A stretch of 64,000 nucleotides of DNA from assembly GCA_028282585.1 (NCBI GenBank), contig JANQHR010000126.1:1-64000 (forward strand), written 5' to 3'. Source of the DNA: Bacteroidales bacterium (lineage in GTDB: Bacteria; Bacteroidota; Bacteroidia; Bacteroidales; UBA12077). Below the pieces are notes generated by a model. The model was not told the origin of the DNA and did no database searches. It worked only from the letters and a program-made list of their open reading frames with translations. Below, in pieces: positions 1-64,000 of the stretch (position 1 is the first letter of the stretch; every line of letters starts with the position of its first letter). Both the position numbers and the translations under genes were made by a program.

Positions 1-1
1 A

Positions 2-196
2 GAGTCAAGGAAAGCTAAGAATAAAATTAAGAAAAAGAAACAACTTCAGAAACAAAAAAAACGGCTGCAAGAAAAGAAAGAAAAGTTACAAAAAAAGCAA
101 AAGATTAAGAAAGCAAAGGATAAATTTAAAAGAGAAAAGAAGCAAAAGAGAAAAAAGGATAAATCACGAAAGAAAAAACAAAGAAAAAGTAAATAA
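2..196 (+). CDS. 3' end of a gene truncated by the window edge; extremely Lys/Arg-rich C-terminal tail
   Basis: Frame 2 is open from the window start (ESRKAKNKIKKKKQLQKQKKRLQEKK...KKQRKSK) to TAA at 194-196, 2 nt before the next ATG. Confidence 0.65.
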   Translation, partial: ESRKAKNKIKKKKQLQKQKKRLQEKKEKLQKKQKIKKAKDKFKREKKQKRKKDKSRKKKQRKSK

Positions 197-198
197 TT

Positions 199-720
199 AT
201 GGAAGATATATTTGATAGTTTGATATATATTATTATTGTAATAGTTGGTTTTGTTATATCAGCGTTGGGTAAGAAAAGAAAAAAATCGGCACAAAGGGTT
301 ATTCCAAATAAACAATCTCAGCCTACACAGCCTGCACAATCATCACAACCTACACAACAAAAAGAAAGGCCATTTTTGTCAAATCTGGAACAGTTATTGA
401 ATGAGGAATTAGGAATTGCTGAAGATAAATATGAAGATGTTTACGAAGAGGAAATACCTAAAAAGGAAGCCGAACCTATACTAGACAGTCCCTTTAGCAC
501 ATTGGATACAACCGAAAGTATTTTAGATTCTATTCCCGTTGAGAGCAGAAGTAATGAAGATGTTCCTTTTAGTATTGAATATGAGGACAATAACGAAATA
601 TTAAAGAATCCCATAAAAGCTGGGGAAATAATGGATGAAGAGGAGAGTGAAGTATTGAAAAATTTTGATTTAAAGGAAGCAATTATCTATTCAGAGATTA
701 TTAACCGAAAAGAATATTAG
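199..720 (+). CDS. Hypothetical membrane-anchored protein (N-terminal TM helix, acidic low-complexity body)
   Basis: Hydrophobic N-terminus followed by KKRKK; ends in FDLKEAIIYSEIINRKEY, a type of C-terminus seen in Bacteroidota hypothetical proteins. Confidence 0.75.
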   Translation: MEDIFDSLIYIIIVIVGFVISALGKKRKKSAQRVIPNKQSQPTQPAQSSQPTQQKERPFLSNLEQLLNEELGIAEDKYEDVYEEEIPKKEAEPILDSPFSTLDTTESILDSIPVESRSNEDVPFSIEYEDNNEILKNPIKAGEIMDEEESEVLKNFDLKEAIIYSEIINRKEY

Positions 721-792
721 ATTTTTAATTAGTTAACAGGTAGTTAAGAAGATTTCACTCTGTAATTATTGTGTGTTTATAATTTTTTTATT

Positions 793-800
793 TAAATTTG
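793..800 (+). promoter_or_regulatory. Bacteroidota sigma-70 -7 element upstream of greA
   Basis: TAAATTTG matches TAnnTTTG; TTG about 21 nt upstream. Confidence 0.55.
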
Positions 801-807
801 TACACGC

Positions 808-850
808 AAGAAGAGTTCCGAAACGTTTGGAATTCTTCTTTATTTATTTA
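808..850 (+). terminator. Hairpin plus T-rich tract in the greA leader (terminator or attenuator)
   Basis: aagaagagttcc-gaaacgttt-ggaattcttctt followed by tatttattta. Confidence 0.55.
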
Positions 851-885
851 TATCGCCAAAGGCATAAATTTTAAATTTAATAAAA

Positions 886-1359
886 ATGACAAAAGTTTCT
901 TACGTTACAGAACAAGGTTTGGAGAAGTTAAAGAAGGAGTTAGAACAGCTAGAGACTATTGAGAGACCCAAAATTTCCCAACAAATTGCAGAAGCTCGTG
1001 ATAAGGGCGATTTATCTGAGAATGCTGAATATGATGCTGCAAAGGAAGCACAGGGATTACTGGAAATGAAAATTAGCAAATTAAAAGATACCATAGCAAA
1101 TTCAAGAATACTTGATCAATCAAAATTAGATACTTCTACGGTACAAATTTTAAATAAGGTTAAGATCAAGAATAAAAAGAATGGAGCTGTAATGGAATAT
1201 ACTATTGTTTCCGATAGTGAAGCTAACCTAAAAGAGGGTAAAATGTCAATTAATACTCCAATAGCGAAAGGTTTACTGGGCAAAAAAGTAGGAGATGTGG
1301 CTGAAGTTCAAGTGCCATCTGGTAAAATGGAGTTCGAAATTGTAGAGATTTCTTTATAA
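886..1359 (+). CDS. greA: Transcription elongation factor GreA
   Basis: GDLSENAEYDAAKE signature; C-terminal SINTPIAKGLLGKKVGD. Confidence 0.97.
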   Translation: MTKVSYVTEQGLEKLKKELEQLETIERPKISQQIAEARDKGDLSENAEYDAAKEAQGLLEMKISKLKDTIANSRILDQSKLDTSTVQILNKVKIKNKKNGAVMEYTIVSDSEANLKEGKMSINTPIAKGLLGKKVGDVAEVQVPSGKMEFEIVEISL

Positions 1360-1369
1360 AATACCAAAT

Positions 1370-1765
1370 ATGTCTTCAATATTCACAAAAATTGTTCAAG
1401 GCGAGATTCCTTCTTACAAAATTGCGGAGGATGACAATTATTATGCCTTTCTGGATATTTTTCCTTTAGCAAAGGGTCATACCCTGGTAATTCCTAAAAA
1501 GGAAGTTGATTATTTATTTGATTTAGATGATGAAACTTTGGCCGGTTTAAATGTTTTTGCTAAAAGAGTTGCGAAAGCTATTGATAAAACAATTGAATGT
1601 AAACGTGTTGGAGTTGTAGTTTTGGGCTTGGAAGTACCACATGCCCATATTCATTTAATTCCTCTACAAAGTGAAGCTGATGCATGTTTTTCAAAGCCAA
1701 AACTAAAATTATCAGAAGAAAAATTTAAAGAAATTGCTGAAAAAATTAGTTCAGCGTTCGAATAA
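1370..1765 (+). CDS. HIT family nucleotide hydrolase
   Basis: SIFTKIVQGEIP start, GHTLVIPK, HAHIH histidine triad. Confidence 0.95.
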   Translation: MSSIFTKIVQGEIPSYKIAEDDNYYAFLDIFPLAKGHTLVIPKKEVDYLFDLDDETLAGLNVFAKRVAKAIDKTIECKRVGVVVLGLEVPHAHIHLIPLQSEADACFSKPKLKLSEEKFKEIAEKISSAFE

Positions 1766-1785
1766 AAATATACTTGGTTATTAAT

Positions 1786-1820
1786 AACATCCGAAGTTTA
1801 TTGAGCTTCGGATGTTTTTG
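1786..1820 (+). terminator. Rho-independent terminator after greA-HIT
   Basis: aacatccgaag / cttcggatgtt stem followed by a T run. Confidence 0.8.
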
Positions 1821-1939
1821 TTATGTATAATCAGTTAAAATATGTTAAATACAATTACAATCAAAAATATAAAGTTTTGCAACAGCGTTATTTAATTAAC
1901 AGGAAGATTACCATTTTCGTTAAAGAAAGTTAAATGACA

Positions 1940-1965
1940 CAACCGTAAAAAGTTGATTTCGTATA
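1940..1965 (+). promoter_or_regulatory. Putative ECF-sigma promoter upstream of tonB
   Basis: CAAC-N16-CGTATA, same spacing as the motif upstream of queA. Confidence 0.4.
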
Positions 1966-2016
1966 CTTTAATAAAGCCGGCCTTTTAGCGAAAGTTTGTG
2001 GGGAGATAATGTTTAA

Positions 2017-2057
2017 CCCGTCTGCCAATCTATCTGAAAAAGTAGGACAGGCAGGCC
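2017..2057. repeat. Short GC-rich imperfect palindromic repeat element
   Basis: cccgtctgcc...gacaggcaggcc; its reverse complement shares ggcctgcctgtc and ggcagac with 36602-36644. Confidence 0.55.
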
Positions 2058-2073
2058 TCAAAACCCCAACATC

Positions 2074-2754
2074 ATGGAAACAAAAAAATCGAAACGCGCA
2101 AATTTGGAGAAGTATCGCATGATTTTCTTACAAATCGGACTCATCCTTACCCTCTCAACCATTCTTTTTGCTTTTGAATGGAAAACATCTCTTGAACTCG
2201 AAAAATTTAATGGTTCTAAAATGGAATGGAAAGATGTCGAAGATTATCCTCCACCAACAATGCCTAAAGAAGAGATACCTAAAAAAGTAGAACCGCCTTC
2301 TTTTGAATTGAAAATTGTTGATGATTTAAATGAAGATGTAATCGATGATTTAAGCCATCTTATATCTGAGATTGAGGAAACAGATGAGCTTAGGATTGTT
2401 GAAATAGAAGATTATAGGGATGAGGATGTATATGATGAGCCTTTTATTAGGGTTGAATTTATGCCTACATTTCAGGAAAAGGACAGTAAATACTTTAGAA
2501 ATTATATTTCTAAAAAGGTGAAATTTCCTTCAAGTGCCGTTGAGCATGGAATCAAAGGGACTGTTTTTGCTTCATTTATAGTTGATAAAGATGGTACAGT
2601 GACAAATACTGAAATAGTTAGAGGGGTGCATCCAATAATTGATAAAGCAGTAATAGATGCAATTGAAGATTCTCCTAAATGGGAACCTGGAATTAACAAT
2701 GGCAAGTTTGTTAAAGTGAAATTTACAATAGCTATAAAATTTGACCTTATTTAA
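2074..2754 (+). CDS. tonB: Energy transducer TonB
   Basis: METKKSKRANLE start typical of Bacteroidota TonB, TM helix, Pro-rich linker, C-terminal TonB domain (GTVFASFIVDKDG...WEPG). Confidence 0.9.
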   Translation: METKKSKRANLEKYRMIFLQIGLILTLSTILFAFEWKTSLELEKFNGSKMEWKDVEDYPPPTMPKEEIPKKVEPPSFELKIVDDLNEDVIDDLSHLISEIEETDELRIVEIEDYRDEDVYDEPFIRVEFMPTFQEKDSKYFRNYISKKVKFPSSAVEHGIKGTVFASFIVDKDGTVTNTEIVRGVHPIIDKAVIDAIEDSPKWEPGINNGKFVKVKFTIAIKFDLI

Positions 2755-2770
2755 AATCAAAGTTTAAATG

Positions 2771-2800
2771 AAAAGCCGGTTGACGAACCGGCTTTTTTTA
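2771..2800 (+). terminator. Rho-independent terminator after tonB
   Basis: aaaagccggtt-gacg-aaccggctttttttt. Confidence 0.85.
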
Positions 2801-2834
2801 TTTTATCTTTCTTACTTGCTAATAACAAATTTAT

Positions 2835-2842
2835 TACCTTTG
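2835..2842 (+). promoter_or_regulatory. -7 promoter element of hflX
   Basis: TACCTTTG. Confidence 0.55.
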
Positions 2843-2874
2843 CAACCACAATTTTAAAGGAGGAAGTTTGCGGA

Positions 2875-4068
2875 ATGCCAAGACTTATTGATACTGCTCC
2901 AAAACCTGAATATGCGGTGTTGGTTGGAGTAATAAATCAAGAACAAGATACAAAGCAAGTACAAGAATATTTAGACGAGCTGGCTTTCTTAATAGAAACT
3001 GCTGGTGCTATTCCTGTTAAGCAATTTACACAACAAGTTAACAATCCTAATCCACGTACCTTTATTGGAGAAGGGAAATTATCGGAGATAGAATACTATA
3101 TAAAAAATAACGATATAGATATGGTTGTTTTCGACGATGATTTATCACCAACCCAATATAGGAATATCGAAAAAGTACTAAAATGCAAGCTTCTTGATCG
3201 CACCAATTTAATTCTGGATATTTTTGCCAAGAGGGCACAAACTGCGCATGCTAAAACACAGGTTGAGTTAGCTCAATACGAATATTTATTGCCACGGCTA
3301 GTTGGTATGTGGACCCACTTAGAACGACAGCGCGGTGGTATTGGATTACGAGGTCCTGGTGAAACAGAGATTGAAACTGACCGTCGTATTGTGCGGGATA
3401 AAATTGCACGGCTAAAGGAACAGTTAGTAAAAATTGACAAGCAAAAAGCTACACAACGTAAAAACCGTGGCAAGATGGTTCGGGTTGCTTTGGTTGGTTA
3501 TACCAATGTAGGGAAATCAACCATAATGAATATGTTAAGTAAATCTGAAGTTTTTGCTGAAAATAAACTTTTTGCTACCCTTGATACAACGGTAAGAAAG
3601 GTTGTTATTGAAAATCTCCCGTTTTTATTATCTGATACTGTAGGTTTTATAAGAAAACTTCCTCATAGTTTGGTTGAGTCTTTTAAATCAACTTTAGATG
3701 AAGTGCGTGAATCAGATATTTTACTGCATGTGGTGGATATTTCGCACCCTAATTTTGAGGAGCATATTCAGGTTGTAAATCAAACCCTGAATGAAATTGG
3801 AGAGGTTAAAGCTGAAAATTATATCGTTTTTAATAAAATGGATGCCTATACTTACGAAAAGAAAGATGAAGATGATTTAACTCCTAAAACTCAAGCAAAT
3901 TATACTCTGGAAGAATTAAAAAACACATGGATGGCAAAAAATAACGATAATTGCATTTTCATTTCGGCCAAACACAAAAAGAATATCGAAGAATTTAAAA
4001 AGTTAATCTACAATAAGGTAAAAGAAATTCATTCGGTCCGTTATCCTTATAATGATTTCTTATACTAA
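2875..4068 (+). CDS. hflX: Ribosome-splitting GTPase HflX
   Basis: GPGETEIETDRR, GYTNVGKST, LFATLDTT, DTVGF, NKMD motifs. Confidence 0.97.
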   Translation: MPRLIDTAPKPEYAVLVGVINQEQDTKQVQEYLDELAFLIETAGAIPVKQFTQQVNNPNPRTFIGEGKLSEIEYYIKNNDIDMVVFDDDLSPTQYRNIEKVLKCKLLDRTNLILDIFAKRAQTAHAKTQVELAQYEYLLPRLVGMWTHLERQRGGIGLRGPGETEIETDRRIVRDKIARLKEQLVKIDKQKATQRKNRGKMVRVALVGYTNVGKSTIMNMLSKSEVFAENKLFATLDTTVRKVVIENLPFLLSDTVGFIRKLPHSLVESFKSTLDEVRESDILLHVVDISHPNFEEHIQVVNQTLNEIGEVKAENYIVFNKMDAYTYEKKDEDDLTPKTQANYTLEELKNTWMAKNNDNCIFISAKHKKNIEEFKKLIYNKVKEIHSVRYPYNDFLY

Positions 4069-5049
4069 CTTATTTTCTATTAAATACTCTGCAATCTGAA
4101 TAGCATTTGTAGCTGCACCTTTTCTAAGATTATCAGAGACTATCCAAAAATTAAGACTGTTGGGTTGAGAAAAATCTCTTCTAATTCTACCAACAAAAAC
4201 ATCGTCTTTTGATTCTGAATATAAAGGCATGGGGTAAAAATTATTTTCAGGATCATCTTGAATAGTTATTCCTGGTGCTTCAGAAAGAAGTTTTTTTACT
4301 TCACTCAAATCAAAATTATTTTCGAACTCAATATTTACCGCCTCTGAATGTCCTCCATAAGTTGGAATACGCACTACGGTTGCAGTAACATTAATGGATT
4401 GATCACCGATTATCTTCCTGGTTTCATTTACCAGCTTTGTTTCTTCAGTTGTATATCCGCTTTCGTCAAATGTTCCGCCATGTGGTATACAGTTAAGGTC
4501 AATTTGATGAGGATAAGTCATTTTGCCTTCAATGCCAGCTCTTTCATTTTTTAATTGTTGAACAGCACTAACTCCTGATCCTGTAACGGATTGATAAGTT
4601 GAAACAACAACTCTTTTAATTTTATATTTACTATGTAAAGGAGCTAACGCAACAACCATTTGTATTGTAGAACAATTTGGATTTGCAATAATTTTATCTT
4701 CTTTGGTCAAAACTTGAGCATTTACCTCAGGAACTACTAATTTAATATTCTCTTTCATTCTCCATGCAGAAGAATTATCAATTACAGTAGTGCCAACTTT
4801 TACAAATTCCGGGGCCCATTGTTTTGAAGCTGATCCACCAGCAGAAAATAGAGCAATATTCGGTTTTAAAGAAATAGCTTGTTTCATTCCAATTACTTCT
4901 ATTTGTGAATTGTTAAAATCTATTTTCTTACCAACTGATTTTTCTGAGGCTACAGCATAGACTTCTGTAAACGGAAAACTCCTTTCAAGAAGAGAGTTAA
5001 GCATTACTTTTCCTACCAGCCCGGTAGCTCCAACAACAGCTATTTTCAT
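4060..5049 (-). CDS. asd: Aspartate-semialdehyde dehydrogenase
   Basis: VGATGLVG, IDNSSAWRM, NPNCST catalytic Cys, DNLRKGAA. Confidence 0.97.
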   Translation of the reverse strand: MKIAVVGATGLVGKVMLNSLLERSFPFTEVYAVASEKSVGKKIDFNNSQIEVIGMKQAISLKPNIALFSAGGSASKQWAPEFVKVGTTVIDNSSAWRMKENIKLVVPEVNAQVLTKEDKIIANPNCSTIQMVVALAPLHSKYKIKRVVVSTYQSVTGSGVSAVQQLKNERAGIEGKMTYPHQIDLNCIPHGGTFDESGYTTEETKLVNETRKIIGDQSINVTATVVRIPTYGGHSEAVNIEFENNFDLSEVKKLLSEAPGITIQDDPENNFYPMPLYSESKDDVFVGRIRRDFSQPNSLNFWIVSDNLRKGAATNAIQIAEYLIENKLV

Positions 5050-5124
5050 TGTTTAATAATAAATTAAATATTCTCAAGTTCATTTTTACTATCTTTCAAA
5101 ATTAAATATTTAATCCATTAAAAA

Positions 5125-8100
5125 ATGTTAAAACGCTTATTAATTCTAATCTCTTTTATTCCAACTATATCAATAGCGCAATTAAACAATGATTTTGAAG
5201 ATACAAATATATCAAAGTGGACACAAAGCACTGCAGGTCGATGGGCCGCATCCGATATTACACCTATAACCGGCGCTTATTCATTACATCATACTTTTGA
5301 TAATCCTGGGTCCGGCAAAGATCAAATTTCAATAGCTTTACCAACTTTAAATATGGATGAAGATACAATTATCTGGAAATTTAGATTATTACATGGCTAT
5401 AATCCATCATCGTCCAATAACTGGAGCGTATTTTTAATGAGCGATGCCAATGCAAAAGAAATGTATCCTTCCGGTTCAGCAAATGGGTATGCCCTGGGAG
5501 TGAATTACACCGGGTCAACTGATATATTAAAGTTTTGGAAAATTACATCAGGAAGTGCTTCAGAACTTTTTAGTACATCGATTAACTGGCAAACTGATGT
5601 AGGAACTTCAAAAGCACCGGCAATTGAGGTTATTAGGGCTGAAACTGGAGAGTGGAAAGTGAGTATTAATATAGATGGAGATTTTAATAACTTAACTGAG
5701 GTTGGTTCTGGTATAGATAATTCGTATACGTTCTCAGATTATTTTGGTATTTATTATGAATATTCTTCGTCGCAAGACCAGCAATTATGGATTGATGACA
5801 TTGAAGTAATTGGTGATATCTATACAGATAATAGCCCTCCACTGATTGATACTTTAGAGATAATCTCGCCTACGCAACTTAAAATCGAATTTAACGAACC
5901 TTTGGATTCTGCAATAGCCATTAATAGTTTAAATTATAACGTAGATGGAGGAATTGAGAACCCTGATTCTATTAGTATCGATGCTCATAAGAAATTTGTT
6001 GAATTGTATTTACCTAGGGATTTAACTAACAAAGAATACTATAACATTACAATTCGAAATATAGAAGATGGAGCTGGTAATATATTAAGTGATACAACAA
6101 TCCACTTTTTATATTTTGAACCGGAAGCCTTTGATATAGTGATAAATGAAATCATGGCAGACCCAACTCCTAAGGTTAATTTACCTGAATATGAATATAT
6201 TGAAATATTTAATACCAGCGGGTTTGATATTGATTTAAGTGGGTGGAAGCTGAAAATTGGTTCAACGATAAAAGATTTTCCGGACTATATATTGGATTCT
6301 GCGGCTTATGCAATTCTATGCTCAAGTTCCTCCGTTGACGCACTTGATAATTATGGCAGCGTAATAGAGTTTTCTTCTCTTTCAATAACAAATTCAGGAA
6401 CGCCTATTGTTATTCTAGATGAACTTAATAATGTAATAGATACGGTAAATTTTACTGATAGCTGGTACCAGGATCCAGAAAAGGATGAAGGAGGATGGGC
6501 TTTAGAGCGAATTGACCCATTCAATACATGTTCTACTTTATCAAATTGGAAAGCAAGTACTAGTATTAATGGAGGAACTCCAGGAACGGAAAATTCGATA
6601 TTTGAATCAAATATTAATAATGTAGCTCCGCAATTGGAGAGCGTAGAAATTATTTCAAATACAGAATTAAAATTAATTTTTAATGAACCGGTTATTGAAT
6701 CCGCAATAAGTAATTTGTCTAATTATTCCGTTGACAATGGAATTGGAAATCCAATAAACGTAAATTTCAACGAAAACTTAATGGAAGTTGAGCTGAAGTT
6801 TTCTCAAACTTTTCCTCAAGAAATTGAACTTGTGTTAAGTATTGAAAATATGGAAGATGAGTGTGGAAAATTAAATAACCTAATAAGTTACGCTTACATA
6901 TATTACGAAGTTAAAGCTTATGATATTGTTATTAATGAGATAATGGCCGAGCCTGAGCCAGCTTTAGGATTGCCAGGGCATGAATATATTGAAGTATTTA
7001 ATACCAGCGGGTTTGATATTGGTTTGAGCGGATGGAAATTAAAAATTGGATCAACGTTTAAAGATTTTCCGGATTATATTCTGGATTCGGCAGAATATGC
7101 AATTCTATCTTCAAGTTCAGCGGTTGATGCCTTGGGTGGATATGGAAATGTAATAGAATTTTCCTCACTCTCACTTACAAACTCAGGAACTTCAATTATT
7201 ATTTTTGATGAACTAAATAATATTATTGATTCAATAAATTATTCGGATGATTGGTATCAAAATTCAGATAAAGAAGAAGGTGGTTGGTCGATTGAAAGAA
7301 TTGACCCCTTGAATACTTGTTCAACTTTTTCCAATTGGAAAGCAAGTACTAATTCTAATGGAGGAACTCCCGGAAAGGAAAACTCTGTTTTTACTTCAAA
7401 TATTGACAACGAATCTCCTCAGTTAGCAAATGTTGAAATTATTTCAGATACACAATTGAGAATAGTTTTTGATGAACCTGTTAAAGAGTTAGCATTAATT
7501 GAACAAACAAATTACTCAATTAATAATGGAATTGGAAATCCAATGTCTGTATTTGCAAATGATGATTTTCAGGAAATTGAACTGGTTTTTTCAACTCAAT
7601 TTCCGCAAGAAACCGAATTATTATTAAGCATTGAAAACATGATTGATGAATGCGGAAACACCGGTAATACTATTGAATATCTATTTACCCATTATGAAGT
7701 TAAACCTTATAATGTGGTTATCAACGAAATCATGGCAGATCCGGAACCGTCACTATTTTTACCCGAGTATGAATATATCGAGCTTTATAATACTACGGAT
7801 TATAATCTAAGTTTAAATGACTGGACATTAGCAGTTGGTAGTTCGGTTAAAACAATTTCCTTAGGAAATATTAATTCAGGAGATTACATTATATTATGTG
7901 ATGAGGATGCTGAATACTATTTTCAAGGCTATGGAAACGTTTTGTCATTTTCAAACTTCCCTTCACTGGGAAATTCAGAACAAACTTTGACTCTTAGAGA
8001 TTCTGAAGGTAAAATTATTTCAAACATTTTATATACTGATGAGTGGTACCAAGATGAATTTAAAGCTGAAGGAGGTTGGTCTTTAGAACAGATTGACCCA

Positions 8101-9354
8101 TTGAATCCATGTGGAGGTGAAAATAACTGGATCGCATCAGTTAATGAAAATGGAGGTACACCCGGAATAGAAAATTCTGTAAATAATAGCAACCCCGATG
8201 AAGAAGCACCGAAATTGGAAAGGGTTATTGTAATAGATGAAAACAATATTCAATTATTTTTCGATGAACCGCTTGATAGTTTATCAGCAATGTTAACCTC
8301 TTTATATAAAGTCGATCAAGGTATTGGAAGTCCTGATTCAATTAGTTTAATTGATCCCGATTATATAGCCTTAAAGCTATATTTTGATAATAATTTTAAA
8401 TTAGGCGCAGTTTATATACTAGAGATTTTAGGCGGATTAACTGATTGTGCGGGAAATGAAATAAATGAACATAATTCATCAAAGTTTTCTATTCCAGAAT
8501 TACCAGCAAGAAATGACTTAGTTATTAATGAAATTCTTTTTAATCCTTTACCAGATGGATTCGACTTTATTGAGATTTATAACAGATCAGAAAAGACAAT
8601 TGATCTTAAGGAAATTTTAATTGCTTCGTATGATGATGAAAAACTGGAGTTTAATACTATTGAGACGATAACAGGTGATGGACATCTGATTTTTCCACAA
8701 GATTACATCGTTATAACAGAAGATTCTGAGTCTGTTCAATTGCAATATATGACAACAAATCCTGAAGGATTTATCAACGTAGATGATTTACCAGGTTATA
8801 ATGATGACAAAGGGCGTGTTATACTTCTTGATAGGTGGCAAAATGAAATTGATAATTTAGGTTATGACGAGGACATGCATTTTGATTTACTGGCAACAAT
8901 CGAAGGAGTTTCGTTGGAAAGAATAAATTATGATAGGGATACTGATGATAAAACTAATTGGCATTCAGCTTCTGAATTGGTCGGTTTTGCTACTCCTGGA
9001 TATGAAAACTCTCAGTATATGGATGTTGGAGATATTGAAGATGAAGTGAGTGTTGAACCTGAAATTTTCTCACCGGATAATGATGGTTTTGAGGATTTTG
9101 CCAATATTAGTTTTACGCTTGATGAATCAGGTTATGTAGCAAATATAAAAATTTTTGATTCAAAAGGAAGGTTAGTTCGTTACCTGGCAAATAACCAGTT
9201 GCTTGGAATAAATGGAGTCATTAGCTGGGATGGTTTGGATGAAAAAAATCAAAAAGCACCGGTTGGAATTTATGTAGTATTTATTGAGATTTTTGATTTA
9301 GATGGAAATGTAAAGCAATTTAAAGAATCAGTTGTTGTAGGAACTAAATGGTAG
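5125..9354 (+). CDS. Secreted multi-lamin-tail-domain/Ig-like protein with a T9SS type-B-like (gliding motility-associated) C-terminus
   Basis: Signal peptide; four VINEI...E(Y/F)IE / SLER / (G/A)TPG units; IFSPDNDG...WDG...GIYVV C-terminus. Confidence 0.85.
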   Translation: MLKRLLILISFIPTISIAQLNNDFEDTNISKWTQSTAGRWAASDITPITGAYSLHHTFDNPGSGKDQISIALPTLNMDEDTIIWKFRLLHGYNPSSSNNWSVFLMSDANAKEMYPSGSANGYALGVNYTGSTDILKFWKITSGSASELFSTSINWQTDVGTSKAPAIEVIRAETGEWKVSINIDGDFNNLTEVGSGIDNSYTFSDYFGIYYEYSSSQDQQLWIDDIEVIGDIYTDNSPPLIDTLEIISPTQLKIEFNEPLDSAIAINSLNYNVDGGIENPDSISIDAHKKFVELYLPRDLTNKEYYNITIRNIEDGAGNILSDTTIHFLYFEPEAFDIVINEIMADPTPKVNLPEYEYIEIFNTSGFDIDLSGWKLKIGSTIKDFPDYILDSAAYAILCSSSSVDALDNYGSVIEFSSLSITNSGTPIVILDELNNVIDTVNFTDSWYQDPEKDEGGWALERIDPFNTCSTLSNWKASTSINGGTPGTENSIFESNINNVAPQLESVEIISNTELKLIFNEPVIESAISNLSNYSVDNGIGNPINVNFNENLMEVELKFSQTFPQEIELVLSIENMEDECGKLNNLISYAYIYYEVKAYDIVINEIMAEPEPALGLPGHEYIEVFNTSGFDIGLSGWKLKIGSTFKDFPDYILDSAEYAILSSSSAVDALGGYGNVIEFSSLSLTNSGTSIIIFDELNNIIDSINYSDDWYQNSDKEEGGWSIERIDPLNTCSTFSNWKASTNSNGGTPGKENSVFTSNIDNESPQLANVEIISDTQLRIVFDEPVKELALIEQTNYSINNGIGNPMSVFANDDFQEIELVFSTQFPQETELLLSIENMIDECGNTGNTIEYLFTHYEVKPYNVVINEIMADPEPSLFLPEYEYIELYNTTDYNLSLNDWTLAVGSSVKTISLGNINSGDYIILCDEDAEYYFQGYGNVLSFSNFPSLGNSEQTLTLRDSEGKIISNILYTDEWYQDEFKAEGGWSLEQIDPLNPCGGENNWIASVNENGGTPGIENSVNNSNPDEEAPKLERVIVIDENNIQLFFDEPLDSLSAMLTSLYKVDQGIGSPDSISLIDPDYIALKLYFDNNFKLGAVYILEILGGLTDCAGNEINEHNSSKFSIPELPARNDLVINEILFNPLPDGFDFIEIYNRSEKTIDLKEILIASYDDEKLEFNTIETITGDGHLIFPQDYIVITEDSESVQLQYMTTNPEGFINVDDLPGYNDDKGRVILLDRWQNEIDNLGYDEDMHFDLLATIEGVSLERINYDRDTDDKTNWHSASELVGFATPGYENSQYMDVGDIEDEVSVEPEIFSPDNDGFEDFANISFTLDESGYVANIKIFDSKGRLVRYLANNQLLGINGVISWDGLDEKNQKAPVGIYVVFIEIFDLDGNVKQFKESVVVGTKW
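6130..8496 (+). repeat. Intragenic tandem repeat, three ~789-nt (263-aa) LTD+Ig units
   Basis: Unit starts at 6130, 6919 and 7708; units 1 and 2 share long nucleotide matches such as tatttaataccagcgggtttgatatt. Confidence 0.8.
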
Positions 9355-9358
9355 TATA

Positions 9359-9877
9359 ATGGAAGGTTTAACAATTAGAAAAGCAAATAGAAAAGATGTA
9401 TTGAACTTATCTGTACTGAAGAAACAAGTATTTATTAGCACTTACGCGTTAAATGGGATTAACAATGAATTTTCAAATCATATTACAGAAAACCTTTCTG
9501 AAGATATGGTTTTAAAATCTACAGAAGATCAGAATAAATTAATACTACTTGCAGAAAAAGAAGGATTCTTACTTGGATGTGCAGAATTATTTTTGAATAG
9601 TAACTGTAAAGAAACAAGAAATAAAAGCCCCGAATTAAATGTTCTTTATGTATTCGAGCACGTTAAAAATAAAGGAATTGGCTATAAATTAATAACTGAA
9701 TCAGAAAACGTTGTAAAGAAAATGGGTTATCCGGGTATATGGCTTACTGTTTACCATGAAAATATTAATGCAATAAAATTTTATCAAAGGCAATCATACA
9801 AGGACATAGGAACTTTTCAATTTGAAATGAAAGGTAAATTTTACGAAAACAGAATAATGTATAAATCTTTTAATTAG
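9359..9877 (+). CDS. GNAT family N-acetyltransferase
   Basis: LYV...KNKGIGYKL acetyl-CoA motif A; WLTV..EN..AIKFY. Confidence 0.9.
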   Translation: MEGLTIRKANRKDVLNLSVLKKQVFISTYALNGINNEFSNHITENLSEDMVLKSTEDQNKLILLAEKEGFLLGCAELFLNSNCKETRNKSPELNVLYVFEHVKNKGIGYKLITESENVVKKMGYPGIWLTVYHENINAIKFYQRQSYKDIGTFQFEMKGKFYENRIMYKSFN

Positions 9878-11039
9878 AATTTTGATATTTTTTTCTTAAA
9901 ATTAATACAAAAGGAATAGCAAAAAACGCTAACATAGATGAAATTTTATAAGTATCAACAAGTCCGATAAGATCACTGATAATGCCAACAACCAAGTTAG
10001 TTAATGATGCAGATACAAAAGAAATAAACATAAATACTCCACTTAAAAAAGCCTGGTGCTCTGAGTCAAAATCCATTACAAGTGCTAATAATACGGGAGT
10101 AGAAGAAATTATAAAAAATCCAAGAGCTATAAGTATAGGAAACATCAATGCTCCTTCTGAATAAGTGAATCCGAGCATTAGAAAAGGAGATATCAATATA
10201 ATAAAGGTTAACATTCTTAATCTGCCAATTTTGTCGGAAAAAGTACCTGCGAGGTAGGCTCCAATGGCTCCTGCAAATTCAAATACCGAAAGGGATGCCC
10301 CTCCTAGCCATAACGAACCACCTTTTTCGTCTAGGTATGTAGGCAGAAAGCTTGTTATGGACGTTTTCATAAAAGCTCTAAAAAACATGATACCTGCAAT
10401 TAAAATAAAAAATGGAAGATGCTCTTTAAACGTTTGCTTTATTCCGGCATAGGATTTTTTATCCTTAATGTCTTTTGAAATGCTTATATTTCTTAACCTG
10501 AAATAAAGAATTAGAGAAGCTAATAAACCAAATGGTATTAACTTAAAGGTTCCTTCAAGTCCCCAAACATCAACTGCAGCAACTATAATTAGAGGACCTA
10601 CGGTCCTTGCAGCTTCTCCTCCTAACATATAAAAGCTCATGCCTTTTCCGATTCTATCACCTGAAATCTTTTTAATTAGAACAGGTGTGGGAACATGAAA
10701 AATAGCACTGCTTAATCCTACAACAAACAAAAGAATTATTAAAATGATATAAAACGGTGAAATACCAAGTAAACTCATGCAGATGGTGGTAATTGCTGGT
10801 GCAAGGATTACCAGATATCTTATTTTTAAGTTATCAGCAATTATTCCAATAAAAGGATTAAGCAGGTTTGGAATTTGTTGAGCTACAAAAAGCAAGCTGA
10901 CAAGAGTATTATTTATACCAAGTTTGGATTTTAACAAAGGAACAATGGGCGCAAGAAATGCAGTGTAAGTATCATGAACAAAATGTGCAATAGAAATAAA
11001 TATAACATTGTTTGTTTGAAACTTTCCGCTTTTTTGCAT
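9870..11039 (-). CDS. MFS transporter (Fsr-like)
   Basis: About 12 hydrophobic segments; AHFVHDTY, AIFHVP, SDKIGR motifs. Confidence 0.88.
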   Translation of the reverse strand: MQKSGKFQTNNVIFISIAHFVHDTYTAFLAPIVPLLKSKLGINNTLVSLLFVAQQIPNLLNPFIGIIADNLKIRYLVILAPAITTICMSLLGISPFYIILIILLFVVGLSSAIFHVPTPVLIKKISGDRIGKGMSFYMLGGEAARTVGPLIIVAAVDVWGLEGTFKLIPFGLLASLILYFRLRNISISKDIKDKKSYAGIKQTFKEHLPFFILIAGIMFFRAFMKTSITSFLPTYLDEKGGSLWLGGASLSVFEFAGAIGAYLAGTFSDKIGRLRMLTFIILISPFLMLGFTYSEGALMFPILIALGFFIISSTPVLLALVMDFDSEHQAFLSGVFMFISFVSASLTNLVVGIISDLIGLVDTYKISSMLAFFAIPFVLILRKKYQNSN

Positions 11040-11074
11040 ATGGTTAGATGTTTTTTATTTTAAAAAGTTTAAAT

Positions 11075-11098
11075 AAAAAACCGGGCTTAACCCGGTTT
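11075..11098 (-). terminator. Rho-independent terminator after punA
   Basis: Minus strand aaaccggg-ttaag-cccggtttttt. Confidence 0.75.
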
Positions 11099-11101
11099 AA
11101 A

Positions 11102-11911
11102 TTATAATTGAGAAATTAATTCTTTCATTATGAGTGTCATCTTCGTTTCAGCTTTAGCTGCAACCTTTTGGACTTCTTCATGTGTTATTTCAACAATTTT
11201 TCCTGGTACTCCCAGATCTGTAATTATTGAAATAGCAAAGCATGGAATCCCCATTTGCCTTGCAACGATAACTTCTGGGGTTGTTGACATTCCCACCGTA
11301 TCACCTCCAATTACTCTGAAATATTCGTATTCTTTTGGAGTTTCAAATGTTGGACCTGTAGTTGCAACATAACACCCAACCTGAGTTTTAATATGGTTCT
11401 TTTTAGCTATTTCCTGTGCTCTTGCGATTAATATTTTGTCATAAGGTTCGCTCATATCCGGGAAACGTGCTCCAAAATTATTATCGTGAACACCAATTAG
11501 CGGATTTGGAATCAAATTTATGTGATCATTTATAATCATCAAATCACCAATTTCGAAATCTGGATTTACTCCTCCACTTGCATTGGAAACCAATAAATTT
11601 TTAATTCCAAGGTATTTCATTACTCGAACAGGAAAGGTAACTTCCATCATGGTATACCCCTCATAATAATGAAAACGCCCTTGCATGGCTACAATATTTT
11701 TTCCTCCTAATTCGCCAAAGATTAGCCTTCCATGGTGCCCTTCAACAGTTGATACCGGGAAATTTGGAATTTCTTCGTAATCTAAGGTATGTTGTATTTT
11801 AATTTCGTTTACTAAACCTCCTAAACCAGTACCTAAAATAATGCCTACTTCCGGTGCAAAATCAAATTTATCCTGGATAAAGGAAACGGTTTGCCTAGTT
11901 TTTTCTAACAT
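11102..11911 (-). CDS. punA: Purine-nucleoside phosphorylase (family 2)
   Basis: ILGTGLG, STVEGHHG, QGRFHYYEG, GPTFET, VGMST. Confidence 0.95.
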   Translation of the reverse strand: MLEKTRQTVSFIQDKFDFAPEVGIILGTGLGGLVNEIKIQHTLDYEEIPNFPVSTVEGHHGRLIFGELGGKNIVAMQGRFHYYEGYTMMEVTFPVRVMKYLGIKNLLVSNASGGVNPDFEIGDLMIINDHINLIPNPLIGVHDNNFGARFPDMSEPYDKILIARAQEIAKKNHIKTQVGCYVATTGPTFETPKEYEYFRVIGGDTVGMSTTPEVIVARQMGIPCFAISIITDLGVPGKIVEITHEEVQKVAAKAETKMTLIMKELISQL

Positions 11912-12968
11912 ATTCGATGATTTGTTGATTAAAATTCTTCTCTTGGTTGTTTAAAAATTCAACTTGTATTGGAATATAGAAAAATGAATTTCCCAGATCG
12001 TTAGCAATATTACTAAATTTTTGCAAACGCATCGCATCTTTTTCGGTAGTAATAATGATTTTGTTATTCGTTTCAACAGAATTATATTTTTCTATAATAG
12101 ACTGAAAATTAGATTTTTTAAACTCGTAATGGTCTGAATATTCTAAAAGTTGTATTTTTTTAGAAATATTTTCTATAACGTATTGTTTCAAAGGCTTTGG
12201 ATTGGCAATTCCTGTTACCAATAAAATTACATAATCTTTTATTTCTTGAGCAGTTATGGCCTTTTTTGTATTAAAAACCGACCTTAAACTTCCATAATTA
12301 AAAGTTGTAAAAAATACCTTTTGGCAGGAAGCTGGTTTTATCTTTTTTAAGATTTTGTTTTGGTGTCCAACGCTTAAATTTTTCGGAGACTTGGTTACCA
12401 GTATAATGTTAGCCCTTCTCTTTTCTAACTTGTTATCGCGAAGGTTTCCCAAAGGAAGCATGAAATCTTTATAGATAGGCCTTGAATAATCAATCAGTAA
12501 AATTGATAACCCGGGGTTAATTTTTCTATGCTGAAATGCATCATCTAATAAAATTGCCCCTGTTTTAGGGTTTAATTCAATGAGTTGATTAATTCCATTA
12601 GACCTATCAGCATCAACTGCAACATTTATTTCTGGGAATTTCTGTTTTACCTGGCGAGGTTCATCCCCAATTTCCTGAACTGTAGATTCTTTTGTTGATA
12701 AGACAAAACCTTCAGTTTTTCTTTTATAACCTCTACTTAGAGTAGCTACTTTAAATTCACTCTTTAATAAATTTATTAGATACTCTATATGAGGGGTTTT
12801 TCCTGTTCCTCCAACCGTAATATTTCCAACCGAAATAAGTGGGACATCAAATTTATTTGATTTGAAAATCCCAAAATCGTATAAACGATTTCTAGTAAAT
12901 ACAACAAAACTATAAATTAAACTTATTGGCAGTAAAATTGGAGAAAGTATGATTCTTAGAAATCGCAT
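11895..12968 (-). CDS. lpxK: Tetraacyldisaccharide 4'-kinase
   Basis: SVGNITVGGTGKTP, LSRGYKR, GDEP, LDDAFQHR, TTEKD; start refined to ATG 12968 (track start 13016 overlaps nadB). Confidence 0.95.
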   Translation of the reverse strand: MRFLRIILSPILLPISLIYSFVVFTRNRLYDFGIFKSNKFDVPLISVGNITVGGTGKTPHIEYLINLLKSEFKVATLSRGYKRKTEGFVLSTKESTVQEIGDEPRQVKQKFPEINVAVDADRSNGINQLIELNPKTGAILLDDAFQHRKINPGLSILLIDYSRPIYKDFMLPLGNLRDNKLEKRRANIILVTKSPKNLSVGHQNKILKKIKPASCQKVFFTTFNYGSLRSVFNTKKAITAQEIKDYVILLVTGIANPKPLKQYVIENISKKIQLLEYSDHYEFKKSNFQSIIEKYNSVETNNKIIITTEKDAMRLQKFSNIANDLGNSFFYIPIQVEFLNNQEKNFNQQIIEYVRKN

Positions 12969-12978
12969 AAGTCCATTA

Positions 12979-14559
12979 TTAAAATTCAGAAATTGTTCCT
13001 TTTTTAGGATAGTCAATTGTATAATGTAAGCCCCTGCTTTCCCTCATATCCTTAGCCATTCTGATTATTAAATACCCTACATTTATTAAGTTTCTTAACT
13101 CACACAGTTTTTGCGAAAGTATCGACTTTTCGTAAAGTTCTTCGGTTTCTTTATAAATTATTTCCAGGCGCCTTAATGCTCTTTCTAATCGTAGGTTTGA
13201 CCTAACAATACCGACATAATTACTCATGATTTGCTGAACTTCCTTATAATTCTGAGTAATCATAACCATTTCTTCAGTATAAGTAGCTCCTTGTGTATCC
13301 CATTCTGGAATATTTTTGTTAATTTCAATATTATTAATTTTTGAAATGGCATGTTTTGCTACTCTATCTGCGTAAACTACTGCTTCTGATAACGAATTAG
13401 AAGCTAATCGATTTGCACCGTGCAGTCCAGTTGAAGAAACTTCACCGGCAGCATAGAGTCGGTTAATTGTACTACATCCATTTTTATCTACTTTAATACC
13501 ACCGCACATATAATGTGCAGCCGGAATAACCGGAATAGGATTTTTTGTGATATCAATGTTTAACGATAGACATTTTTTATAAATATTGGGAAAATGTTCT
13601 TTTAGTTTTTCAGAATCTAGATGTGTTGCATCCAATAAAACATAATCACTACCGGAAATTTTCATTTCATGATCAATTGCACGGGCAACGATATCACGAG
13701 GAGCCAGACTTTCACGTTTATCATACTTATGCATAAACTCTTTGCCATCAAATGTTTTAAGAATAGCACCAAAACCGCGTAATGCTTCTGTAATTAAAAA
13801 GGATGGTTTAGCTCCTGGATTATATAGTGAAGTAGGATGAAATTGAATAAATTCCATATTTTCAATAATTCCTTTTGCCCTATAAACCATTGCTACACCG
13901 TCACCTGTTGCAATTTTTGGATTTGTGGTTGTATCATAAAGATTACCTGTTCCACCTGTTGCAATAAGAGTTACTTTTGATAAGTATTTATCAACCTGGT
14001 CTGTTTTTAAATTTAAAACATAGGCTCCGTAACATTCGGTATCGATATGGCTTCGTTTTACGAGTTTTCCTAAATGGTGCTGAGTAATAATATCAACGGC
14101 AAAATGGTTTTCTTGTAATTCAATATTTTTATGAGTTTTAACCCTATTAACCAAAGAGTTTTGTATTTCCTCACCTGTTTTGTCTTTATGGTGTAATACT
14201 CGATATTCTGAATGTCCACCTTCTCTTCCCAAATCATACTTTCCTTTTTCATTTTGATCAAACTTTACTCCCCATTCAATGAGTTGCTTTATTTGAGCGG
14301 GAGCTTCTCGAACCACCATTTCAACTATTTCTCGGTTACATAAGCCGTCTCCGGCACTCATGGTATCCTCCACGTGTTTTTCATAATTGTCTGGTTCATA
14401 AGTAACTGCAGCAATTCCACCTTGGGCATATTTTGTATTTGATTCTTCCAAAGTAGTTTTACTTACAAGAATTACTTTGCCATACTCTACTACTTTAAGC
14501 GCAAAACTTAGGCCTGCTATTCCAGAGCCAATAACCAAAAAATCGGTTTCTTTGATCAT
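12979..14559 (-). CDS. nadB: L-aspartate oxidase
   Basis: GSGIAGL FAD motif, YAQGGIAA, QFHPT, AAHYMCGG, GLHGANRLASNSL. Confidence 0.97.
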   Translation of the reverse strand: MIKETDFLVIGSGIAGLSFALKVVEYGKVILVSKTTLEESNTKYAQGGIAAVTYEPDNYEKHVEDTMSAGDGLCNREIVEMVVREAPAQIKQLIEWGVKFDQNEKGKYDLGREGGHSEYRVLHHKDKTGEEIQNSLVNRVKTHKNIELQENHFAVDIITQHHLGKLVKRSHIDTECYGAYVLNLKTDQVDKYLSKVTLIATGGTGNLYDTTTNPKIATGDGVAMVYRAKGIIENMEFIQFHPTSLYNPGAKPSFLITEALRGFGAILKTFDGKEFMHKYDKRESLAPRDIVARAIDHEMKISGSDYVLLDATHLDSEKLKEHFPNIYKKCLSLNIDITKNPIPVIPAAHYMCGGIKVDKNGCSTINRLYAAGEVSSTGLHGANRLASNSLSEAVVYADRVAKHAISKINNIEINKNIPEWDTQGATYTEEMVMITQNYKEVQQIMSNYVGIVRSNLRLERALRRLEIIYKETEELYEKSILSQKLCELRNLINVGYLIIRMAKDMRESRGLHYTIDYPKKGTISEF

Positions 14560-14595
14560 CGAATGAGGTTTTTAGTGTAAATATTTGATAATAAA

Positions 14596-14702
14596 CAAAA
14601 GTAGAAATTGTTAATAAAAAAATATAATTATTCCGGGTATTATAGGACATGAAGGTATAAATTAATAATGTTATGATTTAAAAACTATTTCAATTATTTT
14701 TG
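14596..14702. promoter_or_regulatory. Divergent -7 promoter elements for nadB (minus, 14596-14603) and glyS (plus, 14695-14702)
   Basis: TACTTTTG on minus and TATTTTTG on plus. Confidence 0.5.
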
Positions 14703-14738
14703 TCAGATTAATTTCAAAAGAAAAAAACATTTCAGAAT

Positions 14739-16292
14739 ATGGCTCAAGATGATCAATTTAAGAAGCTTATTGCGCATGCGAAAGAATATGGTTATATCTT
14801 TCAGTCAAGCGAAATTTATGATGGTTTAAGTGCGGTTTATGATTACGGACAATATGGTGTTGAATTAAAAAACAACATCAAAAAATACTGGTGGGATGCC
14901 ATGGTCAAAATGCATGAGAATATTGTTGGAATTGATGCTGCAATTTTTATGCATCCTCTGGTTTGGAAAGCTTCGGGTCATGTTGATGCATTTAATGACC
15001 CACTAATTGACAATAAAGATTCAAAGAAAAGGTACAGGGCTGATGTATTAATTGAAGATCATTTGGCCAAGTATGAACAAAAAATTGAAAAGGAAATTAC
15101 AAAAGCAAAAAAACGTTTTGGTGACGATTTCAATGAAAAGCAATTCAGAGAAACCAATCCTAATGTTTTAAGAAATAAGGCAAAAATTGATGATATTCAT
15201 GGAAAGTTTGTACAAGCATTAGAAAATGATAATCTTGATGATATCAAAAATCTAATTGAAGAATGTGAAATAGCATGTCCGGTATCAGGTTCTAAAAATT
15301 GGACAGATGTTCGGCAGTTTAACCTAATGTTTGAAACACAACTAGGTTCTGTTGCTGAGGGAGCAAGTAAAATTTATCTTCGCCCTGAAACTGCTCAGGG
15401 AATTTTTGTAAACTATTTAAATGTTCAGAAAACGGGCAGAATGAAAATTCCATTTGGTATTGCTCAAATAGGTAAAGCTTTTAGAAATGAGATTGTAGCT
15501 CGCCAGTTCATTTTCCGTATGCGAGAGTTTGAGCAAATGGAAATGCAGTTTTTTGTAAAACCAGGAACAGAAATGGAATGGTTTGAGCACTGGAAAGAAG
15601 TAAGGATGAAATGGCATAAAGCTTTGGGATTACCAGAAGAAAAATATCGTTTCCATGCGCATGATAAACTAGCTCATTATGCTAATGCTGCATTTGATAT
15701 TGAGTTTGAGTTTCCGTTTGGATTTAAAGAGTTGGAAGGAATTCATTCAAGAACTGATTTTGACTTAACTCAACACCAAGAGCTTTCAGGTAAAAAATTA
15801 CAGTATTTTGACCCTGAATCAGGAGAAAGTTTTGTTCCTTACGTAGTTGAAACTTCAATTGGTTTAGACAGGACTTTCTTAACTATTTTATCGGCTTGTA
15901 TTCAGGATGAAGAGGTGAAGAAAGAAAATGGAGAATCAGATACTCGCATTGTTTTTAAGATTCCTCCTGCACTTGCTCCAATAAAATTAGCAGTGCTTCC
16001 GTTAGTTAAAAAAGACGGATTACCCGAAAAAGCAAGAGAAATTATTGATAGTTTAAAATTTGATTTCACATGCCAATTCGATGAAAAAGATTCAATCGGT
16101 CGCCGTTACCGTCGACAGGATGCCATAGGAACACCATACTGTATTACCATTGATCATCAAACATTGGAGGATGATACAGTTACAATTCGTGACCGGGATA
16201 CAATGGAACAGGAAAGAGTCCAAATTTCAGAACTGGCTCAAATTGTTGAAGATAAGGTGAGCATGAAGAAATTACTTAAAAAAATATTTTAA
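14739..16292 (+). CDS. glyS: Glycine--tRNA ligase (alpha2, single subunit)
   Basis: YLRPETAQGIF, FRNEI, RMREFEQME, SIGRRYRRQDAIGTP. Confidence 0.96.
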   Translation: MAQDDQFKKLIAHAKEYGYIFQSSEIYDGLSAVYDYGQYGVELKNNIKKYWWDAMVKMHENIVGIDAAIFMHPLVWKASGHVDAFNDPLIDNKDSKKRYRADVLIEDHLAKYEQKIEKEITKAKKRFGDDFNEKQFRETNPNVLRNKAKIDDIHGKFVQALENDNLDDIKNLIEECEIACPVSGSKNWTDVRQFNLMFETQLGSVAEGASKIYLRPETAQGIFVNYLNVQKTGRMKIPFGIAQIGKAFRNEIVARQFIFRMREFEQMEMQFFVKPGTEMEWFEHWKEVRMKWHKALGLPEEKYRFHAHDKLAHYANAAFDIEFEFPFGFKELEGIHSRTDFDLTQHQELSGKKLQYFDPESGESFVPYVVETSIGLDRTFLTILSACIQDEEVKKENGESDTRIVFKIPPALAPIKLAVLPLVKKDGLPEKAREIIDSLKFDFTCQFDEKDSIGRRYRRQDAIGTPYCITIDHQTLEDDTVTIRDRDTMEQERVQISELAQIVEDKVSMKKLLKKIF

Positions 16293-16302
16293 AGCTTAAA
16301 TT

Positions 16303-18834
16303 ATGAAGTATAAGAGCCAGCTTAAGAAATTAGTTCCTCATGCAGGAATTATAATTGGATTTATTGTAATCAGTTTTATATATTTTTCTCCTGTTATTGA
16401 AGGAAAGAAATTACCGCAAATGGATTATATCCACGCGAAGGGAGCGGCTCAGGAATTAGTAGAGTTCGAAAAAGAGAATCCTGGAGAATCATCTCAGTGG
16501 ACAAATTCTATGTTTGGAGGAATGCCCGCCTATCAAATTAAAGGAGGGAAAGTAAAAAATGTTTTTGTGCATTTACTTCGTTTTCTACGATTAAAGCTAC
16601 CATATACAACGGTTGCAATAATGTTCAATTATTTACTAGGGTTTTATATCCTTCTTTTGTGTTTTAATGTTAATAAATGGATAAGTGCCATTGGAGCATT
16701 AGGATTTGCTTTTGCCTCTTATAACATTATTATAATTGCAGTTGGGCATATTACCAAAGCATATGCCATAGCCTATATGCCACCTATCGTTGGAGGAATT
16801 TACCTGATATATAATAGAAAATATATTATAGGGGCTATAATAGCACTATTGTTTGTTGGTATACAAATAGTTACAACCCACATACAAATAAATTATTACA
16901 CCGCAATGTTTATTGGTGTAATTGTAATAGTTGAGTTTGTACATTCGTATAAAAAGAAGCAATTGCGCCATTTTGTAAAAGCTACAGCAATTATTGTGTT
17001 TTGTGGTGTTTTGGCAGTTATTCCTGAAACAAAAAAACTTTGGACAACTTACGAATATTCTAAATATAGTATACGAGGCGAACAAGTTTTAGAATCGGAA
17101 AAAGAAAACAATAAAGAAGACGGTTTAGAAAAGGATTATGCGCATTCATGGAGTTATGGAAAAATGGAAACATTTACCATCTTAATTCCTGACTTTCATG
17201 GTGGGGCTTCAATTCCATTAAATAAAAACACCAAATTATACGATAAGTTATTAAGCAGTGGAGTTCAGCCAAATGTTGCAGATGCTATCGTCAGAAGCAC
17301 CTACTCTTATTGGGGAGGGCAAGCTCATACTTCTGCGCCAGTTTATTTCGGGAGTATTATTGTATTCTTATTTGTGCTAGGTTTATTTATTATTAAAAAT
17401 AGATACAAATGGTGGGTTCTGTCCGCCACAATTTTGTCGATTGTACTTTCTTGGGGAGGGAATTTTGAACCGATTACGAATTTGTTCTTTAACTATTTCC
17501 CTATTTATAATAAGTTTAGAACATTATCGATGATATTAGTAATTGCAAATGTTACATTTGTTTTACTAGCAGTTATGGCAATAAAAGAAATTTATGATGG
17601 TAATGTAAACAAACAAGATTTTAAAAAATCATTGTTGTATTCATTAGAAATCGTTGGCGGAATACTATTGTTTTTTATTCTTTTTGGGGGATCACTATTT
17701 GACTTTGAAGCAAACTCTGATTTAGGATTAATTAGCCAACTGCAAGCAAATAATTGGCCTGCAAACTTAATAAACACTTACAGGGAAGGAGTGCAGGAAG
17801 AAAGGCTCCTAATGTTAAGAACCGATGCATTAAGGTCCTTAGCTTTTATTCTGATTTCAGCCGGTGTTATTTATTTATTTTTCAATAAAAAATTAAAGTC
17901 AAATTATTTTATTGCCATAATTGGTATTTTAATTCTCATCGATCTTTGGGGAGTTGATAAAAGATATTTGAACAACGATAATTTTATAACTGCCAGAGAG
18001 GAAAAAAATCAGTTTAAATTAACTAAAGCTGATCAGCAAATATTGCAAGAGAATAATAATTATTCTAGAGTTTTAAATCTTAATAGTAACCCGTTTAATG
18101 ATGCATATACTCCATATCATCATCATTCGATAGGCGGATATCATGGTGCAAAACTAAGAAGGTATCAGGATTTAATTGAATACCAAATTACACCATCTAT
18201 TCAAAGTATTGCCAGAACCTTAAATTCACAAGGCGGACAGCAATTAATAAATTTGGCCTTAGAGAAGCAGAATGTGCTAAATATGCTTAATACAAAATAT
18301 ATCATTTTATCAGATGATCTTGTATTAACAAACCATTTTGCCTTTGGGAATGCATGGTTAGCAAACGATTATATTATAACCAATAGCTCTGATGAGGAGA
18401 TGAATAAAATTTCACAAGTAGATTTATCTAAAACTACGGTTGTTCATAAAGAATTTGAAAGCTTATTGGCCGGTATTAACCAAGGAGACTCGATTAAAGG
18501 AGAAATAAAATTACAATCTTATAAGCCAAATCATTTAATTTATGATGTGAATTCATTTGAAAAAAGCTTGGCTGTTTTTTCTGAAATTTATTATCCAAAA
18601 GGTTGGAAAGCTTTTATTGATGGAAAAGAAACTGACCATTTCCGTGTTAACTATATTTTAAGAGCAATGATAATTCCTGAAGGTAAGCATAGAGTTGAGT
18701 TTAAGTTTGAGCCAAAATCATATATTATTGGCGGTAGAATTTCAGTAATAAGTTCTATAGTTGTTGTATTATTATTGATAATAGGTGCTTTTGCCTTAGT
18801 TAAAAAGCCTAATGAAGTTTTAGAAGAAAATTAA
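16303..18834 (+). CDS. YfhO family multi-TM membrane protein (putative GT-C glycosyltransferase)
   Basis: WTNSMFGGMPAY, GGYHGAKL, FSEIYYPKGW...NYILRA motifs; many TM segments. Confidence 0.88.
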   Translation: MKYKSQLKKLVPHAGIIIGFIVISFIYFSPVIEGKKLPQMDYIHAKGAAQELVEFEKENPGESSQWTNSMFGGMPAYQIKGGKVKNVFVHLLRFLRLKLPYTTVAIMFNYLLGFYILLLCFNVNKWISAIGALGFAFASYNIIIIAVGHITKAYAIAYMPPIVGGIYLIYNRKYIIGAIIALLFVGIQIVTTHIQINYYTAMFIGVIVIVEFVHSYKKKQLRHFVKATAIIVFCGVLAVIPETKKLWTTYEYSKYSIRGEQVLESEKENNKEDGLEKDYAHSWSYGKMETFTILIPDFHGGASIPLNKNTKLYDKLLSSGVQPNVADAIVRSTYSYWGGQAHTSAPVYFGSIIVFLFVLGLFIIKNRYKWWVLSATILSIVLSWGGNFEPITNLFFNYFPIYNKFRTLSMILVIANVTFVLLAVMAIKEIYDGNVNKQDFKKSLLYSLEIVGGILLFFILFGGSLFDFEANSDLGLISQLQANNWPANLINTYREGVQEERLLMLRTDALRSLAFILISAGVIYLFFNKKLKSNYFIAIIGILILIDLWGVDKRYLNNDNFITAREEKNQFKLTKADQQILQENNNYSRVLNLNSNPFNDAYTPYHHHSIGGYHGAKLRRYQDLIEYQITPSIQSIARTLNSQGGQQLINLALEKQNVLNMLNTKYIILSDDLVLTNHFAFGNAWLANDYIITNSSDEEMNKISQVDLSKTTVVHKEFESLLAGINQGDSIKGEIKLQSYKPNHLIYDVNSFEKSLAVFSEIYYPKGWKAFIDGKETDHFRVNYILRAMIIPEGKHRVEFKFEPKSYIIGGRISVISSIVVVLLLIIGAFALVKKPNEVLEEN

Positions 18835-18837
18835 ATA

Positions 18838-19581
18838 TTATATTTTTTTAGTTATTAAGTAACCAAAAAATCTTGGAATAAGTAATAGGTTTTGCATTAT
18901 GGCAGAAAATAAACCATAATGCTTTTTCATTATTAAGAAACGTTCTTTTAACCCTTTATAAACTGTGTTAGAAGTTTGCCCCCCTTCCATAAATTTCGAA
19001 ATTATTTGACCTGTGTTATATATTTTTTTGGTGTTTTTAACGGATTTAATTACCCAATCAAAATCAGAGGAAAATTTATAGTCTGTATTGAAGTTAGGAG
19101 CAATACTCTTTCTAATTATGAATGATTGATGGCAAACTAGCATGCCCTTTTTAAGGCTATTTAGAGTTAGCGTTTTAGGTGGGCGCAATCGTCTCAAACC
19201 AAGGCTTTCATTATTCTCGTTAATAATAATTGTATCCCCATATAAAATGTCAGCATTTATGTTTTTATGAATTATTTCTAAAGTTCTGTTATTATACAAT
19301 TTGTCTCCCGAATTAATAAACAATAAGAAATCCCCTTTGGCAATTTGCAGCCCCTTATTCATAGCATCATAAAGACCGTTATCAGGTTCACTTAACCAAT
19401 ATGAAACTTTGTCATCATACTTTTTAATGATATCAATGGTTCTATCTGTAGATCCTCCATCAACAATGATGTATTCAAAGTGCTTAAATGACTGATTTAA
19501 TATACTTTGTATTGTAGCTTCTATAAATCTTTCACTATTGTAAACTACAGTAATAATTGATATTTTAGGGCTTTGAGGCAT
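18838..19581 (-). CDS. Glycosyltransferase family 2 (WcaE-like)
   Basis: ISIITVVYN, VDGGSTD, GLYDAMNKG, NSGD. Confidence 0.92.
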   Translation of the reverse strand: MPQSPKISIITVVYNSERFIEATIQSILNQSFKHFEYIIVDGGSTDRTIDIIKKYDDKVSYWLSEPDNGLYDAMNKGLQIAKGDFLLFINSGDKLYNNRTLEIIHKNINADILYGDTIIINENNESLGLRRLRPPKTLTLNSLKKGMLVCHQSFIIRKSIAPNFNTDYKFSSDFDWVIKSVKNTKKIYNTGQIISKFMEGGQTSNTVYKGLKERFLIMKKHYGLFSAIMQNLLLIPRFFGYLITKKI

Positions 19582-19585
19582 TTGT

Positions 19586-20845
19586 TCAAGATTTTAACAA
19601 GCTGTTATAAAGGTTTATATATTTATTAGCAGAGACTTTAGGTGAGTAGAATTCAACTGCTCTATTTCGTGCTTCTATGCATAAAGAATTATAATCTGAG
19701 TCAAAAAGAGTCCAAGTAATACCATTTGCCAAATCTTCAATTGATTTATATTTTGCCAGATAGCCATTGGTTTTATGAGAAATCATCTCTGACATTCCTG
19801 TTGCATTGAATGCTACCACAGGTAACCCACATGCATGAGATTCAACAACTGTATTCGGCAAATTGTCTTCTATCGAAGGTGTCACAAAAACATCACAAGC
19901 ATTATATACATTAACAATATCTTCTTGACTTGAAATATAATTTAGGTTAATGGTTTCAAAATTACTTTGAAATGGAGTTTTATTTTTCCCAAAAATAACC
20001 AAGGCAATTTCTTGAATAATTTCAGGCTTATTATTGGAAATAAACCCTAATGCTTCAATTAAATATGCTGATCCTTTTCTTTTATCGTTAATATTCATTG
20101 CACCAAAAAGTATCAGTTTTTTCTTTGATGAAATACCTAACCTACTTCTGGATTCAATTTTATTGCTTGGTTTATAAACATCTATATCAATTGGGTTTTG
20201 AATAGATATTATATGATTGCCTTTTAATAATGAACTTTCTATTGCAATGTTTTTTAACCAGTTGCTACACGTAACTGCATTTATAGTGGAGTTTTTGTAA
20301 ATTTTGCTTTTTCGTTTCCATATTCTGCTTGCCAAATCCTTTTTTTTAGGGCGTTTAAGAAACGGGCAATTTTGACAGCTGGATTTATACTTTTCGCAAT
20401 CACCCGCGTAATGGCAACCGCCTGTAAAAGCCCACATATCATGGAATGTCCAAACAATTGGTTTATTTAAACTAAAAATTTTTTTTAATGAATTTAGGGA
20501 TAGGAAACTACTATTTATCCAATGAAGATGAATAATGTCAGCTTCTTCAATTAATTCATTTCTGGAAATATCTTCACCAATATTTCCAATTGAAAAGGCA
20601 AAACGCACAGAAGCGTCCTTTTCTCTAAAAAAGAAAAGAAATCGTTCAAAAGCGAAACGAAGAAAATTAATTGCCCTTTTTAGTCTGGAGTTAGAAGTTG
20701 AATAAATATAATCGCATTTAGATTTCCTTTCCTGAACAAGTAATTTAACTTCAATGTTTTGACTCTTAAGGCTGTCAGTAAGCCTCTTTGCAGCGATTGC
20801 TGCTCCGCCAATGGTATCCGAAGTATTAACTAATACTATTTTCAA
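19586..20845 (-). CDS. Glycosyltransferase family 4 (WcaC-like)
   Basis: GGAAIAA, WTFHDMWAFTGGCHY, DNLPNTVVESHACGLP; TTG start. Confidence 0.9.
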   Translation of the reverse strand: MKIVLVNTSDTIGGAAIAAKRLTDSLKSQNIEVKLLVQERKSKCDYIYSTSNSRLKRAINFLRFAFERFLFFFREKDASVRFAFSIGNIGEDISRNELIEEADIIHLHWINSSFLSLNSLKKIFSLNKPIVWTFHDMWAFTGGCHYAGDCEKYKSSCQNCPFLKRPKKKDLASRIWKRKSKIYKNSTINAVTCSNWLKNIAIESSLLKGNHIISIQNPIDIDVYKPSNKIESRSRLGISSKKKLILFGAMNINDKRKGSAYLIEALGFISNNKPEIIQEIALVIFGKNKTPFQSNFETINLNYISSQEDIVNVYNACDVFVTPSIEDNLPNTVVESHACGLPVVAFNATGMSEMISHKTNGYLAKYKSIEDLANGITWTLFDSDYNSLCIEARNRAVEFYSPKVSANKYINLYNSLLKS

Positions 20846-20857
20846 TGTACTTTAATT

Positions 20858-21559
20858 TTAATCTTTAATAAAAGAATATTCCTCTCCATTAGGAGAAACA
20901 TGAAAAACTTTGTAGCCAATTGAGTTTAATAAATGAATAGCTTTTTTACTTTTTTTTATTCCAATTTTATCAAGCCTATGGTGAAACTCTACTAGTAATT
21001 GTTTAATTTCAATTTTATTTCTGACAATATAATCAATTACATCATATTCAGCACCCTCAATATCGATTTTTAGTATGTCAATTCTTTGGTGGTTTAAATC
21101 TGTCATTATGGTTTTTAAATCTTTTACAGGAATATTAATATTATTACCTGTTTTGTCAAGCACATTTTTAATTGACCCGGAAATGTATTCTGGATTTTCC
21201 GGTAATGTAAATTCGCTATTACCGGTAAAGTCTGCTAAGCCATATTCATGTAAAATGAATTTTGTGGTAATATTTTGTTTTTTAATCCATTCTATAGATT
21301 TTGGAGTCGGGTCAAAAGCATGTATGCTTACATTATATTTTTCAATTAAACTGAGGTCAAAGCTAATATCGGTTCCAATTCCAAACGAATATATGATTGA
21401 TTCTTCCGATATTAAGTTTGGAAGAATTGTCCACTGTGCATTTTTATTACCATAAGTTATTCTATCGTATCTCTTAATTTGCAGAGAGAAGTAAAAATCC
21501 TTATTTAAAAGCACCTTTCTTATTCTTAATATGTAGGTAAGAAGATTAGAAAAATCCAT
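20858..21559 (-). CDS. FkbM family methyltransferase
   Basis: YSFGIGTDISFD, FDPTP, LKIDIEGAE, LVEFH. Confidence 0.9.
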   Translation of the reverse strand: MDFSNLLTYILRIRKVLLNKDFYFSLQIKRYDRITYGNKNAQWTILPNLISEESIIYSFGIGTDISFDLSLIEKYNVSIHAFDPTPKSIEWIKKQNITTKFILHEYGLADFTGNSEFTLPENPEYISGSIKNVLDKTGNNINIPVKDLKTIMTDLNHQRIDILKIDIEGAEYDVIDYIVRNKIEIKQLLVEFHHRLDKIGIKKSKKAIHLLNSIGYKVFHVSPNGEEYSFIKD

Positions 21560-21586
21560 TGAATAGTATTAGGTTAATTGGTAAAA

Positions 21587-22780
21587 TTATTTATCTAAAA
21601 TATAATTTTCTAGTTTTTTAATAATACTTTTATATTCATAATTTTCAAGTATATACTGTTGTCCTTCATGAGATAATTTTTTTCTTAGCTTTTCTTCATC
21701 AATAAGTTTTAAAATGCTGTTTCCAAGGCTGTTTAGATCGTTTTTTTGATATAACAAGCCTCCTTTTTCCAATCTTTTATTGTTAGTTGAATCAGATTCC
21801 ATAATTACAGGAATTCCGCACGCTTGGGCATCTAAGGCACTTAAGGTATTTTCTTTTGGAAATACAGCAAAGTCAGCTATTGAATAATATTTAAAAAGTA
21901 TAGAACTATCTACTGGTTCAATAAATCTAATTTTAATATTGTCAATTGAATGAAAAGAATCTAATTGAAAGTTTGAACTGAAATATGGTTCTATTTTAGG
22001 GCCAACAAAAATTATATGCAAATTAACTTTTATGCCATCTTTGATTTTATCGACTGCGCTTAAGATAAGGTGTGGTTTTTTTCTTTCATTAATTTTTCCG
22101 GTATAAATTAATGCAATATCATTTGGAGGAATTTCTAGTTTCTGCCTTATTAGATTTCTGTCTTCTGCTTTAAAATAGAATTGAGACGAATCTGTACCTA
22201 TAGGAAGGAAATCAACATAGTTTGATGGAATTTTATAATCATTTAAAAGGATTTGTTGATTTTCAGGAGTTGTTGCAAAAACCATGATGTTTTTTTTAGT
22301 AATTATTTTTGAAATAATGGTTTTTAGAAAAAGCAACTGCACTTTAAAAGCAATGCCTTTTTTGAATTGATTATATAAGGTGTGCGTATCAGTAAATACT
22401 TTTATTTTTTTAAGTTTAAATAAGGTGTTAAGTATTACTCGTATAGCAGAGTAAGATTCAATTACATGGACGTAAATCACGTCAGGGTTAATATCATTTA
22501 TTTTCTTTAATAAGCCAGTTAACCACAAATTTGATTTTTGAGTTTCTCCCCAGAATGTATTTAACCGGTGAATCTTAACTAAATATTTTTGCTCAAATTC
22601 TTCATCTAATTTTTTAATATTAATATTGTTTGTTAACCCTTCCCATATACTCATGGAGTTAGAGGTTAAAATATGAAAATCAATTTCTGGTGCATGGTAT
22701 TTAGCAAAAAAATTAATTTGATATCCCATCGAGGGATGAAACCTATCTTCAATATGTAAAACTCGGTTTTTTTTAATCAT
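21587..22780 (-). CDS. Glycosyltransferase family 4
   Basis: YTGKINERKK, DAQACGIPVI GT-B C-terminal motifs. Confidence 0.85.
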   Translation of the reverse strand: MIKKNRVLHIEDRFHPSMGYQINFFAKYHAPEIDFHILTSNSMSIWEGLTNNINIKKLDEEFEQKYLVKIHRLNTFWGETQKSNLWLTGLLKKINDINPDVIYVHVIESYSAIRVILNTLFKLKKIKVFTDTHTLYNQFKKGIAFKVQLLFLKTIISKIITKKNIMVFATTPENQQILLNDYKIPSNYVDFLPIGTDSSQFYFKAEDRNLIRQKLEIPPNDIALIYTGKINERKKPHLILSAVDKIKDGIKVNLHIIFVGPKIEPYFSSNFQLDSFHSIDNIKIRFIEPVDSSILFKYYSIADFAVFPKENTLSALDAQACGIPVIMESDSTNNKRLEKGGLLYQKNDLNSLGNSILKLIDEEKLRKKLSHEGQQYILENYEYKSIIKKLENYILDK

Positions 22781-22803
22781 TTTAATATCGAGAAATTAAT
22801 AAG

Positions 22804-22955
22804 CAAAAATAAGATAATTCTTTAACTGTAGTATTTTTTTGCATAATATGCCTTAGCATTATAATGTTTGATAAAAGTAGCTTTAAGGTAATATTAACCT
22901 AATAACGATTAAATCATAGTTTAATTCATTATCAGAATAAAAGATATTATTTTTG
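22804..22955. promoter_or_regulatory. Divergent -7 elements in the glycan locus
   Basis: TATTTTTG on minus (22804-22811) and on plus (22948-22955). Confidence 0.45.
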
Positions 22956-22969
22956 TGGTGATTAATACG

Positions 22970-23941
22970 ATGATTAGCATGATTCCATTAAAGTGGTTAT
23001 TTATTCGATGGTTCTTTAAATATTTATCTCCAGTTATAAAATTTTACGAGGAATGGTTAATTAAAAAATATTCATCAAAAGGAATTAATTACCCTCCAAT
23101 ATTTATAGTTGGTGCACCAAGAAGTGGGTCAACAATATTGTTTCAGTTGTTAACCAAATATTTCAGTTTTGTTTATATAAACAATTTTATTAATATGGCG
23201 CGAGAAGTGCCATTAACTGGATTTGTTGTTAACAAAATTCTTTTTAAAGATATAAAGCATAACTCATTTTCGTCTCAATATGGTAATACTCAATCGGGAG
23301 GGTTAGTTGCTCCAAACGAAGGGTTATTTTGGTATAAATGGCTACCTAAAGATAAACATTTCGTTCGTTCAAAAGATATCTCTGTAAAAGATAAACGAAA
23401 GATGAAAGATTGCTTTAATGCGATAATGAATAAATATGAGCAATCAATAATAATAAAAAATTTATCTTTTGGTTTAAGGTTAGAGTTAATACATAAACTT
23501 TTTCCTTTGGCAAAAATAATTGTTATTAAACGCGACCCATTTTTTACATGCCAGTCAATATTTTTATCGAGGAGGAAATTAGGAATTCCTGATAATAAGA
23601 TGTGGGGAATTTTACCTAGAAACTTCCAAGAAATGAATGAATTAAATATATACGAAAAAATAGTTTTACAAGTATCTTCAATTAACCAACAGATTGAAGA
23701 GGATATAAAAAATTTCCCTAAAGAAAATGTTTATAGTTTAACATATGAATCTTTATGCCAGAATACAAGAGCACAAATATCTGAGATTACTGGTTTCATT
23801 AATTCAGGTTTTAGTTTAAAAGAAAATTTTCAAGTGCAAAATTTAAAAAATGGTAATAACTTGAAGTTATCAAGAACCGATGAATTAGAATTTAAGAGTC
23901 TTATAGAAAAACATATAAATTATGCAGGAACAAATGAATAG
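22970..23941 (+). CDS. Sulfotransferase family protein (glycan-associated)
   Basis: PIFIVGAPRSGSTIL 5'-PSB motif, IKRDP, YESL; start refined downstream of the promoter motif. Confidence 0.85.
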   Translation: MISMIPLKWLFIRWFFKYLSPVIKFYEEWLIKKYSSKGINYPPIFIVGAPRSGSTILFQLLTKYFSFVYINNFINMAREVPLTGFVVNKILFKDIKHNSFSSQYGNTQSGGLVAPNEGLFWYKWLPKDKHFVRSKDISVKDKRKMKDCFNAIMNKYEQSIIIKNLSFGLRLELIHKLFPLAKIIVIKRDPFFTCQSIFLSRRKLGIPDNKMWGILPRNFQEMNELNIYEKIVLQVSSINQQIEEDIKNFPKENVYSLTYESLCQNTRAQISEITGFINSGFSLKENFQVQNLKNGNNLKLSRTDELEFKSLIEKHINYAGTNE

Positions 23942-24923
23942 TATATTTTATCTTGAAGAAGGCGATTTTCACTTATGGGATGGTTTTGTTGATAGTTTAG
24001 AATGTGGCTCGATTTTTAATAAAAGTGTTTTTCTAAAAAGAATTGCTGAAGTATTAAACCTGAATTTTGCAATCGTTGTTTATCTGAATGAGAGCGAAGA
24101 AATTGCAGGAGGTTTTGCTTTTTGCTATAAAAAGAAATATGGAGTAAAATATATTTATTTTACTCCTTTGGCTCAATACAATTTTATACTTATTAAAGAT
24201 AGAGAAACGATTTATTTATCAAAAAAACAATCTCATCATTACAAAATCTTAAGCTTGATATTGAATTTTCTTGAAAAAGAATATTTTATTATAAAGTTTT
24301 CATTTAATATTAATTATAAAGATATTAGGCCATACATCTGGAAAGGTTATGAAACAAACATAAATTACACGTTTACAAAAAAAATAACGGATACGGATAA
24401 GATTTATAAAGAGTTTGATTACGCTTTGAGGAAACAAATTAAAAAAGGAGAAAAACTAAATTACAAAATTGATAGCGAAAATAATGAAATTAACATTAAA
24501 ATACTTCATAAATTAAATGCAGCAACGTACAAAAGGCAAAATTTAATTTTTAAGTTATCATATAAACAATTTTATAATTTAATAAATGGATTATTTATAA
24601 ATGAGCTTGCCAAAATATACACAATATATTATGAAGAAAAACCAATAAGCTCTACACTTCTTTTTATTGAAAAAAACAAAGCTTACCATATGTTGATCGG
24701 GACTGAAAAAAGTTCTTATAATTTAGGGCTCAACCAGGTGTTAATGATTGAAGTTTTTAAAGATTTGGTTAAGAATGGCATTAACGAATTTGATTTTATG
24801 GGAGCAAATGTTGAGTCTATTGCGAATTATAAAGCTCAGTTTAGTTTTGAACTTAAACCATTTTATTCAGCGTTAAAAGTTAAAGGTATTTTAAAATACC
24901 ATTTTAAGGTTAAAAAAACTTAA
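23922..24923 (+). CDS. GNAT/FemAB-like acyltransferase
   Basis: WDGFV..., RKQIKKGEK, EFDFMGAN..SIANYKAQF pattern of FemAB-like GNATs in glycan loci. Confidence 0.75.
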   Translation: MQEQMNSIFYLEEGDFHLWDGFVDSLECGSIFNKSVFLKRIAEVLNLNFAIVVYLNESEEIAGGFAFCYKKKYGVKYIYFTPLAQYNFILIKDRETIYLSKKQSHHYKILSLILNFLEKEYFIIKFSFNINYKDIRPYIWKGYETNINYTFTKKITDTDKIYKEFDYALRKQIKKGEKLNYKIDSENNEINIKILHKLNAATYKRQNLIFKLSYKQFYNLINGLFINELAKIYTIYYEEKPISSTLLFIEKNKAYHMLIGTEKSSYNLGLNQVLMIEVFKDLVKNGINEFDFMGANVESIANYKAQFSFELKPFYSALKVKGILKYHFKVKKT

Positions 24924-25019
24924 TAACACATTATAATTATAACAATTGTAGTAGGGTAATTAGCATTAGCATTAAAATTCTATAATTTATATAAATTTGC
25001 ACATCACAATAATCTAAGA

Positions 25020-25856
25020 ATGGGAAAAATAAAAAACAGGATAAAGGCAATATTAAAAAAATTACCTAAAAATTTTACTAAACATTATATATACCCTAAG
25101 TTATATCATAGGGTACATGAACCATATAATGCAAGAAACTATTTTGAATCTTACTATGATGTTCAGGAAGAATTTAATGATGGAGTTACTATTGGGCCTG
25201 GATATAATAATTTGTTTACAAAATTCCATTATAATAGTGTAGAGAATTCGATAATTAGTTTTTTTGTAAAAAGAAATTTTACCGAAGCTCCTAAAGTATT
25301 AGATATAGGATCTGGGGCTGGGCATTGGATAGATTTTTACCTAGACACATTTAAAGCATCAAAAGTTACTGGAATTGATTTATCTGAGCCATGTGTTAAT
25401 AAGCTAAAGGAAAAGTATAAGCCTGTTAATAATGTAAAAATAGCTCTTGAAGATATTACTTCAATTAACCTTAAAAGAGATGAAAAGTATGATATCATTA
25501 ACGCGATAGGTGTTATATTTCATATAGTTGATGATAAATTATGGGAGCAAACATTAACAAACTTAGCCTCAATGTTAAACCCAAATGGATATATTGTTGT
25601 AGGAGGGCATTTTGGCATTGTAACTCAAAATGTTCAATTTCATTTTAAAAATGAGAAGTTTGAGACATTTGATGAAATATTAACAAAGAGAGAAAATGTT
25701 TCTTATGTTAATAAAAGGATAAGGTCTCTATCCAGGTGGAAAAAAGTTGCAAAAAGAAATAATCTACAAGTATTAAAAAAAATAGCCACACGTTCAAATA
25801 AGAACATTGTTACACCAGAAAACAATATTTTAATTCTTACCCTAATAGGGCATTAA
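25020..25856 (+). CDS. Class I SAM-dependent methyltransferase
   Basis: VLDIGSGAG, GIDLS, YDII, LNPNG motifs. Confidence 0.88.
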   Translation: MGKIKNRIKAILKKLPKNFTKHYIYPKLYHRVHEPYNARNYFESYYDVQEEFNDGVTIGPGYNNLFTKFHYNSVENSIISFFVKRNFTEAPKVLDIGSGAGHWIDFYLDTFKASKVTGIDLSEPCVNKLKEKYKPVNNVKIALEDITSINLKRDEKYDIINAIGVIFHIVDDKLWEQTLTNLASMLNPNGYIVVGGHFGIVTQNVQFHFKNEKFETFDEILTKRENVSYVNKRIRSLSRWKKVAKRNNLQVLKKIATRSNKNIVTPENNILILTLIGH

Positions 25857-25996
25857 AAAGCATTAAAATTACATGCTGGTAAAAGCGTTGTAAATTAGCG
25901 TTAAATATTGTTGAGATGAGGTTTTTATTTATAATTACTGATGAAAAACTTAGGATAGCATAGTGCGCAGGCTTTATTTAGGAAATAAGTTAAAAA

Positions 25997-27493
25997 TTGA
26001 TAGGCAGTTTAAAACATACATTAAAACATTCACTTGTTTATAGCCTTGGAAATTTATCCACAAAGGTTATTGGGTTAATTTTATTGCCGTTATACACTTC
26101 TTTCTTATCAACAAATGATTATGGAATTCTAGCAGTTTTAGAAACTACAAGCCAGTTTTTAGTTGCAATGGTAAGTTTAAGGCTATCGACTGCTATGATG
26201 AAATGGTGGTCTGATGCAAATTCTGGAAAGAAAAAACAATCAATTATTTTTACAAGTTTTTCTTCTCTGGCTTTTATTTTAATATTATTTAATCTCGTAT
26301 TTCAACCATTTAAAATAAAATTTTCACATCTGTTTTTCAGTTCAGATAGTTATGAAGCCTACTTTTTAATTCTTTTTGCCTCAGTTTCACTAGAGATTCT
26401 TGCAGGAATTACGCTTTCTCTAATTCGCCTTAAAGAAAAATCTGCCCTGTTTGTAACTATAAATATTATTAAACTTTTGGTGAGTTTAAGTTTAAATATA
26501 TATTTTATAGTTTACCTAAAAATGGGTGTTAAAGGAATTATCTTAAGTTTATTAATTGGGCATATGGTAACTTTAGTATTGACAGTCCCTACTTTAATTA
26601 AAAACTGTAATTTAGTATTTAGTTTTAAAATATTTAAGGAGTTAGTTAAATTTTCATTTCCTTTAAGTTTGACAACTATTACAATGTTGTTGCTTACATT
26701 AAGCGATAGGTATATTTTAAAGTATTTCCATGATTATTCAAATGTTGGTGTTTATAGTTTAGGATATAAATTGGCAGGTGTGATAAATGTATTTATATTA
26801 CAATCTTTTCAGATGGGATTTATGCCAATTGCCTATAAAATTTATAAAAAGCCTGAAGCCAAAAGATATTTTTCAAAGGTTTTTCTCTATCTCGTTTTTA
26901 TATTATTGCTTTCAACACTAGTATTATCTTTGTTTTCAAAAGAAGCAATTGTTCTTTTTGCTAAAAATAATAATGATTATTGGTTAGCTTATACAATTGT
27001 TCCTGTTTTATGTTTAACCTATTCATTAAAGGGGATGGAATATTTCTTTGCATTAGGGCTTCATTATGTAAAAAAAACAAAATATAATGCCGTAATAGTT
27101 TTAATTGGTTCAGTTATTAGTTTAAGTTTGAACATTTTACTAATCCCATATTTAAAAATTTATGGAGCTGCGGTTACAGCATTATTAACTCAATTAGTCT
27201 TGGTTTATTTATTTTATAAAAAATCAAACAAGTATTATCCAATAGATTATGAGTTGGTTAAGGTTGCAAAGCTTTTTGCAATAACCGTTATGATTCTAGC
27301 AATTACCTACTTTATTCAACATATTAACCTATTTCTTAGGCTTGGAATTAAAACATTACTTATTGTTTTATTCCCGTTTATTTTACATTACTGGAACTTC
27401 TTTGAAGAAATTGAGGTTTTGAGAATAAAGCAAGCTTGGGTGAAATGGAAGAACCCTGTTAATTGGAAAGACAATTTAAGAAGAAAAGAATGA
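25997..27493 (+). CDS. wzx: Oligosaccharide flippase (Wzx family)
   Basis: LLPLYT..L...DYG, SDRYIL, VGVYSLGYK, GAAVT; about 14 TM; TTG start. Confidence 0.88.
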   Translation: MIGSLKHTLKHSLVYSLGNLSTKVIGLILLPLYTSFLSTNDYGILAVLETTSQFLVAMVSLRLSTAMMKWWSDANSGKKKQSIIFTSFSSLAFILILFNLVFQPFKIKFSHLFFSSDSYEAYFLILFASVSLEILAGITLSLIRLKEKSALFVTINIIKLLVSLSLNIYFIVYLKMGVKGIILSLLIGHMVTLVLTVPTLIKNCNLVFSFKIFKELVKFSFPLSLTTITMLLLTLSDRYILKYFHDYSNVGVYSLGYKLAGVINVFILQSFQMGFMPIAYKIYKKPEAKRYFSKVFLYLVFILLLSTLVLSLFSKEAIVLFAKNNNDYWLAYTIVPVLCLTYSLKGMEYFFALGLHYVKKTKYNAVIVLIGSVISLSLNILLIPYLKIYGAAVTALLTQLVLVYLFYKKSNKYYPIDYELVKVAKLFAITVMILAITYFIQHINLFLRLGIKTLLIVLFPFILHYWNFFEEIEVLRIKQAWVKWKNPVNWKDNLRRKE

Positions 27494-28869
27494 AAGGAGT
27501 TTTAAATAAACAACAAATAGATTATGTCTTTTATCATCTTGGGTTTGTTTTTGAAATTACGAATGATTTAAAAAACAGAATCAGATTTAATAGTAAACCA
27601 GAGAACGACAAAAACTATATATTATTTAAGTTATCAAAAGAAAAATTAGATGTTAAAAATGTCTTAAAGATTAATGATATTCCTGTTTTATTTCCATTAG
27701 GAACTTCCGATAAATTCTATCATTTTGAAAATAACGAGCTCATATTTGACCATGATATTTTAAAATCAGCATTTTATTTACTTTCCGGTTACCAGGAATG
27801 GAATTCAAAAGATTTAGATCATTACGATAGGTTCCCATATGAAAATTCAATACAAAAAAAACTAGGAATAATAAATAAGCCGGTTGTAAATTACTATTTT
27901 GAGATAATAGTAAATGCAATAAGTGAATTTTGTAATTTAAATAAGATTCCTTTCAAAAGAAAAAAACTATCTGATAAATTCATCTTTTTATTAAGTCATG
28001 ATATTGATCTAATTGATAACTACAATTATTATGAGGTTGTTAGTAAACTTAAGCAAGCTTTAGGATTATCAAAACCATTATATTCTAAATTAAAATCAAT
28101 TAAGATTTTTTTGTACTATTTCATTAGGTGGATTAATCCCTTTAATAAAGAAAATCCTTATTGGAGTTTTAATAAACTTTTAATGATTGAGAAAGGCAAT
28201 GGTATTAATGCAACATATTTTTTTTTAGAAAAAAGCCATAAACACCAGGATTCCTACTATACATTTAATGAACCCAGAATAAGAAAACTTATAGAAACAC
28301 TTGAAAACAATAATGCTGAAATTGGTTTACATGGAACAATAAAATCTGCTGAAAGCGAGGGTGCTTTAAAAAAAACATATGAGAATTTGCAATTAGTTTC
28401 GAACCATAAAGTGGAAGGAGTTAGGCAACATACTCTAAAATACAAACATCCTGAAACATTAAAGATTCAGGAAAAGGTTGGGATTAAATATGATACAACA
28501 CTGGGGTTTGCTGCTCATGAAGGATTTAGAAATTCATATTGTTTGCCGTTTAAACTTTTTGACTTTAACAATAATAAGATTATAAATATCTGGGAATTCC
28601 CTTTGATAGTAATGGATGGAACTTTGTTTGGATATAGGAAGTTAAAATTTGCTGATGCAACTAAGAGTATCGGGCAATTGTTAAATGAAGTTGAAAAATT
28701 TAATGGAGTTTTCACTTTTTTATGGCACAATAGTTTCTTTGAGGAAGTAATTTTTCCCGGAATAACCAAATTTTATGAAGATACAATTAATCAAATTATG
28801 TCAAGAAAACCAGAATCAATTACAGGACGAAGACTTTTGAATAGATTACGTAGGAATAATGGTGTATAA
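27490..28869 (+). CDS. Polysaccharide deacetylase family protein (WbmS/DUF7033-like)
   Basis: LSHDID, ATYFF, EIGLHG, GVRQH, YDTTLGF, LWHNS; ATG overlaps the wzx stop (ATGA). Confidence 0.82.
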   Translation: MKGVLNKQQIDYVFYHLGFVFEITNDLKNRIRFNSKPENDKNYILFKLSKEKLDVKNVLKINDIPVLFPLGTSDKFYHFENNELIFDHDILKSAFYLLSGYQEWNSKDLDHYDRFPYENSIQKKLGIINKPVVNYYFEIIVNAISEFCNLNKIPFKRKKLSDKFIFLLSHDIDLIDNYNYYEVVSKLKQALGLSKPLYSKLKSIKIFLYYFIRWINPFNKENPYWSFNKLLMIEKGNGINATYFFLEKSHKHQDSYYTFNEPRIRKLIETLENNNAEIGLHGTIKSAESEGALKKTYENLQLVSNHKVEGVRQHTLKYKHPETLKIQEKVGIKYDTTLGFAAHEGFRNSYCLPFKLFDFNNNKIINIWEFPLIVMDGTLFGYRKLKFADATKSIGQLLNEVEKFNGVFTFLWHNSFFEEVIFPGITKFYEDTINQIMSRKPESITGRRLLNRLRRNNGV

Positions 28870-28985
28870 AATTGTAAAATACCCTTTCATTAGTTAACAG
28901 AATTTAATTAACCTTTAAAAACATTTATAAATACTAAAAATTGTCAAGAAAGAATTTTAATAGATTATAATTAAAATAATAGGAA

Positions 28986-30065
28986 ATGATTAATAAAGTA
29001 TTAACCGTTATAGGGGCTAGGCCACAATTTATCAAAGCAGCTTCAGTTAACCGGGCTTTTAAAAAAGAAAAAGTTAATGAAATCATTGTACATACAGGGC
29101 AACACTTCGATAATAATATGTCGAATATCTTCTTTGATGAGATGAATATTCCAAAGCCAAACTATAATCTTAATATTCATAGTCTTTTACATGGTGCTAT
29201 GACAGGTAGAATGATTGAAGAAATTGAAAAAATCCTTCTAATGGAGTCACCTGATTTAGTATTGGTTTATGGTGATACAAATTCTACTTTGGCAGGAGCC
29301 TTAGCCGCTCAAAAAATGCATATTCCTATTGCTCATATTGAAGCCGGTTTAAGATCTTACAATATGAAAATGCCAGAGGAAGTAAATAGAATATTAACAG
29401 ATAGAATTTCAAATTATTTATTTTGTCCTTCCGATAAAGCTATTGAAAATTTATATAATGAAGGATTTAAAAACTATCCATGTAAACTAATTAAAAGTGG
29501 TGACGTAATGCAGGATGCGGCATTGTATTATGAAAAAATATCTGATTCAAAATCTACAATTATTAATGATCTTAATCTTGGAAAAGATAAATACATACTC
29601 TGTACATTACACAGGCAAGAAAATACGGACGATAAAAACCGGTTAAGAAATATTATTCAAGCCTATAATGAGTTGAGTAAAGACCTCAGAATAATTTTAC
29701 CTATTCATCCGCGTACTCAAAAAATTCTGGAAAGAATAACTATTGATATAAAGTTTGAGATAATTGATCCAATTGGATATTTCGACATGCTTCAGTTGAT
29801 TAAAAATTCAGAGTTTATTATAACAGATAGTGGAGGATTACAAAAAGAAGCTTTTTTCTTTAAAAAATATTGTATTACAACACGAGATGAGACAGAATGG
29901 GTTGAGCTTGTTGATAATGGATTCAATATTGTTGTGGGTGCTAATAAGGAAAGAATAATTTTTGAATCGAAAAAAATACCTGAAAAGTCGGAAAACTTTA
30001 ATGTTAATTTATATGGAAATGGAAAGGCTAGTGATTTTATAGTAAACAACATAATTGCTGAATAG
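28986..30065 (+). CDS. wecB: Non-hydrolysing UDP-N-acetylglucosamine 2-epimerase
   Basis: GARPQFIK, HTGQH, YGDTNS, HIEAGLRS, TDSGGLQKEA. Confidence 0.94.
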   Translation: MINKVLTVIGARPQFIKAASVNRAFKKEKVNEIIVHTGQHFDNNMSNIFFDEMNIPKPNYNLNIHSLLHGAMTGRMIEEIEKILLMESPDLVLVYGDTNSTLAGALAAQKMHIPIAHIEAGLRSYNMKMPEEVNRILTDRISNYLFCPSDKAIENLYNEGFKNYPCKLIKSGDVMQDAALYYEKISDSKSTIINDLNLGKDKYILCTLHRQENTDDKNRLRNIIQAYNELSKDLRIILPIHPRTQKILERITIDIKFEIIDPIGYFDMLQLIKNSEFIITDSGGLQKEAFFFKKYCITTRDETEWVELVDNGFNIVVGANKERIIFESKKIPEKSENFNVNLYGNGKASDFIVNNIIAE

Positions 30066-30236
30066 GTTTCCAAGTTGCTCCAAGTATCTTGCTAAAAGAT
30101 ATCCTTACTGTTAAGTTTTAATCTTATTTAGAGAGATAAACCATTGAACTAAAATATGATGTTTTATAAAGCTTATCGCTTAAAATTTTATCCAAAGTGG
30201 CATTCTTAAACTAATTATAAAAACCAACAATTTTAG

Positions 30237-30244
30237 TATCTTTG
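30237..30244 (+). promoter_or_regulatory. -7 promoter element of the ftsX operon
   Basis: TATCTTTG 18 nt before the ATG. Confidence 0.55.
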
Positions 30245-30262
30245 CCCAATTAGGTTAAAAAT

Positions 30263-31141
30263 ATGAGCAAAAAAGAAGCAAATATTACCAAACGAAGATT
30301 ACGTAGTTCATATGTAACTTCAATTATAAGTATATCATTAGTCTTATTTTTATTAGGATTATTGGGGATATTGGTATTGAATGCAAAACGTTTATCAGAT
30401 TATGTAAAAGAAAACATTGGTTTTTCCGTTATTCTGAAAGAAAATGTAAAAGAGGTTGATGTGATTTTATTACAGAAGAGTTTAGATGCTTCAGAATATG
30501 TGAAGTCAACTAAATATATTACTAAGGAAGCAGCAGCAGAAGGGTTACAAAAGGAATTAGGAGAAGATTTTATTGAGTTTTTGGGGTTTAATCCTTTATT
30601 AGCTTCAATTGAGGTAAACTTATATGCTAATTACGCTAATCAGGACAGTATTGATTTAATTGAAAAAGACTTACAGCAATATGAACAAATTAAAGAAGTT
30701 TTTTACCAAAAATCTTTGGTTAGCCTGGTTAACGAAAATATTAAAAAAATTAGCTTGATTATTCTTGTTTTTAGTGGATTATTGTTATTAGTTGCGATAA
30801 CATTAATTAATAGTACAATAAGGCTTTCTGTTTATTCAAAACGATTTATCATTAATACTATGCAATTAGTAGGAGCAACAAGGGGCTTTATACGTAGGCC
30901 ATTTTTATATCGTAGTGCTGGTAATGGAATATTTGCAGCTTTTTTGGCGGGTGGATTATTAGCAGGGGTATTGTATGCAGCACAGCAGGAATTTAGGGAT
31001 ATTATTAGTTTTCAGGATATCGAAATAGTTGGAATCCTTTTTTTATGTGTATTGGTTTTTGGAATCTTAATTAATTGGATATCTACATTTTTTGCAGTTT
31101 CCAAGTATTTAAGAATGAAAGTAGATAAATTATATTATTAA
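30263..31141 (+). CDS. ftsX: Cell division permease-like protein FtsX
   Basis: Four TM layout; TIRLSVYSKRFIINTMQLVGAT...FIRRPF. Confidence 0.93.
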   Translation: MSKKEANITKRRLRSSYVTSIISISLVLFLLGLLGILVLNAKRLSDYVKENIGFSVILKENVKEVDVILLQKSLDASEYVKSTKYITKEAAAEGLQKELGEDFIEFLGFNPLLASIEVNLYANYANQDSIDLIEKDLQQYEQIKEVFYQKSLVSLVNENIKKISLIILVFSGLLLLVAITLINSTIRLSVYSKRFIINTMQLVGATRGFIRRPFLYRSAGNGIFAAFLAGGLLAGVLYAAQQEFRDIISFQDIEIVGILFLCVLVFGILINWISTFFAVSKYLRMKVDKLYY

Positions 31142-31158
31142 ATTAAAATATTGTTCAG

Positions 31159-31422
31159 ATGTCAAAGAAAAATAAACCAGAAGAAAAGAAGGTAGAATTT
31201 GCTCTTGGTAAAGAAAATTACAGGCTTTTAATTATTGGTTTTGCTATAATTGTTTTTGGCTTTCTTCTTATGATTGGGGGTAAAGCAGAAAGTCCGGATG
31301 AATTTAATGAAGCTATTTTTAGCTTTAGGCGTATTACACTTGCTCCTATTATTGTTCTTTTCGGGTTTATTTTTGAGATATACGCCATAATGAAAAAACC
31401 TAAAGAAACCGAAGAAAAATAA
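31159..31422 (+). CDS. DUF3098-type small membrane protein
   Basis: GKENY..., FSFRRITLAP; usual position between ftsX and uppP in Bacteroidota. Confidence 0.85.
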   Translation: MSKKNKPEEKKVEFALGKENYRLLIIGFAIIVFGFLLMIGGKAESPDEFNEAIFSFRRITLAPIIVLFGFIFEIYAIMKKPKETEEK

Positions 31423-31437
31423 CATTAATAGCAAATT

Positions 31438-32223
31438 ATGGATTGGATTGAAGCTTTAATTCTTGGAATAATTCAAGGATTAACAGAGTTTTTGCCTGTT
31501 AGTAGTAGTGGACATTTAGAACTGGGCAAACATATATTAGGTGTAGAATATTCTGAAAATCTTACTTTTACAGTCGTAGTGCATGGGGCAACCGTATTGA
31601 GTACCATTATCATATTTTGGAAAACCATTGTTGAATTAATAAGAGACGTATTCAAGTTTAAATGGAATGAATCAACTCAATATATTACCAAAATTATTAT
31701 TTCTATGATCCCCGTTGTAATTGTTGGCCTCTTATTTAAGGATCAAGTTGAAGGATTATTTACCGGAAATATTTTATTGGTTGGTTGTATGTTAATTGTA
31801 ACGGCAGGTTTGCTTGCTTTCACATATTACTCAAAAGAACGACAAAGCAATATATCATTCAAAAGTGCTTTCCTTATTGGAATTGCGCAAGCTCTGGCTG
31901 TAATGCCGGGAATATCTAGGTCAGGGGCAACAATAGCAACCGGATTATATCTTGGTAATAAGAAGGAGTTTATAGCCAAATTTTCTTTTTTGATGGTTTT
32001 ATTACCAATTATAGCGGCAAATGTAAAAGATTTGATGGATTTTGATTTTTCAGCTCAAAATTCAGTTTCGCTTACACCGTTAGTTATTGGTTTTTTCGCA
32101 GCATTTTTATCCGGCTTATTAGCTTGTAGCTGGATGTTAAAAATAGTAAAGAGAGGCAAGTTAATTTACTTCGCAATATATTGTTTTATTGTTGGTTCAA
32201 TAGCAATTATTGCTTCATTTTAA
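31438..32223 (+). CDS. uppP: Undecaprenyl-diphosphate phosphatase
   Basis: QGLTEFLPVSSSGH, PGISRSGAT. Confidence 0.96.
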   Translation: MDWIEALILGIIQGLTEFLPVSSSGHLELGKHILGVEYSENLTFTVVVHGATVLSTIIIFWKTIVELIRDVFKFKWNESTQYITKIIISMIPVVIVGLLFKDQVEGLFTGNILLVGCMLIVTAGLLAFTYYSKERQSNISFKSAFLIGIAQALAVMPGISRSGATIATGLYLGNKKEFIAKFSFLMVLLPIIAANVKDLMDFDFSAQNSVSLTPLVIGFFAAFLSGLLACSWMLKIVKRGKLIYFAIYCFIVGSIAIIASF

Positions 32224-32228
32224 AGGAT

Positions 32229-32957
32229 ATGTCAAAATTGGAAGTAAATAGCGTTGAGGATTTTCAGGAGGGGGTTGTTATTCCAATTAACAAACCATAT
32301 GAATGGACATCTTTTGATGTTGTTAAAAAAGTTAAAAACCAAATTGGCAAGAAACTTCGTCAAACATTAAATATTAGATTAAAGAATTTTAAAGTTGGTC
32401 ATGCAGGTACACTTGATCCTTTAGCTGAGGGCCTGGTTTTGGTATGCACTGGAAAGGCTACAAAAAAAATCAATGATTTAATGGCTGATGAAAAGGAGTA
32501 TATAGCAACGATAGAGGTAGGAAGAACTACTCCGTCCTATGACCTGGAAACTGAATATGATAAGTCCTTTTCAACAGAACATATTAATGAAGAATTAGTA
32601 AAAGAAGTGCTAAAATCTTTTATTGGTGAACAAGATCAGATTCCACCTGTTTACTCAGCTAAGAATGTTAATGGAAAAAGAGCATATGATTATGCTCGAC
32701 AAGGAGAAGAAATTGAATTAAAAGCGAACAAAATCAACATTTATGAGTTAGAATTATTGGAGTATAAGTTTCCAATAATTAGGATTAAGATTGTTTGTAG
32801 TAAGGGCACGTATATTCGCTCTTTGGCATACGATATAGGTAAAAAATTAAAAAGCGGAGCACATTTAGTTAGGTTAGTTAGAACAAGAATAGGAAGTTAT
32901 AAGTTACATTCTTCGTTAACAATAAAAGAATTAGAAAAATTTTTAGCAATTTTGTAA
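32229..32957 (+). CDS. truB: tRNA pseudouridine(55) synthase
   Basis: KVGHAGTLDPLA, PPVYSAK, CSKGTYIRSL; start refined to ATG 32229. Confidence 0.96.
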   Translation: MSKLEVNSVEDFQEGVVIPINKPYEWTSFDVVKKVKNQIGKKLRQTLNIRLKNFKVGHAGTLDPLAEGLVLVCTGKATKKINDLMADEKEYIATIEVGRTTPSYDLETEYDKSFSTEHINEELVKEVLKSFIGEQDQIPPVYSAKNVNGKRAYDYARQGEEIELKANKINIYELELLEYKFPIIRIKIVCSKGTYIRSLAYDIGKKLKSGAHLVRLVRTRIGSYKLHSSLTIKELEKFLAIL

Positions 32958-32980
32958 CTTTTTAAATATTGCCACGTATA
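32955..32980 (+). promoter_or_regulatory. Putative ECF-sigma promoter upstream of queA
   Basis: TAAC-N16-CGTATA. Confidence 0.4.
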
Positions 32981-33021
32981 AGCAGGTCATTTAAGTATAA
33001 TCATATAAATAGTTTGAATTA

Positions 33022-34071
33022 ATGAAGTTATCTCAGTTTAAGTTTAATCTCCAAAAAGAACTAATTGCCAAATTTCCAGCTGAAAGTAGAGACGAATCAA
33101 GATTGTTGGTCGTACATAAAGAATCAGGAAAACTAGAACATAAAGTTTTTAAGGACATCGTAGATTATGTTGATGATCAGGATGTAATGGTTTTTAATAA
33201 CACTAAGGTTTTTCCTGCACGTTTGTATGGAAATAAGGAAAAAACTGGCGCTAAAATTGAGGTTTTTCTTTTGAGAGAATTAAACCGTGAACAAAGATTA
33301 TGGGATGTTTTGGTTGATCCGGCTCGTAAAATAAGAATTGGAAATAAGCTTTATTTTGGTGAAGATGACTCTTTGGTAGCTGAAGTTATTGATAACACAA
33401 CTTCAAGAGGTAGAACTTTAAGGTTTTTATTCGATGGATCATATGAGGAATTTAAAAGGACGCTTTATGATTTAGGAGAAACTCCTCTACCAAAATTCAT
33501 TAATAGAGATGTTGAACCGGAAGATCGTGAACGATACCAGACAATTTATGCTAAGCACGAAGGTGCTGTTGCCGCTCCAACGGCAGGGATGCACTTTAGT
33601 CGTGAGTTAATGAAAAGATTAGAAATTAAGGGTGTTGATTTTGCAGAAATAACATTACATGTAGGTTTAGGAAATTTCAGAACCGTTGATGTTGAGGATT
33701 TAACAAAACATAAAATGGATTCTGAAAAGATTATCATTACTGATGAGGCAGTTAATAAGGTAAACGAGGCAAAAGATAAAAAGAAGAATGTTATTGCTGT
33801 AGGAACAACTGTTTTAAGAACTCTGGAATCATCAGTTTCAACAACCGGACATTTAAAGCCTTACGATGGATGGACTAATAAATTTATATTCCCTCCTTAC
33901 GAGGTTCAGGTTCCTAATATGATGGTGTCAAATTTCCATCTGCCGTATTCGACATTATTAATGATGGTATGTGCTTTTGGAGGTTATGATGCAGTAATTA
34001 ATGCTTATAAAACTGCCATAAAAGAAGAATATCGGTTTGGAACTTATGGCGATGCAATGTTGATTTTATAA
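33022..34071 (+). CDS. queA: SAM:tRNA ribosyltransferase-isomerase
   Basis: [44 protein letters not shown]. Confidence 0.97.
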
Positions 34072-34098
34072 CGATAATATTATAAATAATAAAGCTAG

Positions 34099-34137
34099 AA
34101 AGGTTAGTTTCCGGTAGTAATCGGGCTAACCTTTTTT
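34099..34137 (+). terminator. Terminator between convergent queA and udg
   Basis: aaaggttag / ctaaccttt stem followed by Ts. Confidence 0.6.
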
Positions 34138-34139
34138 AA

Positions 34140-34724
34140 TTAGCAGTGAGCCGAATAATGATTCTCATTTATTAGTTCGCGATATTTTGAAACTACTTTT
34201 TTAAAATCCTCCCAGGCAGGACGCTTTAATTTTTCATTTCGAAGTAATGCAGATGGATGAAAAGTAGGCATAATAAGTCTTCCATTCCATTCCATCCACT
34301 CTCCACGAACTTTAGTAATTTTGGCATTAGGATCTATCAATCCCTTAAGAGCCGTTGCGCCCAAAAGAATTATAATTTTTGGGTCAATTAGTTCAATTTG
34401 TTTATATAAATATGGAATACAAGTTTCTCTTTCTTCTGGCAGAGGGTCACGGTTATTTGGTGGGCGGCATTTAACAATATTTCCAATAAAAACATGCTCT
34501 TTTCTATTAAAACCACAAACATCTAGTATTTTATCTAATAATTGACCGGATTTTCCAACAAAAGGACGTCCTTGCTGATCTTCATAATAACCGGGTCCTT
34601 CTCCGATACACATGATTTCTGCATGTCGAAATCCTTCACCAAAAACTACATTTGTTCTTGTTTTACTTAAAATGCATTGAGTGCATTGATTAGCTTCTTG
34701 TTTGAGTTGTTCGAAATCGTCCAT
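34140..34724 (-). CDS. Uracil-DNA glycosylase family 4
   Basis: CxxC, GEGPG..ED..GRPFVG, KCRPP.NR, FHPS. Confidence 0.94.
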   Translation of the reverse strand: MDDFEQLKQEANQCTQCILSKTRTNVVFGEGFRHAEIMCIGEGPGYYEDQQGRPFVGKSGQLLDKILDVCGFNRKEHVFIGNIVKCRPPNNRDPLPEERETCIPYLYKQIELIDPKIIILLGATALKGLIDPNAKITKVRGEWMEWNGRLIMPTFHPSALLRNEKLKRPAWEDFKKVVSKYRELINENHYSAHC

Positions 34725-34734
34725 AGGAAAGAAT

Positions 34735-35679
34735 TTAATTCATTACATTTTGAGGATTTCCATCAAGCCATTTATGAATATTTGCTACAACAATCTTTCC
34801 TCTTAATTCAATAGCTTCTTTTGTCGCATAACCAATATGCGGAAGTAAAATAACATTTGGAGCCTGGAATAAAGGATTATTTTCATCCAAAGGAGGCTCT
34901 TTTTCATAGACATCAAGTGCAGCTCCTGCAATTTTATTGGCTTCTAGTGCATTAATTAATGCAACATTGTCAACGATAGGTCCACGAGCAGTATTAATGA
35001 ATACTGAAGATGGTTTAACTAATTGTAATTTTTCTTTGTTAATTAGTTTTTTAGTATCATTAGTTAATGGAATATGCACTGAAATGATATCACTATTTTT
35101 TAAAAGATAATTTAAACTGGAAAACTCAACATTGGGAATGCTTTTAGAGCTTCTATTATATGCTAAAACTTTACATCCAAATGCATTAGCCAAACGAGCA
35201 ACTTCCATTCCAATTTGACCTGCTCCTATAATTCCAAAAGTCTTTCCATATAATTCTGACCCCAAAAATCCTGCTCTAGTTGAATATTTTCTGGTTTGAT
35301 TATCACTCCATATTATTTTTCTGTAAAGGCTTATTGCAGCTCCAATGGTTAATTCAGCTACTGCGTGATTTGAATACCCTGCAGCGTTAGATACAATTAT
35401 ATTCTTTTCACGGCATAAATTCATAGGGATGTGATCAACTCCTGCAAATGCTACCGAAATCATTTTTAAATTAGCACAATGGTTAATTACATTATCTGAA
35501 ATTGCGAGATTGCTTAAAATTATTATGTCTGAATTTTTGATTCTACTAATGATTTCTTCATCGTTTTTCGGTTTGTCATCATAAACGGCCAATCTATGAT
35601 TTAAAGCTTTAAAATCTGCTTTTATTTTTATTATTTCCTCAGGTTTATATCCAATAGGTTCAACTAATGTAATTTTCAT
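34735..35679 (-). CDS. D-isomer-specific 2-hydroxyacid dehydrogenase
   Basis: GIIGAGQIG, INTARG, LDVYEKEP, PHIG. Confidence 0.92.
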   Translation of the reverse strand: MKITLVEPIGYKPEEIIKIKADFKALNHRLAVYDDKPKNDEEIISRIKNSDIIILSNLAISDNVINHCANLKMISVAFAGVDHIPMNLCREKNIIVSNAAGYSNHAVAELTIGAAISLYRKIIWSDNQTRKYSTRAGFLGSELYGKTFGIIGAGQIGMEVARLANAFGCKVLAYNRSSKSIPNVEFSSLNYLLKNSDIISVHIPLTNDTKKLINKEKLQLVKPSSVFINTARGPIVDNVALINALEANKIAGAALDVYEKEPPLDENNPLFQAPNVILLPHIGYATKEAIELRGKIVVANIHKWLDGNPQNVMN

Positions 35680-35709
35680 TTAAACTATTTTTCCGATAAA
35701 ATTAAAAAT

Positions 35710-35738
35710 AAAAAAGGGAGTTCAAAAATGAACTCCCC
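35710..35738 (-). terminator. Rho-independent terminator after tsf
   Basis: Minus strand gggagttca-tttt-tgaactccc-tttttt. Confidence 0.85.
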
Positions 35739-35760
35739 AAATAAATATTGTAAAAATAAA

Positions 35761-36585
35761 TTATTGCTTGATAGAAAATCTTTTAAATTCAGTAACAGTT
35801 AAATCACCATTTGTTTGTTTCAGATACTGCTCAACAGACATTTTATTATCCTTAATAAAAGCTTGGCTTAATAAAGTATTTTCTTTAAAGAATTTACCTA
35901 ATTTACCCTGAGCAATTTTATCAACTAAATTTTCAGGTTTTCCTTCTGCTAATGCTTGATTTTTCCCTATTTCAAGTTCTTTGTCAATAGTTTCTTGAGG
36001 AACCTGATCTTTATTAACAGCTACCGGATCCATTGCAGCAACTTGCATTGCAACATCTTTACCAATTTGTTCTTCAATACCTGATTTATTTAAACCAACG
36101 AGTGTGGCCAATTTTTTATCGCTATGAATGTAAGCGGCTACCTGACCGGCCTCAACTTTATCATAATATTTTAGATCCAATTTTTCACCTATAACACCTG
36201 TTTGCTCTACAATCTTATCAGAGATTTTCATTCCATCAACCTCAAGATTATTTAAAGCTTCTAAATCTGCAGGTGAATTTTCTAATGCCTGATTTAAGAT
36301 TTTTTCGGCTAAAGCAACAAAATCTTCATTTTTAGCAACAAAATCAGTTTCGCAATTTAAAGAAATCATTGCGCCTTTGCTTCCGCTTGTTTTAGCTAAA
36401 ACAACGCCTTCACTTGCTTCTCTGTCAGAACGCTTATTTGCAACAGCCTGACCTTTTTCACGAATGATTTGTTGTGCTTTATCAAAATCACCTTCAGCTT
36501 CAACCAGAGCCTTTTTGCAATCCATCATGCCGGCACCAGTCATTTTTCTTAATTTGTTTACATCAGATGCAGTAATTTGAGCCAT
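35761..36585 (-). CDS. tsf: Elongation factor Ts
   Basis: LRKMTGAGMMDCKKAL, NCETDFVA. Confidence 0.98.
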   Translation of the reverse strand: MAQITASDVNKLRKMTGAGMMDCKKALVEAEGDFDKAQQIIREKGQAVANKRSDREASEGVVLAKTSGSKGAMISLNCETDFVAKNEDFVALAEKILNQALENSPADLEALNNLEVDGMKISDKIVEQTGVIGEKLDLKYYDKVEAGQVAAYIHSDKKLATLVGLNKSGIEEQIGKDVAMQVAAMDPVAVNKDQVPQETIDKELEIGKNQALAEGKPENLVDKIAQGKLGKFFKENTLLSQAFIKDNKMSVEQYLKQTNGDLTVTEFKRFSIKQ

Positions 36586-36601
36586 TTTTTTAATTTTTTA
36601 C

Positions 36602-36644
36602 GGCCTGCCTGTCAACTACCTTTTGGCAGACAGGGCAGACAAGG
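36602..36644. repeat. Short GC-rich repeat element between rpsB and tsf
   Basis: ggcctgcctgtcaactaccttttggcagacagggcagac, related to 2017-2057. Confidence 0.55.
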
Positions 36645-36655
36645 TTTGAATTTTA

Positions 36656-37552
36656 TTATTCTTGAGTTTCTTCGTTTTGAGCTTCAGCTGGTTCTTCTTT
36701 TACTTCTACATTGTCTTCAACTGGAGCATCCACGCCTGCCGGCTGGGCAGACTCTTTTCTTGCGCTGGTTTTTTTAGCATCGTTCCCGCCTTCTGACTGG
36801 GCAGGTTTAGCTTTTTTTGGACCTTTTTTAGCGTCCTTTGCCGGACCTTCTTTTTCCTTCTCCATCTTTCTTTCTTCTAAACCTTCTTGAATAGCTGCTG
36901 TAATCTTATCTAAAATTAATGAAATGGATTTTGAAGCATCATCATTAGCAGGAATTGGGAAATCAACAGGAGTTGGATCTGAGTTTGTATCTACAATCGC
37001 AAACAGAGGAATATTTAATCTTTTTGCTTCTCTTACTGCAATATGTTCTTTTGAAACGTCAACAATGAACATAGCTGCTGGAAGTCTTGTCATATCAGCA
37101 ATACTTCCTAACATTTTTTCTAATTTAGCTCTTTGACGTGTAATTTGTAATTTTTCTCTTTTTGCAAGATTGTTAAAAGTACCATCTTTTTCCATTTTAT
37201 CAATAGAAGCCATTTTCTTAACAGCTCTTCGTATGGTCGGGAAGTTAGTTAACATACCGCCTGGCCAACGTTCTGTTACATATGGCATTTGAGTACCTTT
37301 AACTTTTTCTGCAACTATATCTTTTGCTTGTTTTTTAGTAGCAACAAATAAAACCTTACGTCCAGATTTTGCAATTTGTTTTAATGCATTACAAGCTTCT
37401 TCTAATTTTGCTTCGGTTTTCTGTAAATCAATGATGTGAATTCCGTTGCGCTCCATAAAAATATAAGGAGCCATAGCAGGATTCCACTTTCTTTTCAAGT
37501 GTCCGAAATGAACACCTGCTTCTAACAATTCATTAAAGTTTGTTCTTGACAT
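36656..37552 (-). CDS. rpsB: 30S ribosomal protein S2 with extended C-terminal tail
   Basis: AGVHFGH, RWPGGMLTN, VDTNSDP, IPANDD. Confidence 0.98.
   Translation of the reverse strand: MSRTNFNELLEAGVHFGHLKRKWNPAMAPYIFMERNGIHIIDLQKTEAKLEEACNALKQIAKSGRKVLFVATKKQAKDIVAEKVKGTQMPYVTERWPGGMLTNFPTIRRAVKKMASIDKMEKDGTFNNLAKREKLQITRQRAKLEKMLGSIADMTRLPAAMFIVDVSKEHIAVREAKRLNIPLFAIVDTNSDPTPVDFPIPANDDASKSISLILDKITAAIQEGLEERKMEKEKEGPAKDAKKGPKKAKPAQSEGGNDAKKTSARKESAQPAGVDAPVEDNVEVKEEPAEAQNEETQE
36731..36805 (-). repeat. Two related GC-rich 21-nt in-frame elements in the rpsB tail
   Basis: tctgcccagccggcaggcgtg (36731-36751) and cctgcccagtcagaaggcggg (36785-36805), 16/21 identical, both codon-aligned. Confidence 0.55.
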
Positions 37553-37568
37553 TTAACTAATTTTTTAA

Positions 37569-37644
37569 CGTTTACATTCTTTTTTAACAGTCAATTGCTG
37601 AGTAGCTCCATGCAGGACGTCTCAACAATTTAGATACTAAACGG
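37569..37644 (-). promoter_or_regulatory. Structured rpsB leader (candidate S2 autoregulatory RNA)
   Basis: Nested pairings cgttta/taaacg and aattgttgag/ctcagcaatt on the minus strand, just upstream of rpsB. Confidence 0.5.
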
Positions 37645-37668
37645 AATATTATCCAACAGAATAAAATT

Positions 37669-38055
37669 CTATCGTTTACTAAATTGAAACTTCTTGCGCG
37701 CTTTTGGTTGACCGGGTTTTTTACGTTCTACAGTTCTAGGATCACGAGTTAAGAATCCAGCTTTTTTCAAAGCATCCCTGTGTTCAGGATTTACTTCGAT
37801 CAATGCTCTTGAAATTCCTAATCTTACGGCTTCAGCTTGTCCTTTAATTCCACCACCAAAGATGTTAATTTTAAGGTCAAATTTACCTTCTGCTTCAACT
37901 AACTCTAATGGTTGTTTTACCACATACTGAAGTGGTTTTGTAGGGAAAAAATCTTCTAACTCTCTTCCATTAATTGAGATCTTTCCTTTTCCTTCACTTA
38001 AATAAACCCTTGCAACAGCAGCTTTTCTTCTTCCTAAAGTATTTATTACTTCCAT
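37669..38055 (-). CDS. rpsI: 30S ribosomal protein S9
   Basis: [24 protein letters not shown]...QFSKR. Confidence 0.98.
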
Positions 38056-38060
38056 TTTAA

Positions 38061-38516
38061 TTATTTAATTGAGTTTAAATCTACTTTTTTTGGTTTCTGT
38101 GCTTCATGAGCATGCTCGTTGCCTTCATAAACATAAAGGTTTCTAAATAATTCTCTTCCAAGACGATTCTTTGGTAGCATTCCTTTAATAGACTTTTCAA
38201 CAACTTCGGTAGGCTTTGTCGCTAACAATTTTTCCGGAGTAGTAACTCTTTGTCCTCCTGGATAACCTGTATGACGTACATATTGTTTGTCAGTCATTTT
38301 GTTACCTGTTAATTGAATTTGGCTTGCATTGATAACAATTACATTATCACCACAGTCAACATGAGGAGTAAAAGAAGGTTTATTTTTCCCTCTTAAAATC
38401 ATTGCAACTTTAGAAGCTAACCGGCCTAAAGTTTCGTCTTTCGCGTCAACAAGAATCCATTCTTTTTGAACAGTTTCCTTGTTTGCTGATACTGTTTTGT
38501 AACTTAATGTATCCAC
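38061..38516 (-). CDS. rplM: 50S ribosomal protein L13 (GTG start)
   Basis: [33 protein letters not shown]. Confidence 0.98.
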
Positions 38517-38580
38517 TTTAAAACTCCTAACTTTTTAATTAATACCTTAATACATTACTTTTCCTGTATTTTGCGGATTG

Positions 38581-38588
38581 CAAAAATA
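38581..38588 (-). promoter_or_regulatory. -7 element of the rplM operon (second candidate at 38695-38702)
   Basis: TATTTTTG and TATATTTG on the minus strand. Confidence 0.55.
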
Positions 38589-38832
38589 CAATTATTTTTT
38601 ATAAATCAAGAAAATTAGTTATAAATAATTTGCTAATATCCTGACCTATAAATAATGATTAATGGTAATCGTAAAACACCGTAATTTTGAGCGGCAAATA
38701 TAGTTAATTTTTGAATTGATAAGCCATTAAAATAAGATTTTCAGTTAAATAAACACATTTTTTAACATTAAAATTTGTTTTTTATATTCTTACATTACTT
38801 TAATTATCTTTGACATTATAGATTTATGCATA

Positions 38833-40440
38833 ATGAGGAAAATATTTAATATTACTTTTAATCATAGTAAGCTATATTTTTTCGGACTAATTTTAACTGT
38901 TTTAAGTTTACCTCTTTCAAAATTTGCAGTGAGCGTTTCAATAATATTTTTGGTGTGTAATTGGATACTCGAACTAGATTTTAAGAGAAAATGGCATGAA
39001 TTAAAAACAAATAAATCAATTCTAATATTTATAGGATTTTTTTTTGTTCACCTATTATGGTTAATAAATACAGAAGATTTCCAATATGGTTTTAAAGACT
39101 TATCTAATAAAGCGAAATTTTTAGTATTCCCAATTATAATAGGAACAAGCAGAAAACTTTCATTTGATCAAATCAAAACAATACTTATTTGGTTTGCTCT
39201 AGCTTTATTATCATCAACAATAATTAGCACTTTGATATTAACTCAGGCTATTGATTATCCTGTTGAAAATATTAGAGACATTTCTCCCTTTATATCACAT
39301 ATTCGACTGAGCTTATTAATTAATGTTTCAATATTTTCATTAGGTTACATTATTGCTTCCAAAAAATTTAAAATAACAAAATTTGAGTTTTTTGCTTATT
39401 TAACTGTGATATTATGGTTTACATTATTCCTTTACTTATTAAGATCTTTAACTGGAATTGTAATATTCATAATCCTTCTTTTTTTTGTTTTAACTGTTCT
39501 TTCAGTTAAAATTAAGGTGTTAGTTCCAAGGCTGTTTTTACAGGTTTTTCTCATAGTTATATTTTTACTATTAGCATCAATTCTTGCTCATTCAATTTCA
39601 AAATTTTATTCAAAAGAATTTGTTGACTTTCAGAATCTCGAGGAATTTACTTTAAACGGGAATCCTTATAAACACTTTTTGAAGAGAGATCAAATAGAAA
39701 ATGGGAATTATTTATGGTTATACATTAGCGAGAAAGAACTCGAAAAAGAATGGAATGAGGTTAGCAAGATTGCATATTTAGATGAAGATAAAAAAGGACA
39801 AAAAATACAGTACACGTTATTAAGATATTTAACCTCAAAAGGATACAGGAAAGATTCAGTAGGGATCTCCAAACTTTCATTTCAAGATATCAGAAATATC
39901 GAAAATGGAATGGCAAACTATATTTATGAAAAAAAATATGCTCTTTATCCGATAATTTATGATATCATCTGGCAAATTGATGTATATAGGAAAGGTCTGA
40001 ATCCCGCTGGAAACTCTGTTACTTTGAGAATTGAACTTGCTAAAAACGGAATTGATATAATAAGAAATAACTTTTGGTTTGGAGTAGGAACAGGCGATGT
40101 GAAACAAACTATCAACGATCAGTTTGAAATAAATAACAGTAAATTACCTCAAAAATATAGATTGCGAGCGCATAATTTATATATTACTTTTTTTTTAACA
40201 TTCGGTTTAATTGGATCAATTTTAATTTGGTTTTGTATTTTTTATCCTGTTTTTAAATTAAAAGGATTCAGAAGATTTTTATTTACGATATTTTTTATAA
40301 TAGCTTTATTATCATTTGTTAATGAGGACACATTAGAAACACATATTGGAATAACATTTTTTTCTTATTTTTATTCGCTTTTTCTATTTGGAACAAATTT
40401 TAACAATAAAAACGAAGTGGAGTATGAGCAAGAATCATGA
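38833..40440 (+). CDS. O-antigen ligase (WaaL)-like membrane protein with a large soluble loop
   Basis: Multiple TMs; R...W/F.GVGTGD and AHNLY motifs of the Wzy_C/WaaL region. Confidence 0.78.
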   Translation: MRKIFNITFNHSKLYFFGLILTVLSLPLSKFAVSVSIIFLVCNWILELDFKRKWHELKTNKSILIFIGFFFVHLLWLINTEDFQYGFKDLSNKAKFLVFPIIIGTSRKLSFDQIKTILIWFALALLSSTIISTLILTQAIDYPVENIRDISPFISHIRLSLLINVSIFSLGYIIASKKFKITKFEFFAYLTVILWFTLFLYLLRSLTGIVIFIILLFFVLTVLSVKIKVLVPRLFLQVFLIVIFLLLASILAHSISKFYSKEFVDFQNLEEFTLNGNPYKHFLKRDQIENGNYLWLYISEKELEKEWNEVSKIAYLDEDKKGQKIQYTLLRYLTSKGYRKDSVGISKLSFQDIRNIENGMANYIYEKKYALYPIIYDIIWQIDVYRKGLNPAGNSVTLRIELAKNGIDIIRNNFWFGVGTGDVKQTINDQFEINNSKLPQKYRLRAHNLYITFFLTFGLIGSILIWFCIFYPVFKLKGFRRFLFTIFFIIALLSFVNEDTLETHIGITFFSYFYSLFLFGTNFNNKNEVEYEQES

Positions 40441-40897
40441 GGAGTTTATGCGAGAAGCGATCAGGTTATCTATTCAAAATGTAGATAAAAATGGAGGTCC
40501 TTTTGGAGCAGTGATAGTTAAAAATGGTGAGATAATTGCTACCGGAGTTAATCGTGTTACTTTAAATAATGACCCAACTGCACATGCTGAGATAAATGCA
40601 ATTCGCGAAGCTTCAAAAAAACTTGGAACATTTGATTTGCAAGGCTGTGAAATCTATTCTTCGTGCGAACCTTGCCCAATGTGTTTAGGTGCAATTTATT
40701 GGGCGCATATAGATAAATTGTATTTTGCAAATACGAAACAAGATGCAAAAGAAATTGACTTCGACGATTCTTTTATATACGAAGAATTGAAACTTTCAAT
40801 TGAAAACAGGAAAATACCTACTTCTCAAATGCTAAGAGTGGAAGCGCTTGAAGCATTCAGCAAATGGAGAAATAAAACTGACAAAATTGAATATTAA
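40424..40897 (+). CDS. Zinc-dependent nucleoside/guanine deaminase (GuaD-like)
   Basis: GGPFGAVIV, DPTAHAE, SCEPCPMC, DFDD; start refined to ATG 40424. Confidence 0.9.
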   Translation: MSKNHEEFMREAIRLSIQNVDKNGGPFGAVIVKNGEIIATGVNRVTLNNDPTAHAEINAIREASKKLGTFDLQGCEIYSSCEPCPMCLGAIYWAHIDKLYFANTKQDAKEIDFDDSFIYEELKLSIENRKIPTSQMLRVEALEAFSKWRNKTDKIEY

Positions 40898-41418
40898 TGT
40901 CAAGAATCCAACGCAGTTTTTTTATAAGAGATGTTTTAGATGTAGCGTCTGACCTATTAGGTAAGATTCTGGTTCGAAAATTCGACGATGATTCTATTAA
41001 AAAATATTTAATTACAGAGGTTGAGGCGTATAGGGGGCAAGAGGATTTAGCATGTCATGCAAGTAAAGGAAGAACTTCTAGAACAGAAATTATGTTTCAT
41101 GAAGGTGGATATGTATATGTTTATCTAATTTACGGAATGTATTGGATGCTTAATTTTGTTACAGAAAAAAAGGATATTCCACAAGCAGTTTTGATTCGTG
41201 GTATAGAAGGATTTGATGGGCCAGGAAAATTGACCAAGAATTTGATGATAGATAAGTCATTTTACGGAGAAGATCTGATTTTTAGCAATAGATTATGGAT
41301 TGAGAACAGTGAGTTGTCAGAAGATTTTAAAATAAAAACTACACCAAGAATAGGAATTGATTATGCCGGTGACATTTATAAAAATAAATTATGGAGGTTT
41401 GTAATTGAAAAGGATTAA
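40897..41418 (+). CDS. DNA-3-methyladenine glycosylase (MPG family)
   Basis: ITEVEAY, YVYLIYGMY, GPGKLT, TPRIGI. Confidence 0.93.
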   Translation: MSRIQRSFFIRDVLDVASDLLGKILVRKFDDDSIKKYLITEVEAYRGQEDLACHASKGRTSRTEIMFHEGGYVYVYLIYGMYWMLNFVTEKKDIPQAVLIRGIEGFDGPGKLTKNLMIDKSFYGEDLIFSNRLWIENSELSEDFKIKTTPRIGIDYAGDIYKNKLWRFVIEKD

Positions 41419-41425
41419 AGTTCTT

Positions 41426-42538
41426 TCAGAAAAATCTATCATTAAATATAAACATTATTGCCCACGTATATTCAAGATTACTGCCCAATATATCATAAAA
41501 ACTTTCGAATCGGATATTTAGGTTAATTCCTTTTAAGACATTTTTGGTATAATCTATTTTCCCTATAGCAAGTTGCCTTAAAGGTTCTTCAACATAGAAT
41601 TTAGTTCTTGAATAGGATTCAAATAATGGATTTCCAATAGGCGCAATATATTGTTCTCCATGCCAATATCCAAAATCCAGATCGAATATTGGAGTTATTA
41701 TGTTCAAAGTTGTATAGCTTGCAATTCCATCAATAAACATTTGCTGCTTATTGGGAGAAAGATCCTCATAACTTACGACATAACTTGCTAAACTAAATTG
41801 TTTAATTAAATTATTATTCAATGGTTTAGACAATTTAATTCCGGTTGCATTATTAAAAATTGTAATTAGAGGTTTTGAAGTATTACTATTAATTTGTCCA
41901 CCTTCATGTCTAATTAAATTCTGGAACGGAATAAATAATTGAAAATTTTTCTTATCAATTATTAGAAATTTCGATGATAATCCTACATTAAACTGCTCTT
42001 GAAATGGATCTCCCTGCACAATTTGCTGTTCCCAATCTAACCATAAGTCTGCAAAAATTCGATCACTATTCCATAAAAACTGGATTCCATTTTCAATGCT
42101 TTTATTTAAATATCTCTCAAAATCAAAAAGAGGTTCAATCAATTTATGGTTTGTAGTTCCATATATGTTTCCAAGAATGAAATCTAAATTTTTATGAATT
42201 TTATATTGAAATGCTAATAATAATCTTGCCTCTACTTCATTTTCACGGCCATAATAGGAGAGAAAATTCCCCCCTAAACTCAATTTTAATTTTGCACTTG
42301 GCGTATAAATAAATCTTGGGGTAATATTAAAACCAAGTAGGGTATATCCTTCCGCAATGGGTCCAAAATACTCGTTGTTTTTAATAAAATTATTGTTATC
42401 AATATGAAGATATAGTTTTCCAGTATCGCTTTTATGAATTTTATAATCTTGAATTAAAATGGAGTCATTTTGCGAATAAGAATGTGCAAAAGTAAAAATA
42501 TTTAAAATGAGTATAGTAAGCGAAGTCTTAAAATTCAT
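41426..42538 (-). CDS. Hypothetical exported protein, probable outer-membrane beta-barrel
   Basis: Signal peptide, alternating aromatic/hydrophobic strands, terminal Phe. Confidence 0.65.
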   Translation of the reverse strand: MNFKTSLTILILNIFTFAHSYSQNDSILIQDYKIHKSDTGKLYLHIDNNNFIKNNEYFGPIAEGYTLLGFNITPRFIYTPSAKLKLSLGGNFLSYYGRENEVEARLLLAFQYKIHKNLDFILGNIYGTTNHKLIEPLFDFERYLNKSIENGIQFLWNSDRIFADLWLDWEQQIVQGDPFQEQFNVGLSSKFLIIDKKNFQLFIPFQNLIRHEGGQINSNTSKPLITIFNNATGIKLSKPLNNNLIKQFSLASYVVSYEDLSPNKQQMFIDGIASYTTLNIITPIFDLDFGYWHGEQYIAPIGNPLFESYSRTKFYVEEPLRQLAIGKIDYTKNVLKGINLNIRFESFYDILGSNLEYTWAIMFIFNDRFF

Positions 42539-42691
42539 GTAAAATTTTTATGAGTTCGAAAATAAGAAAAAACCCTTAAAAACAACTTTTTATATATCGA
42601 TAAATTCTTAATTAAGGTAAAATTTAAAATTAGATTTAACGTTATTTGTTTTAATTTAGGGCATTATTTTGATAAATCAATTTTACATAAA

Positions 42692-45600
42692 ATGAAAAAT
42701 TTCCGTTTATACAATATTGTTGTTGGCTGGATTTCATTCTTAATAGCTGCAATTGTTTATATGCTAACCATTGAACCAACTGCCAGTTTTTGGGATTGTG
42801 GAGAGTTTATAGCATCTGCATATAAATTAGAGATTGGTCACCCTCCTGGCGCACCGTTTTTTATGATATTAGGTAGGTTTTTTACAATTTTTACAGGATC
42901 TCCGGAAAATGCTGCAAAAATGGTTAATATATTATCAGGGTTGGCTAGTGCCTTTACAATATTGTTCTTATTTTGGACAATCACTCATTTTGTTCGTAAA
43001 ATTGTTATTAAAGCTGATAAAGATTATAGCACCGGGAATATTATAACTATTTTAGGTAGTGGATTGGTTGGTGCATTAGCTTATACTTTTTCAGATACTT
43101 TTTGGTTTTCAGCTGTTGAAGCAGAAGTTTATGCAACATCTTCATTATTTACTGCAGTAGTTTTCTGGGCAATTTTAAAATGGGAAAATGAATCGGACAG
43201 AAAATATGCTAATCGCTGGATTATTTTAATTGCTTATCTGATTGGACTTTCAATTGGTGTTCACCTGTTAAATTTATTGGCGATTCCCGCAATAGTTTTT
43301 GTTTATTATTTTAAAAAATACCCGGTAACTAAAAAAGGAGTATTTTATGCATTATTAATTTCCGGAATTTTATTAGGATCAATCATGTATATATTGATAC
43401 CAGGCATTGTAAAAGTAGCATCTTGGTTCGATTTGTTATTTGTAAATGGATTTGGATTACCATTTAATTCGGGAACAATATTTTACGTAGCTGTTTTAAT
43501 TTCATTGATTATTTGGGGAATAAAATATACTCAGCGAAAAGGTAAAGTTGTATTTAATACCATAATTTTGGGAATGACAGTAGTTTTAATAGGATACTCG
43601 TCTTACGCAATGATTATTATTCGATCATCTGCTGATCCACCAATGGATCAAAATAATCCTGATAATGCTTTTGACTTACTTTATTATTTAAATCGGGAAC
43701 AATATGGAGATAGACCTTTATTTTATGGTCAGACTTTTGATGCTCCCATGGTTGATAATAAAAAAACAAAGCCTGTCTACATAAAAAAAGGAGGTAAATA
43801 TATTATAGCAGATCATAAAATTGAAGTTGAATATGATGATCGATTTACTACGTTATTTCCAAGAATGTATAGTCCGGATAATAATCATGTAAATGAATAT
43901 AAAAAGTGGTCAAATCTTGATGGAGATGAAATTACAGTTAATTCAAGAGGAGGTCAGGTAGAGAAAAGGATTAAACCTTCTTTTGGAGATAATATAGGAT
44001 TCTTTATTAGATATCAGGTTGGCCATATGTATTTTAGATATTTTATGTGGAATTTCGCCGGGCGACAAAATGATATTCAAGGGCATGGAAATGTTTTAAA
44101 AGGAAATTGGTTAAGTGGAATTCCATTTATTGATAATGCAAGATTAGGAGATCAGGATTTGGTTCCCGAGCATTTGAAAAATAACCCTGCAAGAAATGAA
44201 TATTTTATGCTCCCATTTATATTAGGATTAGTTGGATTATTTTTTCATTACAAAAAGCAAAAATATGATTTTACAATAGTGCTAATGTTGTTTATTCTAA
44301 CAGGTTTGGCAATTGTTGTTTATTTGAATCAGTATCCGTTACAACCACGCGAACGGGATTATGCCTATGCAGGATCGTTTTATGCATTTTCAATTTGGCT
44401 GGGTTTAGGAGTTGCAGGATTAATTGATTTATTAAGTAAAAAGGCTCCAAAGGTAATGTCTGCCTCTTTAGTTACTTTAATAACCTTAATATTGGTACCT
44501 GGAATAATGGCATCTGAGAATTGGGATGATCATGATAGATCAGGACGTTATACCGCAAGAGATATGGCATATAATTACCTTAACTCATGTAAGGAGAATG
44601 CTATCTTATTTACAAATGGCGATAATGATACGTTTCCGCTTTGGTATGCTCAAGAAGTGGAAGGCATAAGAACAGACATAAAGGTTTGTAATCTGAGTTA
44701 TTTACGCGCAGCTTGGTATATAGATCAAATGAGCAGAAAATCATATGAATCGGAAAAACTTCCATTTTCATTAACTTATGAACAATACCATAAAGGGAAT
44801 CGCGATATTTTGCCAATTTACGATAGAGTAGGACAGGCAGTTGATGTAAAAGATGTAATGGAATTTATTGCAAGTGATGATCCAAAAACTAAAATTAAAT
44901 CACCTTTTGTCGCAAATGAAACAATTAATTACATCCCAACTGATAAGTTTAAACTGCAGATAAATGCTGAAGATGTGTTGAAAAAGGGTATTGTAAGTGA
45001 AAAATACGCAGATAGAATTGAAGATAAAATGGAATGGAGTTTTGGTCAGCGATATTTATATAAAGACGGATTAATGCTACTTGATATGTTAGCAACAAAT
45101 AATTGGGAGAGACCAATTTATTGGGCAATGACTGTTTCAAGTTCAAAGTATTTTAACCTGCAAAAGTATTTTAAAGTTGATGGGCTAACTTATCAGCTAG
45201 TGCCAGTATTGGCTGAGAATGAAAGATTTTACAGCGGAGAAGTAGATTCGGATGTAATGTATGATAATATAATGAATAAATTTCGTTGGGGTGGAATAGA
45301 AGAAAATGATATTTATTTTGACGAAAATAACATTCGAATGTTTTCTAATTTAAGAAGTAGTTTTGGTCGTTTAGCAGAAAAATTAATTAAAGAAAATAAG
45401 AGAGATTCTGCACTAAGAGTTCTTGATCGATGTATGGAGCTGTTTCCTGATCATAAAATACCTTACAATAATACTTTGATTTCAGTAATTTCAGCGTATT
45501 ATCATGCAGAAGCATATGAAACCGCAGATGATTTGGTACAGAAGCTTTCGGATAAAGTAAGTGTAGAATTAGACTATTATTTTAGTTTAGATCCGAAATA

Positions 45601-45757
45601 CATGATAGGAACTAAAGACATGTCAAAAGAAAAACAATTAAATTTATATATTCTACAGGAGCTATATAAAATTACCGCTGATAATAATCAAATTGAAAAG
45701 GCAAAGGATATTGAATTAAGGTTTATGAATTATATGCAGTTATATAATAGTTATTAA
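42692..45757 (+). CDS. DUF2723 family membrane protein (GT-C, TMEM260-like)
   Basis: PTASFWDCGEFI, HPPGAP, FSAVEAEVYA, PRERDY, GDNDTFPLWY. Confidence 0.9.
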   Translation: MKNFRLYNIVVGWISFLIAAIVYMLTIEPTASFWDCGEFIASAYKLEIGHPPGAPFFMILGRFFTIFTGSPENAAKMVNILSGLASAFTILFLFWTITHFVRKIVIKADKDYSTGNIITILGSGLVGALAYTFSDTFWFSAVEAEVYATSSLFTAVVFWAILKWENESDRKYANRWIILIAYLIGLSIGVHLLNLLAIPAIVFVYYFKKYPVTKKGVFYALLISGILLGSIMYILIPGIVKVASWFDLLFVNGFGLPFNSGTIFYVAVLISLIIWGIKYTQRKGKVVFNTIILGMTVVLIGYSSYAMIIIRSSADPPMDQNNPDNAFDLLYYLNREQYGDRPLFYGQTFDAPMVDNKKTKPVYIKKGGKYIIADHKIEVEYDDRFTTLFPRMYSPDNNHVNEYKKWSNLDGDEITVNSRGGQVEKRIKPSFGDNIGFFIRYQVGHMYFRYFMWNFAGRQNDIQGHGNVLKGNWLSGIPFIDNARLGDQDLVPEHLKNNPARNEYFMLPFILGLVGLFFHYKKQKYDFTIVLMLFILTGLAIVVYLNQYPLQPRERDYAYAGSFYAFSIWLGLGVAGLIDLLSKKAPKVMSASLVTLITLILVPGIMASENWDDHDRSGRYTARDMAYNYLNSCKENAILFTNGDNDTFPLWYAQEVEGIRTDIKVCNLSYLRAAWYIDQMSRKSYESEKLPFSLTYEQYHKGNRDILPIYDRVGQAVDVKDVMEFIASDDPKTKIKSPFVANETINYIPTDKFKLQINAEDVLKKGIVSEKYADRIEDKMEWSFGQRYLYKDGLMLLDMLATNNWERPIYWAMTVSSSKYFNLQKYFKVDGLTYQLVPVLAENERFYSGEVDSDVMYDNIMNKFRWGGIEENDIYFDENNIRMFSNLRSSFGRLAEKLIKENKRDSALRVLDRCMELFPDHKIPYNNTLISVISAYYHAEAYETADDLVQKLSDKVSVELDYYFSLDPKYMIGTKDMSKEKQLNLYILQELYKITADNNQIEKAKDIELRFMNYMQLYNSY

Positions 45758-46378
45758 ATGTTAAAAAAAGAACATATTGCAGCAAAAATTCTTAGAGATT
45801 TAACCTGGCATTTTGCAGGAAAAGACAATGAACTTTTCTTAACTTTTGATGATGGCCCTTCTCCTGAGATTACTCCATGGGTGCTATCTATATTAGCGGA
45901 GTATGACGCAAAGGCAACTTTTTTTTGTATAGGAGGCAAAGTAGATAGAAATCCGAGTTTGTATGAACAAATATTGAAAGAAGGACATTCCGTAGGAAAC
46001 CATGGATATTTGCACATGAATGGATGGAGAACAGGAACCGATAAGTATGTTAGAAATGTTTACAGAGCAGCACATTTTATAAATTCGGATTTATTCAGGC
46101 CTCCTTATGGGAGGATTCGTCCAAAACAAATTACTCAATTAAAAAAAGAGTTTAGAATTGTAATGTGGGATGTACTATCAGGTGATTACGATAAAAAAGT
46201 TAATGAAGTAAGGTGTTTGTACAATGTTCTATCTTATGCCGAATCAGGATCAATCATTGTTTTTCATGACAATATGAAGTCTGAGAAAAACCTAAAGTAT
46301 GTTTTACCAAAAGTGCTTGAGCATTTTACGAAAAAAGATTTTATATTTAATTCAATAGAGTATAAAAAAATAGATTAA
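45758..46378 (+). CDS. Polysaccharide deacetylase (CE4/NodB)
   Basis: LTFDDGP, ATFF, GNHGYLH, FRPPYG, VFHD. Confidence 0.92.
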   Translation: MLKKEHIAAKILRDLTWHFAGKDNELFLTFDDGPSPEITPWVLSILAEYDAKATFFCIGGKVDRNPSLYEQILKEGHSVGNHGYLHMNGWRTGTDKYVRNVYRAAHFINSDLFRPPYGRIRPKQITQLKKEFRIVMWDVLSGDYDKKVNEVRCLYNVLSYAESGSIIVFHDNMKSEKNLKYVLPKVLEHFTKKDFIFNSIEYKKID

Positions 46379-47544
46379 GATCTTTTATTAAAAAGGAACT
46401 TATAAATTAACAAAAAAGGTCTTAAAAAATAATAAATAAAAAATAGAGAGTCTTTTATTTTTACTATTTCCCAATCAGACAGATGTGTTCTAAGTCGAAA
46501 CAATAAATCCAGATAATATTTAGAATCTTTTTTAAGTTTTAGTCTGTAAAAAACAAACTTCAGTTTTCCTAAGATATTTTTTTGACTAATATCTTTGGTG
46601 TTTATAGAGTTTAAAGGCATTCTTATTAAGGCAGGTTTTATATTAAATTCGATAAAATTTATCTCTTTAGTATGATATATCTTATTCGAAAGCATACAAG
46701 CCTGAATAAATGTTTTATCTAGTTTTAATTTCTTAGATAGGTCGAAAGCAGATTTTAATTCATTTTCATTGCTTTTTGTAATTGAAACAGAAAAATCTTT
46801 TAACCAAAATAATCTATACCATTGATGAATACTTCCATGCGCAGCCTGATAAACTAAGTTTTCAGTTTTAGAGATATAAGGTAATTTGTAATTTGAAACC
46901 TTCAGGTTTTGTTTGTTAGAGATGATATTATTTGTTTCTAATCCTAAAAATGATTTAGGGTTAGTCATATTCCAATGCAGTTCAATTTCAATTCCTTGAA
47001 TTGAATGGACAAAATGATAATGATGACTTATGCCATAATTGATTTTTTTTTGTTTTTCTGTTAATTTTATAGAAGGATAGACACAGATAAAATTAAAGTC
47101 TTCAATGATTTTTTTTGCTCTTTCAGTATCGCTGTTTTTTACTAAAACATCAATATCCCTGAAATTTCTAAAACCGATATCATTGTATAAATCGATTGAA
47201 AGCAATGGACCTTTAAAGAAACAGTGCTCTATATTTTGTTTATTAAATTCCTCATGAATCCTTATCGCATGTATCGCAAAATTTAAAGCACGTTTTGAGT
47301 GTTCTAACCGGATTTCTATTAATTTTTCGTAAACAGGGATAGGTATTTTTTCTGCTAAAAAAGTAGAATGTTTTAATATATGTGATATGACTCTGTGTTT
47401 AATGGCAAGCTCAAAAAAGTCATCCCAATCAATTTTGGAAAGATCTAATTGATAGTCACTCTCTAATTTATTTTGTGTAAGGTAAATTATAAGTTTGAGT
47501 TCTTCTGAAAATTTTGAACTCATATAGCTTTTTATTTTATTCAT
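46375..47544 (-). CDS. Nucleotidyltransferase family protein (NTP_transf_5-like), lasso-cluster tailoring enzyme
   Basis: FKG, R..RDIDVLV, IELHW, H..IH.W.RL.WL.D motifs; start overlaps the cyclase stop by 4 nt. Confidence 0.85.
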   Translation of the reverse strand: MNKIKSYMSSKFSEELKLIIYLTQNKLESDYQLDLSKIDWDDFFELAIKHRVISHILKHSTFLAEKIPIPVYEKLIEIRLEHSKRALNFAIHAIRIHEEFNKQNIEHCFFKGPLLSIDLYNDIGFRNFRDIDVLVKNSDTERAKKIIEDFNFICVYPSIKLTEKQKKINYGISHHYHFVHSIQGIEIELHWNMTNPKSFLGLETNNIISNKQNLKVSNYKLPYISKTENLVYQAAHGSIHQWYRLFWLKDFSVSITKSNENELKSAFDLSKKLKLDKTFIQACMLSNKIYHTKEINFIEFNIKPALIRMPLNSINTKDISQKNILGKLKFVFYRLKLKKDSKYYLDLLFRLRTHLSDWEIVKIKDSLFFIYYFLRPFLLIYKFLFNKRS

Positions 47545-49409
47545 TTAAACATGGTTGGATTATTTTCAATAAACAGAATTAATTTTAAATAGTTATAAAA
47601 TGCTCCGGGGTTTATATCCCGATATTTTTTTTCTGATCTTTTACGTAATTTATTAAACCATTGTTCGTATTTATTTACATCAATATATTGGGTAATTAAT
47701 TTATTTGATTTTGCCCTTGTAATAATTTCAAGAATTTGTTCCGAATCATTCATCATTCGCATATGAACAGTAGGAATTGTTGCCCCACTTTTATCATTTC
47801 TCCATTGAATTTTTTCAGGAACTATTCCTTCAAGTGATCTTCGAATCAGGTATCTGCCGATTCCGTTTCTAGCTTTCAACCTGGTTGGAACGGATAAATA
47901 ATATTCGATTAAACGGATATCAAGTAATGGATATCTATATTCGATACCATAGTTTCTTGCTATCAAAGAACAATATTCAAGACGCTGTGATACATGCTGA
48001 TGTGTAATTCTTTCAATATTTCTTTGTTGTAGTCCGGTTATATTTAATTTTTGATAATTAGAATAATATCTTTCCTTTATTTTATGTTTTTCTAAAAAAA
48101 ATGGATTGATTGCCAGGTTTTTAAATTTATAAGTCCACCAGGGTTTTTTAAATTTTAGTTTTAAAAGAATCGGGAAACGGGATTTTAAAAAAACTTTAAG
48201 ATACCTTTTTAGATAATTTAAATAATTGGGATATTGATTTTTGAGATCAACCTTAAGTTCTTTCCATTTTTTATTTGCAGCCAATTCATTTAAATATCCC
48301 GAAGATTTTGAGGTAACTACTTCATCGCCACCAAATCCAGAAAGTAAAACAGTTATATTTTCTTGCTTTGCTTTTTCGTATAACTGATCAGAAAATACAC
48401 CAAAATTTTGCTGAAACAAACTTCTGGTCTCACTTACATTTTGTTTTAATGTTTTGAGTAAAGATTTCTCTGATGTTATAAAATTTCGATTCTCTATTTT
48501 ACTATAATTCGCTAATAGATTTATAAAATCCCGTTCATCTTTAAAGGGATGAATTTTTCCAAATAAATGGTCTGGTAAAACATGAGAAAATGATTTAACT
48601 GGAAGAAAGTTTGAGGCTATAGCCATAACACAAGATGAGTCAATTCCACCGCTTAATTCTGCGCCAACCGATTCCACGTATTTGGTTCTGCAACTAACAG
48701 ATTCAAATAGCAAGTGTTTAAAATCGTTAATTATATCAACATCTTTTTTTTGAACTTCCCTTTTAGTGTTTAGTACCCAATATGATTTTATATCGAGCTT
48801 ATTATTTTTTAATATAAGAATGTGTGCCGGAGGTAATTTCTTAACTTCGGCATAAGTTGTTCGGAATTTTTCCGATTTTACAATAGAAATTGTATCGGCG
48901 ACTTGTTGATTGTCAATTGAAAAAACAAGATCGGTTTGTTCTAAAATGCTAGCGACATCGGTTGAAAAAACAAATGAGTCTTTATTAAAATAATAATGAA
49001 AGGGTTTTATTCCCAAATGATCACGAGCACAGAAAAGCTCTTCGTTTTTTGAATCCCAGATCGCGAAAGCAAAATCACCGATTAGGTAATTTACGCATTT
49101 ATTTCCCCATTTTATATATGCTTCTAAAATGATAAAATCATCACTGAGGCCTTTATTAATTTCTAAATCTCTGATGATTTCATTTCTATTGTAAATAACA
49201 GAATCAGAAACCAGGATAAAACCTGCATAATTTAAAATGGGTTGGTTTTCAAAAGGTGGGAAAAGTACTAGCCCAAAACCAGAGTGATTTTCTAGTGTAA
49301 ATTGAGATTTATTTTTTAAATAAACGGTAAGTTTTTTGATACTTTTCTTAAAAAGCTCTTGGTTTATAGGTTCTGTGTTAACGTTTACTCTTCCAAATAT
49401 AGACCGCAT
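47541..49409 (-). CDS. Lasso peptide cyclase (asparagine synthetase-like C protein)
   Basis: ARDHLGIKP, LSGGIDSS ATP loop, LSGFGGDE, YRYPLLD; no N-terminal Cys2; neighbours are B1/B2 genes. Confidence 0.88.
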   Translation of the reverse strand: MRSIFGRVNVNTEPINQELFKKSIKKLTVYLKNKSQFTLENHSGFGLVLFPPFENQPILNYAGFILVSDSVIYNRNEIIRDLEINKGLSDDFIILEAYIKWGNKCVNYLIGDFAFAIWDSKNEELFCARDHLGIKPFHYYFNKDSFVFSTDVASILEQTDLVFSIDNQQVADTISIVKSEKFRTTYAEVKKLPPAHILILKNNKLDIKSYWVLNTKREVQKKDVDIINDFKHLLFESVSCRTKYVESVGAELSGGIDSSCVMAIASNFLPVKSFSHVLPDHLFGKIHPFKDERDFINLLANYSKIENRNFITSEKSLLKTLKQNVSETRSLFQQNFGVFSDQLYEKAKQENITVLLSGFGGDEVVTSKSSGYLNELAANKKWKELKVDLKNQYPNYLNYLKRYLKVFLKSRFPILLKLKFKKPWWTYKFKNLAINPFFLEKHKIKERYYSNYQKLNITGLQQRNIERITHQHVSQRLEYCSLIARNYGIEYRYPLLDIRLIEYYLSVPTRLKARNGIGRYLIRRSLEGIVPEKIQWRNDKSGATIPTVHMRMMNDSEQILEIITRAKSNKLITQYIDVNKYEQWFNKLRKRSEKKYRDINPGAFYNYLKLILFIENNPTMFK

Positions 49410-49423
49410 ATATTCGTTTTAAG

Positions 49424-49496
49424 CAAAGATAAGCAATTTACGCAAGTGTCTTTAAACAACTGAAAACAGGATTTTATCTGTTTTTCAATAAATTTG
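49424..49496. promoter_or_regulatory. Divergent promoter region of the lasso cluster
   Basis: TATCTTTG on minus (49424-49431), TAAATTTG on plus (49489-49496), imperfect inverted repeat tgaaaacag/ctgtttttca between them. Confidence 0.5.
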
Positions 49497-49513
49497 TGTT
49501 AGTTTGCACTAAA

Positions 49514-50410
49514 ATGAAAAAGAAATTTACATATAAAGCATTTGGCTTAATTTTTAACTCGGATTTTGAAATTCCGGAACTCTTAACCGGATCAGGCGAT
49601 ACTGGCATAAAAATCGAGTTGGGGAAGACTCCAAATCAACTTCAAAAAATTACTAATAAAGGAGTAAAATATGAAGCAACTAAAAATGAATTTTTGCTTC
49701 AGGTTGATCACATAGCAAGATATTATGTTCAAGACGGCGAGAAAATAACCATAGAATTATTAAAAGATAAAGTTGATAAAGAAGTTAGGTTGTTTTTGTT
49801 AGGTTCTGCATTTGGTTCTCTTTTTCTTCAAAGGGGATTGCTGCCGATCCATGGGAGTAGTATTAAGTTCAAAAACTTTGCAACTATATTTACAGGCTTA
49901 AGCGGTGTTGGAAAATCAACTATAGCGGCACATTTTGTTAAACTATCTTATCAGGCTTTGGCAGATGACATTAGTGTTATAAATCACCAATTGCAAGTTG
50001 CGCCTGGTTTTCCAAGTTTGAAAATATGGAATGATGTTTTGGAAAAATTGGAAATTGACAGTGAAAAATTAAATCAAATAAGGCCAAATTTTAAAAAGTT
50101 TCGTGTACCGGTTAATGAGCAATATTATTCCGAACCAGTTCCATTGAAAAATATCGTGATTCTTAGCACAAAAAACTCTCCGGGATTTGAAATCGAGGAG
50201 TTAAACGGAATTAAAAAGTTTACTGCAATCAAGAATAATACCTATCGATATCGATTTGTTCAGGGGCTTGAAAAACAACTGGATCATTTTCAGATTCTTG
50301 ATAAGCTCTTGCCGAAAATAAAGGTTTATAAAGTTTCAAAACCACAGGCCCCATTATTGTTAGATGAATTAGGTGATTTTTTATTACAGAAAATTGAATT
50401 AAATGTCTAA
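49514..50410 (+). CDS. HPr kinase-like lasso peptide kinase (PadeK/ThcoK type)
   Basis: Y.AFGL...S.., LQRG..PIHGS, GLSGVGKST P-loop, ADD, PGFP.LKIW; start refined to ATG 49514. Confidence 0.88.
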   Translation: MKKKFTYKAFGLIFNSDFEIPELLTGSGDTGIKIELGKTPNQLQKITNKGVKYEATKNEFLLQVDHIARYYVQDGEKITIELLKDKVDKEVRLFLLGSAFGSLFLQRGLLPIHGSSIKFKNFATIFTGLSGVGKSTIAAHFVKLSYQALADDISVINHQLQVAPGFPSLKIWNDVLEKLEIDSEKLNQIRPNFKKFRVPVNEQYYSEPVPLKNIVILSTKNSPGFEIEELNGIKKFTAIKNNTYRYRFVQGLEKQLDHFQILDKLLPKIKVYKVSKPQAPLLLDELGDFLLQKIELNV

Positions 50411-51269
50411 GAAAAATATCATATGGTTGGCTAGTTATCCGAAATCGGGAAATACTTGGTTTCGTATTTTTCTTACTAATTTGTTATACGAATCAGATGA
50501 TCCTGCGAATATCAATGATTTAGCTGAAACCTCCATTTCCAGTTCGCGAAAGATATTTGATGAATACACAGGCCTTTCATCTTCCGATTTAACTTTTGAG
50601 GAAATTGATACATTACGTCCTTATGTTTATCGTATACAATCAGAGGAAAGCAATGAGCTATTGTTTAAAAAAGCTCATGATAAGTTTTATAATGTGAATA
50701 AAAATCAACCCTTGTTTCCACCGGAAGTTTCAAAAGGAGTCATTTATTTTATTCGTAATCCATTGGACGTATTAGTTTCTTTTGCATATCACAGTGCTAA
50801 ACCTATTTCAAGAATGCTACCTTCACTAAATAATTCAAAATATGAATTTTGTGGAAGAGATAACAAATTACAAAATCAGTTAAGGCAAATACTAGGAAGC
50901 TGGTCTGGTCACGTTTGTAGTTGGATCAACCAGGATTTAATTCCGATTCATATCATGAGGTATGAAGATATGATCAATGATACTTTTAATACGTTTAAAC
51001 ATGCCGTACAATTTATTGGATTGAAAAAAACGGATAAACAAATAAAAACGGCCTTGGCAAAAAGTAGTTTTTCAGTTTTATCGAAACAGGAAAAAAAGGA
51101 TGGTTTTAGGGAAAAAATGATTCGCACAAAATTTTTTTTTCGTAAAGGTCAAATAGGTGATTGGAAAAACCATTTAAGTGAACGGGAGGTAGAAAAAATT
51201 GTTTTAAACAATAAAGAAATTATGTTGAAATTCAAATACTTGGACAGTAATTACAAACCTATATTTTAA
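50403..51269 (+). CDS. PAPS-dependent sulfotransferase (Sulfotransfer_1)
   Basis: WLASYPKSGNTW 5'-PSB, RNPLDVLVS 3'-PB, RYED, FFRKGQIGDWK. Confidence 0.92.
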   Translation: MSKKNIIWLASYPKSGNTWFRIFLTNLLYESDDPANINDLAETSISSSRKIFDEYTGLSSSDLTFEEIDTLRPYVYRIQSEESNELLFKKAHDKFYNVNKNQPLFPPEVSKGVIYFIRNPLDVLVSFAYHSAKPISRMLPSLNNSKYEFCGRDNKLQNQLRQILGSWSGHVCSWINQDLIPIHIMRYEDMINDTFNTFKHAVQFIGLKKTDKQIKTALAKSSFSVLSKQEKKDGFREKMIRTKFFFRKGQIGDWKNHLSEREVEKIVLNNKEIMLKFKYLDSNYKPIF

Positions 51270-51270
51270 A

Positions 51271-51561
51271 ATGGTTAAAATAAAATTAACGGAAAATACT
51301 TTAATAAAGAGAAAGAATAGTATTCTAGCCAGTGATTTGGATGGGGAAAAGGTTATGATGAGTATCCAAAAAGGTGAGTATTATGGTTTAGGGAAAACGG
51401 GAACTTTTATTTGGGATCACATTGAAAATTACATCTCAATTAGTGATTTAATAACTTTAATTACAGATAAGTATAATGTAAAGAAAGAGCAATGTTTAAA
51501 AGATATTATTCCTTTTATAACGGACCTTATTGAAAAAGAGCTTATTATTGCAACCAATTAG
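51271..51561 (+). CDS. Lasso peptide RiPP recognition element (B1, PqqD family)
   Basis: DLDGEKVMM..QKGEYYGL..TGTFIW, Y.V..EQC..D...F...L. Confidence 0.92.
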   Translation: MVKIKLTENTLIKRKNSILASDLDGEKVMMSIQKGEYYGLGKTGTFIWDHIENYISISDLITLITDKYNVKKEQCLKDIIPFITDLIEKELIIATN

Positions 51562-51592
51562 AGTTTTTTTACGTTTAAACTTGTGAACACGA

Positions 51593-52033
51593 ATGATGTT
51601 CAAACAGATAAAGAAATATTGCAGCTTAGATAAAACTGAACGTAAAATCTTGAATCGAACTTTTTTTTGGTTAATTTATGCTTTTGTACTGGTTCGATTA
51701 ATACCTTTAAAATGGTTTAATTCAATTTTAGGGGAATATAACAACGTGGTTGAAGTAACTTTAAACACAAAACAACTACAGTTAATTTTTGTGGTTAAAA
51801 AAAATATAAGAAGAGTAAAAAAACATTTACCCTGGAAAGTTAAGTGTTTTGAAGAAGCAATAACAGCAAAAAAATTACTGGAAATGGTTAATATAAAATC
51901 AACACTTTACTTAGGAGTCAGAAAAGGGAGTAAACAGACCTTAAAAGCTCACGCCTGGTTGAAAAGTGGAGATAAATTTGTTAGTGGAGAAAAAGGATAT
52001 AAAAGTTTTGTGACGGTTGGATTTTATACTTGA
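51593..52033 (+). CDS. Lasso peptide leader peptidase (B2, transglutaminase-like)
   Basis: PW..KCFEEA catalytic Cys, LYLGV, AHAWL catalytic His. Confidence 0.92.
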   Translation: MMFKQIKKYCSLDKTERKILNRTFFWLIYAFVLVRLIPLKWFNSILGEYNNVVEVTLNTKQLQLIFVVKKNIRRVKKHLPWKVKCFEEAITAKKLLEMVNIKSTLYLGVRKGSKQTLKAHAWLKSGDKFVSGEKGYKSFVTVGFYT

Positions 52034-52059
52034 TTATATGACACTTATGGAAGATTATA

Positions 52060-52088
52060 AAATTTGCATTAAATTTGATTTAAATTTG
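52060..52088 (+). promoter_or_regulatory. Three AAATTTG direct repeats at 11-nt period upstream of the precursor; two are full -7 elements
   Basis: AAATTTG at 52060, 52071 and 52082. Confidence 0.45.
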
Positions 52089-52099
52089 AAAAAAGTGAG

Positions 52100-52258
52100 A
52101 TGATGAAAGAAAAGAATGTAAATAAGGAAACTAGTCAACCATGCAATAAACTTGAATGGGAAGCTCCAAGATTATATTGTTTAGATAAAGGAAAAACAGA
52201 AGGGGGAACCTTTAGCGGATATGCTGAAGGTGTAACATATAATGGTACAGCATCGTAA
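52100..52258 (+). CDS. Lasso peptide precursor, 52 aa: MMKEKNVNKETSQPCNKLEWEAPRLYCLDKGKTE-GGTFSGYAEGVTYNGTAS
   Basis: Translated by hand (below the ORF-track cutoff); WxxPxL leader motif, Thr at -2, Gly1, Glu9, C-terminal Ser; directly after B2. Confidence 0.88.
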   Translation: MMKEKNVNKETSQPCNKLEWEAPRLYCLDKGKTEGGTFSGYAEGVTYNGTAS

Positions 52259-52270
52259 ATTTGTTTTATA

Positions 52271-55200
52271 ATGAGAAAAGTTTTATATTTCTTAGGCATC
52301 ATTCTTATTCCATTAAATTGTTTTAGTCAGGCATGGATTGTGTCTCAGCATCTAAAAAGTGATAATGATTTAAGAATCTTAGATATTAAAAAAGATGCTG
52401 GTAATAATGTTTATGTTACTGGTATTTTTAAAGGCACATATAATGGTAATACTTCTGAAGGTCTTTTTGATATATTTCTGGCAAAGTTTAATAGTGATTT
52501 AAATAAAGAGTGGATTCAAACGGTAGGAAGTTCATCTGTTGAATTCGACCCTAGGATTACTTTAGATGCAGCAAATAATATTTTTTTAACGGGCGCTTTT
52601 AGAGACAGCTGTGTTTTTGATGAAAATATATATTTAAAAAGTGACGGTAACTACGATATTTTTCTCGCAAAGTATTCGAATGTAGGAAATATTATATGGG
52701 CAAAAAATATTGCTAATTATCCAACGCAGCAAAATCCGACTGATATAGATGTTGATGGTAACAACGATCTAATAATAACAGGTCACTTTTCAGACTCTAC
52801 GTATCTTATAAATCAAAAAATAGTTAGTTCAGGAAGGAATAGTTTTTTTGCAAAAATTGATACCAGTGGAACTAAAATTTGGGTTAATTATGTGCCAGGA
52901 AATAATATATCTTCAAGAATTAATAATATTAAAGTGTACCAAGATGAATATTATTTTAATGGGTACTTTAGAGATGAGATGTACTTTGATATTGAAACAA
53001 TTACTAGCAATATACCAGGTCAACAGGATCTTTTTATTTATAAAACAGACATAAATGGCAATGGATTATGGATAAGAAGAACTTATGGTGATAATTTAGA
53101 TGCTACTGGTTCTATTGCTGGAGATAATTATGGTAATGTTTACTTTACAGGGTACTTTCAAAGCTCAACATTAGCGGTAGATTCAACTGATATTAGTTTA
53201 TCTAGTCAGATTTTAACCAATAATAATGATTTTGATATTTTCATATTAAAGTACAATAAAAATGGTAACCTACAGTGGAATAAACAATTTGGACTAAATG
53301 GTCGTGATTACGGTGTTGATGTGAATGTCAATAATGATATTTTATACATGTCAGGTTATTTTAGCGATACTATAGCTTTTGGTGAATATTCACTTGAATC
53401 GACAGGAACAGGGGATAGAGATATGTTTATAACTGTTATGGATCTAAATGCGAAGACTTTTAATTCCATATCTCTGGGAGGGATTGATGGCAATGACCTT
53501 GCTGCTGGCGCTTTGGTTTTAGAAGACGGAGATGCAATCATTAGTGGTTATTTTCAATCATCCAGTATTTCTGTTGGAGATAGCTTATTCATGAATGCTT
53601 CACCTGGTTTTAGGGATGGAATAGTTGCAGAATATAGGCCACCATTATCTGCAGTTTTTTCAAACGTTGAAAATATTGCCTGTAATTCAGATAATGATGG
53701 AGAGCTTACAATAACTGCTGAGTTTGGACAAAAGCCTTATACGTATTCCTGGAGTCATGATGGAGGTTTAACCGATTCTACTGCAATAGGGCTTTCTGCT
53801 GCAACTTATACAGTTACAGTTACAGATGCTGTTGACTCAACGGCGGTGGTAAGTTACGATTTAACTGAACCGGATGAAATTACGTTTAATCCATTGGTTA
53901 CCCAGGTAAGTCAATGCAGTTACTCAAAAGAAGGAGTTATTGATTTAAATGCAGCAGGAGGAAATGGAGGATATACATATCAATGGCAGGCGAGCGAAGG
54001 AGGAGATGGTATTGTGTTAAGCGCAGAAGACCAATCAGGTTTAGCTATTGGTAGATACGATGTAACAATAACTGACACAGAATTATGTACAAATGATACT
54101 ATAACTTACATTACCGGACCGGCACCAATTACGTTTGGAGGTTCTGTTGTAACTGATTCTTCGGGGATAGGTCCCGGAGCTATTGATTTATCATATACTG
54201 GTGGATCTGGAAGTCCTGCTTCTTTTACATTTGATTGGATTGGCCCATCAGGTCCTCCAGCTACTCATTCTGAAGATACTTCCAACTTGAGTCCTGGAAA
54301 TTATAGTGTTACTGTTACAGATGTTCATCTTTGTGAGTTTGATACAACCTTTAATGTTGCAAATTTGGATACATTTTATATATTTATTTCAGACCAAAAA
54401 GATGCTTGTTTAGGAACTATTAATGGTAATGCAACGGTTAGCTTTTCTTCACCTAAAGGACATACGTTAATTAACTATTTATGGGATGTAAATGCAGGAA
54501 GCCAAACAACGGCAAAAGCAACTAATTTAGCTCCCGGGAGATATTATAAAGTTACTGTTACTGATACTGAGAATACGCCGAATACAACTTTAGTTGATAG
54601 TGTATATATAGATGAGTTAATATATAATTTGGCAGGTTCATTGTCAGGTACAACAACACTGGATTGTTACGGTGATACGGATGGTTATATTGATTTAACC
54701 ATAACCATAGCTGGAGAGTTGCCCTATACTTATAATTGGAGTACAGGTTCAAACTTACAGGATATTACCGATCTTGGAATAGGAAATTATAGTGTTACAG
54801 TTACTGATGATAATGAGTGTACTTTTTCAATTACAAACTATGCTATAAACCAGCCGGAACTTTTAACAGCTTCTGCTGAAATTATAAACGAACCTTCTTG
54901 TAACGGGGATTTTGATGGTGAAGTAACTGTTGATAGAAACGGAGGGACAGCACCTTACACGTACCAATGGGATGACCCCGGATTTCAAGATACCCGCAAT
55001 GCAGATGGATTAGATGCTGGCTATTACACTGTAACTGTTACGGATGTAAATAATTGTATGACATTATCTGGAATTAATTTAACCGAACCAGATGTAGTTT
55101 CAATTAGTAAAGTAATAAGTGATGAGATATGTAATTCAGCAGGAGAAGGAGCAGTTACATTAACAACAACGGGAGGTACGGATCCTTTTGGCTATTCTTG

Positions 55201-56584
55201 GACTACAACTGATGGTTCAGGATTAATATCTTCTAATAAAAATCAGACCGGGCTTACAGCAGGGAAATATTATTTTACAGCAACCGATAATAATGGTTGT
55301 GCTTTTATGGATAGTGCTGAGATAACGGAACCTGAATTACTTCAAATTACCAATGAATCCAAAACAGATGTGAATACCTGTAATGGTGATAACACTGGTA
55401 CCATAACAATCGCAGCATCAGGAGGTACAGGTATTTTAACTTATACATTAAATCCTGGAAATATTCAAACAAATAATACAGGGGCATTTACAAGTCTTGG
55501 TGCTGGTAATTATACAGTAAATGTTGAAGATGAAAATGCATGTGCAGTAGCTTCAAGTTCTCTGAGTATAGCAGAACCGGCTTTATTAATAATTACTAGG
55601 AATGATGTAAATGATGCAACTTGTTATGGAATTAATAATGGGAATATTGACATTAATGTGTCCGGAGGAACAATTTCATCAGGATATACTTTTAATTGGA
55701 CAACTTCGGATGGTTCTGGACTAGTTGCAGGTTCAGAAGATCAGCCAAGTTTAGGAAATGGGACCTATGATTTAACTGTAACTGATGATAATTTATGTTC
55801 GGATAATACAAGCTTTGTGTTAACAGAACCTGAAGCTATTATAGTTAATAAAACAGTGTATGAGCCATCATGCAATGATGATAATGATGGAACTGTAATA
55901 GTTACACATTCTGGAGGAACTTTACCTTTTTCGTATTTTTGGACAACAACAGATGGAAGTGGCTTAGATCCGGTTTATCGAAACCAAGGTGGATTAAGCC
56001 CGGGAACGTATTATTTAGAAATTACAGATGCTTTAGATTGTATAATTAACGAAGCTGTTACAATTACAGCGCCATCTATAATTACTATAGATTCTCAGAG
56101 CTCTACTGATGCAACCGATTTTAATACTGCTGACGGAACAATTTCAGTAACTGCATCCGGAGGTACAAGTACATTGACTTATGTATTAAGACCAGACGAT
56201 ATTTCGAACCAAACCGGTACTTTCAATTCATTATTACCTGGTGAATATGTAATAGAAGTTGATGATATTTATTTTTGTGGACCAATAACAACAGATACTA
56301 TTACTATTGGAGCAATTAATTCAGTTAATTTAATTTTTGCAGGAGATTTTATTAAAGTGTTTCCTAATCCAACATCAAGTAAAGTATTCGTGGAAATAGA
56401 TATGAATGCTACCTTTAAATTAGAACTCGCTAGTATGTCTGGACAAATCTTATATCAGGATGAAATAATCACAAATGGATTTATGAAAGAAGAGATTGAT
56501 CTTTCCTCATTTACAAAAGGGATTTATTTGCTGAGAATATATAATAATGAATATTACTTAACAGATAAGCTTATATTGCAGTGA
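52271..56584 (+). CDS. T9SS type-A cargo: N-terminal beta-propeller (SBBP-like) repeats plus SprB repeats
   Basis: Signal peptide; GNxYxTGxF / DIFLAKY repeats; C...DG.I....GG..PY.Y.W...L.AG.Y.VTVTD repeats; VFPNP...KGIYLL CTD. Confidence 0.9.
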   Translation: MRKVLYFLGIILIPLNCFSQAWIVSQHLKSDNDLRILDIKKDAGNNVYVTGIFKGTYNGNTSEGLFDIFLAKFNSDLNKEWIQTVGSSSVEFDPRITLDAANNIFLTGAFRDSCVFDENIYLKSDGNYDIFLAKYSNVGNIIWAKNIANYPTQQNPTDIDVDGNNDLIITGHFSDSTYLINQKIVSSGRNSFFAKIDTSGTKIWVNYVPGNNISSRINNIKVYQDEYYFNGYFRDEMYFDIETITSNIPGQQDLFIYKTDINGNGLWIRRTYGDNLDATGSIAGDNYGNVYFTGYFQSSTLAVDSTDISLSSQILTNNNDFDIFILKYNKNGNLQWNKQFGLNGRDYGVDVNVNNDILYMSGYFSDTIAFGEYSLESTGTGDRDMFITVMDLNAKTFNSISLGGIDGNDLAAGALVLEDGDAIISGYFQSSSISVGDSLFMNASPGFRDGIVAEYRPPLSAVFSNVENIACNSDNDGELTITAEFGQKPYTYSWSHDGGLTDSTAIGLSAATYTVTVTDAVDSTAVVSYDLTEPDEITFNPLVTQVSQCSYSKEGVIDLNAAGGNGGYTYQWQASEGGDGIVLSAEDQSGLAIGRYDVTITDTELCTNDTITYITGPAPITFGGSVVTDSSGIGPGAIDLSYTGGSGSPASFTFDWIGPSGPPATHSEDTSNLSPGNYSVTVTDVHLCEFDTTFNVANLDTFYIFISDQKDACLGTINGNATVSFSSPKGHTLINYLWDVNAGSQTTAKATNLAPGRYYKVTVTDTENTPNTTLVDSVYIDELIYNLAGSLSGTTTLDCYGDTDGYIDLTITIAGELPYTYNWSTGSNLQDITDLGIGNYSVTVTDDNECTFSITNYAINQPELLTASAEIINEPSCNGDFDGEVTVDRNGGTAPYTYQWDDPGFQDTRNADGLDAGYYTVTVTDVNNCMTLSGINLTEPDVVSISKVISDEICNSAGEGAVTLTTTGGTDPFGYSWTTTDGSGLISSNKNQTGLTAGKYYFTATDNNGCAFMDSAEITEPELLQITNESKTDVNTCNGDNTGTITIAASGGTGILTYTLNPGNIQTNNTGAFTSLGAGNYTVNVEDENACAVASSSLSIAEPALLIITRNDVNDATCYGINNGNIDINVSGGTISSGYTFNWTTSDGSGLVAGSEDQPSLGNGTYDLTVTDDNLCSDNTSFVLTEPEAIIVNKTVYEPSCNDDNDGTVIVTHSGGTLPFSYFWTTTDGSGLDPVYRNQGGLSPGTYYLEITDALDCIINEAVTITAPSIITIDSQSSTDATDFNTADGTISVTASGGTSTLTYVLRPDDISNQTGTFNSLLPGEYVIEVDDIYFCGPITTDTITIGAINSVNLIFAGDFIKVFPNPTSSKVFVEIDMNATFKLELASMSGQILYQDEIITNGFMKEEIDLSSFTKGIYLLRIYNNEYYLTDKLILQ

Positions 56585-56600
56585 TAAAATAACATATTTG

Positions 56601-56631
56601 AAAAAAGCTCTCACCATGAGAGCTTTTTTTT
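56601..56631 (+). terminator. Rho-independent terminator
   Basis: aaaaaagctctca-cca-tgagagctttttttt. Confidence 0.88.
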
Positions 56632-56691
56632 ATTGTAATTTGTAGTCCAACTCTTAGATGATTATCTTTGTTTTCTTTAAAACTTAAAATT

Positions 56692-57966
56692 ATGAATATA
56701 CTTTTACTTGGTACAGGGGGGCGCGAACACGCGTTAGCATGGAAAATTGATCAAAGTAATAAAGTTAAGAATCTATACATAGCGCCAGGTAATGCTGGGA
56801 CTTCTGATATTGGTGAGAACATAAACATTAGTTTGTCAGATTTTGAAGCAGTAAAGAAAGTAGTTATTGATAAGGAAGTAGATTTAGTAGTGGTAGGTCC
56901 AGAACAACCATTGGTTGATGGGATTGTTGATTTCTTCGCTTTAGATTCGGATATAAAAAATATCCCGATTATTGGACCGTCAAAGTTAGGTGCTAAGTTG
57001 GAGGGTAGCAAAGATTTTGCTAAAGCATTTATGCAAAAATACCAAATACCTACGGCAAGGTATCAATCTTTTAATAAAAAAACTATCGTTGATGGAAAGA
57101 GATTCCTTGAAACTTTGTCGGCCCCTTATGTATTGAAAGCAGATGGTCTGGCTGCAGGCAAGGGAGTGTTAATTTTAGATGACTTAGAACAAGCTCAAAC
57201 CTCACTGGAAAATATGCTTAATGGTCAGTTTGGAGAAGCAAGCAAAACAGTAGTTATTGAGGAATTTTTAAAAGGTATAGAACTTTCCGTATTTATTGTT
57301 ACAGATGGAAAATCGTATAAATTATTACCGGAAGCAAAAGATTATAAGCGAATAGGAGAAGGTGATACCGGATTAAATACAGGTGGAATGGGCGCTGTAT
57401 CTCCTGTTCCATTTGCAGATAAGGAGTTTTTATCAAAAGTTGAAGAAAGAGTAATTAAACCTACTATTGACGGTTTAATAAAAGAAAATATAAAATACAA
57501 AGGATTTATATTTTTTGGCCTAATGAATGTTAAAGGAGATCCATATGTAATTGAATACAATGTGCGTATGGGAGATCCGGAAACAGAAGTTGTCATACCA
57601 CGTATAAAATCTGATTTAGTTGACTTGTTTGTACATACAGCTAATAGTACACTGGAAAATGCGGAATTAATTATTGATGAAAATTTTTGCACGACGGTAA
57701 TGTTAGTATCTGAAGGATATCCTGAAAAATATGAAAAAGGCAAAAAAATAACTAACCTGGAAAAAGTAAAGGAATCCATCATATTTCACGCGGGAACTAT
57801 TAATAAAGATGATCATGTTTATACAAATGGAGGGAGAGTTATAGCAATTTCTTCGTATGGTGAAAATATGGATGCTGCATTGCTAAAGTCATATAGGAAT
57901 ATTGACGCTATTAAATTTGAAGGAAAAAATTACAGAAAAGATATTGGATTTGATCTAAAAGAATAA
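56692..57966 (+). CDS. purD: Phosphoribosylamine--glycine ligase
   Basis: GGREHAL, GPEQPL, KADGLAAGKGV, NTGGMG, R.GDPE; start refined to ATG 56692 because the track's TTG lies inside a TATCTTTG promoter motif. Confidence 0.97.
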   Translation: MNILLLGTGGREHALAWKIDQSNKVKNLYIAPGNAGTSDIGENINISLSDFEAVKKVVIDKEVDLVVVGPEQPLVDGIVDFFALDSDIKNIPIIGPSKLGAKLEGSKDFAKAFMQKYQIPTARYQSFNKKTIVDGKRFLETLSAPYVLKADGLAAGKGVLILDDLEQAQTSLENMLNGQFGEASKTVVIEEFLKGIELSVFIVTDGKSYKLLPEAKDYKRIGEGDTGLNTGGMGAVSPVPFADKEFLSKVEERVIKPTIDGLIKENIKYKGFIFFGLMNVKGDPYVIEYNVRMGDPETEVVIPRIKSDLVDLFVHTANSTLENAELIIDENFCTTVMLVSEGYPEKYEKGKKITNLEKVKESIIFHAGTINKDDHVYTNGGRVIAISSYGENMDAALLKSYRNIDAIKFEGKNYRKDIGFDLKE

Positions 57967-57968
57967 CT

Positions 57969-58982
57969 ATGTTGGTAAATACACTTAAAAGCAATCAACC
58001 ATATGTTATAGTATTAATAATTTTTGTAAGTGCAGCATTATGGTTATTTTCATTTGTTAATCCGATCGGAATTAGTATTTCAACAGATACTTTTTATTCA
58101 CCATTTTATAGTTTAATTGTTAAGATCATTGAGTATAAAACATCTTTTTCTGTGTTTTTAACATTGTTAATTGTTGTATTGCAAGCTTTTTTGCTTGTTT
58201 TTTTTAATAAAACATATATTTTAATTAATTACAGGACTTATTTACCTGCTTTTTTTTATATTATAATTGCCAGTAGTTTTGTTCAATTACAGAGAATAAA
58301 CCCAGTAATCTTAGGTGCAATTTTTATATTTATTTCTATAAATAACTTATTTAGCATATATAGATCGGATTATACTTTAAACAAGCTTTATTTAGCAGGT
58401 TTTTTTATAGCAATTGCATCTCTATTTTGGACTCCATTTATCTTTTTTGTTATATTAATCTGGATTTCACTTCTCGTTTTAAGACCATTTATTGGAAGAG
58501 AATGGTTGGTAGGTTTATTAGGATTTTTGACTCCCTACCTATTCGTATTCGTATATTATTTTGTTTTTACATCAGGAGATCAAATAGAAATGCTAATAGC
58601 CTCTTTACAACAAAGCTTAAAAATTAATATAAACCTTAATTTTCTTCATTTTTCTTACTACATATTATATGGATTTCTTTTTCTTTTATTAATACTTGCT
58701 AGTTATACTATAATAGCCAATTTTCAGAAAAAAAAGATAAGAAACAGAAAATATTTTGAAATTAACTGGTGGATTTTTTTTATTAGTTTTGGGTTATTGG
58801 TATTTTTTGAGTCTGTTGGTTATGAGATTATATATGTATTATGTATTCCTTTATCCTTTTTACTTACTGATTACTTTTATACAATAAGAAAATCTTGGTT
58901 CTTAAATTTATTATTAGTTGTATTTTACTTATCAATTATATATATACAAATAACAGCTCATCAATTTGATGAGCTGTTATAA
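57969..58982 (+). CDS. Polytopic membrane protein (DUF6427-like)
   Basis: Very hydrophobic; RTYLPA, LRPF..REW; follows purD as in other Bacteroidota. Confidence 0.7.
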   Translation: MLVNTLKSNQPYVIVLIIFVSAALWLFSFVNPIGISISTDTFYSPFYSLIVKIIEYKTSFSVFLTLLIVVLQAFLLVFFNKTYILINYRTYLPAFFYIIIASSFVQLQRINPVILGAIFIFISINNLFSIYRSDYTLNKLYLAGFFIAIASLFWTPFIFFVILIWISLLVLRPFIGREWLVGLLGFLTPYLFVFVYYFVFTSGDQIEMLIASLQQSLKININLNFLHFSYYILYGFLFLLLILASYTIIANFQKKKIRNRKYFEINWWIFFISFGLLVFFESVGYEIIYVLCIPLSFLLTDYFYTIRKSWFLNLLLVVFYLSIIYIQITAHQFDELL

Positions 58983-58997
58983 TTTTATATTTAAAAA

Positions 58998-59450
58998 TTA
59001 AAATCTTTCAACAAAGGAAAGTAATGCAATTGCTAAACCTTGTTCTCCTTCCTTAAAGTTAACCCAAATATGGTAAACTCCTGTTTGTGTACATTTAAAA
59101 TCAACGCTAGGATAGCTTTTACCTGTAGCTACAATATATGTTGTTCCTAATAAACGGTTATTATCATAAATTTGCAGAATTGCTTCTCCAGCAAAATCCT
59201 TGGAATTACAAATCGAGAAACGGTATTTAGTATTTTTACTAAGCACAACCGAATGTCTGGCAACAGGGGGCTCTTCACCTGGTTTTGCTGCTTCAAGTTT
59301 AATTTGGAAATCTTTGAGATACGTAGCATCTTCACCTGCTACCATATTACATATATCTACTAACTCTTGACCAGATTGAGCTAATAACTTATTACTATTT
59401 CCTAATATTAAAATTGCAAATAGGGTAAAAATTATATATACGTTTCTCAT
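58998..59450 (-). CDS. Hypothetical secreted protein
   Basis: Signal peptide (...LLAQ), three Cys, beta-rich (TYLKDF, YRFSIC, F.C..TGVYH). Confidence 0.75.
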   Translation of the reverse strand: MRNVYIIFTLFAILILGNSNKLLAQSGQELVDICNMVAGEDATYLKDFQIKLEAAKPGEEPPVARHSVVLSKNTKYRFSICNSKDFAGEAILQIYDNNRLLGTTYIVATGKSYPSVDFKCTQTGVYHIWVNFKEGEQGLAIALLSFVERF

Positions 59451-59452
59451 AT

Positions 59453-60364
59453 TTACAACTGTATTACATTATTACGAACTTCAACAGTTTTTTCTATAAT
59501 CTTAAATAATGTTTCATTCGAGATTTCAATATACTGTTTGTCGTTTTGTTTAATAACCAACATCCCATCTTCTTCAACTGCCTCTGGTTCTCCCTTTTCG
59601 TAAGTTATTGTAACTTCTTTGTAAAGTTCTTGTATTTCTGCTAACTGATCAATTAGTTCTTTAAATTTTGGATCTCGTTCATAGTTTTTAAGTAATAACA
59701 TCAAATTACTTAAAATGATTTTTTGTTCTCCGATCTTTTCCGAAAGTTCAGCATTTGGTGATTCCTTAATAACTTCGCTTAACAAATACATACTTTCAAT
59801 CCAAACTCCGGCTACAATTAGTGAACTTAAATTACTTCGGTTATTTTCTCTTAAATAACGATCCATTTGATTAAAATTTTGCACAGAAATGTACATCAAC
59901 GAATCAAGATTTTGATTATTTGTAGCTAATCTTTTGAGTGTTGTGAAGTCAAAGAACTGTCCAACTCGTATTTCATCTGCAAGAGTTTTAATAGCGGATA
60001 TATAGTCAATTACTCCTCCAGTTTTATTATACATATTTTGATAACCTAAATCAGCGCCAAATATACCTAAACTAAGAGCTTGTTTAAAGCTTGTATTATA
60101 GCTGTCAACATAATCGGTAGTTGCGAGATAATCTTTAGAATAAGGTACTCCGACTGCTTTAATTAATGCGGCAATTTCAACCGGAGATGAAATATTTTGT
60201 ACAATTTCATCAATCGCCTGTTCTGAAATTTCTAAATCACCTTCATATATCACAGAATCAGGAACTTCAAATTCTTTTGAGAAGTCTGTATCCTTTGATT
60301 TATCAGAACGACAAGCTGCAAAAATTAATAAAGGTAATAATATGTATATCAATCTTTTGCTCAT
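59453..60364 (-). CDS. Hypothetical alpha-helical lipoprotein
   Basis: From ATG 60364: MSKRLIYILLPLLIFAA-C lipobox; TAAATTTG promoter motif at 60395-60402 (minus). Confidence 0.78.
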   Translation of the reverse strand: MSKRLIYILLPLLIFAACRSDKSKDTDFSKEFEVPDSVIYEGDLEISEQAIDEIVQNISSPVEIAALIKAVGVPYSKDYLATTDYVDSYNTSFKQALSLGIFGADLGYQNMYNKTGGVIDYISAIKTLADEIRVGQFFDFTTLKRLATNNQNLDSLMYISVQNFNQMDRYLRENNRSNLSSLIVAGVWIESMYLLSEVIKESPNAELSEKIGEQKIILSNLMLLLKNYERDPKFKELIDQLAEIQELYKEVTITYEKGEPEAVEEDGMLVIKQNDKQYIEISNETLFKIIEKTVEVRNNVIQL

Positions 60365-60445
60365 AGTCAATTGTGTTGATTTCCAATTATATTGCAAATT
60401 TAACATATCACATAAAGATATAAAAATATTCAATATCACGAAATA

Positions 60446-63400
60446 TTATTTTTTAATCTTAACCTTTTCGAGAAGATCAAGTAGTTTCTTTATCTTAATT
60501 TTTTCAGGTAAATCCAAAAGCTTTTTCAGCCATTCATAATAAAGTGCTACATAGAAAAATAGTGTCATTACCCAAATAAAAATGAGATTAAACCAATAAG
60601 TATCATGATATGCTCCGGCAAAGTACTTTCTTGGGGCATAAAAGTGCGATCTAAAATTAAAGAATCCTTCAATGTCAGGGTCTCTATAAATTGGATCTAC
60701 TTGTTGTACAAGTTCATCTTTATACTGAATAATTTTATTTTTTTCAAAAACCTTTTTTACTTGATCCTCGACGCTCTCGTTATGAAAAGCGTTTCTTTTC
60801 ATTCGATATAATTCAGGGTTAGTTTTTAGAAGATATCGAATAATATTTTCTTTCTCATTATTAGCTTTTTGGAATATCATTCCATAATAAGAATATAACT
60901 TCTCAAGAAACTCATTGGTTTTACCCAATACCAATTCGTTGAAATTAGAAGTATCTAACTGATGAGCAACTTCAAAAGGAATACCAGTTCTGGTTTCTTC
61001 TTTTGGTAGTTCTGTTTTAAGCAATCGAAGATCTCTTGTAATTTTTTCCTTTACTTCCGGATCTGTATCAAATTTATACCAATTATCTTCCATATATTCA
61101 ACTCGCTTTTCAAGTTCAGGAAGATAGTAGACCTGTTTAAAGTCGGCATTACTTTCACGCTTCTCTATTTCGTAAAAATTCTTTTCAAATTTATTATTTT
61201 TAAACTGATTTACCATTAAAGCTTCAAATGACCATTTTGTTGGCATAAATTCAGCAACTAAAGGTACTTTCTTTACACTACCTATCGCTCTATTCATTTT
61301 ATCGAATGGAAACATTGCCCCACTTAATATCATCATAGGAATCATTAGTAATGGAATCAAAATATATATGGTTACAGCCGAATTAAAGGATGCTGACACA
61401 TTTAAACCCATCATATTCGCAAATGCAGCGGTAGTAAAAAGGGCAAACCAATATTCAAAAGTCATCGCTCGAATTCCTAAAATATTGTTTGCGATAAGTA
61501 CAAAAAATATGGATTGTATCGCTGATATAGTAAATAAAATAAATATTTTCGAAATCAAATAACTGGATCTACTTAAATTTAAAAAGGCTTCTCGTTTTAA
61601 AATTTTCCTATCCCGGAAAATTTCTTCGGCACTAACCGTTAAGCCTAGGAACAGGGCTACAATTAGCCCCATGAATATATATATATGGATGTTTTCGTTT
61701 TCTCTAAAAATATAAACCTTTGAGTTAGGATCGGCAATATAGCGAATAATATAAGAAAGAATAAATCCTAAAATTGGTGATTCAAGTAAGTTAAGCGCAA
61801 TATATTGTTTATTGCTTATTTTAGACAAGAAATCTCTAATAGTATAGATTTTTAATTGTCTTAACCATGAAGGGATTTTTAAGGTAGAAGGAGGAGGATC
61901 TTTAACCTCTTCCACTTCTTCCATTTTTATATTTTCTTTAAAATTTTCTTCCCATTTTACAGGTGAAATTTTCCTTTTTGGAGTGTACTTTCCGTATTCG
62001 TCAACTACTTTGGCTTCTATAATGTTAAAAATAAGTTCTGGATTAACATTACCACAAGTAGGACATTCTCCAACATCACTGTTAATTTGAGCATCTAGCC
62101 TTTTAAAATACATAACTCCTTCAACAGGGTTTCCATAATAAATCATATAGCCGCCTGTATCAAGAATTATCATATTATCAAACATTTTATAAATGTCTGA
62201 CGATGGTTGGTGTATTACCACAAAAATAAGTTTTCCTTTAAGAGCAAGTTCTCTTAAGAGGTCCATAACATTTTCTGAATCTCTTGATGAAAGTCCTGAG
62301 GTCGGTTCATCAACTAATAAAATAGATGGTTCACGTATTAACTCTAAAGCGATATTAAGTCTTTTTCTTTGTCCACCACTAATCATTTTGTTCATTGGTG
62401 AACCTACTTTTAAGTCCTTACGCTCATATAATCCAAGATTTGTTAAAGTTTTGTTTACTAGTTCAACGATTTCTTCTTCAGTTTTATCGTTGAAACATAA
62501 TTTTGCATTATAATATAAATTTTGAAAAACTGTTAATTCTTCAATCAATAAGTCATCTTGAGGAATATAGCCAATTACTCCTTCAAGCTTTTCTTTTTCT
62601 TTATGAAGATTAACCCCATTAATTAGTATTTCACCCGAAGTTGGTTCGTTTAAACCTGTAAGAACATTAAGCAAAGTTGTTTTCCCAGCTCCACTAGCAC
62701 CCATTAGACCAATGAGTTTACCTTGGTCTTCGGAGAAACTAATATTTCTTAATCCAACTCCACCATTTGGAAATACATAGCCAATATTTTCAGCAGTATA
62801 AGAAATCCGCGTCGTGGTGCTATCTGCAAGATAATGAGCAACAACATCACTGTAATATATAGGTTTTCCTTTAGGAAGCTTTATAGTCCCTCCGCTCGCA
62901 AATAGGTAGATTCGGTTGTTATTAACTGGTAAGCCATTCAAAAATAAGTCTTCATTTCCAGTGTAACGCATAAAGTAAAGGTCAACACTTTTAACCTGAA
63001 GGATAAATAGGTTTCCACCCAAAGCTTCAACCTGAATATGTTTGGCTTCTTTACTCTGATTTTTCCGATCGTTTATGATTAAATTTCCTGGATTATCAAT
63101 TTCTGTAATTTCATTATGAATTACAAAGCTTTCGATATTTCTAAATTCGTCGCGGGTAAGTTTAAATACTTCAGAAACCGTATGAATGATGGCCATTCGT
63201 TGTTCTGAGAACTTTCTATCTGCATTTACTAACTCAAAAAGTCTTACCAGAACAATAATTTTCTGTTTTTGGGTAAGTGTTTTATTAATCTTTTTACAGA
63301 TTCCCAAGATTCTTACAGAATCCTTAACAGAAGTTAATTTTACCTTATCACTTTTTCCTGAATTGTCATTTAATCCGGCTTTTTCATCAAAAAGAGCCAT

Positions 63401-63541
63401 ATATTCAGGAATAGCTTCATCATTTAATTGCTGAGTTAAGAAATTTTGCACATATTCCCTTTCGCTGGATTCAACCCCTTCGTCTTGTTTTGCTATAATG
63501 GCAAACAATTGCATAAGGGCTTTTAAAATCTCTTCACTCAT
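60446..63541 (-). CDS. Fused ABC transporter of ABCG/White type (NBD before TMD) with a TerB-like N-terminal domain
   Basis: GASGAGKTT, PQDD, ISGGQRKRLNIA, VDEPTSGL, VIHQP, CPTCG..NPE, ABC2-type TMD. Confidence 0.85.
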   Translation of the reverse strand: MSEEILKALMQLFAIIAKQDEGVESSEREYVQNFLTQQLNDEAIPEYMALFDEKAGLNDNSGKSDKVKLTSVKDSVRILGICKKINKTLTQKQKIIVLVRLFELVNADRKFSEQRMAIIHTVSEVFKLTRDEFRNIESFVIHNEITEIDNPGNLIINDRKNQSKEAKHIQVEALGGNLFILQVKSVDLYFMRYTGNEDLFLNGLPVNNNRIYLFASGGTIKLPKGKPIYYSDVVAHYLADSTTTRISYTAENIGYVFPNGGVGLRNISFSEDQGKLIGLMGASGAGKTTLLNVLTGLNEPTSGEILINGVNLHKEKEKLEGVIGYIPQDDLLIEELTVFQNLYYNAKLCFNDKTEEEIVELVNKTLTNLGLYERKDLKVGSPMNKMISGGQRKRLNIALELIREPSILLVDEPTSGLSSRDSENVMDLLRELALKGKLIFVVIHQPSSDIYKMFDNMIILDTGGYMIYYGNPVEGVMYFKRLDAQINSDVGECPTCGNVNPELIFNIIEAKVVDEYGKYTPKRKISPVKWEENFKENIKMEEVEEVKDPPPSTLKIPSWLRQLKIYTIRDFLSKISNKQYIALNLLESPILGFILSYIIRYIADPNSKVYIFRENENIHIYIFMGLIVALFLGLTVSAEEIFRDRKILKREAFLNLSRSSYLISKIFILFTISAIQSIFFVLIANNILGIRAMTFEYWFALFTTAAFANMMGLNVSASFNSAVTIYILIPLLMIPMMILSGAMFPFDKMNRAIGSVKKVPLVAEFMPTKWSFEALMVNQFKNNKFEKNFYEIEKRESNADFKQVYYLPELEKRVEYMEDNWYKFDTDPEVKEKITRDLRLLKTELPKEETRTGIPFEVAHQLDTSNFNELVLGKTNEFLEKLYSYYGMIFQKANNEKENIIRYLLKTNPELYRMKRNAFHNESVEDQVKKVFEKNKIIQYKDELVQQVDPIYRDPDIEGFFNFRSHFYAPRKYFAGAYHDTYWFNLIFIWVMTLFFYVALYYEWLKKLLDLPEKIKIKKLLDLLEKVKIKK

Positions 63542-63578
63542 AATTTAAAATATATGATAATAAAAGGTAAGCTGATAA

Positions 63579-63959
63579 TTATAAGGTATAACTTACTTGC
63601 TCAAAAGGAACATCAACGATATCTGCATATTCTTCACCTGCTTCTTCCATATCTTCATCATCTTCCGGGAAATACCACTTAATTAGAACACTCTTTCCAT
63701 TTTCATGCATTTCTTCTAGCTTCATTAAAATATCAAGAATTAATTTTGAAGATGCAGTGTTGAAATATACTAATTTAAAGGAAAATACTGTTTGGTCATT
63801 TGCCTCTTCCTGATAATCTTCCAGCCAATTTAAGATAGGCTCATAAAAAGTTGTTACGTCTTCAGGAAGCGATCTGCCTGAAATTTCAAAAATCCCATTT
63901 TCTTTGTCTAGAATAATGGTAGGAGTATCGTCAGTACCTTTAATCTTTATTACTTCCAT
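63579..63959 (-). CDS. SiaC family (DUF1987) regulatory phosphoprotein
   Basis: T.DTP.I, ISGRSLPED...FY.P...W, YFNTASSK, W....DEDM.E.GEE. Confidence 0.88.
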   Translation of the reverse strand: MEVIKIKGTDDTPTIILDKENGIFEISGRSLPEDVTTFYEPILNWLEDYQEEANDQTVFSFKLVYFNTASSKLILDILMKLEEMHENGKSVLIKWYFPEDDEDMEEAGEEYADIVDVPFEQVSYTL

Positions 63960-63973
63960 GATATAATTATAAT

Positions 63974-64000
63974 TTATGCGTTTCTTGAAATTGAAGATGT
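63974..64000 (-). CDS. Probable 3' end of an upstream gene truncated by the window edge
   Basis: Minus-strand frame TSSISRNA-stop ends 14 nt before the SiaC start; too short to identify. Confidence 0.3.
   Translation of the reverse strand, partial: TSSISRNA

Follow-up and report, generated by a model that had tools for sequence, protein, structure and literature searches.

A probable paeninodin-like lasso peptide biosynthetic cluster in an uncultured Bacteroidales lineage

Seven genes form two divergent transcription units

The window (the whole 64,000-nt stretch of DNA analyzed here) comes from a metagenome-assembled genome (MAG) of 173 contigs with an estimated contamination of 3.9%. An ORF listing and Pfam and NCBIfam profile searches placed all seven ORFs of the cluster at the positions and in the families given by the initial annotation (Table 1), and the five Pfam models named there, PF00733, PF05402, PF13471, PF14907, and PF00685, were all matched, on C, B1, B2, N, and ST, respectively. 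The genes are arranged as two divergent transcription units, as had been proposed, with N and C on the minus strand and K, ST, B1, B2, and A on the plus strand. N and C overlap by 4 nt and K and ST by 8 nt; gaps of 1, 31, and 66 nt separate ST from B1, B1 from B2, and B2 from A. Homologue alignments showed that catalytic or cofactor residues are kept in all six enzymes. The original description of the cluster as complete holds for the minimal lasso machinery, but not for export: the cluster lacks an exporter gene, and the nearest ABC gene, about 8 kb away, is of an unrelated TerB/ABC-2 type.

Table 1. Features of the lasso peptide locus in the window
Feature	Position	Strand	Evidence
N, NTP_transf_5 family (PsmN-like), 389 aa	46375-47544	-	PF14907
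C, lasso macrolactam synthetase, 622 aa	47541-49409	-	PF00733; NF033535 best NCBIfam match
Divergent C/K spacer, 104 nt	49410-49513	.	Gene spacing
K, HprK-like lasso peptide kinase, 298 aa from ATG	49514-50410	+	Weak PF07475; motif
ST, PAPS-type sulfotransferase, 288 aa	50403-51269	+	PF00685
B1, PqqD-like RiPP recognition element, 96 aa	51271-51561	+	NF033536; PF05402
B2, transglutaminase-like Cys-His leader peptidase, 146 aa	51593-52033	+	NF033537; PF13471
TTTGCA...TTTG element, candidate promoter for A	52063-52078	+	Conserved upstream block
A, precursor, 52 aa	52100-52258	+	Conserved leader, variable core
Neighbor, SprB-repeat protein with T9SS C-terminal sorting domain, 1437 aa	52271-56584	+	PF13573; PF18962

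The C/K spacer presumably houses promoters for both directions; a sigma-70-type scan was uninformative, with 32 sites versus 40 expected. A may have a dedicated promoter of its own in the TTTGCA...TTTG block, which lies about 25 to 45 nt 5' of the start of A and is conserved in an alignment of 18 genus-level upstream regions. The block may resemble the TAnnTTTG -7 box of Bacteroidota. The SprB-repeat gene begins 12 nt past the stop codon of A, and a scan for terminator-like sites between the two gave none, suggesting that they are co-transcribed. Within the genus, its homologue lies 3' of A; among 57 distant loci, many of them truncated at contig edges, 21 show the homologue there too. We treat this gene as a neighbor rather than as a cluster member.

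The precursor has a conserved leader and a hypervariable core

The precursor A (MMKEKNVNKETSQPCNKLEWEAPRLYCLDKGKTEGGTFSGYAEGVTYNGTAS) carries a W20-x-x-P23-x-L25 leader motif followed by T33, and its C-terminal residue is S52. Searches with Pfam gave no match to A, and the curated paeninodin-family model NF033524 did not match it even at E ≤ 1. The 41 distinct precursor homologues combine a conserved leader with a hypervariable core, and in 40 of them the motif begins with W. In one precursor alignment, P23, T33, and G36 show no variation, and at least 90% of the sequences keep W20. At related loci, a small ORF with [WYF]xxPx[LFIV] lies downstream of 29 of 37 B2 genes, and each of these 29 ORFs has a Thr 8 residues past the motif and a Gly 3 residues further. 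WxxP has been described as nearly invariant in paeninodin-like leaders (PMC13381572). The W-to-Thr register is identical in the precursor of our reference cluster, on the Priestia aryabhattai plasmid NZ_CP064100.1, where a RefSeq lasso cyclase lies beside a "paeninodin family lasso peptide."

Two readings of the leader/core junction are possible, with the core starting at G35 (52202) or G36 (52205). If Thr stands at -2, the predicted ring acceptor E43 (52226-52228) would be Glu9 relative to Gly1; if the cut falls one residue later, it would be Glu8. The Thr -2 reading leaves 7 of the 41 related precursors lacking an Asp/Glu anywhere in core positions 7 to 9; in six of these the residue falls at position 10, and in the other at 11. 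The likely phospho-acceptor is S52. A C-terminal Ser, the residue reported to be phosphorylated in paeninodin, ThcoA, SyanA, and pseudomycoidin (PMC9266682), is present in 18/18 genus-level precursors and in 14/23 others. The remaining 9 of those 23 end in another residue despite the presence of K; therefore, the kinase target is not uniform across the wider family.

B1 and B2 match lasso leader-processing proteins

B1 matched PF05402 (57.8 bits) and, over its cut-off of 80, the lasso model NF033536 (96.3 bits). In the PDB, it came closest to the lasso PqqD-family chaperone 9x90_B (E 1.2e-17), with TbiB1 and TfuB1 next, and Y37 is invariant in 53 homologues. B2, the sole B2 in this genome, matched PF13471 (61.6 bits) and NF033537 (72.3 bits; cut-off 33), with C85 and H120 invariant in 37 homologues.

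In docking, B1 and the precursor scored 0.50, compared with 0.07 for the best of three controls; the runs share at least 91% of contacts, and partner pLDDT is at least 53. Of 80 solved complexes, 58 pass the mark applied, as do 2 out of 110 mismatched pairs, and scores of ≤0.60 account for only 7 of the 80 solved complexes together with both mismatches that passed. Because like complexes, such as TbiB1 and 9x90, are already solved, the pass may reflect memory. The docking model thus lends weak support to the B1-precursor pairing.

Three tailoring genes point to a phosphorylated and further modified product

K could start at an in-frame GTG (49496) or at the ATG (49514) where orthologue alignments begin. 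It scored 23.4 bits on PF07475, under the cut-off of 33.3, gave weak matches to HprK-related NCBIfam models, and fell under every curated HprK cut-off. H113, G128, G131, G133, K134, D151, and D152 are kept in 58 homologues, and Ser135 directly follows K134 in the window protein. This spacing equals that of the motif reported for BsfK, H148-G163-G166-G168-K169-S170-D186-D187 (PMC10368454). K is also 29% identical over its full length to the kinase of the Priestia cluster (E 8e-43).

ST matched PF00685 with 98.3 bits and retains P13-K-S-G-N-T-W19, R118, S126, H130, R247, and G249 in 45 homologues. Its nearest solved relatives in the PDB are cytosolic SULTs, Teg12/Teg14, and StaL; our literature searches found no experimental work on lasso-associated sulfotransferases. 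N matched PF14907 with 156.8 bits, and its 58 homologues all retain K111, G112, D130, D132, H190, H236, and D250; a sequence search of the PDB gave no relative. The D130/D132 pair corresponds in kind to D134/D136 of PsmN, whose mutation is reported to have abolished hexose addition (PMC6993621). Genome mining has turned up lasso clusters with K, N, and ST since 2014-2016 (PMC4289311, PMC8498205). From this gene content, the product would probably carry a phosphate and a sugar, and perhaps a sulfate. The tailoring genes behind the earlier wording "heavily modified" are present, but the wording overstates a prediction from gene content.

A proposed pathway to a threaded peptide

The gene set is far beyond chance. 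It recurs in many genomes together with a precursor of conserved leader and variable core. Given the observed gene content, homology, catalytic residues, precursor family, and synteny, we consider it very probable that the locus encodes a working lasso peptide pathway of the paeninodin-like type, passed down vertically within an uncultured Bacteroidales lineage of low G+C. The intact kinase-type (paeninodin/pseudomycoidin) pathway of C, B1, B2, and A anticipated by the initial annotation was thus borne out.

The chemical steps, their order, and the product can be proposed as follows. B1 would bind the precursor via its WxxPxL leader, and K would phosphorylate Ser52 at the C terminus of the linear precursor. 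B1 and B2 (Cys85/His120) would then cut off the leader beside the conserved Thr33, and C would adenylate the Glu43 side chain and link it by an isopeptide bond to the newly exposed N-terminal Gly, closing a ring. This ring would be 9-membered (Gly35-Glu43) with Thr at -2, its position in paeninodin-family relatives, or 8-membered (Gly36-Glu43) after a cut one residue later; the calculated lasso masses for the two cuts are M = 1719.7376 or 1662.7162. The tail would be threaded through this ring with Tyr47 as the likely plug, the PsmN-like N would put a hexose or other group on the phospho-Ser, and ST would add sulfate at a site that is not predictable.

Alternatively, K and N might be the defining chemistry of a tailored, non-threaded peptide, either a branched-cyclic macrolactam with a free tail or a mainly linear phosphorylated peptide; we regard this as improbable. 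Only 9 residues follow Glu43, a short tail. Pseudomycoidin produced in the absence of K and N is reported to be unthreaded, and its bulky C-terminal modifications are proposed as the lock (PMC6993621). The family of linear polyphosphorylated peptides (LPP), often found next to lasso clusters, is likewise defined by K, N, and an RRE (PMC13381572). However, LPP clusters as described there use a signal-peptidase-like enzyme, whereas C and B2 are intact and conserved here, and 35 of the 41 precursors have an aromatic residue 2 to 6 positions past the acceptor, where a plug would be expected.

The locus looks old and vertically inherited

Searches of the 24 other same-genus genomes drawn gave a C orthologue of 48 to 69% identity in 18 of them, and the entire cluster with its flanks is syntenic in 10 of 17 relatives' loci fetched. 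The block persists in distant Bacteroidales MAG loci, where C is only about 30 to 38% identical. All close relatives are labeled Bacteroidales MAGs, which, like the SprB repeats and T9SS sorting domain of the neighbor, agrees with the proposed Bacteroidota host. Because synteny is genus-wide and extends to distant loci, and G+C is no different from that of the flanks, the locus looks old and vertically inherited in this lineage; the suggestion that it had been inserted between housekeeping genes was not sustained. Nor is the layout atypical except against Bacillota clusters: K<-|C->N-> is the lineage norm, found in 38 of 80 related loci, and 28 of the 80 have all six enzyme families.

It is very improbable that the locus is a silent or decaying relic that yields no product in the present organism. 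Decay does occur in the lineage: in one relative the locus is rearranged, the core of a precursor-like ORF has no Asp/Glu at all, and C gave no match; searches found no B2 match in three others (88%, 94%, and 70% complete); and selfish elements lie within the operon in three relatives. In the window, by contrast, all ORFs are open, the full set of conserved catalytic residues is present, and the overlapping or directly adjoining genes resemble an operon with translational coupling. The conserved leader and varying core further indicate continuing selection.

C is distinct from AsnB-like amidotransferases

C carries ELSGGIDSS, and its PP-loop S253-G-G-x-D257-S258 is kept in 77 homologues. It matched PF00733 with 150.3 bits and has degenerate GATase domains. 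It thus resembles asparagine synthetase B, a two-domain PF13537 + PF00733 protein with an SGGxDS PP-loop, but differs in that it starts with MRSIFG and so lacks the Cys2 nucleophile, which the AsnB-like paralogue in the same genome has. NF033535, the lasso cyclase model, was its top NCBIfam match at 385.7 bits, under the cut-off of 525; the Priestia cyclase scored about the same (388.8 bits). C also fell under the AsnB cut-offs (238 versus 267.1 and 110 versus 499), while AsnB or Asn-synthase cut-offs were passed by the 3/3 paralogues scanned, and all 8 AsnB-like paralogues fetched start with MC(G/S)I. In a quick tree, a single branch (SH-aLRT 100) parts 39 cluster-context proteins from the 8 Cys2-bearing paralogues. 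Grouping with true AsnB had been named beforehand as a refuting outcome, and C stands apart in both tree and cut-offs.

In one sub-clade, C and N have relocated together: four same-genus genomes have them elsewhere, near MFS, PNP, LpxK, and NadB-like genes. K-ST-B1-B2-A is still in the genome in three of the four; the fourth (78% complete) gave no B2 match. The MFS-PNP-LpxK-NadB block also occurs in the window without C-N, which makes that adjacency secondary. It is therefore hardly credible that C is an ordinary AsnB-like amidotransferase (e.g., for envelope or polysaccharide chemistry) lying beside a RiPP operon by accident, despite this relocation, the flanking TMEM260-like glycosyltransferase and polysaccharide deacetylase found with Pfam, and the public names of C relatives ("asparagine synthase (glutamine-hydrolysing)," "asparagine synthase-related," or "hypothetical" among 120 listed of 2410).

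Comparison with known lasso systems

The cluster type is already known from Bacillus relatives. Paeninodin-family clusters of Bacillota (paeninodin itself is from Paenibacillus dendritiformis) share with the window the WxxPxL leader with a Thr 8 residues later and the kinase His...GxxGxGKS...DD motif (PMC10368454); the Priestia precursor also shares the C-terminal Ser. Identities to the Priestia proteins are 27% for C, 45% for B1, and 31% for B2. The Priestia order is C-A-K-B1-B2-D on one strand, whereas that of the window is N<-C<- | ->K->ST->B1->B2->A. The window cluster further differs in its extra ST and N, in having neither an ABC exporter nor a precursor match to NF033524, and in being a chromosomal, apparently vertically inherited locus of another phylum.

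The pseudomycoidin cluster of Bacillus pseudomycoides encodes an HprK-like PsmK and a PF14907-type PsmN, as do K and N here, with the Asp-x-Asp conserved. Its reported Ala1-Asp9 ring with Gly at 2 fits the Thr -2 reading of Gly1, Gly2, and Glu9. psmN lies between B2 and D, whereas N in the window is coupled to C on the opposite strand, and the window has ST and no exporter.

SyanK (Sphingobium) and BsfK (Bradymonas) share the kinase motif and B1 dependence with the type of system seen here. The leaders of these phosphorylated lasso peptides of proteobacteria have YxxPxL at -17 to -12, and their clusters have no ST or N. BsfK is reported to phosphorylate core Ser3 rather than a C-terminal Ser, and the Bsf leader to have Ile at -2 (PMC10368454), which shows that the leader rules of kinase-type clusters are not fixed. 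Finally, clusters of Firmicutes and anaerobic Gram-positive bacteria place a putative sulfotransferase beside K, B1, B2, and C, as in the window (PMC4289311, PMC8498205). In the Firmicutes clusters, known from genome mining only, the ST gene stands at the cluster start, whereas in the window it is wedged between K and B1.

A genuine, intact paeninodin-like lasso peptide cluster in the window

An ORF listing recovered all seven of the ORFs that the initial annotation had claimed, with their coordinates unchanged. HMM searches matched the cyclase (C), the PqqD/RRE protein (B1), the peptidase (B2), the NTP_transf_5 protein (N), and the sulfotransferase (ST) to PF00733, PF05402, PF13471, PF14907, and PF00685, respectively, and both B1 and B2 exceeded the curated lasso cutoffs of NCBIfam. 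The genes abut or overlap, and the two divergent units lie 104 nt apart. The G+C content of the cluster (0.26 to 0.33) is similar to that of its flanks, and B2 is single copy in the genome (4.9 Mb, 173 contigs). The class-defining lasso machinery is present in the form of a Cys-less Asn-synthetase homolog, a PqqD-like RRE, a Cys-His peptidase, and a precursor with a leader motif. With C, B1, B2, and a leader-bearing precursor in place and their key residues kept, the claim of an intact lasso cluster was borne out: the window holds a genuine, intact paeninodin-like cluster.

Genes of the lasso peptide cluster, with strand and family matches
Gene	Product	Coordinates	Strand	Match
N	NTP_transf_5 protein	46375-47544	minus	PF14907, 156.8 bits versus cutoff of 31.2
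C	Lasso cyclase	47541-49409	minus	PF00733 and degenerate GATase domains
K	HprK-like kinase	49514-50410 (in-frame GTG at 49496)	plus	Weak HprK C-terminal Pfam match
ST	Sulfotransferase	50403-51269	plus	PF00685, 98.3 bits versus cutoff of 22
B1	PqqD/RRE protein	51271-51561	plus	PF05402; NCBIfam NF033536, 96.3 bits versus cutoff of 80
B2	Peptidase	51593-52033	plus	PF13471; NCBIfam NF033537, 72.3 bits versus cutoff of 33
A	Precursor (52-aa ORF)	52100-52258	plus	

The cyclase is distinct from asparagine synthetases

The main alternative to a lasso cyclase was that C is an asparagine synthetase of the AsnB type. The N terminus of C reads MRSIFG, without the glutaminase Cys2, and all eight Asn-synthase paralogs (one from its own genome and seven from relatives) begin with MC(G/S)I and so carry the glutaminase Cys. 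The best NCBIfam match of C was the lasso cyclase model NF033535, at 385.7 bits, under the cutoff of 525. C also fell under the AsnB cutoffs (238 versus 267.1 bits for TIGR01536 and 110.4 versus 499 bits for NF006949); the three paralogs scanned exceeded AsnB or Asn-synthase cutoffs, at 919.9, 675, and 478.1 bits. In a quick maximum-likelihood tree, for which every second cyclase of the 77 was retained (39 in all) and the groups were fixed beforehand by gene context and Cys2, a single branch with an SH-aLRT value of 100 split the 39 cluster-context proteins from the 8 paralogs. The PP-loop SGGxDS and other residues of C are kept in 77 homologs. The identification of C as a lasso cyclase thus held: it lacks Cys2, scores low on AsnB models, and falls in a clade separate from AsnB.

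The score of C below the NF033535 cutoff counts little against this identification, because the cyclase of an annotated paeninodin-family cluster on Priestia aryabhattai plasmid NZ_CP064100.1, named a lasso cyclase by RefSeq, scores alike (388.8 bits). A score of 385.7 bits is typical for the family and is not a sign of nonmembership. The best 120 of 2410 cyclase relatives were named “hypothetical,” “asparagine synthase-related,” or “asparagine synthase,” and the word “lasso” was absent from the source names of these 120.

Leader-processing and tailoring enzymes retain their key residues

The Cys and His of B2 (C85 and H120) are invariant in 37 of 37 homologs. The nearest solved structure to B1 by sequence was 9x90_B, a lasso PqqD-family chaperone (E = 1.2e-17), followed by TbiB1 and TfuB1; a sequence search of solved structures found no relative of K, N, or B2. 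Docking of B1 to the precursor scored 0.50 versus 0.07 for the best control, in a range (0.60 or under) that held 7 of the 80 solved complexes used for calibration and both of the mismatched pairs that passed; the mark was reached by 58 of the 80 solved complexes and by 2 of 110 mismatched pairs. Contact agreement between runs was at least 91%, and partner pLDDT was at least 53. Because comparable complexes have already been solved, the modeled interaction would indicate likeness at most and gives weak support.

In ST, the segment PKSGNTW (residues 13 to 19) and residues R118, S126, R247, and G249 are kept in 45 homologs. We take the conserved segments to be the cofactor-binding loops of a PAPS-dependent sulfotransferase. 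Among solved structures, the nearest relatives of ST by sequence are cytosolic SULTs and three glycopeptide sulfotransferases, Teg12, Teg14, and StaL. When we compared precursor cores from loci with ST to those from the six five-family loci without it, we saw no residue that tracked with the enzyme. Obligatory Tyr sulfation was not supported, as Tyr is missing from several genus-level cores despite the presence of ST.

Residues H113, G128, G131, G133, K134, D151, and D152 of the kinase are kept in 58 homologs, and their spacing is that of the BsfK motif H148-G163-G166-G168-K169-S170-D186-D187 (motif as given in an excerpt of PMC10368454). In the K of the window, Ser135 directly follows the Lys of the GxxGxGK motif. 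Matches of K to the HprK models of Pfam and NCBIfam were all under cutoff. The phosphorylation site is the C-terminal Ser in paeninodin, ThcoA, SyanA, and pseudomycoidin (excerpt of PMC9266682), and a C-terminal Ser is present in 18 of 18 genus-level precursors and 14 of 23 others. Since other precursor ends are common outside the genus and other lasso kinases act on Ser3 (excerpt of PMC10368454), the site used by K may differ among relatives.

The catalytic Asp-x-Asp pair of N (D130 and D132) is 100% kept in 58 homologs. In the pseudomycoidin pathway, hexose addition depends on PsmN, and a PsmN D134A/D136A double mutant is inactive (both from the excerpt of PMC6993621).

Precursors combine a fixed leader with a hypervariable core

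The precursor ORF encodes MMKEKNVNKETSQPCNKLEWEAPRLYCLDKGKTEGGTFSGYAEGVTYNGTAS, in which the leader contains W20xxP23xL25 and T33; a core starting at G35 or G36 would place E43 at core position 9 or 8, respectively. Downstream of B2, an ORF of 48 to 53 aa with the same leader and a different core was found in 10 of 11 regions from the window and its relatives, the eleventh region stopping at a contig edge. Eighty further loci contained 37 B2 genes, 29 of them with a downstream small ORF bearing [WYF]xxPx[LFIV]. Although the search demanded the leader motif alone, with Thr and Gly not built in, all 29 of these ORFs have Thr exactly eight residues past the motif and Gly three residues past that Thr.

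Across all loci, the motif search gave 42 distinct ORFs, which became 41 after a spurious one from locus L067 was dropped. The motif begins with Trp in 40 of these 41 precursors, and an aromatic residue lies 2 to 6 residues past the acceptor in 35. In an alignment of 24 precursors, P23, T33, and G36 were invariant and W20 was nearly so. For paeninodin-like leaders, WxxP is likewise reported to be nearly invariant, and the tailoring enzymes typical of such clusters are reported to be HprK kinases and NTP transferases (excerpt of PMC13381572). The precursor of the window had no match to the curated paeninodin-family model NF033524 at E ≤ 1, and the Priestia precursor scored 57.7 bits on it versus a cutoff of 27. 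That the core is hypervariable and the leader fixed suggests diversifying selection, which would be expected of a competition or signaling peptide.

The leader/core junction or ring size would be unusual for part of the family under either placement

Lasso leaders reportedly have Thr as their penultimate residue, and lasso rings reportedly contain 7 to 9 residues (excerpt of PMC10368454). If Thr33 is at -2, the core would comprise residues 35 to 52 and form a nine-residue ring, Gly35-Glu43. This placement agrees with pseudomycoidin, whose ring is Ala1-Asp9 with Gly at position 2 (excerpt of PMC6993621), and likewise with the Priestia precursor when read with Thr at -2. Across the family, it leaves 7 of 41 precursors without Asp or Glu at core positions 7 to 9 (six have the acceptor at 10 and one at 11) and would give 10 of 41 a first core residue of Asn, Thr, Ser, or Asp.

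A cut one residue later would make the invariant Gly residue 1 and put the acceptor at positions 7 to 9 in 40 of 41 precursors. We did not accept the invariant Gly as the settled first core residue, as it lines up with the second residue of the core both in pseudomycoidin, a characterized relative, and in the Priestia precursor. Because of this alignment, we judge Thr at -2, on sequence comparison, to be slightly better than an even bet. A third placement, with Trp at -17 as in YxxPxL leaders (excerpt of PMC10368454), was rejected, as core residue 1 would become variable.

Whichever junction holds, some members of the family would depart from the usual pattern. If Thr is at -2, six precursors would need a 10-residue ring; if all rings have 7 to 9 residues, the cut would fall one residue later and the conserved Thr would be at -3. 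Neither variant was found described in the literature excerpts available. Separately, the acceptor of the precursor in L071, a locus from a Desulfobacterota-labeled metagenome-assembled genome (MAG), fits neither junction model. It may be, though we think it less likely than not, that this lineage makes the first sulfated lasso peptide, with sulfate on a phospho- or phosphoglycosyl-Ser lasso, and that the family also breaks one of these two lasso rules.

An apparently old locus, passed on vertically

Forty relatives were searched for C. Of the 24 other genomes drawn from the same genus, 18 had an ortholog (48 to 69% identity), G001 and G005 had paralog-level matches alone (27 to 30% identity), and the remaining four (G009, G012, G013, and G019) gave no match. 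In 10 of 17 neighborhoods, an unknown 370-aa gene, a TMEM260-like gene, and a polysaccharide deacetylase gene are followed by N and C and then by K, ST, B1, and B2; where the contig goes on, the precursor, an SprB-like gene, and purD come next. The other seven neighborhoods comprise a truncated one, two belonging to other genera, and four with C and N alone.

A wider scan with one genome per GTDB species gave 371 relatives, and we retained the best 80. Among these 80, the close relatives are all uncultured “Bacteroidales bacterium” MAGs, and the farther ones include Desulfobacteraceae, Pelobacter, Erythrobacter, Chloroflexota, and Pseudoalteromonas. Scored with profiles built from the genus orthologs, and with many loci ending at contig edges, the 80 loci contained K in 57, ST in 45, and N in 59; all six enzyme families were present in 28, and five families without ST were present in 6. 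The layout in which K diverges from C followed by N was seen in 38 of the 80.

Fifty-seven loci had a cyclase scoring below 700 bits on the genus-built profile. TMEM260-like and deacetylase genes lie on the N side in 21 of them, and an SprB-like giant lies on the precursor side in 21. In the distant loci with such flanks, most cyclases are about 30 to 38% identical to C of the window, and identity of the TMEM260-like protein is about 56% where that of C is about 33%. The initial annotation had the cluster inserted between housekeeping genes; this view has to be abandoned, as cluster and flanks are syntenic in 10 of 17 loci and the flanks are kept in distant ones. The lasso locus is an old one that has been passed on vertically, and the cluster has evolved faster than the genes on either side. 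A B1 of this type scored above its curated cutoff in 32 of 301 genomes sampled from the order and, in a phylum-wide sample, in 7 of 401; the cluster family is common in uncultured Bacteroidales.

In three loci from Desulfobacterota-labeled MAGs (L071, L081, and L112), C is preceded by K and by two or three sulfotransferase-like ORFs, and L071 and L112 have a second K downstream; the precursors end in Ser. Another locus, L052 (JBKHIH010000054.1, contig C100 of genome G022), is labeled “Thiohalospira sp.,” a gammaproteobacterium. Its genome is placed in the genus of the window and the contig bears the same C-N genes at 50% identity, and the NCBI organism label looks wrong.

The two divergent units can be separated

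In one sub-clade of the genus, C and N have moved as a unit (L020, L021, L022, and L024, from G022, G007, G014, and G021, respectively). The relocated pair adjoins MFS, PNP, LpxK, and NadB-like genes, followed by DUF6272 and SiaC genes. The window has the MFS-PNP-LpxK-NadB block at 9870-14559, without C-N. K, ST, B1, B2, the precursor, and the SprB gene are still at the old site in three of the four genomes with moved C-N; a B2 match was not found in the fourth, G021 (78% complete). Because C-N moved while the rest stayed in these three genomes, the two divergent units are separable, and the putative pathway can work from two loci.

Other genomes show rearrangement or loss. In G009, the lasso locus is rearranged and has a precursor-like ORF without Asp or Glu in its core. 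Two large secreted-protein genes are inserted at this locus, and three tandem units of ~385 bp, each with the same small-ORF pair, lie between purD and a divergent B2 (L038:7680-8830). Divergent B1 and B2 adjoin purD in G001, and no B2 match was found in the searched genomes G012, G013, and G019. Between ST and B1, two loci have an IS200/Y1-transposase-like (RAYT-like) ORF with short repeats (L012:10429-10977 and L018:11940-12458), identified by a weak PF01797 match (E = 3e-4), and a third has a DUF559 endonuclease-like ORF (L013:3059-3424). All three insertions are selfish-looking.

Export, transcription, and the neighboring surface protein gene

No ABC exporter gene was found at 42692-57966 of the window. 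The D protein of the Priestia cluster matched a TerB/ABC-2 gene (60446-63541), and this over an ATPase segment alone. The MFS gene beside relocated C-N was considered as an exporter and rejected, as the same MFS-PNP-LpxK-NadB block occurs in the window without C-N. The gene at 60446-63541 (minus strand) encodes an unusual 1,031-aa protein in which a TerB domain is fused to an ABC ATPase and an ABC-2 membrane domain, and it adjoins a gene for a SiaC-family regulatory phosphoprotein at 63579-63959 (minus strand). SiaC and DUF6272 genes also lie behind the relocated C-N in L020.

No Rfam family reached its gathering score anywhere in the window. A sigma-70 scan, whose model Bacteroidota promoters fall outside, returned 32 promoter sites versus a shuffle mean of 40. 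A terminator scan found 3 terminator-like sites versus 2.7 in shuffles, with none between the precursor and the SprB-like gene. A search of sequencing runs listed a single match, a DNA run from which the assembly may derive, and no RNA run; this result does not bear on expression. Upstream of the precursor gene, a TTTGCA...TTTG element at 52063-52078 is shared by 18 genus-level loci and may act as a promoter of its own that boosts precursor transcription.

An SprB-type T9SS surface protein gene begins 12 nt past the precursor. Distant Bacteroidales retain this arrangement, so the peptide might have a role at the cell surface or in physiology instead of acting as a diffusible antibiotic, a suggestion that we make with less confidence than that of a sulfated lasso peptide.

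Relation to known lasso systems

HPr-kinase and sulfotransferase genes were noted in lasso clusters in 2014 (excerpt of PMC4289311), and a review describes Firmicutes clusters that start with a sulfotransferase gene and also contain K and an NTP-transferase gene (excerpt of PMC8498205). For Bacteroidota, a putative lasso cluster has been published in the symbiont Amoebophilus (excerpt of PMC8831229), and the LassoPred set includes predicted lasso peptides from this phylum, with the solved structures coming from three other phyla (excerpt of PMC12214591). The literature searched contained no characterized lasso peptide from Bacteroidota and, in the excerpts available, no characterized sulfated lasso peptide. 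Nor was this cluster family found characterized there, and lists such as those of Tietz (2017), Kretsch (2023, via PMC13381572), and LassoPred may include it.

The interest of the cluster is therefore its uncharacterized sulfotransferase and its junction and ring-size anomaly, not its mere presence. It provides a compact system for asking what a lasso-associated sulfotransferase does, a question that, from the excerpts, has stood since such genes were first noted. Its natural precursor series tests the Thr(-2) and 7-to-9-residue ring rules. It also places a widespread, old lasso cluster of uncultured Bacteroidales in a phylum without a characterized lasso peptide in the literature searched.

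The Priestia aryabhattai plasmid was found by tblastn of B1 against plasmids. Its annotation lists a lasso cyclase, a “paeninodin family lasso peptide,” an “aldolase,” a PqqD chaperone, B2, and an ABC transporter. The “aldolase” (L127:5069-6004) is an HprK-like lasso kinase, with weak HprK-related matches and 29% full-length identity to K of the window, and its label in the public record looks like a misannotation. Between the window and the Priestia cluster, identity is 45% for B1, 31% for B2, 29% for K, and 27% for C, and the 44-aa Priestia precursor has the same Trp-to-Thr register as the precursor of the window and ends in Ser.

Follow-up and report, generated by a model that had tools for sequence, protein, structure and literature searches.

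A short open reading frame (ORF) at 52100-52258 on the forward strand of the window (the whole 64,000-nucleotide stretch of DNA analyzed here) is, judged from its sequence and its setting, very probably a genuine lasso peptide precursor gene. This reading, made in the original prediction from the letters of the DNA, is supported by a genomic context of B1, B2 and cyclase genes, by the motif in the leader, and by conservation across an entire family of related precursors. By analogy with characterized systems, the product would likely belong to class II of the lasso peptides, among those tailored by a kinase and resembling paeninodin, and would be made by an uncultured member of the Bacteroidales.

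The precursor gene and its family

Re-translation of the window returned exactly the frame, the leader and the core that had been written down before: an ATG-started ORF of 52 aa (gene A), in which a leader ending in LEWEAPRLYCLDKGKTE is followed by the core GGTFSGYAEGVTYNGTAS. Two ATGs lie side by side at the start of the frame, and the precursor probably begins at the second (52103), giving a product of 51 aa, since this ATG lines up with a Met that is common to all 20 aligned homologues. Numbering backward from the cleavage site is unaffected by the choice between 52100 and 52103. The leader (52100-52201, forward strand) spans 34 aa and carries K-18, W-15, P-12, L-10, L-7, D-6 and T-2. The predicted core (52202-52255, forward strand) would contain a Gly1-Glu9 isopeptide ring, with Tyr13 as candidate plug and Ser18 as candidate phosphorylation site, assignments that follow from homology to paeninodin and pseudomycoidin. 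The exact precursor protein is present in a metagenome protein collection as the product of the window's own DNA, and its homologues, where the source gives a name, are called 'hypothetical protein'. An ORF on the opposite strand (52135-52302) was also considered as a real gene and was ruled out, as conservation runs in the forward frame.

On the evidence of conservation, the ORF is real, far beyond what chance would give, because homologues occur in the genus, in 17 public loci and among 170 metagenome proteins, with recurring neighbors. A six-frame search at a setting of E ≤ 10 covered the other 55 genomes in the taxonomic family and matched 31 of them; within the genus, 23 of its 36 other species gave a match. 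The 25 best matches (E ≤ 1e-3, the one in G000 itself included) are short open frames, 49-77 aa in length, whereas the weaker ones, among them a 796-aa frame that recurs, have the look of chance hits. All 20 of the loci that were fetched hold an ORF whose leader is the same as in the window. Conservation beside related clusters had been proposed as a check on the ORF, and it holds: the leader motif, the terminal Ser and the same neighboring genes recur in relatives. In the closest relative (L021), identity to the window is 68% for the precursor and 61% for the SprB-repeat gene that follows it (see below), and 86-94% for the flanking genes.

When public genomes were scanned, 40 sites matched the pattern, and 17 of them were confirmed as loci. 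The titles of the confirmed loci name Bacteroidales (9), Bacteroidetes (3), Bacteroidota (3), and Calditrichia and Thiohalospira (one each); the last two entries, short contigs carrying the same cluster, are probably mis-binned. A profile built from 20 precursors found 170 matches at E ≤ 1e-3 in a collection of 5.8 billion proteins, the best near 1e-20, and 46 cluster representatives, all of the Bacteroidales type, in a library of 1.84 billion. These 46 representatives include no paeninodin-type precursor from Bacillota, a result to be read with the proviso that short, fast-evolving peptides may be beyond the reach of the profile; the likeness to Bacillota precursors that we describe is one of motif positions. 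The profile matched no PDB chain at E ≤ 10.

Applied to 400 other Bacteroidota genomes, sampled evenly, the profile of precursors gave one weak match (E 0.003), which has an internal stop and is probably due to chance. The lasso B2 model matched 31 of the same 400 genomes, and by this measure lasso clusters are not rare in the phylum. Small ORFs with the leader motif were also sought beside 10 other Bacteroidota B2 genes, and none was convincing within loci of about 3 kb, an outcome that is uninformative on those clusters. Among the genomes searched, the precursor family occurs only in the window's own taxonomic family.

The anatomy of the family can be described from 120 listed metagenome proteins, which reduce to 117 unique cores. 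The spacing from Trp to Thr is constant in all 120. W-15, L-10 and L-7 are each present in every member of the unique-core set, D-6 in 116 of 117, and K-18 in 114, with Arg in the remainder. The (Y/W)xxPxL motif that the original prediction had pointed out is W20-E-A-P23-R-L25 in the window, and Thr33 stands, as was claimed, at -2 relative to the proposed cut. The same prediction had singled out two Cys residues in the leader as unusual; these carry no signal, as Cys15 lies in the unconserved amino-terminal part and the site of Cys27 (position -8) is occupied by C, S or A (56, 37 and 19 of 117, respectively).

[quoted passage not shown] Core length ranges from 14 to 20 aa, with a single outlier of 33 aa, which is also the sole core without a terminal Ser; Ser ends the other 116, and it does so in all 20 species loci. 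Of the 117 cores, 115 have Glu as the ring acceptor, and none contains Cys. Tyr occurs four residues after the acceptor in 69 cores, which makes the proposed role of Tyr13 as a plug plausible. In the family as a whole, roughly one core in five has its sole candidate acceptor at position 10.

Enzymes, neighboring genes and transcription

The precursor lies at the end of a run of biosynthetic genes, K-ST-B1-B2-A, with two further genes, N and C, divergent from it. B2 (51593-52033, forward strand) encodes a leader peptidase of the transglutaminase-like Cys protease type (PF13471, E 8e-17; NF033537, 72.3 bits against a cut-off of 33), with Cys85 and His120 present in all 19 aligned sequences. B1 (51271-51561, forward strand) encodes a PqqD-like leader-binding protein, or RRE, that matches PF05402 and scores 96.3 bits against the cut-off of 80 of the lasso chaperone model NF033536. 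Its best match among solved structures is 9x90_B, a paeninodin-like RRE (entry 9X90, E 1.2e-17); TbiB1 and TfuB1 score lower.

The kinase gene K (49496-50410, forward strand) encodes an HPr-kinase-like protein that is predicted to phosphorylate the carboxy-terminal Ser. Its match to Hpr_kinase_C (PF07475) is weak, with an E-value of 4.7e-5 that lies under the gathering score, and its matches to HprK-related NCBIfam models likewise fall under the curated cut-offs; PDB searches gave marginal HprK matches only (E 0.06). His119, the P-loop G134-x-S-G-x-G-K140-S and D157-D158 are, however, invariant in 17 sequences, and by motif description this is the His-Lys-Asp-Asp set of the lasso kinases. PadeK and ThcoK, according to a 2022 review, phosphorylate the conserved carboxy-terminal Ser of their precursors, and the H-K-D-D motif is essential. 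The nearest Atlas neighbors of the kinase are Bacillota HprK-like clusters (score 0.97), which we take as a lead only. Ser18 as a site of modification is thus strongly supported in sequence terms, both by the near-universal terminal Ser and by the H/K/D/D residues of the kinase. The cyclase gene C (47541-49409, reverse strand) encodes an Asn-synthetase-like macrolactam synthetase with a GATase_7 domain and a PF00733 match above the gathering score (E 1.4e-43). It matches the lasso cyclase model NF033535 with an E-value of 4.5e-115, yet its 385.7 bits fall short of the 525-bit cut-off; its SGGxDS PP-loop is invariant in 13 sequences.

Two further genes encode putative tailoring enzymes. The product of ST (50403-51269, forward strand) is a PAPS-type O-sulfotransferase of the Sulfotransfer_1 type (PF00685, E 6e-28), and its PDB matches are cytosolic SULTs (E down to 1.6e-17) and the glycopeptide sulfotransferases Teg12 and Teg14 (about 1e-10). 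The PAPS-binding motifs RxGxxxDW and PKSG are conserved among the 17-19 sequences aligned; since the genome encodes an APS kinase, the sulfate donor PAPS should be available. N (46375-47544, reverse strand) encodes a PsmN-like nucleotidyltransferase (PF14907, E 9.7e-46) with D130 and D132 shared by all 13 aligned sequences; it matched no PDB chain at E ≤ 1. The alignments behind these statements comprise 17-19 sequences for K, B2 and ST, and 13 for N and C. The seven genes are all full length, with catalytic residues retained, and from their sequences the cluster enzymes look active.

The order ST-B1-B2-A-SprB-repeat gene is preserved in all 17 public loci. K is present in 16 of them, the exception being a 3.4-kb contig that ends at that point, while C adjoins the cluster in 13 of the 17 and N in 12. 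In one subclade C is not adjacent and is found on a separate contig at about 50% identity (four of four genomes tested), with unrelated genes upstream of K. More distant relatives in two other genera (L040 and L041) retain the precursor followed by the SprB-repeat gene. At the outer edge of the cluster, a polysaccharide deacetylase gene (45758-46378, forward strand; PF01522) and a TMEM260-like gene were considered as members and judged to be flanking genes; the deacetylase gene, whose membership is doubtful, keeps its place beside the TMEM260-like flank in locus L036, which has no adjacent N and C. The genes upstream of the TMEM260-like flank and downstream from purD are housekeeping or cell-envelope genes where Pfam names them.

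The SprB-repeat gene (52271-56584, forward strand) encodes a T9SS-sorted surface protein of 1437 aa, with nine PF13573 matches and one to PF18962. It begins 12 nt past the precursor stop and follows the precursor in all 17 public loci. No terminator-like site was found between the two genes, and a terminator-like hairpin of 14 pairs plus a T run (56600-56630, forward strand) closes the K-ST-B1-B2-A-SprB unit. From this arrangement, the SprB-repeat gene is probably co-transcribed with the precursor.

In addition, the spacer between B2 and A contains two TAAATTTG boxes on the forward strand (52070-52077 and 52081-52088, together spanning 52070-52088), both perfect copies of TAnnTTTG, which we take to be the Bacteroidetes-type -7 promoter element. 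Of 20 related loci, 17 have a TAnnTTTG box in the 110 nt that precede the start of the precursor, in most cases as TAnnTTTGCA at -44/-45, with the proviso that related species are not independent. The conservation of this TAnnTTTG(CA) box suggests that the precursor may have a promoter of its own. A scan for sigma-70 promoters returned 43 sites against 37.3 expected, and is uninformative for Bacteroidota. Among the ORFs scanned between 34735 and 60439 of the window, none contains an ABC transporter domain, and no isopeptidase was found over the same interval (about 34.7-60.4 kb).

Proposed maturation and alternative readings

By analogy with characterized lasso pathways, maturation may proceed as follows. 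The HprK-like kinase would act first, in the manner of PadeK and ThcoK, and phosphorylate the Ser18 side chain while the precursor is still linear. B1 would bind the W-15/P-12/L-10 motif and hand the leader to B2, which would cleave after Glu34, with Thr at -2. The Asn-synthetase-like cyclase would then activate Glu9 and join it to the amine of Gly1, to form a 9-residue ring threaded by a 9-residue tail, and the lock would be Tyr13, a bulky modified carboxy terminus, or both. The PsmN-like enzyme may attach one or more hexoses to the phosphate. The sulfotransferase may O-sulfate a hydroxyl, for which Tyr13 would be the best candidate because it is the most conserved hydroxyl of the tail and relatives of the enzyme sulfate phenols and alcohols.

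The mass of about 1719.74 Da that had been calculated by hand for the cyclized, unmodified 18-mer is right: the computed monoisotopic value is 1719.7376 Da. The expected masses with one modification are 1799.7040 Da for the phosphate and 1799.6945 Da for the sulfate, 9.5 mDa apart. With both groups the peptide would weigh 1879.6608 Da, and with a phosphate plus a hexose 1961.7568 Da. As for the '+80 Da' species proposed earlier, the cluster also encodes a sulfotransferase, and a phosphate (+79.966) therefore has to be separated from a sulfate (+79.957).

The best-supported register, and in our view the probable one, is that of the original prediction: a cut after Glu34, a Gly1-Glu9 ring and a core of 18 aa. 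It is supported by the leader numbering that it gives, which equals that of the paeninodin-like PbaA leader, crystallized in complex with PbaB1 and described with the same WxxPxL motif (K-18, W-15, P-12, L-10 and L-7). It also places Thr33 at -2, where Thr is described as invariant in lasso leaders. It is the second Gly of the core, not the first, that is invariant: the first residue after T-x is G in 106 of the 117 cores, N in 6, S in 4 and T in one, with A, D and K in more distant members, and the second is Gly in all 117. Characterized relatives, too, have a variable residue 1 before Gly2: the pseudomycoidin core is described with A1, G2 and D9 as the ring-closing residue, and it shares with the window's peptide the acceptor at position 9 in addition.

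The invariant Gly is also what gives substance to a register shifted by one residue, in which the same gene and pathway would be kept and B2 would cut after Gly35 (T-E-G|G). This would yield a 17-mer core, GTFSGYAEGVTYNGTAS, with an 8-residue Gly-Glu ring and a cyclized mass of 1662.7162 Da, one Gly below the 1719.7376 Da of the longer core. The Gly found in 117 of 117 sequences would then become residue 1, in place of the variable G/N/S/T/A/D/K, and the conserved Glu would lie at position 7, 8 or 9 in all 117 cores. For natural lasso peptides, rings of 7-9 residues are the only range reported, and in the Glu34 register 20-22 of the 117 cores have no Asp or Glu at 7-9 and an acidic residue only at 10. 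Those acceptors would mean 10-residue rings, unknown in nature; Glu9 of the window's own peptide falls within the 7-9 range for Asp or Glu. The shifted cut would, however, move Thr to -3, away from the position described as invariant, and the leader numbering would depart from the W-15/P-12/L-10 of PbaA, while pseudomycoidin offers a described precedent for a non-Gly residue 1 before Gly2. The fusilassin enzymes, which build a 9-residue ring, accept changes at position 1 and a ring larger or smaller by one residue (8-10), including an unnatural 10-residue ring, and with this tolerance in mind a spread of acceptors over positions 8, 9 and 10 around a 9-residue ring is not far-fetched. On balance we regard the shifted register as a possible but rather unlikely alternative to the cut after Glu34.

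Two other readings concern the fate of the peptide rather than its register. It might be processed and (poly)phosphorylated and yet stay linear, or branched-cyclic and unthreaded, in the manner of the linear polyphosphorylated peptides (LPP) or of purified wild-type pseudomycoidin, which is described as having behaved as a branched cyclic peptide. The LPP clusters are described as sharing the RRE, the HprK-like kinase and the NTP transferase, and as lacking a cyclase; the 9-residue tail here is short and has few bulky residues besides Tyr13. Against this stand a cyclase and a B2 that are present, intact and conserved, the near-constant acceptor Glu and the frequent Tyr four residues beyond it. 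The LPP clusters, moreover, are described with a signal-peptidase-like enzyme in place of B2 and with Y-16 in the leader, where the present family has W-15. We therefore consider an unthreaded product very unlikely. It is less likely still that the ORF, though conserved, is silent or decaying in the window's genome, with neither expression nor maturation. The lack of an exporter gene among the ORFs scanned nearby would fit such a state, but seven full-length genes with their catalytic residues, the strong constraint on the leader across 117 sequences and the promoter-like box in 17 of 20 loci all argue for a working cluster.

Relation to known lasso peptides

Of the characterized systems, paeninodin from Paenibacillus dendritiformis C454, together with the related PbaA-PbaB1 pair, resembles the present cluster in its split B1/B2, its Asn-synthetase-like cyclase and its HprK-like kinase. 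Sulfotransferase and nucleotidyltransferase genes, as well as the split B protein, have been described in paeninodin-type clusters of Firmicutes. A 2026 paper treats paeninodins as restricted to Bacillota, and names a nearly invariant Trp in the leader motif as their hallmark; here the same Trp, W-15, is found in every sequence of a family whose host is an uncultured Bacteroidales bacterium. The two systems also differ in gene order, which is C-A-K-B1-B2-D for paeninodin, whereas N and C are here divergent from K-ST-B1-B2-A; in the ABC exporter D, which has no counterpart among the ORFs scanned around the cluster; and in the ring, which is described as Ala-Asp in paeninodin and is predicted to be Gly-Glu here.

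[quoted passage not shown] Its kinase is described as (poly)phosphorylating the terminal Ser, and PsmN, which is of the PF14907 type, as needed for a hexose on the phosphate, a proposed lock. A D134A/D136A double mutant of PsmN is reported to be inactive, and the DxD metal site that these residues form is shared by the window's nucleotidyltransferase (D130/D132). The pseudomycoidin cluster, in contrast, has an ABC transporter (PsmD) and no sulfotransferase, and its core is unrelated to that of the window. Fusilassin, from Thermobifida fusca, shares a 9-residue ring closed on Glu9; it is made without kinase-type tailoring, and the window's B1 matches TfuB1 weakly (E 0.0011).

The original prediction had not recognized the core as that of a described lasso peptide, and our searches agree with it. 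Literature on lasso peptides combined with Bacteroidetes, Bacteroidota, Bacteroidales or sulfotransferase yielded no description of this family, with the caveat that large mining tables may already list it. The nearest sequences are two metagenome proteins (P0003 and P0005), whose cores are identical save for V11A and whose overall identity is 77-78%, with differences mostly in the leader. In a survey of RiPPs in Bacteroidales, lasso peptides are mentioned only in the reference list and the glossary. LassoPred counts 47 non-redundant solved lasso structures (PDB accessed in April 2024) from three phyla, of which Bacteroidota is not one, and places Bacteroidota among its predicted lasso peptides. 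The role of the sulfotransferase in lasso clusters is called only 'putative' in a 2021 review, and the 2022 review of modifications omits that enzyme.

The group to which we assign the peptide is thus a known one, that of the phosphorylated, kinase-tailored, paeninodin-type lasso peptides. What is unusual is the host phylum, the absence of an exporter gene nearby, the linked T9SS surface protein and the candidate 10-residue rings of relatives. The pairing of a W-15 'paeninodin-type' leader with its RRE is extended outside Bacillota, and for a first example from Bacteroidota there is now a concrete precursor, together with a complete set of enzymes and the exact masses to look for. A kinase and a PsmN-like enzyme occur here alongside a sulfotransferase, an enzyme whose role in lasso clusters has been called only 'putative'. 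The family is in addition a natural experiment on ring size, with an identical leader and an acceptor at position 8, 9 or 10, and could show whether natural 10-residue rings exist.

More tentatively, and with rather less than even confidence, the pieces may be put together as a family confined to Bacteroidales, whose lasso peptides would be tailored in three ways (phospho-, glyco- and sulfo-). About a fifth of its members would close a 10-residue macrolactam, and the family would lack a dedicated ABC exporter and be co-transcribed instead with a fast-evolving SprB-repeat surface protein secreted through the T9SS. If this is true, it would hint at a surface-linked or T9SS-linked role for these peptides, rather than that of a free bacteriocin.

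Regions flanking the precursor

In the window and in the related loci L021-L037 and L040-L043, the gene directly after that of the candidate lasso precursor (window 52100-52258, + strand) always encodes a large protein with SprB repeats and a T9SS sorting domain (window 52271-56584, + strand). In the window, only 12 nt lie between the precursor stop and the start of this gene, and the first terminator downstream is at 56600-56630. Of all genes at the locus, the SprB-repeat gene evolves fastest, with identities of 35-61% versus 66-88% for the next gene, purD.

Upstream, comparison of 20 related loci reveals a TAnnTTTGCA box about 44 nt 5' of the precursor start that is conserved in most species. 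The homologous copy in the window (within 52034-52099) contains one additional A, and is followed on its 3' side by two perfect copies of TAAATTTG.

Cyclase placement and contig binning

In one subclade (loci L032, L035 and L036; genomes G042, G043, G048 and G054), the Asn-synthetase-like cyclase is separated from the genes for the kinase, sulfotransferase, RRE protein, leader peptidase and precursor, and is found on a different contig with about 50% identity. In this subclade, the kinase is preceded instead by fumarase, nitroreductase and ArsC-family genes. The genome of the window itself contains a further Asn-synthetase-like gene (contig C91:38280-39206; 615-aa frame) that shares 29% identity with the cyclase and is probably an ordinary asparagine synthase.

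Two of the related loci, L031 and L032, lie on short contigs of 3.4 and 9.3 kb that were assigned to Calditrichia and Thiohalospira bins, yet both hold this same Bacteroidales-type cluster at 45-70% identity. Their placement probably reflects mis-binning rather than gene transfer.

Divergent precursors and ring size

The most distant precursor relatives (P0149, P0151, P0152, P0154, P0156, P0157, P0160 and P0161) lack the carboxy-terminal Ser and have a near-terminal Ser followed by one to four additional residues (for example, ...SQ, ...SQA and ...SP), which hints at carboxy-terminal trimming or another tailoring site. Another distant relative, P0153 (92 aa), encodes two tandem leader-plus-core units in a single open reading frame. 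The 11 stretches of P0150 (3921 aa) that match positions 11-23 of the precursor profile are probably a repeat or low-complexity artefact.

Counting from the predicted cut that leaves Thr at -2, position 10 carries the sole Asp/Glu among positions 7-10 in 20 of the 117 unique cores (22 of 117 under an alternative acceptor assignment); examples include loci L014, L016, L017 and L019 and proteins P0007, P0009, P0015 and P0017, among others. Leader spacing in these relatives is the same as ever. Lasso rings of 10 residues are not known in nature. The position-10-only cores would either form 10-residue rings or else imply that the leader is cut one residue later throughout the family.
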